Below are positions 1-64,000 of a DNA stretch of 64,000 bases, piece by piece. Position numbers and translations under genes: made by a program. Position 1 is the stretch's first letter, and the number at the start of each line of letters is the position of its first letter. The stretch is from Bugula neritina (Eukaryota; Animalia; Bryozoa): assembly GCA_964035545.1 (NCBI GenBank), contig OZ037768.1:2760741-2824740 (forward strand). Reading direction: 5' to 3'. Below the pieces are notes generated by a model that saw only the letters and a program-made list of their open reading frames with translations, was not told the DNA's origin and ran no database searches.

Positions 1-447
1 CGAGTAATTTAGTAAAACAGAAGAGTTTTAAATCAGCCTTTTCATTACAAACATTGAAGCATCAAGTTAATGCCACACAGTTCAACAGCTCTGGTCACGC
101 TATAAGCTTTTATTCAAGCATCAGTTAAATATTGATTTATGCAGAGTAAACGCCCCTTACAGCTGCAGATGTGAAAGATTCTAACATGACATGAGAACAG
201 TCTCAATATCTTTAAATATATAAGTCAGTTTTAATTCTTACATTTGCTAGATTTGAATTTAATAATTATTGTTTTTAGTACAATTTTACAAAGCAATTTT
301 TAAGCACTAATTTTTACATTTTTGTCAATTCTTTCAACTATTTAGAATTTTTATTTCACTGTTACTGTGACTTTGTGACAGCTTTGTGACGCTAAAAACT
401 AAAAAAATCAAGCATATACATGTAGTAAATCTAGAGAAAGTAAAGAT

Positions 448-691
448 CATAGACTATAGAGTATAGACTATAATGTATAGAGCATAGACTATTAGGTATA
501 GAGTATAGACTATAGACTATAGCGTATAGACTATAAAGTATAAAGTATAAACTATAGAGTATAGAGTATAGATTATAGACTATAGAGTATAGACTACAGA
601 GTATAGACTATAGAGTAGAGACTGTAGAGTATAGACTATAGAGTATAGACTATAGAGTATAGACTATAGAGTATAGACTATAGAGTATAGA
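448..691. repeat. 14-bp minisatellite (AGACTATAGAGTAT)n, intronic
   Basis: Direct tandem repeats of agactatagagtat with some degenerate units, just inside the intron after the loop-C exon of the alpha-nAChR gene. Confidence 0.9.
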
Positions 692-710
692 TAAGAAAGG
701 CAGTACTCAC

Positions 711-3483
711 TGACTGATATGTTTCAAGGCAGCACGAGTAGACCTGTGAGGTGCTGGTGATCAGAGAAGAGTTTATCGTCCAGTCTTTATGGTGAAAGTC
801 AAAGGAAGTATCTACTAATCCAAAGTTTCGTCCCACAATATTAAGCTGTAATAAAAGATAAACGTGCTAGGATGTACCTTTTCTGATAGAACTGCTATAT
901 AATATGTACATAGAAGACTCAAAAGGAAATTAAGTAAGTCAGGGGTTATCATTAGCAAACATCAGAACATAATTTCATAGTGCTTAGAGCACCAGACCAA
1001 CAACCTAGCCTCAGCAAATAGACAATATGATAGGATAGATGATAATTGCTATACTAGGATAATGCTTACAGAGATACCCAGCCTTACATCTTAAAAAGAC
1101 ATAGAAATATTCTAAAAAGACAACTCAATTTTTTACATGTAGATTAGCAACATTTCACAACACTTGATGGCACAGTACAATACTTGGCAGTACATTGTGC
1201 AGTACATTATACTACAGTACACCATCTGGAAGTAAATTTTACATTGCATTACTTGGCAATACTTCACACTACTTGGCAGTACATTATGCTACAATACATT
1301 ACATTACACTAAATTACTATACAGGACACTGCATTGCAACACAGCATATTACAGTCACTACAATGAAATTATACGCTGCAGTATTACACATTGCTCAATA
1401 AATCACATCACAATATATACTACACATTATACTATTTCTACTGTATTATTTAACTCTTAGCAAATATATTAACATAAGACTATTGAGGTGCGCTGAAATG
1501 CATACCTCTTGTTGGTGGTGCACCCAGGATCCAACTTTCAAGTGACAGATTTGTATATCATATGGAAAGTATTCCAGATCTACATCACAACGAAACCGAG
1601 CTCTCTTGGTTGGAACGTACACTACAGTTCCATCTGACGATATGACTACTTTTCTTCCTGTCTCATCTTCAACTAATCCCAATTCAGAGCTGCAATTTTA
1701 CCCGCAAATATCTTTTTTTAGTAACACATTTTCCTGCTTGCTTTTATGTCAAATGTTCTGACGAAGCTTCTGGTGTAAAAATACTTTTAGTCTTAAATTT
1801 CATAATTAAGTATTTAGCCCAAGCTACTTGTTCAATCAGGAAAAAGTCACCTTTGTTATACAAATATAATGGTATATCTGCAATACGGTTTGTTAAATGC
1901 ACTAAAAGTATAAATAATATACTATATTGAAGCAAGATGCTATGCTATCCTTTCAAATTCATAGTCCTGCAATGTGATTGATCAATCCAGTATACTGTTG
2001 ACGACAGGGACAAACCCAGTAACTGCTATATAATCTAACTGCAGCACAAAAGTCTTTTCTAGCTGGTGCTGTACATGCAGCTCAATATGAATAACTCAAA
2101 TTATGGATTCCTTGCAAACTATATTAAACTCATTAGAACTAATGATAATTAATACACCAGCCGATGTATATTGCAATACCCAATGCATATTCTTCAAAAT
2201 AAAAACAATCAAAGCATAGTTAACCAGCTTTTTATAGCTAAAAGTTTACTAGGTACCTCGGTGTGTACACAGAAATAGCTGGCAGCCAGACATATGATGG
2301 TGGAATGGCAATCTTGTCCACTCCATCATAGTCCTCTGGCTTCCAGGATAACCGGTTATCAGTCCACACCTGAGTAAAATAAATCACCATGGTTTTCAAA
2401 TGACAAAATGATTTTCTTCCAAGGTTTTATTCATCAATGGCACTAGATTGACTTTTTTGACTGCAAAAGAATCAATAGCTTGAAAACTTTGTGGTTTGAT
2501 TTGATAACATTTCGCTAGAATTTCCCAACGGTTTTTCAAAGAATTTAGCATAAAGTAATGATTCAACATTGTTGTCATAAAATTGCAACAGAAATCTATG
2601 AAACATCAAACATAATTTTTATCAGAAAATAACGCAATATAAGTGATCTAACAGAATCAAAGCATAACATCTGTAGCATAGATGTACCATAGACTCCCAC
2701 ATTGACACTGAGATATATCCATTGCTATCGTCTACTTCATGTACAATGATCTGGTTGTAGGAGAGAGAGACGTTGGTGGCTTTGTTAGATCCATCCGCTG
2801 CCGGTGGTCTCACCAATACCAGTGACTTGGCAGCAACTGTATCATTGAGAAACTTCTCCTGAATAAGCCTCTCTTCTTCCTCTACCCTCCACCCTGTTGC
2901 CTAGTACAATCACATGTATGTGTAGAGTATCAGTAGCACCTGAGGTACCAAGGCTATACTAATAGTAATGACAGGGTCTGCCTTACAATTATACAATAAA
3001 GAGCAGACTTGCAGTTTTAGGGGTGCAAATTCTATTATTATTCTTAGCATGAAAGCTTTTCGTTCATGAAATAAAGCAAAAATTATAAACTTATGCCAAG
3101 TGAAATTTCACATGTTGTACCTAACAGCTGTAATTTATTCCAGCATTATTTTTAATATGTTTAGATAAAGACTGATAATATAATTTCACTCACTTCAATT
3201 TGGTTATATTTAATATTTTGTCACAACATAAATCATTCTCTAGGGTTGTAAACAATTAGTTGGCACAAACTTCACTAAACCAGAATTCCTTTTCAAGCAT
3301 CAAAAGCTCGGCATTTTATTGAAATAACACAGCTACGCTATAAACAAAATTCCTGTCTTCTTACGCAGTCTTAACCGACCATAACAGGATCAATGCAACA
3401 ATTCTTCTCATCTAGCTCACCTGTGAAACAAGGAAGATGCTGGAAAGAAGAGCTGAAACTTTTAGTAGCTGATAGTATTTCAT
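711..3483 (-). CDS. Nicotinic acetylcholine receptor alpha-type subunit (Cys-loop ligand-gated ion channel), 5' part only; continues beyond the left edge
   Basis: Phase-compatible GT-AG exons 3483-3421 (signal peptide MKYYQLLKVSALLSSIFLVSQ), 2900-2688 (..EERLIQEKF..VRPP..VSMWESM), 2369-2257 (VWTDNRLSWKPEDYDGV..VWLPAISVYT), 1689-1506 (Cys-loop CDVDLEYFPYDIQIC, loop B GSWVH) and 845-711 (loop C YSCCLETY with vicinal cysteines, diagnostic of alpha subunits). Transmembrane exons are not in the window. Confidence 0.9.
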
Positions 3484-4463
3484 CCTTTCAAAGTAGATTG
3501 AAACTCAGTACTGCATTCAAGGTAATAGTATTCACAACATCTGACCTGGATATTGATTATGAAACAGTACTCAAGTTGCATACAAGATTTCGCGAGATTA
3601 ATAGCTTGGATTTCTCTCTTATTTATATTGATAATTGAAGTAAAGAGTTAAGCATACAAAGCAAACAATACGAATGAGAACAAGTTATTATGACTTTCAA
3701 TGCTTATAGAATTTGCTGGTAGGCTATTATATATGACTACGAGAAATAGTAACTCAGCACAGGCATATACTGTACTTACATGAAGCTGTTTAAGACACAA
3801 TCATTACAACTGAATACCCAACTGAGCCCAACCTCTACCTAGCTGTATAGTTGTAGTGTGAAACAGGTATTAAATCTGATAAAATCTACTAAGAATGTGA
3901 AATAGGCAATATTCTTCACTTGAGTAGATACTCTAGCCTATCATATCCCACCAATCACTATAACGTACTACAGTTTAAATTGAGCTTTGCTGGTAATAAT
4001 CCAGTGGGGGTTGACTGCTTCTATGGCACTAATTATTATAAATGTATTTTGAAACTTTAATGCTATAAAATCGATGTTATGTTTTCATTCTGTCACATTT
4101 CATGACCTGCTGTTTAATAAAATAGAATTAAGTAGGAGCAACTTTGCATCTGTATGCAACCTACATACTCAGTTTTAAGCCAATAAGTCTGCACTAAAGA
4201 GCTGTAGTTTGTGTGTGGGGTGAAACTACAATTCAGAGCAAAAGTAAATAGTATATGTTTAAATATTAGTGGGTTTCTGCAATATACATAATATTTCCAT
4301 ACAAATTAATATAACAGCATGTGAAGAAATATATGTAGCAGTAATTTAATCATATTAGTAACAGTAATAATTATAGTATTAGTACTAGTTATAATGATAG
4401 TAATAATATAAAAATGTGATGAAAAGTTGTTATAACTGCAGGGCATTTGTCAGTATTGGCACA

Positions 4464-4806
4464 ACAAGGTAGGGCTAACCTGCAGACAAGGTAGGGCTAA
4501 CCTGCAGACAAGGTAGGGCTAACCTGCAGACAAGGTAGGGCTAACCTGCAGACAAGGTAGGGCTAACCTGCAGACAAGGTAGGGCTAACCTGCAGACAAG
4601 GTAGGGCTAACCTGCAGACAAGGTAGGGCTAACCTGCAGACAAGGTAGGGCTAACCTGCAGACAAGGTAGGGCTAACCTGCAGACAAGGTAGGGTTAACC
4701 TGCATACAAGGTAGGGTTAACCTGCATACAAGGTAGGGTTAACCTGCATACAAGGTAGGGTTAACCTGCAGACAAGGTAGGGCTAATCAGCAGACAAGGT
4801 AGGGTT
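4464..4806. repeat. 22-bp minisatellite (ACAAGGTAGGGCTAACCTGCAG) x ~15.5
   Basis: Near-identical tandem units with no unique spacers; variants cluster at the right end. Confidence 0.95.
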
Positions 4807-6692
4807 ATTGCTTACTGCTGGAATTTTCTTACTGTTTGAAGTTTGTGAAATGATATGGGAATAAAGGGGCCTTGTTAACATATTGCTATTATATGTATTT
4901 TATAGAGTTTGCAGTAAAGAGAAGAGGAGAAGTCCTTTGCAACCAGCTAACTTTTCACAGTAAACAAAACACATTCTACTTTTTGGATGTTTATAAACTG
5001 CAAAATGTCTTTTAAACATTATTGGATCTCAAAAACTATCATAAAAATAGCCACATTAGTGTGAACAAACCTAAGACTATAGTATCTTACAAAGATGCCT
5101 GCATAAACACTGATAGGAGGTAAAACATGTGATATATACCTACGAGTCCAGGATGTCTCTGCTTTAAATTCAAAGAATGTTTTTGAAGTTCCCTATAGCC
5201 ACTTTCTCACCGGCTGCCTCAGTAACTCACAACCTGTAGTGCTGTCCCGTATGGCTAGCTGATTGATGAAAGCTGATTTATATAATGACTGCTTTGCTAT
5301 ACAACAGTTCAATGAACTGACACAAACGTGATACTGCACTAGCATGTGGGTTACTGCATGCAGCATATAGTATATTCAATATGACAACATGGGCATCAGA
5401 TGTCACTGATAGTTCGCAGTCTACTGTAGAGATTGAAGCTATTGTTACATCTCAAGCATAACATGATTGTATAGTAATAACACAGAGGTAGTCAGCACAT
5501 ATAATGTAATTATATTTTATGAGTTAGACACAACTCAGAAAGTACTAGTGTTATTATAATGAAACAATTGTAAAATATGCTATAGTGAATAAAGTTTGCA
5601 TAGAATAAACTTTGGCAACAGCTTACAAATGTTCAAGGGAAGAGTTGTATTGCTATAAATAGGTTTGTTGAAAATTAAGTTATTAGCCTTAGAAAATATG
5701 AACAAAACACGAGTTGAAAAGTTTGCAATCTTCTTTGAACTGGTTGTACTTATGAAGTACTATAGCTCACAGGTGTTCAGACTTTAGAGTAACTTACTCC
5801 CTAATTTATTATGTTACTCAAGTCAGTGGGGTTATTTGATGGTGCACCAGAGTACTAGTGAGTGCTTTGGCAGTTGAAAAACTCACAATTTGAGAGAAAT
5901 GTAAAATATAAAATATGTGAGTTTATTAAGATATATTATCTACATATTTTACATTAAAGGCAGGCGAGGTTTGTATTTATTTGCTTTGCATTTCGAGTTG
6001 TCTTTTTTTAAATTAGGACAAGACAACTCCAAACACTCCAATAAAAAGTAAAGGTCCGAGTTAATTGAAATTTACATTTCTGCACCCGCTAAGGCCTAAG
6101 CCACCTGAATCAGCCAACTATTAGAATGAAACCAATGATTTGATGACCTTGAGGATGTGCATGTAAAATGTGAAAGCAAAAGTCTATTTCTAATATCAAT
6201 ACTAAGTTTAAAGCCCAACACACTTCTGAGCACTTCGATTACAGATGCACACCTGCTAAGATGCCTCTTTATTTTACAAGAATCATTCAATCGTCAGACA
6301 AAGTTAATAGGAGAACACATAGCGATTTAGATTTAAAGCAATAGCTCACAAATTTCTCACCCAGCATCAGGTTCATCAAACCAAAATTTTCCAATATATT
6401 TATTGTGTTAATGTAACTTCATAATATTTAGCCTGTAAAGTACAGAGATTATTTAAAAAGACAGGATACTATAGCAAAAGTAATCATGCCAGAATCATTA
6501 ACAAATTTTCAACGATATAAAAATAAATCTTTATAAGAAAAAACAACAATACTACATGTGAATTTTAAATATCAATACACAGAAAGCAATATAAAAAACA
6601 ATAGAAGCACAGTGATTAATATCACTATATACAATTTTCACCGAAATAGAAGGTCTTACGTATTATAAATACTAGATACAGGTAAGAACAAG

Positions 6693-8150
6693 TTATTCCA
6701 GCAAGAAGATATCTAATGCTAGATATACCAAGTTTCCCAAATCATCATCATATTGATAAGGCGAATTTTTCACAACAACATCTTCAAAATTCACATCTTC
6801 AAGTTTTATGTCTGACTTCATACGACTATTAGCGAAATCAAATGATGTCAGTGGGCGTCTAAGAATAGAGCCTGCCCTTTTCTCGTGAATGTAAATGACA
6901 CCCGACTTAAAAGGAACTGTTCCACAAAAATTCTGACTGATTTCCAAGCTAAGAACGCTGAGTCGCTGCTTTTCCGTGTTAGAAACAAGCATCTGCCGAT
7001 GGACAAACATCTTTCGCATCAACGTGACGCAGAAACCAAATTCTCTCCCACCACTGTCAGCTTGCGACATACTGTTTTTGACTTTAAAATATGAATCCAT
7101 TTTTGACCAGGAGTTTAAGCCATCAGTGTTCAACAACCGGTATTTCATGCACAAGGCACCATCTAAATACAGGCGGTAGTTAGGTAAAGCCATAACACTC
7201 GATCGCTTAGCCTTCACAACTACATGGTATTTGTAGGCATCGCAGAGCAATGCCTTTATAATCGAGGTTGACAACTTAAAATTGGTTGAAGTTTTGTCAC
7301 TGAAAAGTCTTTTTGGACAATTTTCAACATAACTCATTTCTTGTACATGCATATATGGAAGGCGTAGAACTTCACTGAATTTCTGCAGAAGTTCAATTCG
7401 TTCATTTTCATTGTACTTCATTAAAAGCCACGATTCAAAGAGTTTAAACAAAGAAAACTCAGTGCGACAAACTATTTCATTTGATGATAAAAATTCTACC
7501 ATATCATCTTCGTCGAGAGAAGCGATAATGTTTTCATTAGTCATAATCAGCTCGATATTACTAAAGAGAAGAGATTTTAGGACATTGACACAGTCCTGTC
7601 GTTTGCAGAGTATCTTGTTAATCATTTTCCAGCCATTTAGAGCTGATAGTAGATCACCAGTCAATTTCACATCAAGATTGAAAACATCCAAACATTCATT
7701 CAAAAGGGAGTCCAACGCATACTTGTCGCCATAGTAGACGAGTGCTTCAACGTTCTGCAAACAGATGCGGAGAGGCAAGCCGTACAAATACTTCAAGAAA
7801 TCCTGAAATGCGTCAACGTATGTCTCAACCTCAGTAAGGACAATTTCATTAGCAGTTGATTCTTGCCAATTAACTCCATAGAGCATAGCTCTGAACACAG
7901 GACTTTGGGCAAGAACTATCCTATGAGCAGGATATTTATGTTTTCCCACTGCTAATAATAAGTCATGAGTTTCAAAGTCCCCATAAGTGCTTGAAATATG
8001 CCTAACTATATTACTTGCATGATTTGTGCAGTTTTTCCCTCCACTCCCAGTAGAATTACCATTAAGTGCCGATTCGCCAACAATGTGCCTATTTGACGAA
8101 TCTAAGCTATCTCTTCTGGACATAGAACTAGAAGGCCCTATACCTGCCAT
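6693..8150 (-). CDS. Intronless BTB/POZ-BACK domain protein (BTBD17-like putative Cullin-3 substrate adaptor), 485 aa
   Basis: Single 1458-nt ORF. BTB motifs DLLLAVG..YPAHRIVLAQSPVFRAML..WQES..EIVL and FQDFLKYLY..DKYALDSL; BACK-like SLDEDDMVEFLSSNEIVCRTEFSLFKLFESWL..LRLPYM. Confidence 0.85.
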   Translation of the reverse strand: MAGIGPSSSMSRRDSLDSSNRHIVGESALNGNSTGSGGKNCTNHASNIVRHISSTYGDFETHDLLLAVGKHKYPAHRIVLAQSPVFRAMLYGVNWQESTANEIVLTEVETYVDAFQDFLKYLYGLPLRICLQNVEALVYYGDKYALDSLLNECLDVFNLDVKLTGDLLSALNGWKMINKILCKRQDCVNVLKSLLFSNIELIMTNENIIASLDEDDMVEFLSSNEIVCRTEFSLFKLFESWLLMKYNENERIELLQKFSEVLRLPYMHVQEMSYVENCPKRLFSDKTSTNFKLSTSIIKALLCDAYKYHVVVKAKRSSVMALPNYRLYLDGALCMKYRLLNTDGLNSWSKMDSYFKVKNSMSQADSGGREFGFCVTLMRKMFVHRQMLVSNTEKQRLSVLSLEISQNFCGTVPFKSGVIYIHEKRAGSILRRPLTSFDFANSRMKSDIKLEDVNFEDVVVKNSPYQYDDDLGNLVYLALDIFLLE

Positions 8151-8595
8151 ATTTGTTTACAGCCTGGGTTCTAACAACATTTCTACAAGGAGCATTATGT
8201 AACGAAATACATGAACTTCAATATATTATTAAAATGAAAACAATTTTATAGGAACCTAAGCTACAACTTATACTATTAGCAGCTTACTTGATCATGGTGA
8301 TAAATAAACACGACTATTGTTGAAGATATCACTGGATGTTTTACGTCCTTGACCTAAATTGCTTGTTGCCATTCGCTCAGTAATATTTATCTAGAAATTT
8401 GCATAAAATAATTAAAATAAATACCAATAAGCTATTACTATACACATTGATATGCCTTGTAACTTGTAAGTGTTTTCACACAAAATAAAACGCTTTATAT
8501 TGACTTCGATAGCAACTAAAAGTGAGCTCGAGCCTTACAAAAAGCTAAACTGAAACTCAAATTTAATTAAAATTTCAACGGCTCAAATTAACCTC

Positions 8596-8616
8596 TAGTA
8601 GTAGTACTAGTAGTAC

Positions 8617-8698
<82 letters not shown>
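8596..8698. repeat. (TAG)n microsatellite
   Basis: About 34 nearly perfect TAG units. Confidence 0.95.
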
Positions 8699-10253
8699 TC
8701 AAGTTGAAGTTCAAGTTCAAACTTCAAGTTTAAATTTAATTTTATTCGAATTTGAATTCAAATAAGTTTATTTAAATTTTAATAATTTTAGTTTAATTTT
8801 TCAGTTAATTAATATGAATTGCAATAAATGGATTATAATTATTCTCAATTATTATTATATTTATTGTTATGCAAAAAGTTTTAGTGAAAAAGAATAATTA
8901 TCATTGATAATATAATACTACTCATTACTAGTACTAGTAGTAGTACAGTAGTAGTAATACTAATAGTAATATTAATAGTATTAGTTAATAATACTAATAC
9001 TTATACTAACACTAATAGTAATAGTAATACTATAGTAATAGTATAAATAAAACTAGAAGAGCTAGACCTAGTAATAGTATTACATTTACTATTATTTACA
9101 ATTGATATTACTTATAGTTATCGGTATAAGTATGGGTTTTATAATTCAAATTGTATGCATTTATCGTGATCATTATCATGATCATCTAGATATTAGTTAC
9201 ACGTACTGTTAGACAATAGTTATGGTCAGATCAGATGGAATATTTGATAACAGATAACATTCTACTAGTATTTGTACAGTTTTAATTAATGAAATTACAA
9301 TATTTAATTTACAAGGTTATTAGTTTGCAAATAGAAAAAATTCAATCTTATAGCAATTATAATCAGTTCTGTTAAAATTGTCCACTTTGCATATTGTTTT
9401 GTGGTTGTTTTTTTGTGTTATAACAAGTAGTAGTAGTAGTAATATTTAGATTGGTGTACTTCCATTTATACAAAATCCTTTTTACTCTTTTTTATATTTA
9501 TAGCATATTTGTCACTGCAATAACACTTAATTTGTTTGTATTTCAACATTCAATTAACTATACTGTTATATTATGCCTTTTATATTAATATTATTAAAAA
9601 GCTTTAAATGTATTGAGTTTTCAAACATACTGCTTTGTTCAATTTGAAAACAAAATCACCAGAATGTTTGAAATTGTAGCATTTAACTTAACGTGACGCC
9701 TTCATTATACACTTTGCCTTCTTGCCAGATAAATTCAGTAAAGTATAATTAGTAAGCAACTAACTTTTCTCACTCATAAACCATAAAAACATGTTAGTTA
9801 TCACATAAATCATACTTGAAGGTTTATCGTGAAGTAAAATACGGGTATTAGTGATTTTCACAAAATTCACCGCTAATTTGTTATTGGTTGAATGTTGAGA
9901 CAAGACTTTTTTCCTTCAGGGTTGTGAGAGTGCTATCAAGCAGTCTTACAATAACTAACGTGACCACAGACTGGTGTTGGTAGTGCACCTAATTTATATT
10001 GTCTTACTGAGTGAATTAAAGGCTTCAATATCATACAAAAACTATAAGATGTCAATGTTAACCCAACTTATTGTTGGAACTTGATAATGTTTGATATGCT
10101 ACAGCTAACAGTATATTTTTAAATCAATTTATTTTTCATGATTCTTTAAGTTTTTGTTGTTTGTTAGTTTGTGTTTATTAGTTTGTAATTGCTTGTGATT
10201 TTGTACAATGTTATATTTGCATTTCAGACTTACTTTAATAGGAAAGTTAGGTG

Positions 10254-13200
10254 ATGGCTAGTGACAGATATATGTACAACCACTTTCTACTGCTACTACT
10301 ACTGAACACTGCAGGTATGAATTTAGGTTAGATATTTTTGTGGTTTGCTTTCTACGTTAATCCCAATGCCAGTCAGATGGGTGATTCAATCGTTAAATAA
10401 TTAATGTATCTGTCAAAAATCATGATATATTGTTATTTCCATGTGTACAACCAGACTGGCTGTTGAAACAACTAAGATTAATGGGCTGAACATATTACTT
10501 GTAGTTATTGTTTGTGTTAATGCTTCTAAGCATAATAGTATGTACTTATATGGCTTGGTGTTATACTTGGATGGTATCTTTATAAACTGTACTTGAATGA
10601 AGGTGATACAGTTTTCTGGGTACCTGTGCATAATAGGTGTTGAGAAGTGGCCTACCCTACCCTTACACTCTTGTTTCAGTTAATTAGTTTCTGCTTTGAT
10701 TATTTTACTCCATGTTACTAAATCTGACGCTATTTTGAAAGTGGATCAAATAAAGATTGGGGAAGGGGGGCTTAGGATGGGGGGGGGGTTGTGTAAAATT
10801 ACTTTCTCATGCCATCAGCAAACCTAACACATAATGTAAGTTTAAGTCTAACCTTAATGTACCTATACGTAATTCAAGTAACTTCTATAGCTCTCTGCAC
10901 ATCTACTCTTTCCTGATATGACATTATAATATACAAGTCGCACAGTGTTGTTGGGAAATGACTTCTGAGGCTAAATTAGACCTTGGTTAGTCTGAGATTG
11001 CGGTATAACCTGTCAAGGTGTCATGTTCATGTCACCAATCACGCCTTCCGGCTACATTGTACAACTGATATGCTGCACTTCCAGGTAGTATAGAATACGG
11101 AGAGCTGGTTTCCTCTCTACACGCCCAGCTATTTAAGAACTACAATGCCTTGTACAGACCACAGCAATTAACTGATGTGAACATTACCATGTCTTTAGCC
11201 TCCGTTGTGGACGTGGTGAGTAGTCCATAACATGTTCATGCCTTCATTGGAAAATAATACATACACTGTGGCAAGCTTCTTACCAGTGAAACTGTGGTCA
11301 CAAATAACAGATTGTGAAGTGTAAAATGGTCTTAAATTGTTATTATTTCATACAGCCACTTTCCAATTTATGTACACTTGCATGTTATATTACAGCCATT
11401 GCACTGTTATGTTTGGCACATGATATCTGTAGAAGATGTATTCTTTACCTTTAATCCAGTTCTTTTTTTTAGTTGACTGGCTCCTTTTACTACAGTAAGT
11501 TTGGTTGTGATTGTGAACAGCAAGTGCCTTGAAACTGCTGGTTTTTGCTTCTAGCTCATAGTTACTTTGCCACTTTCACCTTACTATTTCCTGTTGGTGT
11601 TGTTTGCACGCACATAATAATTTTTCTTTTTCTCTTTGCTTTTCTGAGTTTTCAACTGCAAGCATTGATCTGTTTTGTAGATATTTACATTTAGTTGTTT
11701 GAGTTTGCTCAGTGAGCATGGTTCCTGTATTGTATATGCTACTTTCATTTATTGCCGACATTTGTGTAGGCTCCCATGTATTTCTCTGCTACATTCTAAA
11801 TGTTAGCATGGCTTCACCTGAACACTATTTTTTTATTTAGAATGAAAAAGAAGGCCACATTACTACTACATTCGTACCTAAAATGGTAAGCCTAATAATT
11901 ATCAACATAACAAACACATGATGTATGCGTAGGATGTGTGAAACCACCTTATAAATCAATGGGGCTTCCTTTCCAAATATAACATTTATTTTTAACTTAA
12001 CACAATAAGCAAGCAAGAATTTGTCTTTTTCTCACTATTTTTCAAAGTCAGAATTGAAAAGCTGTTTAAAGACGATCTTTAAAATATAAAATGCTTATAG
12101 AGCTGGGTAGACCCTAGACTACGGTGGGACGATTCCAACAACTCAGAATTTAAAAAGATTGATCACCTGCAGGTTCGGAGGTCAGATGTTTGGGTACCTG
12201 ACCTGGAGGTGTTGAACAGGTGAGTGGTCAGTGTGTTGAACAGGTGGGTGGTCAGTGTGTTGAACAGGTAGGTGGTCAGTGTGTTGAACAGGTGGGTGGT
12301 CAGTGTGTTGAACAGGTGGGTGGTCAGTTGTGTTGAACAGGTGGGTGGTCAGTGTGTCGAACAGGTGGGTGGTCAGTGTGTCGAACAGGTGGGTGGTCAG
12401 TGAGTTGAACAGGTGGGTGGTCAGTGTGTTGAACAGGTGGGTGGTCAGTGTGTTGAACAGGTGAGCGGTCAGTGTGTTGAACAGGTGGGCGGTCAGTGTG
12501 TTGAACAGGTGGGTGGTCAGTGTGTTGAACAGGTGGGTGGTCAGTGTGTTGAACAGGTGGGTGGTCATCAATTGTGTTGAGTCATCTGTATCTAGAACTA
12601 ATGCTGATACCTGTATAATTTGTTTACTCAACTGTACCATATGTTATGCTACCTTACAGATTCCAAGACGTAGCTCATGACTTATCTCTGCTGCCTTTAG
12701 TCTGGGTTCACGGAGATGGCACTGTATACTATGTCCCTCGCCAGACCTACCAGACACCTTGCCGCTTCAACATGCATAAATTTCCATACGACAGCCAGCA
12801 CTGTCAGATTATACTGGGGTCGTGGGCTTATCTCCCTAGTGAGGTAGGCATTACCAACTGCCTTCACCTACTTGTACTTATAGAAACAACTACTATGTTG
12901 TATGGTAGGGGTGCGGGAGTACCCCTCCCCCCCAAGATTGTTTAGGGAACTTTAAGAGATACTTTGTCTATTTAAAATATTGCTATGTTCAATATTAGTA
13001 GTTTGTCAGTTTATGAAATCATGTTATGTAATGTAAAACATAGACATAGTAGAAGGGTGCCTGTAGTATAGGAGAAATGAATGAAGAGCACAGGCTAAAT
13101 TAGTTGGGGAGTTACTATTCTATGGGAACCACACACTATAAAATATGGGCATGTTTTAGTTCTGGTATACTAATCATAAATTCACAGAGAAAAGTTGATC

Positions 13201-15846
13201 TGGAATAATTTCATCAAATTTTTTTATTTGTAACTTTTAGCTATTTTCAGTCTTTTCATGTTCTGGTTTTTTCGTAAACTAGAAGTTCAGTTTGTCTAGC
13301 GTCATGCAGATAATAATATTTTAGAATCAATAAATCAAATCAGTTGATTAATAGAGAATTTCATGAAACCATACTGCTTGGTGATAATTTGAGTAATGGC
13401 TATATTCTGATGTATTATATGTTACATAACTGTGGTATAATTAAAGTCTAAACAAAAACCTTCTCTTATGCAGATTGACTTTCACCTGTACAAAAATGGC
13501 ACAGATCACCAGCTGTTAGTTGAGCACAACGACTTTATTCTCACTGTACTCAACATTACCAGAGTGGAGGCAACTTTCGATGGCATCTCCACGCACTTTG
13601 TCGAACTGTATGTAGACATATTCCTAGCCAGACGTCCTAAGTTCTTCTACTATATGTATCTCATGCCGGCAGATATAATGGTGTTTATATTACCTTTTGT
13701 TCACCTTCTACCTCCTTCTTCCGAGAGCAGACAGGCTTTGTGTAAGTATTTACTCTGGCTTTTGAGAGAAAATTTTTACAATCTAAGCATTGGTACAAAT
13801 TCAGTGTAATATTCTTTTTCTGGTTTCTCATACTTTTGCGTTTCTGCTTCACCTATTTATATTTATTACTTGAGTAATTGGTATCATTTATAAGTTTTAT
13901 GTGACATTCATATTTGTTGGAATTTGGTGTGTGTTACAGTGGGGGCAATTCTCATAAGTGCGATACTGATGCTGAACACACTGAACGATTTTATGCCTAG
14001 TTATGCTACCGCTGAAGCGCCACAGCCCTGTAAGTAGCATATTCACACCACTTTGTTCTTACTGTTTATTTAAACATAGTCATTAAAATAATTTACTTCA
14101 GTTTTTTTTATAATTTTAGTATGAAACACAATTTAAACCCCAAATGTCTAGACTGTTGAGATGAGAAAATGACTGTATAAATTGATTAAGCAATGAACTG
14201 CTAGTAAATTTCAACTAATGAAGAATAACTAAGAATCAAATACTGATGAAACACAGAGCCTTTACATAGCATATTTTTATAACTCTACAAATATATAACC
14301 AATAGCCAAATAACAAATCTTACATATTTACTTTTATTCGTCACATCTCCAGTTTGTGTCATGACAATAGAATGAAATTGAGGCATATATTCAAATTGGT
14401 TAAGTTCTTCATTAGTGATTGTATGTGATGTATTAAATACAAATGTAGCTCTTAGTTGGTTACTCTTAGTGTTTCTATTACACACCGTCACCTCTACTCA
14501 CTAGAACTCACTTATGATTACTATCACTATCACTCACCAAGTTCATCCCTTTTCTGTCAGTTTTGTTCATAATGATAACTTCCATATAAGTCTATCACCC
14601 TTACACTATATACTATAGTTGTGCACATCTTTGCTGGTAAACTATGTAAATATTGTATTACTTCGAGGTGGTTGACTGATTTCGTCTTGGCTTACCTTGT
14701 TATTATTAGTTCTACACCTGCATTCAATAAATAGAAGCTCATTTTCAGAGAGGTTTGCAAGTTACAGATCTTTGAACTCTTATTTTAGTAAAACTCTACT
14801 TGGCGTGTATAATGTCTACACTCATAAGTATCTTTGGAAGTTGTGTTACCATGTCACTGGCTCGTACCGACGCCAAGACTGGACGAGTACCACGGGCTAT
14901 TCAGAAAGTAAGTTCACCGAGGCTATGCTGTGTTGTGAACTGAGTCTAGAAGCTATGCTGTGTTGTGTACTGAATCTAGAGGTGAGATGATACTAATATC
15001 GTTACACTGCTACTTCTGTCTCATCTACATATTGATGTGTTATCAGATCCTGACCGTCTGTACGCCGTGCAAACAAGCGCAGCGAAATGAACACGCCAGC
15101 TATCAGCTGCTACATCTGGAGAAAATGCTTCAGATGTCTGCAGAAGGTGAAGAGAATGGGGAGGAGCTTCATTCAGCCAATAACGTCACAGATAACGCGG
15201 TGAGTAGTAATAGCTGATAGGACTAGTTAGTACTGAAGTTTTTATTTAGGTCACGTGTAGTTGGCTTACATAGGTATTGGCAGCTGATGATTATATATAT
15301 ATATGCTCAACAGTCGCATTATTTGAGGTATTCCTGTGATGTGTTGGTGTAAAACTTTTTATATAAATTTATTTTTACATGAAAAAACTAATATATTTGT
15401 GTAAAATGTGCAGTCCTGTGAGACTTCCGTGTGTAAGGATTTGTCAAGTGAGCTATGAGCTGTGTATGCTGTGGCACATGGATCATGATCAGATGCCCTT
15501 CCTAACATCACCAGTAACCCTGCAGGGGTTTGCACTCATGACCTTAGGCTAGCTAGGCCTATAGCTACTCCTGTTTCTTCCTTTTTAAATGTTCTGAGAT
15601 AAAATCATGCATGCTTTACATCTAAGTTGAGAGTTGTGATTCCAGGAAGAAGCGAGACAACTCCACCAGCAAGAGCAGAGAGGCACCATGAAGGTACTGC
15701 AACAGCTAGTCAGTGAGCTACAACTTGCCCGGTATCGGGAACAGGTCAAGGTCGAATGGGTCAACTTTGCACAACTCGTCGATAAGATTTTTGTTATTGG
15801 ATTTTTTATTTCTGGAATCTGCTTGCTCAAGTATAACCACTACTAG
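10254..15846 (+). CDS. Divergent non-alpha nAChR-like Cys-loop receptor subunit, complete, ~456 aa
   Basis: Exons 10254-10314, 11085-11215, 11841-11885, 12101-12219, 12660-12843, 13474-13741, 13940-14029, 14789-14907, 15047-15199 and 15646-15846 join into one 1371-nt frame. Signal peptide; LFKNYNALYRP; WVDPRLRW..VWVPD; Cys-loop CRFNMHKFPYDSQHC; GSWAY; pre-M1 RRPKFF; four TM segments; EWVNFAQLVDK before M4; no loop-C vicinal Cys. Confidence 0.88.
12207..12568 (+). repeat. 24-bp minisatellite (GTGTTGAACAGGTGGGTGGTCAGT) x ~15 containing the exon end and splice donor
   Basis: The first copy is the true exon end GTGTTGAACAG|GTGAGT; the following copies repeat it mostly with GTGGGT. Confidence 0.95.
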
Positions 15847-16317
15847 TTGTGTATTCAGTGTGCTGCGAGTATAACCACTACTAGTTGTGTATTCAGTGTG
15901 CTGCGAGTATAACCACTACTAGTTGTGTATTCAGTGTGCTGCGAGTATAACCACTACTAGTTGTGTATTCAGTGTGCTGCGAGTATAACCACTACTAGTT
16001 GTGTATTCAGTGTGCTGCGAGTATAACCACTACTAGTTGTGTATTCAGTGTGCTGCGAGTATAACCACTACTAGTTGTGTATTCAGTGTGCTGCAAGTAT
16101 AACCACTACTAGTTGTGTATTCAGTGTGCTGCGAGTATAACCACTACTAGTTGTGTATTCAGTGTGCTGCGAGTATAACCACTACTAGTTTTGTATTCAG
16201 TGTGCTGCGAGTATAACCACTACTAGTTGTGTATTCAGTGTGCTGCGAGTATAACCACTACTAGTTGTGTATTCAGTGTGCTGCGAGTATAACCACTACT
16301 AGTTGTGTATTCAGTGT
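15829..16317 (+). repeat. 38-bp minisatellite x ~13 containing the last codons and stop codon of the nAChR-like gene
   Basis: Unit GAGTATAACCACTACTAGTTGTGTATTCAGTGTGCTGC; the first copy encodes K-Y-N-H-Y-stop. Confidence 0.95.
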
Positions 16318-16540
16318 CACTTTTGAAGTCAACCTTAAATAATTGTTTTGTTTCTCATATGAACATTCATTGTATTTTACAGCTGAGTGTTTTTGTTATT
16401 TAGAATAGATGTATAAAGTTGATGTTAGTGTTGTTGAAAGTAAAATTTATTTAATATCTGGCTTGTTGATTAAGCAAGTCTTTAACATGTTTTATAACTT
16501 CTCAAATCTCTTTTTTTTGAGAATTTTAGTTGTTCTAGAG

Positions 16541-16748
16541 CTTTCTATAGTTCTATAGCATTCTATAGTATTCTATGGTATTCTATAGCATTCTATGATA
16601 TTCTATAGTATTCTATGGTATTCTATAGCATTCTATGGTATTCTATAGTATTCTATGGTATTCTCTAGTATTCTATGGTATTCTATAGTATTATATGGTA
16701 TTCTATAGCATTCTATGGTATTCTATAGTATTCTATGATATTCTATAG
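16541..16748. repeat. 10-bp tandem repeat (TTCTATRGYA)n x ~20
   Basis: Alternating ttctatagta / ttctatggta / ttctatagca units. Confidence 0.9.
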
Positions 16749-17989
16749 GTTGAAAAGAAATGACAGTTTACCAACAATTAGTAAAACGTATCTAATATTA
16801 ATAACTCAATCTGTTTTTTTTCTTTTATTATAATTTTTAATCAACAAAAAAGAGTTACTTCACCTTTCCCACTTGTTTTTAGATTAGTCTACTTTATGTA
16901 TAAATAATAATAATAGTAATTTCAGTTATTTTATATAAGAAATAAAATTTCAATTAATGCTTTCTGTTACATCCTTCAAGTGTCTTGTTTCCTCTCCTAG
17001 TGTTCATACGCAGCCATACTCAGTTGAGTTGCACCTTGTACAAATAGCCTACAATGTGTTGCAGGTATATAATTGGTGACAATTTATTAACTAGCTAAAA
17101 CAATATGATCTTTTAGACTTCAGACAAATTAATGTCAGCAACAGATGACTATATTTGAAAAGTCAAGTAACTGTAATCATTTAAGCATTTAAAAATTCAT
17201 TTTCTATTTTTTAACAATATTTTAGCAAAAAATATTTGCACAAGTTTCAAACCGCACCATTCCAAAAAACAATATTATGATAAAATGCTTTCTGCATGGA
17301 GTAGAACTTGATTCATATTCTACTATAGTGCATGTTAAATAAATCACCAACTCTGCAGAACAACTATAACATATATGTATATTCAAAGGTATAATGCAAT
17401 GGTTCTCTGCATAAGAAAGCTACACATGCATATCAAATGTGTTCTTATCTAGATGGATGGATTAAATGAAATAAAATAAATATCCATAACTATACACATA
17501 AACATTAATATTATCTACATTGATGTTTCTCTTTATTAATTTTTAATTGCTGATGCACTGGTGTGTATTATATTGTACTTCCTGGATTAACATAGTATTA
17601 ATTTAGTTAAATGTAATAAACAAGTTAGGTTGTACTCATGTTTAATTATAATAATATAATAGGTTTACACTCTTCTATTCTGTCATTTCTTATATACACA
17701 GTAACTCTAATGTAGGTGCAGTATGTAATGGAGAAATTGGGCAAAGCCTGTGTTCTAGATAAGAAATGCATGTAAATTACCGATGTTTTCCTTGGAATTG
17801 CAACTCACTTACTAAAGTTCATTAAAAATAACCAAGCTTTGGCTATTGAAATTTATTACTGTGCCTAAAATTTTCATATTTTCATTTTATGTAGCTATTA
17901 AAAAGCATTACAAGCCTTGAAGAGATGGACATATAGACATAAAAGTGACGCTCGCAAGAAATCCGCTGAGATGGTCAGATTATCTGAGT

Positions 17990-18320
17990 TACTTTTATGA
18001 GAGGAGGGCAAATTGTGGAAGGCAGAAAATATTTACAAAGTCATACCATGGAAAGCAGAAAAGGTAATATGACATACTCCAAAGAGCTGTTTCATATGAA
18101 ACTTGGGATAATGAGAACACAGAACAAAGCAAGCTGGGAAAGCTGTATCCGTGAATGCATAGAGAAATTTGAGAGAAGGATAAGAGAAGGATCGTGGTGA
18201 ATTAGGAATATTTAGTAAACAGATGATGACTAACACTTTCAACACATTGGAACTTTAAGGCTTTCTCTTGAGGGAATGTTACAACACATCATCAAAGTTG
18301 CATTGGATTTCAAAGAACAT
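17990..18320 (+). mobile_element. Decayed Ty3/Gypsy integrase fragment (zinc-binding H2C2 region and start of the core)
   Basis: Across stops and frameshifts it reads EEGKLWK..KVIP..DIL/KELFHMKLGIMRTQNKA../LYP*MHREI/ERRIREG.. and then KVALDFKE, resembling the Gypsy pattern GIxRTxxKAR..YWPGMxREIExxIRxC..PWxKVALDF. Confidence 0.45.
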
Positions 18321-20277
18321 CGCCTTACAGTAAGAAAAACACCCACTTAATAGTCTGACACAAATTCCGTTAGCTTAGATGGCAGACAACTCCCACTAAA
18401 ACTGCAAACTCCTCCCATAATATTTGCCAATAATCTACTTCATCACGTTATGTCGCAAATTTAAAGCCGAATTGCTTCTTAGATAAATAAGCATGACTGA
18501 GTTTATGACAGGGCATTCATAACTTCAATAGCATTACATACAAATTGATAAAGACCTTTGCATTCCCCTGATAAGGATTTTTGTTATAGAAGACATAGCC
18601 AGTACAGCGTATAATATTGTTAGTTACTGCACCAGTAGCTTGTGTCACACTGCGTTACTGGAGCCTATCTGTCTAGATTGTATTATTGTTACACACGTGT
18701 GATGCACTGTGTAAGGTGATCCACCTATTCATAGTGTTTGTGTGCATCGAGTGCCTTCTTTATTACTACGTCGTGGTGACTGCAGAGTCACAGTGTTTAG
18801 ATTGAGAGTTGTAAATATTTGGCAACCGTGTGATCCCTAAACTCACTCGTGTTCTCATTTGCCGCCCTTGGAACTGACATCATTCTTGCAAGCTGGGCTT
18901 TGTGACTCATGAAGTCAGTAATAAAATAATTCATTGATCCAGCTGAAGGTAAGGTTTTTTTTAACTTCTTCTGCTATATTTTTTATCAATAGAACACTAA
19001 AACTGACACTGACCAACACTGATGTGCTCAATTTCTCCATTATACCTGTTTTATGAAACTAAACTTCTCTTATTCAAAACCATAAGGTGTAAACACTGAC
19101 AGAAATCTAGCAGCTGATCTTATGTGTTGATTTGGTTTGGAATGTACATTGTGGCCATTTTATTTAATGGACAAACGAATTAATAATATTTTATTATAAA
19201 TGTTTTCTAAAGCTCAAACTTTGCTTAAAACATCTTTTATCCAATCTTCAATCTAAAATTAACATATAATCATTACTTTTAGCACTTTTTTTCACTTTTT
19301 TTACTTTGTCAAGCTGATATATTTGTTTTAAACCAAGTTATACATTGTATACTTTTATGGTTGTACAACCCCTAACACACAATGAAAACTTCTATCTCCT
19401 AAAAGTAAATCAATTGATTATTTTGAGTTTGGACTGCAATTCATTTTAAAAGCAGACAATTAGCTAAAACATAAGGCAGTATGAAAAAGTTTTTACACAT
19501 ATAAAGACAGTTTTGTGGCAATACTCTGCTCTGCATGTTAAATTCCACATAGAAGTTTCTAAAAGTACCATGTAACAGTACATATGAACATTTCCACTTA
19601 GTTGCAATTCAGTTGTACGTAGTTGTGTGCTTCAGTCTCTTTGTCTATATTTACATTCTATTGAAGAAGCAGTGCATACTATACACCATTTTTGGTTGGT
19701 TAGTTTGGTTTACACCATTTTAATTGTTGGTAGAGTATAGTTGTACACCCATAAATAAACATTCGGCTATGAAATTATCACATCTCAGGAAATGGTTGGT
19801 GTCCATCATTTATACTTTAGTATTTAATGATGTTATGTTAACAGTGTGAGTCCACTGTAGTTAAAGCCAAATCAAGTGCTCAACAGTATTAGTCTAAATA
19901 TTGATAGTGCAGCTATTATGATTTACTGGCTACTGTTGTTTGAATACTCTACCCTATGTTGAAACTGTTATACTTGTTTGGTGATTAAATAAAAACTTTT
20001 TTGGGATTTTTTAAGATCAGATCATTTTTTCATATGTCTGATTATTGTTGGCACTGAGGGTGTGGTGTTGTAGATCTAAAGATATTCAGCTTATTGATAG
20101 AGGCAGCATAGTGAGGAAGGCAGCAAGTCAGCTTACTGAGGAAGGCAGCATATTGATAGAGACAGCACAGCGGTACAGTGTGCTAGCTGACACAGTGCTG
20201 GACCACTAGGCAGCTAAATGCTGGACAGAGAGGCCGGTTAAATTATTCTATAGAGGAAGTTCTATCACTGAGCAAAT

Positions 20278-23200
20278 ATGAGTTACACAACTAACCGGAG
20301 TTGTACTCACTCCTCCCACTCTGAGGAAATTCCTTCCGAGGAACCTATGCTAACATTTGCTCCTAAATCCGGCAGCTATAACATGGTAAGCTACATACAA
20401 CCAGATGATTTAAACATTGTATTTAGCAGCTAAAATATGATATTCTCGGTGTAATTGACCTCTTTACTCACCTGTGCACAATCAATGAGATCTACAGCAC
20501 ATTTTGTCAAATCTTTTCACACAAGTCACATGATGTAGGAGGCCTACTTGATTCACTCCCAAGTTGAAGTTGTTTACAACTCAACTTGAAACTGCTATTT
20601 CCTGTTGTGTCAACATGAATGTTTGCTCTCTAAATGAATATTAGCTTAGAAAGTTGCCACTCTTACCAGTTTCTGTTATCTCTTTCCCCCTCATCATACC
20701 AGATGACCACATAACAAACAACATAATTATTGTGAAACTACTACTGCCATATTCTAGTCTGCATACTGCAGAATACTGTACATTTTATGTTATAGGAATT
20801 TCTAACTTAGGGATGTATAAGAGACACTTGATAAGCAGTAAGATAATTTGATAGTCCAAAGTCAAAATTCACCCAACTGCTGCATACCCGAAATGATGAC
20901 ATGTTATTTTTTATAATAATCTTTAGAGTCGCCCTGACTGACCTTTCTGCTTAATAATAGTAGAGACCATAGATATGACACTTGACTAGACACTCTCAGG
21001 AATGCAATATTTTCAAGATGTGATTCAAATGTAAACTTGATCTAAAATAGCTATTGTTCAAATCGAATTTATCAACTTGAAATAATGTAGGTGTAGGTTT
21101 GCTTTTTCAGATTGATCTCACTTTGATTACGGATAATAAAGTTCAGTGATTTAATTGCATGAACAATTTCAGGCAGTTACCTAATTTACCCTTTTATAAT
21201 CCTAAAAATATCAGGTTGGAGGTACAACTCGTGATACAGAATAGCCTTTATATAGTAACTATATGACTAGAATCTAGACTCTCGACCAGGGCTGTCCAAC
21301 AGGCGGCCTCAGGGCCGGATGTGACCCCCAGCCTACATTTATGTTGCCTTCGAAGCTAAAATTAGTTTTCACAAATATACATTAATTAGAGTCAAAAACC
21401 ACCTTTTAAATGTCTTATTTCTACAGATGCTACAAAACATGCAGCCTGCAGTAACAATTGAGACCTAATTGTGTAATGATTCATAATAATTTTGAATAAA
21501 ATGATTTGAAAAATACGAATGCTGTGGCCCCCAGCTCAAGCTGAAGTTTACAATGTGACCCTCGTCATGGAATATTCCATTTTAGTGGCCCTCAGTCTAT
21601 AAAGGTTAAACACCCCTGCTCTAGACCATTGAAACCTGCAGAATACATGCTGCCTTATTTTCAATAATTCAATCTCTTAAAGTTTAAACCAATAGCTTTT
21701 ATCCATGCAGACTGTAATTTTAATTAATAACTGCAGAAGTAAGATTGTACTGCAGGCATGAACAAAATAGCACCCAGGAGGATGCCAAGCTTAATAATTA
21801 AATCCTAAAAGCAATACAGTATTAAAAGTATCAATAGGCTAAGTAGATGAAGTGCCTACCATAGGCTGATGAACTTCTAAGTGCAGTACATGGCTGCTAA
21901 AGTATAAACAGTATATGAATTTAGCTCTCACTAAAAGATAGTAACTTTAATTTTTGGTCATGCATATATAGGTATTATGCTATTACATTATTTTGTTGAA
22001 CAATTATATTGATATGCAATCTAATTCTTATTATTTTGTTATACTATTATCCTATGTAATCAAATTATATTAGTATATTTTGTTGTCCCTATGTTTTAAT
22101 ATAAATTATTTTTGTGTTACATTATCAATATGCTCTTTAATTTATATCATATTATATAATACTATACTATATTATACTAATTTAGAGACTGCAAAATCTG
22201 GCCCGAAGAGGTAAATGCAAGTGGATAGCATTCGTACTGCTGACAGTCCTCATCCTTCTGCTGCTGCTGTGCGGAGCTGTCATCATTCTGTTCACGTCGG
22301 ATGGAAAGTATGTTGTGGCCCAGGAACCTGAGGAAGCTATGGGAGCGGAGAGCCAAGCTGCCCCTCTCAAAAAGGTATGACATAGCTCTTATGCACACTT
22401 GTTACGACACATTTACAATAATCTTTTAATGCTGTGTGGAACAGCTAAAGTTTAGGTCATAAGTGCTCTTTTTATATCTCACTAAGTTGCAGGTTCGAAA
22501 CCTCAATTGGTGACATAGTAGAATACCAGATTTAACTCACGGATCCATTAAATTTGGTTGTTTGTCTCTATGCACGCATACATAAGCTACAGAACAGTAT
22601 CTAAGCTCTTTTCGTGACCTATGGAATTTCGTAAGACCTGGATCTGAAGGGAGCATTGTATTTATAATGTAGATTGTACCTGCAGGGGAATAACTTAGAA
22701 CTAAAATTATATTTAAATTAATTTAAAAAAATGGTGTTATTGAGCACACTACTAAGTGCATGTTCTAGTACTGTTTGATAAATGTACTGCAACTAGAATA
22801 TCTTGACCCTATTGCATAAGAAATCAGTTTCAAGACCCACAAAACAAGAAATAATGGGTATGTTGCATTATTGCACAACAATCAGCACCAAAATAGAATT
22901 ATAATGCAACAGTATTGTTCTTATTGAACTGAAAAACGGTCAAGTTGGGGCTACTAATGGCATCTATTTCAAAGTTAGTACATTAAATATTTCAAATAAT
23001 CATTTTTAAATAGTGAAAAGTTTATGGCATAACTATAATATTACAGTGCTATAATCAAGTGGTTGCCATGTTAATCCCAAAGGCCCTTTTGTCTTGAGCA
23101 ACACATCTCACCAGATGTGTCCCCCCACACCCATTATGTAAATGTGATTATCATGATAATTGCACACCTGTCTAGTGCAGTCAGGCAGGGAAGTTTGCAT

Positions 23201-26200
23201 ATATTTTAAATATTCAAGTTTGTATGCAGCAGGTGTGGCTAGTCATTCACGGGCTTTCCATGTACCGATCTCAGATCGATCTCGCTAAGATCGATCTGAG
23301 AAATGTGCTCAGATCGATCGTTTTTCCATGAGAGTGTCAGATCGATCTCACGAAGTTGCCTCCTCTTAAGTGAAGGATACTTTAAAAGTATAATTTGTTC
23401 ACCTATTTGAGTGATTAAAGCTACTACTGTTGAAAACAAGGCGGTCGTAGTCTAAAATTTAATCCCAGCTATAAACTATACGCAGCAAAGCTTTCAGTGT
23501 ATGGTAATTTGGCCAATTTAAAATAATTATTTTTAATTTTTTAGCTTGACAGCTTATAAAAAATTAATGGCTGTCTTGCAAATTATTAATAAACTTACAG
23601 GAATGTTAGGCTTGAAATTACAAAGAAAATAGCTAATGAAACTAAGTTTTAATAGTCATTTAAATTCAATTTAAATTCTCCCATTTTTTTTTACCTCCTA
23701 TACTGCATATAATTGAGTTTTCATTGTACTGAAAGTCAAAGTTTTGGCATCTAAAAAGGTGGCTATCATAATTATTTAATACTATTTAATATTTAATACT
23801 TATCAACAAGTTATCATTTTTATTAGCAGACAACATTGTAGCGCCCAGTCTTTTTCTACTTCTCAGATCGATCTGGCGTCTTTCCATGGTCTTATTGACA
23901 TGAGATCGATCTGAGTTCGAGCTTTACAGACCGACCAGCTCAGATCGACGGAAATCGATCTTTGGCGTCTTTCCATGAATCGATCTCACTAAGATCGAGC
24001 TGAGATCGGTCCATGGAAAGCCGGTGATTATACTGTGCAATTTCCAGAAGGCATCTGTCAACTGGTCCATGGTGACCTTTTTAAAACTGGCATTTGGCTA
24101 TAGGACTAAAATTAATTGGGTCTTTTAAACAAATGTGCCCTATTTTTGAAGTATAAATATATTTTTTCAGACAAACCAATTTTTACTTAGCACTGCTGCT
24201 TAATGATCTCAAACCTAAAATTTACAATTTACCAAGTGTACCCGGCTTTTTAGCTATTTCTGTTGAATATCCTGTACATTGTCAAAGGAGACAGAAGTTT
24301 AAAACTAGAGTTAAAGATTTCCTGATGACTCATTCCTCCCAAAACATTCTAGAAATTATTAAATTTGCCTGGCTTAATAAAATAATTAATTAATTATCTC
24401 CCCATAGTTTACTTCTCGGTTTGGCACAAGTTTAGATGTACTTCTATTTGATGACTTGACTTTAGGAGGAAAAGACTTATAAGTTTGAGTACCAAACTGA
24501 AGGGAAGCAAAAAGAACAGGTTATTATAAATGTCAAGGACAACTACACAGAGCTGTTTGCAGACGATGTCACTGTCTTCAATCACTTCAAACAGGTAGGT
24601 GCAGGCTCTTTTCATAAATAATATGTTTACTTTCCGGTGTTCTGATAACAAACACAGTGAGTTGATGGCAGCAAGGTATGTTATGTTGGCAAAATATTGA
24701 CCTCTACTCACTCAACTCTGGCCAGTTCTATAACTTCCTTGTTTTCATCTGGACTGTTCATTGTATTTTACGTAGTGTTCACTATTACATTTTATACCAT
24801 GTATACATTACACCCTACATTGTGTTCTGTATTATGTTATGTATTATGTTCTATGCCATGTTTTATACATTTACAATACATTTATTGCATCATGTATTGT
24901 GTTTCTATAAAGAGTTTGGTATCATATCTTCTATCTACATTCTTACAGAGAATTTCTCTACACAGAATACAAGTTACCAAGACAGTTCAAGTTTGTCTGG
25001 TAAAGACCATAAAGGGTGAAGTGAGACCAAAGATGTTGGAGAATGCTTTGTCAGAGTTGACTACTATTCAGGTTAGTATCTAACTTTTAGGACTCTGCAA
25101 GGCGAGAGTAGCAATATCTGTATAGGCTGAGCACATGGTGATACTCAAAGAGTGAAAGGTACAACTGTTTGTCTCCACTATGTTAATTGTATAGAGCAAC
25201 TAGCCTACATAGAAAGAACTGATATCAATTATGGGACTCCAATTCTTCTATCATTTGCCTCCCCCTCCTTTTCTTAAGTTTTTCTGCAAAATATTCCATT
25301 TGAAGTACAAGAGAATAACCGATTTGTGGTTGCTTCACTTTAAACCTACACAAAGGCTGAAGTGCTACACAATGTTATATTAACTTATCTCGGCACTAGA
25401 AGGAAATAAAAAGCTTCTCTCTGAAATAGGTGAACTCCAGTGAGCTCTACATCATAGACTCATCTCCAGTACCAGAGGAGGTGTTGGGGGACATGACGGT
25501 GCATCAGTTCTGTAGCCATCTACCAGTTTACTTACTCAAGCAAGTCAATGTAACTGGTAACGGCCCTGACATTGGTCTCACTATTGAGGACATTGTTCAA
25601 CAATTTCAAGGTATTCCCAGCTGGAGCAATTCACTACAATCACTACTACTACATCGTGGTTAAAATTCTTGATCTTGTTTCAATGCTGTACGTAGTGAAC
25701 GAAATCTTAGCATATGGAGCATGAAGTATATAGACACTGTATGTATTTGGTATCATTTTGAATATTTTTAACCCTTACCCTGAGGAGGTAATATTTGAGT
25801 TGGAGAACTTATAATCTGAATAATTTAAATAAAAATTAGACAATATTTATCACCATTTTTATTCTATTATTTTATATTTTTATTTCAATTATTTTTTTCA
25901 ATTCCTATTTATTGTTTAATTTTGCAGAAAGAGGATACATTCCTAGAAAGCGCCGTCAAGCACTGGATCCATATGACCAGCACAATGGAGGCCCATATTA
26001 CTGCGGCGGTCCAATAGGGACGGGAGATCCTCTGCCCGCTATACAGTACACATGCACTAAAAAGAAGAACTACTGCTATCGTAGCCTAGTCAATGAGCAG
26101 TGCGATGAGTGTTACCATGGCCACTGTGAGTTGCACAAAGATACAAATCTCTGGCTATTTTTAGACCAGTCAGACAATCGTATACTTTACATACTATCAG

Positions 26201-26791
26201 CTGCATCAGTTAATAAAACTGAAATACTTCTACTTGCTGGATGTTTTATCTCTTCTAACCCTTGCAGTGTGCTTTGCACATTTAATTCAGTAATTCTAAG
26301 GTTCTAGAAAAATCTACTATATTACCACTATCACTATAATAGTCCTAAAGAGCTTGTGACATATACTTGGAACTCCAGACAAATATTTTCTTTGCAATGA
26401 GAGGAAAACAATGTCTGTTTGCAGATCTGAGGTCAAGTGGTTGCTGGTGCCCCATTAATGCAATACAAACATGTATAAAAATCACCTACAAGCCAGACAA
26501 AAGATATTGCTGTGGTACAAACCTGTCTCCCTGCATAGCAAGTGAATGTGGTAAGTGCCAACAGTATTGCAGTGTCTACAGGTCTGAACTAAATGGCTGC
26601 TGAAGTTAGAGTTGCAAATAATTCAGAGCTACAAGCTTGAATTGCAAGTTCCAGAAACTTGAAGCTGTTAAACTTTTGAACCTGCTACAAATTTAAGAAA
26701 ATGGTTGTGCTTTTGTAAATAAAGCTGATTTGTTATAGGTTTTTGGGAAATGTACAACTTATTGAGAGCGAGGTACAAGTATTGCAACTAA
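20278..26791 (+). CDS. Type II transmembrane BRICHOS-domain precursor with furin site and Cys-rich C-terminal product, ~368 aa
   Basis: Exons 20278-20385, 22186-22374, 24466-24594, 24949-25071, 25430-25610, 25928-26125, 26425-26550 and 26739-26791 join in frame (1107 nt). TM WIAFVLLTVLILLLLLCGAVIILF; BRICHOS-like VFNHFKQRISLHR..VCLVK..RPKML and LGDMTVHQFCSHLPVYLL; RKRR; then 115 aa with 13 Cys. A probable non-coding exon ends at ~18948 (GAAG|GTAAGG). Confidence 0.85.
21287..21618. mobile_element. Non-autonomous hAT (Charlie-like) MITE, 332 bp, intronic
   Basis: TIRs CAGGGCTGTCCAAC ... GTTAAACACCCCTG; 8-bp TSD CTCTCGAC / CTCTAGAC (7 of 8 identical, NTCTAGAN-type target); subterminal GTGGCCC/GTGACCC motifs. 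Confidence 0.8.
23247..24027. mobile_element. MITE-like non-autonomous DNA element (~780 bp) with ~35-bp TIRs, intronic
   Basis: Left end TCACGGGCTTTCCATGTACCGATCTCAGATCGATCT matches the reverse complement of the right end, TCACCGGCTTTCCATGGACCGATCTCAGCTCGATCT; AGATCGATCT and TTTCCATG motifs recur at both ends around an AT-rich core; TSD not clearly resolved. Confidence 0.8.
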
Positions 26792-28127
26792 GGTCAATGC
26801 TCTTGAGCCAACAACACCTGTGTTAATAACTTGCTTATGTACTAAATACATTATTTCCACATTTTACATAGCATCAAAAATGGAAGCTTTTCAAACTACT
26901 CGTATATGAATGGCACTTCATACTGACAATCATTATTTTTATAATGAAACAACATTATTTTAATGTCACTAAGCTTATAATTTTAGATACTCAAAGAGTA
27001 CCATTCCTCCCAATTCCAAAGATAAAATTTTCCATAATTAAGAACTGAAGAGAATATCTGTACCATCTCCTATCTTTGTTTTCTGTGGCTACCCATAATG
27101 CAGCTCAGGTCTCTTCACTAAGATCTGACGAATCCCAGGCCTCTACTGATAGAACACAACTTCACTTAGTAGATTCAAACTGTTCACATCAAACTTATGT
27201 TTACACAACTACAGTGTGTTGCAGGCTGGTATCCCTGTATAATCATTGAATTTAAAGGTAGATCAAAAGGACATGGAACTGCCCCACAGCTAAGCTATGG
27301 CAATTTACACTATTGTTTACTTTGAAAATATCTCAAGTTATTACTTGCTGTTAGAGAAAGCTGGGATGTAGTGGGAACCAGAGAAGCAATAAACCTTACA
27401 TTGCCTGACATGTGTGTATTACAATGAAAGGTTGCTACATGTTTTAGAATTTAATACCATAGAGGAGAATTGCTTCTCATGAATTCTATGCAATGACATT
27501 TAACTCTATTTAGTATTATTTGACCAATTGACAGAGTATTTAATGTCATGGGCAACACCACGTATTTATATATTACTAATGTATAAATTCCTTTCTATGG
27601 TACCTTTTAGCAGCTTATAAAGCACTGTTTTGTGATATAAATTAAAGCAGGAATATATACTTAACCAGAGCCTATGTTCACGTAGAACTAAAGAGTGTAC
27701 ATTTAATTATATACTTCACAATGTAATTAGAATTTTATTTTTGTTATAATTTACATATTGCGGTTATTGTTTATTACAAGAGATAATAAAACATCTTTAA
27801 ATAATAATTATTGACTAAATTTTCAAAGATTGAAGCGAATTCTATGAATATACACTGCACACAGGGCAGAAAGAAAACAATAGGTAAATATATATGCGCA
27901 AAACATAGACAGTCGTACATATAGATACAATTTCATGATAAAAAGCATATTTGCCAAATTACAGGGAAAGAAACCAATGTGAAATTACTAGATAGGATGT
28001 AACATTATGGCAGATTCCTTCAGCCAAGTTTCCTCCACCTAGTGCCAGTGTACACTATTGCCAAGTATAATACCATACATTAGCTTAGGCTCCTTGTTAT
28101 GATAGCTTAGGCTCCGAGGAGAAGCTA

Positions 28128-31041
28128 TCATAACAAGGCAATCCCACCAGCCACATACTCCATCCTCTACAGTACATACAACATTCACTGCAATGATGCT
28201 CACTGCATGAAATCAAAAACAACACAGCATTGATTTAATTACTTCAACCAAACTAACAATGTGATATAGTTGAAGGTACAGTAAAATGTTATGGTCCCAA
28301 GACAGCTTGCTTTGTATATATTTCAACAGTATCATCAATGCACACACAAGTGTTGCGAGCAGCAGTGAAAAATAAGTCAGAAAAATAAACCATGGAGTTT
28401 AACTGTTGCATTTAATTAATTAGCAACAAACATTATGTTAGGAGTTGTCCTTCCATAACATTGAATCAAAGTCTAAAGCTTTGACAACTGTTGTCAATTA
28501 GTAGAATTTTTAGAACGAGCTGTGCCAAGAACACAACTCAAGTTTAACTTCAGAAGAGTTGCTGTTAGAGACAACTCTTTCAGCTTCATGATACACCGTG
28601 TACGTGTGTGTGTGTGTGTGTGCGTGTGTGAGTGTATGCATGAGTGTGTGTTGAATGTTGTTAGATACAGACAGACAAATACAAACCTGAGGCGGGTCAG
28701 CAAAAGCCAGCCAATCAGATGCATGTGTCGGCAGCAAACCCATGGAGTTGCATTTATATACAGCTAAGGCGACAGCAACTAGATTTCCACTAATATATGC
28801 TAATTTTTGAAGAGGTGCTTGTTCTCCCTGAATCATCTTGAACGCTATATAACAGAAACATGCACTGAGGATATAATAGATGTAGTAAGATAGTATACAG
28901 CAAGGTACGACAACTCTTAAAAAGATATATAACAGGAAAACCAAGAGGTCATTGTAAGTAATGCAAGTATCTCTCTAGACACCAACATCATTAAATAGAT
29001 CAAACAAAAAATATAACATAACAGCTGAAAAAACATGGGGACACCTTTTTTACTGATTTTCATTGTTAATAGCAAAAAATTCTAGCATTTAAAAAGTCTA
29101 GCCATCAAACATAACCAGCAGGGTGAATCCCTCTAATAGAAACCACTGTAAGAAACAGAATTGACCTACTTTGAGATAGAGAGAGAAAAGCCTGTATGGG
29201 TCGTACTGCCATCATACCGACCATCATGATGGGGAACATAGAGATGGAGTTACCCGCCATCCACATCATGAATAGGTTCATCGGTACCTGCTTGATGGGC
29301 CCCAGGGCTACATCCCATGATCTCTGTAATGTTTACCACACAAACTCATATGTACAATGATCTCTATAATGTTTATTAGACAAACTCCAAGATACAATGT
29401 GGGCTGGCAAAATAAACACGTGTTTCACCAACAAATACCAGAGCTGGAGTTCATATAAATGTAGAATGATCGTGTGTATATATTTAAGTACCCCAATCAG
29501 TATTTCAACATCCAGCTTTAGGAACCCAGATTAATATTGGGTTTCTTCATTTGTTTTGTTTTAAAAAACTAAATTAAAGCAAGATTTACCTCCCACACAA
29601 ACACTGTGTAATTGTAAAAGTCTATGAATCTTAGTCATACTTTGAATGAGCTGAGCTATTAGATGGGGTATAGTAGAAAGCATAGTATTAGTAAATGACA
29701 TTAGAAAGTGACTATTGAATGCTCAAGAATATACTGATAGTACACATTTGATAAATATTGAGAACCTAAACTAATAAATATTTATCCAACAAATTCTAGA
29801 AAATCTAGTTTGTAGTCCTTTTTGCCAAAATCCATACTTGTTGTATTTTATCTTACCAAAACTACACACAAAATGCGAAATTTATATATCAATGCAATGT
29901 ATTATCCGGCGATCACTGATTGCTATTGACGGAATATAACTTGAAATTTCTAGGTTATGGCCCATAGAAAGCACATTAAAAACACGAGTTTAAAAACTCA
30001 GAGCACAGATTTTTATATAATACGCAGACAAACCAGCCAACCTTCACAACTAGATCTTTGTCCACATTTTGGTTACGTTCAGAAACCTCCATTCCGCCAT
30101 ATTTGACATAACTGTGTGGAGCAGGTAACTCTTGAAACTTCACTACTGATGACCTACAAACATGCTACTATTATAATAATACTACAATAATTTACACTTA
30201 TCAATTATAGTTAATGTTATACCCATCACATCTATAAAAATTTGAGATTAGGACCTATTTGAAATAATGATTTTAATTGTACTGATATTTTTTTTCCCAA
30301 ATTTTTTTATGTCTACTTATTATAGCCAGTATTTACACTGAATTTTGCAACATATTTTCATGTCTGTGATATGTAATAAATCAATCATTATTGTCATTTA
30401 GCAGACCTAATTCATTAGTAGTAAACCACTATCAGCATCAGTAAACAGTATTGAAAATAAGTATCTCCAAATCTAACACCCAGTCCAACAGTAACAGGGT
30501 AACAGCAATGCAACAACTAACAGGCAACAGCTAAAAGTAAATATCAGTAACTCTAATTTTAAGTCTATGAGTTAAAACTACGAGTTACATTTAGACTTAA
30601 GTCTAGAGCTACTGCTCGGGCCAGGAGCCTAAAACTAAAAGTACAACTACAGGCAAACTGAAAAAATAATTTATATTTAGTCTTACAGCTATTGAAAATA
30701 AAACTAAAAGTAAACTTTAGAGTTTAAACTTAGTCAGAGTGACTACTGATAGGGATTAGTCTCAAGTCTTACTCTTAGTCTTCGACTTACTCTTAGAGTT
30801 ACTGTTAGTGTAAGTCTAAAAGTAAAAGTAAAACTAAAAATTAAAATGCAAGTACTGAAAAACAATTTGGTCAAAGTAAAATACACTATGGGATGATACT
30901 ATGGCTATACTTTATAGTGAGTACAACAGCCTTGAACACAAAAATAAAACAACTGCTTATATTAGTATACCCTGAACTGCTGGACATATCCAAGTACCAT
31001 CTTTTGTGCTGTTTTCTCTCCCTTCGTTCACTTGACGCCAT
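28128..31041 (-). CDS. EMC4: ER membrane protein complex subunit 4 (TMEM85)
   Basis: Exons ~31041-30971, 30153-30042, ~29324-29169, ~28845-28687 and 28166-28128: ..[78 protein letters not shown]. Confidence 0.95.
28604..28650. repeat. (GT)n microsatellite in an EMC4 intron
   Basis: Interrupted GT dinucleotide run. Confidence 0.85.
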
Positions 31042-31455
31042 CTTGCATTGAAAAAGCCTTGTTTTCAGTTGATATTTGAACTGTTAATTGTGGGAAGCCT
31101 CGTAACGGCTCTGTTATAAAGAAAATAATGATTCTTTGCTATGAAGCTTTTTCTGTGAAAAAGCGAGTTAGTGCTAGTACATTTCCAAAGTTAAAGATGT
31201 GCTGTAGCAGGTAAGAACAGCGCAATACTTTTTAAAGCGTATCTTGAAAGTGTATAACACAATAATTAAACCTACACTGGTTTCCGCTTACCGTGGTGCT
31301 CGTACTTTTTTTTATTGAGACTTGTTAAAGCCTGTACTGTATTCAGATTCTCTAGAAACTTTTATCAGTAAAGTACAAATTGAGACCTTATAGTTATTCG
31401 AATAACAGCCAGCCAGATATAGAAGAAACTTTGGTTTAGTTTTAGAATATTCACC
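31042..31455. promoter_or_regulatory. Probable bidirectional promoter between EMC4 and NGDN
   Basis: Divergent start codons only 414 bp apart; inferred from the arrangement. Confidence 0.7.
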
Positions 31456-34400
31456 ATGAACCAGCAAGTTAGTTGAACTTTAACTTAATAAGTTAATACT
31501 TATTGAAACTTATTCTTAATATTTAATTTATAATTTAAATTTTAATTTATACTTGAAGTCATAGTGACCTATGGTCACACTCACTATTACTATAGTTTAA
31601 ATAGACCTAAAAAGTGGATACGAAACGACTTGTGTACGAAATGACCTGCACCCATTTAATGATTTATGGTTGCAAATAACTCACAGTGATACTCATAGTC
31701 ATACTGATAGTCGTTATCATAATGATTATCATTATGATTATTCATTATTGATTATCCATTAATTTTAAATTTAATATTAATAATTATACTTATTTTATTG
31801 AAATAGAATTTCTATTGATAATAGTGGTATTATAAATAATGTTGGATATAAATATAAAATATGGATATCACTGTTGAAAGTTATTGTTAATGTTAATGTT
31901 AGACCCACTCTTAGTGTTTGAGTGTTAGTGTTGGATTCATTTACTCTTAATCTTAGAGTTGGTCATAATCATAGTCATAGTGTTAATGATAGACTCATAG
32001 TGATAGTCATAGTGTTTTCTTTTTTAGTTGAACCTACAATTAGTGTTAAATTAATAACTAGTAGTAGTGTCATGTCTAATACTAATAGTAATAGTAATAG
32101 TCTAATACTTTAATACAATTACTATTAGTCGTACTTATATCAGCACTGAATTTAATGTATTTTTATAAATCTTTTTATACTATTGTGATTATTATTATAA
32201 TTAGGTGCGGCAAGTGCAGCCTGGTTATGAGTTCATGGTTGTTGATCGACACACTGAAACTAATTTTGAAATGTTATTTAGTTGACAGCTTGTGATATCC
32301 AAAGCAGCAGAGAACTTTTTTCAAAAATAAAAGAAACAGCTGACAAACTTATAGAACGGGTCAAAGGTATTACAGAACAAATCAAAACAGGCGAATTCAC
32401 TACAAAAAATGTAAGTTGTTCTCTACTTGGTGTGCTGTAAATAAATGTTCAGTTAAATCAGTTAACATTTTTATTCTAGTCTCTATTGGTCAATCACACT
32501 AATATTTGACTTCTTTTAAAGGGTATTTCATTTTTGGATGTCAAGAATGAGCTTTTGGGTCAGTATAACCTAAATATTGGAGGTGTGGTGGCCAGGAAAA
32601 TGTCTGGCATCTCTATAGAAGACTGTGAGGAGGTCGACAGGCTAGCAGAAATACGAACTGTAAGTGTGCAATCTGCAAATAATAGACATAGTTTTTGTTG
32701 TTTGCATTTAGACTTTGGACAAACTTCTCGATTTCTAAAAGTTATGAAAAGGTGATAATTAGTTGATGCATTTTTGGTGTAAAATGTATATTGAAGGATT
32801 GTCCTAAGTTAGTATGTATTGTGTGAGCTTTTTCTACTAACCAGTACAGCACAGACACTAGCTAGAAATGTTCGGATTAACTGTGCTCCAATGACGGAGT
32901 GTCTGGATACATGTACATGTGCTTATGCACACAATTGGTTATTGGTTCAACAGTTGTAAACATCTCATTCAGTTTTATTTTTTATTGTTATTGTGGGCTT
33001 AAACTTGTGTGAAGTATTATATATAAATGAGTTTAAATGAACTTAAAAAATATTTATATTTTAGGTTGCAGTTTGTATGATAAAGTATAATGCTGTTAGC
33101 AACTGCTTTGATACAAACTTAGATTATGATGTTTTAGTATCTTTGCTAACCCCAGCTAAACTAAAACCTTTATGCTGATTGACTCTGAGATAATAGAGAT
33201 TTAAATTTGAAACTCAAAGCCTTTATATTTTTTTTAAACTTGAGAATTATTCAAATCTGCTCAATGTAAAAATACGTACGCTATAAAAGTAGGTTTGATA
33301 TAAGAGAATGAAACTGTTTGGTGGATGTGCTACAACAAATAAATGATAATTTAACAAACACATGTTTGGAATTTTTTGCCCATTCCAATTATGAAATGTG
33401 ATTTTTGGTAAAGCGACTACTTTTCAAGTTCTTGCCAAGAAATTTAAGATGGCTGTTAGTATCAAGTAACTCCAAGTATAAAGTATATTGTATATTTGCT
33501 TATTTTTCAGTATATAGAAAAGAGTCGTCCAATAGAGCACAAGCTGAAATATCAAATGGAGAAACTCTTGAAGATAGCAGCTTCTGGCGGTTTGAGTATG
33601 TATAAAAAAGCTATCGCTATCTCTGTGAGAAACCCCTGATGGAAAAGGTTTTTGTTAGAACGGGCTAAGGAGTTGTTCAGATGAGGCACAGGAGCAATTA
33701 TGAATGGATGCTCTTCTTAACATCACCAATGGTCTTTGTCGGGGTGATGTTATACTTGTAGACAGGCTAGCCAAAGTTTTGACTGCATTAGTGTATATTT
33801 CTCTAGCCAATTGATTGAAAATTCATACCTGCTTAATATGTAATATTAACGTCTAACGTCTGGTATTGATATGTTTGTTTGATATTTTGAATTGATGAGT
33901 GCAGAAGGAACTAGATTGACTTTCTTTGGTATACCATATTGTAGGTAATGATGATCCATTACACCTGAAACCTAACCCAGCTAACATGGTTAGTAAACTA
34001 GCTGGACAGGGGAGTGACAACTCTGATAGCGAAGAGAATGCAGATGGGAAAAATGCTTCCGGTGAAAAAACTGGAGTCTATAAACCTCCAATGATGTCTA
34101 GCTCTCATTACGGTAATAACCAAATTTGTTTTAAAAAATTATTAGCGACCTATCTGCTACTGCAAACCATATAAAAATCAGTCTATTTTTTTGTAAGTGA
34201 AATCATTATAAATTATATTAAAAGAAATTATTTTATTACAAAAACTTGCCGTGATGGTGCACTGACTGGTTTAAGAAGTTTTGATTTTCGTTAATGAGTA
34301 ATACTTGTTCTCGTTGACAAAATCCTGAAATAAAAGTCAGACAAAAATGTAGCTTTATTCCTTATATGAGTGTTTAGCAAAGCAATTTGGTTTTGTAAAT

Positions 34401-35257
34401 GAAAATATTTTTTCTAAACATATTTAAAGGTACTAGTTATATAGTATACACTGTATAATGTACTAGTCATGTAGTCTAAACTGTGTAGTGTACTAGTTAT
34501 GTAGTCTGCACTGTATAATGGTATTTTAAAGCGGAAGAACTGTCCAGAAAGGAAAGAGAAGAAAAATTGATAGCAAAGGCCAAACGAAAAGCTTTGAGCA
34601 CGGCTATGATGAGAGAGTTGCGGGCGGAGTACTCGGAGGCCCCTGAAGAAGTGAGGGAGGACATGAACCTCCACCGCTTTAAACAGTCTAAAGAAGACAA
34701 GCACCGAATAGCTTATGAAGAGGATAACTTTAAACGAGTTGCTATCAGCAAACAGGAAAAGGTGCGTGGGCATGTGCAAAGACTAGATGGCGCTTTATAT
34801 AAGTAAAGTCTTAGTAGAATGTAGGCACAGCAATGAAAAGTAGTGACTAATTCATGCATAATGCAAGGAGTGTATTCAAGAGTTGCCTTCTCATAATATC
34901 AGACAATATCGTGTAAATATTGTACTATTACACAATGCAACAGTTCTGATCTCCCTTTATTTCAGTTTTCTATAAAACCAATACCCAGTGGCTGCTGTGC
35001 ATGTGTACGCTGAATCTCTAACTCCCTACATGTTGCTGCACTCACTGCATGTAAATGATTTGCTAGATTAGCTCCTGTATCTGTATTTGCAGAGACGACG
35101 CAGTCAGCTGCAGACCGTCTCTTCGCTAGACCAGCTTACCAAGTTTGGAGATATTTCAGCTTTGACTGGAGGCTCATCGGGTGTTGCGGGTGGCAAAAAA
35201 CGAAAACTCAAGTCCAAACCCAAGTCTGGTCACAAGAAGAAGAAAATACGAATGTGA
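31456..35257 (+). CDS. NGDN: Neuroguidin (Sas10/Utp3/C1D family, Lcp5 homologue)
   Basis: Exons 31456-31467, 32282-32410, 32522-32659, ~33510-33595, 33945-34112, ~34532-34761 and 35093-35257: GISFLDVKNELL..RLAEIRT YIEKSRPIEHKLKYQMEKLLK..DPLHLKPNPANM..YKPP..ELRAEYSEAPEE..YEEDNFKR..basic C-terminal tail. Confidence 0.92.
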
Positions 35258-35459
35258 ATGAATATTTAGCTGATGAGTCTAACAGCTTCGCCATTTCTTA
35301 CTTTTTTGCTGATGTTGATATACTAAGTTTTACATATATCTGTTGATGTGTATATAAAATACAGTTCCAGTAGGTTTCAAAGACATTTTCAAGTGAAAGT
35401 GAGTTTATTTTTGGGTAAAGATGACGGAAGATATACAATAAACTGAATTAAATATAGGA

Positions 35460-38400
35460 TTATGTGAGTTTCTTGACTTTGCCATAGAGAGAGTCTACGA
35501 CTTTGCCCATGCTGTGAATAGTTTCTATGGCTGATTCGTAGGTCTTGTCTTTTGATGTCTCGTCAAATATGATGAGAACTCCATCTCCCTGGTCCAGTAT
35601 GCCGTGAAATTTCTTGTCCAAAATCATCTGAGATAATTTCTTTTCCACCAGCTCCTGATGACACAATATAACAATAAACAAAATTAACGCAATAAACTAA
35701 GCAATGTGCCAACAGACCAGAAAAATTCAGTTTAGCACCTTTCTGGTAATCTTTACTTCTGAAATATGTTCCAACATTAAATTTCACATTAACACAGGAA
35801 TATTTTTTCTAGTTTGAAGGCTTTGTGAACTCTTTGTGACCCATGGGTACACAATGTGTATATTCTGTGAGTTATGGTAAATCATTAACTAAATCATTCA
35901 TTGCAGCTACAATTGTTTGTCTTGAACTTCCATACCAAATGCTAAACTTTTGAGAGGGTAAAACTTAACTGCAAACAGACACAACTTTTGATTGATGATG
36001 GCCAAAATGAATTGCACAACATTGACTATGGAGATAAGAATTCCTTTACATGCATAGAGATATACACTCACCTTGTCAAGGTCAATGAGTTTAGCAACGT
36101 GCGGAACCTGCACGCGAGAGTACGGCTCTATGATTCTGAGCAGATTTCCTTCGAGTAGCTTGTCGTACAGAGACTCCAAGTGCGCCTTGATTATATGGTC
36201 ATTCTCTAACTCTGCTTTGTGAATCTGCAATGCCTAGAAAGTAGGTCAACCATAAATTACATCACTGGTATCAAGGATTGTGGTGTAATTAGATCAAAAG
36301 TTACAGCCAGTCTAGGTAGAAGCTATTCAACAGTATTCATGCATTAAAGAAAGACATGTACCTTCTTAAAGTCGGCTAGTGATCTTTCTTTACTAGCCTT
36401 AGCAACACTTTTCATAGCCTCAGCATCTTTGCCCATATACTTGAGGGCCAACTTGCCACTCATGATTTGTGTTACTTCATCGGCTCTAAAAACACATTTC
36501 TTATTTTAAAACTATACTAAAATGACAAAAGTTGCAACAAATAATTGGTTTTTTATTTATTAACCCACTAATAATTTAGGAGCTGAAATACACTTTATTT
36601 AGAAAAATCGTTCAGGGTAGTATCACTCCGAAACTTAGTGAAAAATTTTTCGACAAAGTTACACTGCTTAGAAATATGTGGCAAAATGACTAATCAAGCC
36701 GGCCTTGAATATAATATCCCATACATAGTTAAATTAGGATGAGTAAACAAGATAAAAATAACTAATAAGTTGCACCAAAACTTTTGATCTTCAAAAATAT
36801 TTCTGAATAATCAGTTTCAACCATTCATTTATTTTTTAATAATCCATTGAAGTTTCAACCGAAATAGAAAAATCGAAAAAAAAGAAACTACAAAGTATTT
36901 TAATATCAGCTACAATTGCATAGTAAGCACTCACTGTTCCAGCATAATCTTGGCAAGCAACATGTACTTCAAGCTAACAATGGCCTTGGGACTGTCAATA
37001 GAATCATAGCCTTCAAACGCTTCATAAAAATATGAGAATGCCGTCTTAAAGTCCCTGTCAGCGGCAGCATGCAGTATTCCTACAACATATCAGCAATGGG
37101 AATTGTCATCTCTTGGCACATCAAAATCTGAAATTATATTGTTAGAAAAAAGAGTTAGTGATAGTATCATAAGCATTCTCAGAAACAATTTCAATGCTAA
37201 TATTATAACGTGGCAACATTAACGAATACTGCACAGTTTTAAGGGTGCAGAGTTTACATAATCAGATAAGTAGTATAATATAGAGCGTGGAATACAATGG
37301 AGGGATCAGCTTATAGCACCCACCAGATTGCAAGTCGAGGGATGCTTGTAGTTTAGGTGGACAATATATACCATTAGCAGTGGTCCTGGCAGAGGTGAGG
37401 GCAGCTCTACAGGTAAAACACAACACATGCGAAAAGGAAACATACAAACATAATACTAATATAATAATATAATAAAAAAAGACAAACATTTGACCGACTT
37501 GAAAGGGAGGAAAGGTTAAACTCACAATCTGTACAACAGTAAATAGTTAATAGCACATTATAAAAAAGTTGAACAATTCTATCAACTTTGATAAACATAT
37601 TTTCAAAGCATCAAACCCACATTGAAGGCAGTATTTCCTATCAATTACTTCCCAAAATATCAATAAAAATATATGCCAAAATTTACCTAAATCTGCTTTT
37701 TTAACTACTCACATGTATCAGGCTATGACACTGAATACGCGAGCTCTGTATCTTCACTTGTTCAGTAATTCAATTAAAATTTAACCAATAAATCACCCCA
37801 CCATTAGAAACAAATATATAAACTAACTTGGCTTTAGGTAGGTTACCGAGAGAGTGGTAGACTTTGCTCTCTATCAACTGCACCTCAACTAGCAGAGCTT
37901 TGTCATCCAATTTCTTCAGTTCATACAACAAACTGGAGCCGAGCTTCAGTGCCTGCTGATACTGACCTGGAGAGTGAAGATAGGACAAAGTGAATAAATC
38001 TGATAGGAAAATAAATCATGCTACAAACCCAAGAGTTTCAAGCTAGCCTACCATCCTCAATGAAGTTTTCTTAAATTTTTATTTTTTGTGGTATTGACAA
38101 AAAATATTTTCAAGTTCAAGTGGCAACGGTATGACTAAAAATATTTATTGCATTATAGAATTACAGTCAATATGAAGTAGGAGTGATTTGCTGCGAAAGT
38201 GAACAAGAATATATCCGTACATGGGAAGTCAATATGATTGTCAAACCTAAATCGTAGTACAAAGCTATCAGCCTGCATTCCAAAGCCTGTCTCAAGAATG
38301 TTCTCTTTTCTTCTTTAGCCCATTCAATGCATTCTTTACACAACTCTACCTACACAAATAGTAATACATCAAATCCACCACTTGATAATATTAGTTGCAT

Positions 38401-39860
38401 TACTTTTTTCTGGAACTTATTACTGTTAAAGTTCTGTTTTAAATAGCAAATGCTTTAATGGTGTAAGTCATATAAAGCAAACAAAATAAATATAAAATAA
38501 GCGACCTGCATAGGCAAACCTAAACAAAGACAAACGACTTCTTTGTGCCTGATATTTCACATATAATGATATATGGTCTCAGAAAACATACAAAACCTAA
38601 ATAAAAAAGAGAAAAATTCTATACTTTGAAACACTGATGAAATAGACCAAGTACAGTACCTCTGACCCCGTAGCTGCCTCCATATCTAGGAAGAGGTCAA
38701 CCAATGCCTTGACTAGCTTAGCTGCCTTTGCTTTGCTGATCATACTCAGGAACGAACGTGAGAATTTGATGAGCTCAGCAAGGGAAGTAGCTTTGTCATG
38801 TTTAGAATAGAGTTGGCCAAGGTCCATTATGGCTTGTTCCTTACACCTAGTTCCTGCTTCATCATTTTCATAATCTTTTTTCACTAAACAAATAGGAAAT
38901 ACGTTATATCGAAATGTAAATAAAAGTGCTCAAGTAATTCTGAATGCATAAAAATTGTAAATCTAAAATTTATAAATAAAAACATTTGGAGGTGGTACTC
39001 TGATAGTTCCATCTTAATTAGTATACATCAAGCACAGTTAAAATATTACACAAGGTATCACATCAGGAGTGATGCAACATATAACATGTTAATCTCTTTT
39101 ATTTAAATTAAATTTATTGAGCAAACAATATAATAGCTCAACAGCAACACAATTGTACTTTATTAGTTTATAATCTAGCCACACATAGAAATATTTTAAA
39201 TATATGATTTTATTTACATTATTTTTCAATGCTTACTAAAACTAACTTATTCAAACTCTTACTATGCATACAAAATAGTATAGTAATACAAGTAACATAG
39301 GTATAAATTAGATTAATAGTAAACTTACGCTTGGCAAAGCCAAAAGTCAAAACAGATTGTGACAGTCACACTTTGACTTTGACTTACAATTTAATTAGTA
39401 TCATAAACATAATCATAGTTATAGTAAGCCTGACAGTATTAGCCATAGTGATAGTGATAGTAAAAAAAGTTTAAAATAAATAAACTAAATTACTTCAACT
39501 TGTAGTTCAAGTTGTACTACTACTAGTTGAACTTTATATTGATGATTATTTGATCATGATGGCGACTATGAGTAAAATTAAATGTAATCAACAAAAACTA
39601 GCTATCATATTGATTCTTAAAACTACCATATTGGCAACACTTTAAATTGTTAATGTAATTTTTGATCACTGTTCAGGTCTTCTGACTTTTAAATCTTGAG
39701 AAATTGGAAGTTCAATTACATTTATTTACTTTTAGTTTTACTGAGCTAGTATGAAATTTTAAGTTTTACCTAGGGTTTCTAGCATCACTATTGCTTGTTC
39801 AGGATTTAGAAGAGACGCTGAAGAGGCTTTTTCAAGTACTTCGTTAGGATCAGGTTCCAT
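35460..39860 (-). CDS. PSMD11: 26S proteasome non-ATPase regulatory subunit 11 (Rpn6)
   Basis: Nine exons from 39860-39770 to ~35655-35460: [103 protein letters not shown]. Confidence 0.97.
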
Positions 39861-40680
39861 TTTGAATGTTTCAAATTATCTATAATAAAAACGTATAATG
39901 ATCAATATTAACGTAATCAATAAGTATAACTGTAATGTGAAAACTAAAAAACTAATATACTTTTAGTTTTAGTGAACAACAAAATTAAAATGAATGATAA
40001 AGCCTGTCGCTCAATTTTGCTTTTTATGTTTTTACGAAACCGGGCTAATAGTATTTGAAACAAATCGAAGATAGCCCGTTGATAGGATAAAGTTGCTTAA
40101 AAACTGTGCTAACAATCAGCTGAGCCAACTATTTACACTTTTAATGCAGAAAAGCGCATATATGACTCGACTCAGTTTTAGCAGAGCGGTTACTAATACC
40201 TCAGGCTCAGTGAAGAAGTGCTAAGTTGGCTCTGCAGGTGTAAAGACAGAAGTTCAAGTGAGTTTCAACTCAAACTGTAAGCGGCTCAGCCAGTCAGTGT
40301 TTTAGTTTATGCTCAACCTCATAAATTGAAATCGCACCCTGTGTTTTTAACAAATTTCAATAGGAAAGATACATTAAAAACTAAAAAGGAAGTTTTTATG
40401 ACAGACAATCACAATGACATACTCAATCATACTGATAGTGATACTCATACTCATAGTCTAAGTCATACTGATACTCATACTCATACTCATATTGATACTC
40501 ATTGATAATGATTGATTGATTAGCTGTCCGACGGTGACTGATACTGATACTGACGGATACTGATAGTGATACTCATACTGATAGTGATAGTGAAGCTAAA
40601 TTTGATACTGATATTCATATTCATATTGATATTGATATTGAATTTGATTGTCATAGTCATATTTAATAATTTATACTTAT

Positions 40681-40854
40681 AGTTATAGTGATACTCAGCT
40701 TGATTATATTAATATTCTATCGACATAGGCTGATGGGACGAGTACTACTACTACCACTAGTATTACTGCTAGTACTAGTACTAGTAGTAGTACAAGCCCC
40801 ATCAGCCTATGTCGATAGAATATTAATATAATCAAGCTGAGTATCACTATAACT
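40681..40854. repeat. Perfect 57-bp inverted repeat (hairpin) with a 60-nt partly self-complementary spacer
   Basis: 40681-40737 is the exact reverse complement of 40798-40854. Confidence 0.95.
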
Positions 40855-42559
40855 GGTACTAGTAACATTATCACTAACATTAATTTAATCATCAGTATGA
40901 GTATCAGTATGACTGTGAGTATCAAATAGTTATCACAAAATGTAAATGTGCAAGTTAAATGTCTCATTTAATTTTATGACTTAAAACAGTGTCAGTGTGC
41001 TACACTTGTAGGTATGACAGTGAATCAGAATGTTGCTAATTTGTTGTTACTTACTTTTACAGGTATTTAATTTTGTTTTATTTATACTTTTGTCTTATAC
41101 TTATAGTTATAGTTATGGTTACTAATAGTAATAGTAATACTAATATAAATTTTCAAATTATAACTTATAAGTATTAGTTATACTAAGTCTAAAAGTAATA
41201 CTTATACTTATAATTATATTTATTATTTATACTATTTTATTACTATGTTTATAGTATAGACTATAGTAATACTAATAGTTGAACTAAAACTTGAAGTTAA
41301 TGTTTTTGTTGTAGTATTAGTAATAATATTAGATTTAGTATAACTATAACTTATAAGTATTAGTATTACTATAATTTACATGATTTACTCAAAGTAAATA
41401 TGTAGGAGTAAAAATGGTGTTGTTTATGCATAGCTTAAGTGCAAAATAAATTTAAATCTTCCAAGGTTACATTTGAGATACTGCATTAGGTAATGAATTA
41501 TGGTTTTTCTGTAGCTGTGAAACTTTATAAGATATTTATGTTGATTTTTCTAATGGGATGTGAAGCAGTTGTTTTCTATAGTAGATCAGGTAATGGAATT
41601 TACACAGGTCTCAAAATTACTAAAGTGCAGTGTTTACTTTCTGAAAACAATACCCCGCATTTGTATATCTGAGTGTTTTTTTGGACCAGATTCAAATTGA
41701 AAAATATATGAGTGAATTTGTTAGGTCTAAGATGTACATGGATATAGCCTTACTTCCATGCTTATGCTTTGATTTACTGACTATTGTGTGAACTGGAGGC
41801 TAATCACTGCTACTCATAGGGTGAAAAATTAAATGTCTTGAAACGACGAAGTCAAACTTTGGTTGAATGTTGGCAATTATTTAACAAGTTTGGCCTGCTA
41901 TGATATTCTTATTGTAATACGAGTAATATAGTCAAAATAAGGAGACATTTATTTAACTAAATTTATTTTTCTGAAGGGAATTTTTCCTGTAGCCTAACCT
42001 ACATATCTAATTTATTTAAATCTTTGGATTTTATGAAAAACAATAATTGATTTCAGTTTTTAGTTCATATACTTATCAAAACTCATGGTCTATATATGTG
42101 ATACTTTAAGTCTCTTTTCTTCCAGCTATAAAATCTTTATTGGCTATAAAATCTATGCTCACATTATATAACTTTTACTATATAGACATACTGTATACTT
42201 ACACAATGTATATATAATATAAGTTGTATAACATTGAACCAGCATACAATAATACCAAATTGCAGCTATACCTGCAGGGGGTATGCATGCTTCATCCGTG
42301 TGACTACCATTGCTGTGACATCACACGACAACTGACAATTCAACAAGATACTTATGTTAGGTGACCTCTATTCATGTTTCAATGACATTCTATGACCTCA
42401 TTGCCTCATCAAATAAATACTTCAACTTTTATGATATGCAATTTATATTGTTGCCAAATACTGCATTTTTGCACAAGTTTTTATCTGTTGTAGTTTGGAT
42501 AATTCTAATGAATGATATCTCAATTGGATAGTTTAGATATCATTATGATTGATTGAAGA

Positions 42560-45500
42560 ATGAATAAAGGAACTATTTTTGATATCCACGAAGCATTTAA
42601 GGTAATCCAAACATTCATAATAGCTCTATGTGATAGGTTTTGTGCTGCATTGTGGTGTTGAATTGTGTTTTGTTTTTATGAAGCTATCAATTTTGCTTGT
42701 TTCCTTTAAAGATATATAGATGTTCTTTGTAAAATATAATAAATTATTGATTTCTGTAAAATGAAACACTTGCCTAAAAATTTATAAAATGTGATTTTTT
42801 GTTACATTTGTGTATTGAACTTGAGAATATAATGCATTCATTTTGTTAGAGACCAGTTTCACCCGAGATGATTTCTTGGCGTGTGTGCAGTGTCATTGGC
42901 CATCATCATAATTATTTTCCACTCTTATCACTGATAGCACAAATACTGTATAGGGGTGAAGGGATTGTAGTTACTGATGTATAATAATTGTGGGGTTGTA
43001 GTTAACTGCATGTGGCGTGTCATCAGCCCAGTCGACGTGGCCCAGAGTCAGCGTGTCAAATACTGGACTCACTTGTGTTATTCACAATGATGAGAAAAGC
43101 GAATCTGTGGAATCAATGCACTCCAGTAGTAGCAGCAGGCAAGATTCCAAGGCCACCAGGGTTAGTCTGCGTGTTGACTTGTAAAATAATTATTATTATG
43201 TCTATCAGCTTGACCTCCTGAACTCTACTATGTAGTTTCTTTCTTTCATTCACATTCTTGTTATCCAACACTCTTCACTGTCTTTTTTAAATAAACCTTT
43301 TCATCAACTTTGAAGTTCTTTAATAGATGGTGAAGATAGAGTGATTGAGGTGAAATACTGATGGTATCTATATACATAACATTTATACACTATATAAATA
43401 ACACATGTTATGTAATGTATACCTGCACATGTTATGTAATGTATACCTGCAGGTTACAATCATCACTGATGAAGGGAAAATCATATCCAGAAGTAAAACT
43501 GTAGCTGAGTCAGCCAAGGTTCATCCCACTAAGCCCATTATAGCTTTGAAAGGTATTTGTTGCCAGTAGCCCTCTAGTACTGCTCTTATAGGAGGGGGGG
43601 GGGTACACACACCAGCCCCTCTAGTACTACTCTTATACAGTAGGTACAAAGGTATTATGCTGGCAGCCTAATTAGCTGTATAAAAATATTACTTTGATAG
43701 GAGGTAAGCTTTACTGATCTTGATAACCTGCAGTGTGCGCACACCGAGCCTACTGGTGGAATATTAAGATTATTTTTTCTATGTGCAGGTTTAAATGTGA
43801 TGTAGTTATACACCCTAACATTCAGCATAGAGAATAGTTATTTTACAAACATGTGTCTGAGGCACGTAGCTAGAATCAACACTTGCTGGTCACACTACTA
43901 CTCCGTATGAGTCAGGAGCTTGAATACTGAAATGTGTTGCTGACACACACGCGCTGCCAACAGTTGGGCAGCGTTATAGCAGTGACATTATTGTGGTGTG
44001 CTGTCGGCTTACCAGTTAACTGGTCATTCTCCCTTCGCTGTTTGTGCGCTTGTTTCACACTCCAAAAAATCTTTTATGATAGCATATATTCTAGCAGACA
44101 TTTCAGTAGCTTCCAATAACAAATTTCAACTTCAAAACAATTTTTTTTTCAGCGCATAGCGTGTTCCAAGTTTACAACTTTGAGTCAAAGAATTTGCTGA
44201 ATGAGTTGGACATGGTGCACGATGTCTTATTCTGGAAGTGGACGAACGAAGACACTATTATACTGGTTACAGAGGCCAGCATCTTCCAGTGGATGGTGTT
44301 TACAGGTTAGCTTGGCTTATATCCTCTTTCTAGAACTTTCTGGTAGCATCTGGTAGACAACATCTGGTAGACAGCATCCACCAGGCGTGAGGTAGTCGTC
44401 TGGATGAAGTGAGGTGTTGGTGTAACTGCCGATGAACTTCAGTTGACCTTATGCAATAATAGTATAGACTCCACTCCTACATGCCTTTCAAATTTTCCAA
44501 CAACTACATGTGTCTATACTGGGTATCTGTGACTGGTTGCTACCAGGGGGAGATGCTGTGATGACTCATAATGTGGAGTATATATCTCTGTATGAAATGA
44601 TGACTACCAGTATTACGGTGGATTTTATGTCTAACAATCATATCGAATGTAACTTTTACTTAGCATTGGCTGATGCTTCTGGTACACTTCTATCCCACAA
44701 TACTGCCACAGGATGCAGTGATGTTGCATTGAACTTCAGAGCTTATTTATTTGATTGATTTTCAATTATTTCTGTCAGTGTGAGACTATATGCCGCTTTC
44801 AGTTACTGAAACATGAGTGTGCTTACAGTGTTATATAAAATAGCGCATTTACCCAGGATTTAGGTTGTAGCAGTGGATCGGCAATTAATAAGGAATTTTC
44901 ATCCCTTCCAACAAACGGTGCCTCACAGTATATCACACAATATAAGAAAGGGTGTATCATATACTAGTGTAGTATATTATATACTAGTATAGTGTATCAT
45001 ATACTAGTGTAGTGTATCATCAACCATCGTTGGGTTTTCTCAGAGAGAAGTGAGGCGGAGTTTATCTGTCATCGTCTTCCACGACTGAATTGCACAGAAG
45101 TTGTGAACTGTGCTATAGACGATAACCACAGGTGGTACACTGTTACAGGACTTCTTGATCATGGAAAGGTAAATCATGATTTTCTTGCTTTTGTCTAGAC
45201 TCTAGTCTAATAGCAATTCTCTGTATGGTATGATATGCAAGAACTATAACTGCACTAGCCAAAGTAATGTGCTATGATGTGGTAATATATAGTAATGTGC
45301 TGTGATGTGGTAATATATAGTAATGTGCTATGATGTGGTAATATATAGTAATTTTCACCTTCAAATGGTTGAGATTTACTTGTCCAATGCTTTCAGCTAG
45401 TTTTATTTGACACCAGACATTGCAACCAAATGTTGCCAAGAGTGATTCTATAACTTTGCCAAAATAACGTATATTGTAAGTCGCAAGACAATAGCTCTGT

Positions 45501-47556
45501 GATAGAGAGTTTCTAGAAAGTTCATAAAACTTATCAGGATGTTTATCTGCTGGCATAGCGATGATTCACTCAATAGAACAGATCATTTCCTTGTCTTAGT
45601 AACAGTTGACAATAATTTAGTGACAATAAAAGTATGCTATTGTTCTGATTTCAAATATTTGTTATATTCATTTACTAAGCACTATCACACAACTCAGAGG
45701 GCATTGATACTTTGAAGTGTGTACCTGTGCAAACTTTAAGCACATGTTAGTGTTTTTATGCATAAGATTATATCTTTTCATGTTCGCATATGCAAATACA
45801 TGCTGTAGGTTTTTTTTGCTTGGAGCAAACAGTGCCCACCTGTAAACTATACCCCCAGTACTACAGCAAGGTTAAAGGTGAATCTCACGACTTAAAACCA
45901 GAAGATAGTAATTATTTAGCTGACTTTCTTGTTCTGGAACATATACTTCTACCAGTCTAGTTTATTTGTGTTTAGGACTCAGTGATAGAGGGCGTCACTC
46001 AGGTCTATTCTGCAGAGTATGGCGTGGCTCAGTGCATAGAGGCTCATGCAGTTACCTTTGTCACCCATCGGTTTGCTGACTCCATACATGAGTCTGTCAT
46101 CTTATGCGCTGCCTCCAGGCAGCTTCATTCTCCTCACCTCACTGGCAAGGTAAGTAAGCTAGTACAATAGTTCGGGTCTCAGTGAACCCGCCCCCCTCTT
46201 GTATTTAGTAGTAATGCTTATATTGCGATGACTGCTAAGTTGAGGCTTCAACCAAAATTCTTCCAGATAAGGTTGCGCCTACTCATCTATTTTAAGAGTT
46301 TCCTTCTCAATGTTTGCAACTTTGTTGTAAGTTAGCTTGTTCAAACAGTGGTTCAGCTAATCAGCTAGTCAAAGAAGTTTCATGTTGGGATATAGAATGA
46401 TTTTATGGGACTTTTTATTGCCCTGTTGGCAAAATGTCCATAAACTTAGATTACTAAACAATTTTACACCTTTGACTAATACATTTCTTTACATAAAAAT
46501 ATTTTATGCTAGAATACATGTTTTCAACATGTATGCCATGACATATGAAGTTTTTATATCAGTTGTTAGAATATGACATAGTATGCTTGCCAGATATTTA
46601 AATGGTGGCAGATATGATCTATTGCTGTTCTTGGTTGATGTTACACGGCAGTAATTTTTATTCAAGTTTGAGATGTTTTTTCTAATTTCGATTTCATCTT
46701 ACCAACTAGTTTTCGAGGCAACTCCATAAATGCAATATTTCTCTAACTCAATACTGCTTTTAATCGACAGGTGCACTGTATTGAGTTTGCCTCGGCCGCC
46801 TACTCCCAAACTATCCCTCGACTAGCGTCTTCCGATTTGAAGTTTTCTCCCCAACAAGATGGTAGCCAAAGCGTTGACAGCGACAGTAGCCAAAAGGTGT
46901 CTTCTAACCATGGAATAGATTTCCCAGTGTGCATTCAGGTAGTCTGTGTGACATGTTTTAACCTAAAGTTTTTATTGGTAGTCAAAGAGCCAGGTTTCCA
47001 CCTTGTAGAAAAACTGTTTGTGTTACAGGCAGATACAAGTCACTGCGTGCTGTATATCATCACCAAGTTCGGTACTCTGTACATAGCTGAGCTGGAGTCT
47101 GCAGTCGTTCTATCTCAAACTCGGATCTGCTTTGATATTACTTTCTGTAGCAGTCTCAATTCTCTGTCTACCCTAACAGTAGTCAATAAAGCCGGTCAGG
47201 TGTGTATGTTCACCATGCTTATGCCTTATAGTGGTGCAGCGCTTGTAATGGTGCAATGCTTGTAGTGATGCAATGCTTGTAATGGTGCAGTGTTAGTAGT
47301 GCACGTGACTTCTGAAAATTGTTGAGGTTGCGACTGTTAGAAATGTTGATGGCACTCATAGACTGTATGTCCGAGTAGATTACTGGATGGAAGGTTGATA
47401 AAGCATTGCGGCTCTCTGATACAGGTGCTGAACATTTCTATAGACTGGCTGTATTTAATCAAATACGTGACCACAGTGCTGAACAGACCTGATCTTGCCC
47501 AGAGATTACAGAACAGCAGGGGAATGGAGAATGTCAACTTGTTACTAGATGGATAA
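42560..47556 (+). CDS. Stand-alone clathrin heavy chain N-terminal domain (7-bladed propeller + linker) paralogue, 407 aa
   Basis: Exons 42560-42601, 43002-43160, 43453-43552, 44153-44305, 45044-45168, 45976-46149, 46771-46938, 47029-47199 and 47425-47556 give 1224 nt with no internal stop. It aligns to CLTC residues ~1-365: [152 protein letters not shown] lies ~50 nt after the stop. Confidence 0.9.
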
Positions 47557-48321
47557 TCCATTAACTTTTAAATTATATTTTTTTATATTTTTGCTGCTCT
47601 TGTAGAATAAAGTAAAGACATTGTACATAGCGTTAATATTGTCAATATTTTTGTAAAAATTATGAATTGATGTTTTTTTCACAATTTATATTTATTATAA
47701 TATTTTTATGTAATCATGTATAATATTGACAATAAATATACCAGCCTAGAATTTCAAATAATTATAACTATGTAGATTCGGTACTGTTCAGACATAGAAT
47801 AGACCAGAATACAGTGATAATGGTAAAACATTTACTAGAAACTAGCTGAATTCCTGTTTAATGCATAATTATGTAAAAGTCTGCATTGGTTCTAAAAACA
47901 AAACAACCAAAGATAGCATTTATTCAACACCATGGGATAACATTGTTGGGTGTTAAATATAGAGGATAAGTACAACAATTGTTGGTTGGCTAATTCAATA
48001 AATGTAACCAAATGTGGACAAATTCTATGCTAACAATACTGTGTAGCAAAATAACTTACAACTACATTGTCCTTATGCTGTAATTATTGCAACCCATTAG
48101 ACACTCTACTTGGAGCTTATAACAATATAAACGTGATAATATAACGGAAAAATATGAATAATTAGTTTATGTAATAAACATTTGACACAATAATATGCTT
48201 TGGGAGGAAGGATGTTTAACGTCAGTGGCTGAAGCCCCCAAACCTACTGCTCAATTGGAATAGATATCAGTCTAATAGTGGAATCTAGTCAAGTCTAGTA
48301 TAATCGTGGTGGTGACTGTCT

Positions 48322-62408
<14,087 letters not shown>

Positions 62409-64000
62409 TTTTAATGGTGTGGTGGGCTGCACTGAAGATCAGCAGCACAGAATATCAAATAAATGAGATTAGGAAGAAAAATTGAAGAGACAACTAATCG
62501 CTAAAATGGCGTATACCGGAAGAATATGTTGGATGCTGTAAAACTGCGCAAAGATCTTTTTGGTGTTATCTTTTAACACCTGTGATATTTCAACTGTTTT
62601 AAATTGTTTAGTTGTTTTTGAAACAAAATTCAAATTTAAAAACGTAATATGATGCAAATAAATAAATAAATGTAAATTAATGTCGTGATGCGTAGTAATA
62701 ACTTATTGACCAATTTTTCTAATGTCAAGGACAGTCTTAGGGGCGTTACAAAGCTCATAAGGTAAATAAAGGTCATAAAACTAGGCATATAGCAAATCCA
62801 TGGATAGTGAGTTGGAAAGCCCAGACTGTTGGCTGATAAGACTATCGTATTATAGCTATTGGCCAAATTTGCAGTTGCAAAACATTAGATAACACCAGAA
62901 CATTGATATGATTTATATATAGGGACTAGCTGCCAATAAGCCCATACACTAAAAAGACAATGTACTTATACATACTTCAAGAAATTATAACCAAGTAAAA
63001 ATAACAGTGCACAGCCATTGAAAACTTTTATATGATGCCCTAAACCTCAACAATGATCAATGTTGCTCATAAATAAGCATTCCAATCACCATCAGTAACC
63101 ATATGAAAAATCTAGCAGTCAGAAAACGCACTACCTATTCAGCATCTCACAATGAAGACACATGAGACTTACAGATGAAGTAAAATAGTTACACTTACGG
63201 TTATGTAAAACCATATAGTAACAAGGAGAGATAACTCTGAAAAATTTACCAAGACTTTTATACACAATTTATTTATATTGGGAGATTACCCATAATAAGC
63301 TATGAACCTGGTATTCATAGAACCTAGCCTACAAAACTATGAATCACATTTAGTATGAATGGCAACACAATGTACATATAGTTGTAAACTCAAATTATGC
63401 AATGCACATAGTATATAGAAGGAATGCATTATTTTGTTAAAATTTCCACAATGCTTTCAACTCTAAAATTTCCTGCTTGCACTCATATGGCCTTGGAAGT
63501 TTTTAGACAAAACCTATTATTAAGAAAACAACTCCTTCTGCAAATGTTGAACTGTAACATAATTATGCTTATTATATATTCACACATTAGAATAATTTTT
63601 TTGAGCTTTCATGAGGAGATGAAAATATAGAATGAATATTGTGATGCAGACAACAAGTAGTACAATATTATGGCTAAAAATTATATCTATTGCAATAATT
63701 GCAAGGTATGTAATGTTATATGCAATTTCTATAATTATTTGTACAAGCAGCTATACACGGTTTAAACAATGCAGATCTACCAGTTTTTCTCAGTGTAGTG
63801 CTAGGTACATGCAGAGTTTTGAAAAAAAAATTGTTTTAAACTTAAGGAGTACCTAACTTATAAAAGCAATGAAAAAATATTGTAAAGCTTTTATGCGCAT
63901 CACATATAGCCTATATTGCATTTTAGTTCATCGTCATCTATAGAATGTGTAGTGGAATTTATAAAATAATTGGCATATACCAATATATATTCATTACTCT

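What the first reader, a model, noticed from the sequence alone, without database searches (positions are those of the whole stretch)
42560..47556. Intact terminal-domain-only clathrin heavy chain paralogue, tail-to-tail with CLTC
Seen: nine GT-AG exons splice into an uninterrupted 407-aa ORF homologous to the clathrin beta-propeller and linker. It ends cleanly (..LNRPDLAQRLQNSRGMENVNLLLDG*) 765 bp from the CLTC stop codon, followed by AATAAA. It is heavily diverged yet has no stop or frameshift and keeps structural motifs (FWKW, IEAHA, DFPV, TKFG, GQVL), which points to purifying selection rather than decay. Known: the terminal domain is clathrin's adaptor-binding hub, while the legs, light-chain site, trimerisation domain and QLMLT are needed for triskelia and are all absent here; vertebrate CHC22 is full length and CLHC1 has a different architecture. 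Inference: a monomeric propeller acting as an adaptor decoy/regulator of coat assembly or as a re-purposed peptide receptor. I do not recognise this as a described gene family.
Basis: partly seen in the sequence, partly recalled or inferred. Interest (0 to 1): 0.9.

Follow-up and report, generated by a model that had tools for sequence, protein, structure and literature searches.

The report
Ancient propeller-only clathrin paralogue in animals
This is a real, expressed gene for a shortened copy of clathrin that keeps only its partner-binding head; it belongs to an old family shared by many invertebrate groups, filed in databases merely as 'clathrin heavy chain-like', and I found no paper that describes it.

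Summary
Nine GT-AG exons give a 407-aa ORF that stops 765 bp from the CLTC stop. All eight junctions are spliced in RNA contigs from four studies. Omega is about 0.02-0.03 against two orthologues. The animal is a bryozoan (inferred), and Watersipora has the same PSMD11 / gene / CLTC order.

It is not a local CLTC fragment. Orthologues, mostly 370-400 aa and ending near clathrin residue 358, occur in annelid, nemertean, mollusc, priapulid, chelicerate, myriapod and echinoderm genomes. They form one side of a 100%-supported branch, a bryozoan-only duplication is rejected (AU p=2e-6), and spiralian members share a private intron. An orthologue folds as a clathrin terminal domain (Z 44).

The binding sites are remodelled. 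The top-face (W-box) pocket is changed but conserved across the family, the arrestin groove is largely kept, the clathrin box is eroded, and Royle-box F9 is lost. Best reading: a monomeric peptide-binding propeller with its own ligand, rather than a general adaptor decoy. Function is untested. No earlier scan note covers this gene; its apparent trans-splicing agrees with s1-481163.

The parts
42492..42493 (+). AG acceptor upstream of the ATG; candidate spliced-leader trans-splice site (mRNA body begins at 42494)
   Evidence: Loose 22-nt 5' ends in two runs do not match the 4.6 kb upstream in the window but match multi-copy loci elsewhere that end in TAAAAG|GTAAAT
42560..42601 (+). Exon 1 (14 aa; ATG; clathrin residues 1-14)
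43002..43160 (+). Exon 2: blade 1 with the family motif T-W-P-R-V, H42 and a Ser-rich inserted loop
   Evidence: loop has low pLDDT in the orthologue model
43161..43452 (+). Intron before clathrin residue 50, phase 0; shared by bryozoan, annelid, nemertean and mollusc members, absent from this CLTC
43453..43552 (+). Exon 3 (clathrin residues 50-83)
44153..44305 (+). Exon 4 (residues 84-133; clathrin-box groove residues; FWKW)
45044..45168 (+). Exon 5 (residues 134-173; R147, E152, V154, W164, L170)
45976..46149 (+). Exon 6 (residues 174-227; arrestin-groove Q192, I194)
46771..46938 (+). Exon 7 (residues 228-265; H229, second Ser-rich insert, DFPV)
46939..47028 (+). 90-nt intron at clathrin 265/266; kept here and in other family members examined, missing from the neighbouring CLTC, present in four other CLTC genomic loci
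47029..47199 (+). Exon 8 (residues 266-323)
47425..47556 (+). Exon 9: last propeller strand, two linker helices, short tail, stop
47606..47611 (+). AATAAA (second copy at 47731); use not shown
48322..62408 (-). Full-length CLTC, convergent neighbour; the only other clathrin terminal domain found in the genome
35460..39864 (-). PSMD11/RPN6, head-to-head neighbour; same order as in Watersipora

Best explanation
The gene arose by duplication of the clathrin heavy-chain gene before the protostome-deuterostome split. It kept only the seven-bladed terminal-domain propeller and the two linker helices. It cannot trimerise, bind light chain or build a lattice (follows from the missing domains), so it most likely acts as a soluble monomeric peptide-binding module. 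Its main selected surface is the central top-face pocket, the former W-box site, rebuilt with family-specific residues (T26, W/F27, P28, R29, V30, H42, R147, V154, L170 in clathrin numbering). These add basic side chains and point to a new specific ligand, perhaps an acidic or phosphorylated one. The blade 4-5 arrestin groove is largely kept and could tie it to LL-type adaptor motifs, so a role at clathrin-related trafficking sites is likely. Shown: gene, splicing, selection, family, fold of an orthologue, residue pattern. Inferred: monomeric state, ligand type, pathway.
For: Splicing in four studies. Omega 0.02-0.03, lnL -3717.7 against -3968.8 at omega=1. About 30 orthologues in seven other phyla, most ending within 5-15 residues of clathrin position 351. 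One branch with SH-aLRT 100, AU p=2e-6 against a bryozoan-only origin, and a shared spiralian intron. Orthologue model pLDDT 81.9 matches the clathrin terminal domain at Z 44.5, rmsd 1.8 A over 353 residues. W-box residues (F27, Q152, I154, I170; PMC8805674) keep the clathrin residue only 0.19 of the time (4th percentile) but have family self-conservation 0.76 (95th percentile). Royle-box retention is 0.13. Arrestin-groove W164 is kept in 32/32, Q192 in 29/32, H229 in 30/32. L349 and A352 become mostly polar, and R354/N356/L357 are lost, as expected for a free C-terminal end.
Against: No binding, localisation or knock-down data. The site statistics rest on 4-10 positions each and are borderline, with four sites tested. 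Spatial clustering of the new residues is inferred from propeller topology and secondary structure, not measured on coordinates. W164 and H229 may be conserved for folding. The bryozoan protein still has I80, L82, Q89 and K96 of the clathrin box, with F91 changed only to Y. The trees are quick trees (SH-aLRT only) with long branches.
Confidence: 0.5

Rival explanations
1. Adaptor decoy or coat regulator: the free propeller competes with triskelia for AP-1/AP-2, arrestin, epsin or amphiphysin motifs and damps or edits coat assembly.
For: The arrestin groove is largely kept, and that groove also binds clathrin-box peptides (PMC5182127). Q89, I80 and L82 are mostly kept. The gene sits head-to-head with housekeeping genes in six loci, which fits broad expression.
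Against: K98 is replaced in all 32 members, T87 and K96 vary, F9 is replaced, and the W-box is rebuilt. A decoy should be held close to the CLTC surface, but this protein diverges about six times faster (dN 0.24-0.28 against 0.04; the two partner transcripts may not be from one species). A monomer also lacks the avidity of a triskelion (established knowledge).
Confidence: 0.27
2. Split clathrin: this gene and CLHC1 are the 5' and 3' halves of one fissioned heavy-chain duplicate, and their products re-associate as a non-triskelion coat element.
For: The family ends near clathrin residue 358, and the clathrin-like part of the CLHC1 candidate in this genome (G000:C9:1183548) begins at about residue 359-362.
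Against: Residues 1-363 are also the natural domain boundary used for crystal constructs. The linker-helix positions that probably pack on the next helices have become polar. The two genes lie on different contigs. The CLHC1 exon lacks the CLTC intron at 389. From memory, humans have CLHC1 without a known gene of this kind.
Confidence: 0.08
3. Role outside vesicle coats: the propeller was recruited as a scaffold elsewhere, for example in a spindle, ciliary or nuclear complex.
For: Most adaptor sites are altered. The clathrin terminal domain also binds spindle proteins such as GTSE1 and HURP (PDB titles). Echinoderm members carry a conserved basic loop that resembles a nuclear signal.
Against: The TACC3-binding ankle region is absent (established knowledge). 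The basic loop is limited to echinoderms. The arrestin groove is kept.
Confidence: 0.14
4. Decaying partial duplicate of the neighbouring CLTC, or a mis-joined gene model.
For: It lies next to CLTC and is only 28% identical to it.
Against: All junctions are spliced, omega is far below 1, the Watersipora orthologue is intact and syntenic, the AU test rejects a local origin, and it keeps an intron that this CLTC lacks.
Confidence: 0.01

Closest known systems
Clathrin heavy chain CLTC/CHC17, terminal domain + linker (PF01394, PF09268; PDB 1C9I, 5M5R)
   Same: Homologous seven-bladed propeller plus linker helices; six intron positions shared with the neighbouring CLTC; fold Z 44.5 for an orthologue; arrestin-groove core kept
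   Different: Stops near residue 358; no alpha-zigzag, legs, light-chain site, trimerisation domain or QLMLT; 28% identity; W-box, Royle box and part of the clathrin box replaced; two Ser-rich inserts in bryozoans
CHC22 / CLTCL1
   Same: A second heavy-chain paralogue with altered partner binding
   Different: CHC22 is full-length and vertebrate-specific (PMC11445476 abstract for its role; the rest from memory); this family is invertebrate-wide and cannot form triskelia. Database names such as 'clathrin heavy chain 2-like' are automatic labels, not orthology.
CLHC1 (clathrin heavy chain linker domain-containing 1)
   Same: A non-triskelion protein derived from part of the heavy chain
   Different: Carries the PF13838 linker and following repeat, not the propeller; a separate gene on contig C9 of this genome
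Database entries 'clathrin heavy chain-like' of about 370-480 aa (e.g. XP_067932137.1 Watersipora, XP_041456024.1 Lytechinus, XP_013786453.1 Limulus, XP_025090789.1 Pomacea)
   Same: These are the orthologues; the gene is a member of this unnamed group
   Different: Only automatic annotation; no family name or study found in the papers searched

Membership tests
Clathrin heavy chain (CLTC/CHC22) | N-terminal seven-bladed clathrin propeller | tested here: met
   28% identity to CLTC; PF01394 in 11/11 family members at E up to 0.1; orthologue fold Z 44.5
Clathrin heavy chain (CLTC/CHC22) | Linker helices 331-354 | tested here: met
   Exon 9 weak PF09268 hit, E 0.065; aligned to residue 351
Clathrin heavy chain (CLTC/CHC22) | PF13838 zigzag, CHCR leg repeats, trimerisation domain | tested here: not met
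   Stop at 47554-47556 lies inside spliced RNA contigs; PF13838 found only in CLTC and the C9 gene
Clathrin heavy chain (CLTC/CHC22) | Clathrin-box residues I80, T87, Q89, F91, K96, K98 | tested here: inconclusive
   Window protein: I80, Q89, K96 kept; T87V, F91Y, K98L; family retention 0.35 over nine positions
Clathrin heavy chain (CLTC/CHC22) | W-box residues F27, Q152, I154, I170 | tested here: not met
   W, E, V, L in the window protein; L170 in 32/32 members
Clathrin heavy chain (CLTC/CHC22) | Arrestin-box residues W164, L183, R188, Q192, I194, H229, I231, K245 | tested here: inconclusive
   W164, Q192, I194, H229, I231 kept; L183V, R188Y, K245L
Clathrin heavy chain (CLTC/CHC22) | Royle-box pocket L5, I7, F9, I282, N296, V327 | tested here: not met
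   None identical in the window protein, though several changes are conservative; F9 is I; family retention 0.13
Clathrin heavy chain (CLTC/CHC22) | Triskelion formation and adaptor binding | not testable with these tools
   Needs biochemistry
CLHC1 | PF13838 plus clathrin repeat, no propeller | tested here: not met
   Opposite domain content; CLHC1 candidate is a different locus
Unnamed bilaterian terminal-domain-only family | Groups with the 370-400 aa invertebrate proteins, apart from all CLTC | tested here: met
   One side of a 100* branch; seven of eight informative exons score higher on a profile of non-bryozoan members than on a CLTC profile (the family profile is broader, which helps it)
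Unnamed bilaterian terminal-domain-only family | Derived residues T26, P28, R29, V30, H42, T51, P78, F88, R147, V154, L170, A196, L293 | tested here: met
   All present in the window protein; in 24-32 of 32 members and at most 3 of 30 CLTC
Unnamed bilaterian terminal-domain-only family | Ends shortly after clathrin residue 351 | tested here: met
   15 residues after that column in the window protein; 5-15 in most members
Unnamed bilaterian terminal-domain-only family | Presence in chordates, cnidarians, sponges; absence in insects, nematodes, mammals | tested here: inconclusive
   An Atlas cluster of 51 mostly chordate proteins of 324 aa is the top hit (0.97) for two members, but its sequences could not be fetched; searches were not exhaustive

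The most novel reading that the evidence does not exclude
This protein and CLHC1 are the two halves of an ancient fissioned clathrin heavy chain and re-associate into a non-triskelion coat or scaffold, i.e. a second clathrin-derived system in animals, possibly also present in chordates.
Probability: 0.08. Interest if true: 0.92.

Novelty: new variant of a known kind. Interest (0 to 1): 0.73.

Why it matters
Clathrin heavy-chain evolution is usually told as one gene in invertebrates and two (CHC17, CHC22) in vertebrates (from memory). Here is a further branch, kept since before protostomes and deuterostomes split, that consists of the adaptor-binding head alone and hides under 'clathrin heavy chain-like' labels. 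It is a natural experiment on the four peptide-binding sites of the terminal domain. It also offers either a built-in regulator of coat assembly or a new peptide receptor. It can be tested in sea urchin, starfish, octopus, spider or tick. Mis-annotation also means that invertebrate RNAi or expression studies naming 'clathrin heavy chain' may have hit this gene instead.

Tried and rejected
The window gene was searched exon by exon or by the open frame over exon 7, intron 7 and exon 8. Full-length searches and the structure used database homologues (P0006, alignments A2 and A3, P0013 at 64% identity). The join was made only inside scripts, for frame checking, local alignment, trees and codon models.

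Rejected or corrected:
- My first guess of a sponge was dropped after the Watersipora orthologue and synteny.
- P0053 is an ordinary CLTC fragment and was removed from the family. P0023 (retro-element insert) and P0054 (fused to LSm1) are faulty gene models.
- Pseudogene and recent local duplicate: rejected.
- Conserved linkage to CLTC outside bryozoans: not seen within 10 kb in Patiria, Ridgeia, Tubulanus, Chamberlinius, Elysia, Tachypleus or Lytechinus.

Led nowhere:
- The careful (bootstrap) trees did not finish, so quick trees are quoted.
- Pairwise dS is saturated (pS 0.77-0.85), so omega is approximate.
- Three contig look-ups returned nothing.
- Paper searches for the family found nothing relevant; the library covers open-access papers only.
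- The candidate leader RNAs have no Rfam match and no folding signal above shuffles.
Full report
**Observation.** Nine exons (42560-42601, 43002-43160, 43453-43552, 44153-44305, 45044-45168, 45976-46149, 46771-46938, 47029-47199, 47425-47556) joined at GT-AG introns give 1224 nt, or 407 aa and a stop. An in-frame stop just upstream fixes the start codon. The convergent gene is a complete CLTC from 62408 to its stop at 48324-48322, 765 bp away. The product aligns to clathrin residues 15-358 at 28% identity, score 372 against at most 58 in 300 shuffles. A family profile finds only this gene and CLTC in the 216-Mb genome. The joined model was not sent to any search or fold tool. The window gene was searched by exon reference only, and the join was used only inside scripts.

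**Expression and selection.** RNA contigs from four studies show all eight junctions as GT..AG skips, and read from exon 9 through the stop into the 3' UTR, so the gene does not splice on into leg exons. These runs are marked RNA by guess, but intron-free joints show spliced RNA. They differ from the genome by a few per cent, including an in-frame 3-nt deletion in the serine run of exon 2. Against two bryozoan orthologues (64% and 67% identical), synonymous sites are saturated (pS 0.77-0.85) while pN is 0.20-0.23. A codon model gives omega 0.02-0.03 and fits 251 log-likelihood units better than omega = 1.

**Organism.** The closest named homologue is from the bryozoan Watersipora subatra. It has the same nine exons and the same gene order: Sas10/Utp3-family gene, PSMD11, this gene, CLTC. 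The window is therefore a bryozoan (inference); an earlier scan note names Bugula neritina, which I did not check.

**A family, not a one-off.** Searches seeded from the exon 7-8 frame and then from database homologues found proteins, mostly of 370-400 aa, in an annelid (Ridgeia), a nemertean (Tubulanus), molluscs (Octopus, Elysia, Physella, Pomacea), a priapulid, chelicerates (spiders, Limulus, Tachypleus, Ixodes), myriapods and all five echinoderm classes. Most end 5-15 residues after clathrin position 351. All carry automatic names such as 'clathrin heavy chain-like'. With CLTC terminal domains from metagenome loci as comparison, they form one side of a branch with SH-aLRT 100 (quick trees). 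Forcing the bryozoan proteins together with bryozoan CLTC is rejected (AU p = 2e-6).

Two lines of evidence do not depend on the tree. First, derived residues (T26, P28, R29, V30, H42, T51, P78, F88, R147, V154, L170, A196, L293) occur in 24-32 of 32 members, including the window protein, and almost never in 30 CLTCs. Second, bryozoan, annelid, nemertean and mollusc members share a phase-0 intron before residue 50 that this CLTC lacks, and all members examined keep the 265/266 intron that this CLTC lacks but four other CLTC loci have. The duplication therefore predates the protostome-deuterostome split (inference). Adjacency to CLTC was seen only in bryozoans; it may be a relic of the duplication or a later rearrangement. 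A 51-member, mostly chordate Atlas cluster of 324-aa proteins is the best hit for two members. That is a lead only. Absence from insects, nematodes, mammals and non-bilaterians was not tested.

**Structure.** The orthologue P0013 folds with mean pLDDT 81.9 and matches the clathrin terminal domain at Z 44.5, rmsd 1.8 A over 353 residues, far above other propellers at Z 23 or less. Its two bryozoan-specific inserted loops are low-confidence.

**Binding sites.** Site residues were taken from PMC5182127 and PMC8805674; R64, I66 and L82 were added from memory.
- W-box (top face): F27W, Q152E, I154V, I170L in the window protein. Across the family it keeps the clathrin residue 0.19 of the time, yet is among the best self-conserved sets (0.76, 95th percentile), and R29, H42 and R147 are new, topologically on the same face.
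- Arrestin groove: W164, Q192, I194, H229 and I231 kept; R188 and K245 lost.
- Clathrin box: I80, Q89 and K96 kept here; T87V, F91Y, K98L; K98 is replaced in all members.
- Royle box: F9 replaced in all members; retention 0.13.
- Linker: L347, A348, R350 and L351 are kept, while L349 and A352 turn mostly polar and R354, N356 and L357 vanish, as expected if the face that packed on the following helices is now exposed (inference).
These counts rest on few positions and should be read as directions, not proof.

**Mechanism.** Without legs or trimerisation domain the protein cannot be a lattice subunit. The pattern of change, with one site rebuilt and then held constant across phyla, fits a monomeric peptide-binding module with its own top-face ligand, possibly held near adaptors through the arrestin groove (0.5). 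An adaptor decoy remains possible (0.27), though the faster divergence and the lost residues argue against a general one. A role outside coats (0.14) and a split-clathrin pairing with CLHC1 (0.08) are less likely. The latter is prompted by the family ending where the CLHC1 candidate's clathrin homology begins, but that point is also the natural domain boundary.

**mRNA 5' end.** Two runs have different loose 22-nt ends at the AG at 42492-42493. They are absent from the 4.6 kb upstream in the window but match two related multi-copy families on other contigs, each followed by a GTAAAT donor, plus a few donor-less copies. This is what spliced-leader trans-splicing would give. It agrees with scan note s1-481163, which I saw only afterwards.

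**Novelty and verdict.** Seven paper searches aimed at the family found no description, within an open-access library only. The sequences are already in public databases, under misleading names. It is not a member of the clathrin heavy chains in the functional sense, nor a CLHC1. It is a new variant of a known kind: an ancient, apparently undescribed terminal-domain-only clathrin paralogue family. Interest 0.73.

Noticed in passing
window 42492-42494; loci L094-L106 (G000 C2, C3 around 31.46-31.63 Mb, C8 around 11.85-12.44 Mb, C1, C5): Two related multi-copy candidate spliced-leader RNA gene families (leader ending TAAAAG, then GTAAAT donor); both leaders appear on this gene's mRNA. Three copies (L094, L101, L103) have the leader without the donor part, like retro-inserted trans-spliced ends. 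No Rfam match, no folding signal.
   Followed up: partly
G000:C9:1183548-1183664 (L089): CLHC1-like gene; its clathrin homology starts at about heavy-chain residue 359-362, where the terminal-domain-only family ends.
   Followed up: partly
window 47557-48321: RNA contigs run continuously between the two stop codons, so the 3' UTRs of this gene and CLTC may overlap; AATAAA at 47606 and 47731 on +, and at 47691 and 47919 on -.
   Followed up: partly
window 46939-47028: Intron 7 is 90 nt, in frame and free of stops, so retention would add 30 aa; it is spliced in three runs and the Watersipora intron has a different length.
   Followed up: partly
L003, L004, L005, L086, L087, L091: Family members sit head-to-head with a housekeeping gene within 0.4-2.3 kb (PSMD11, SBDS, malectin twice, Spindly, CDC45); malectin linkage is shared by the annelid and the nemertean.
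   Followed up: partly
window 58697-58984: This CLTC lacks the intron at residues 265/266 that is present in four other CLTC genomic loci (L046, L047, L048, L051).
   Followed up: yes
window 1449-2900, 6696-8156, 12619-13806, 29108-29332, 32510-35343: Other genes seen only as open frames: nicotinic-receptor-like exons (two loci), a single-exon BTB-domain gene, an EMC4-like exon and a neuroguidin/Sas10-family gene.
   Followed up: no
P0023, P0054: Public gene models of this family that are faulty: one has a reverse-transcriptase fragment spliced in, one is fused to LSm1.
   Followed up: partly
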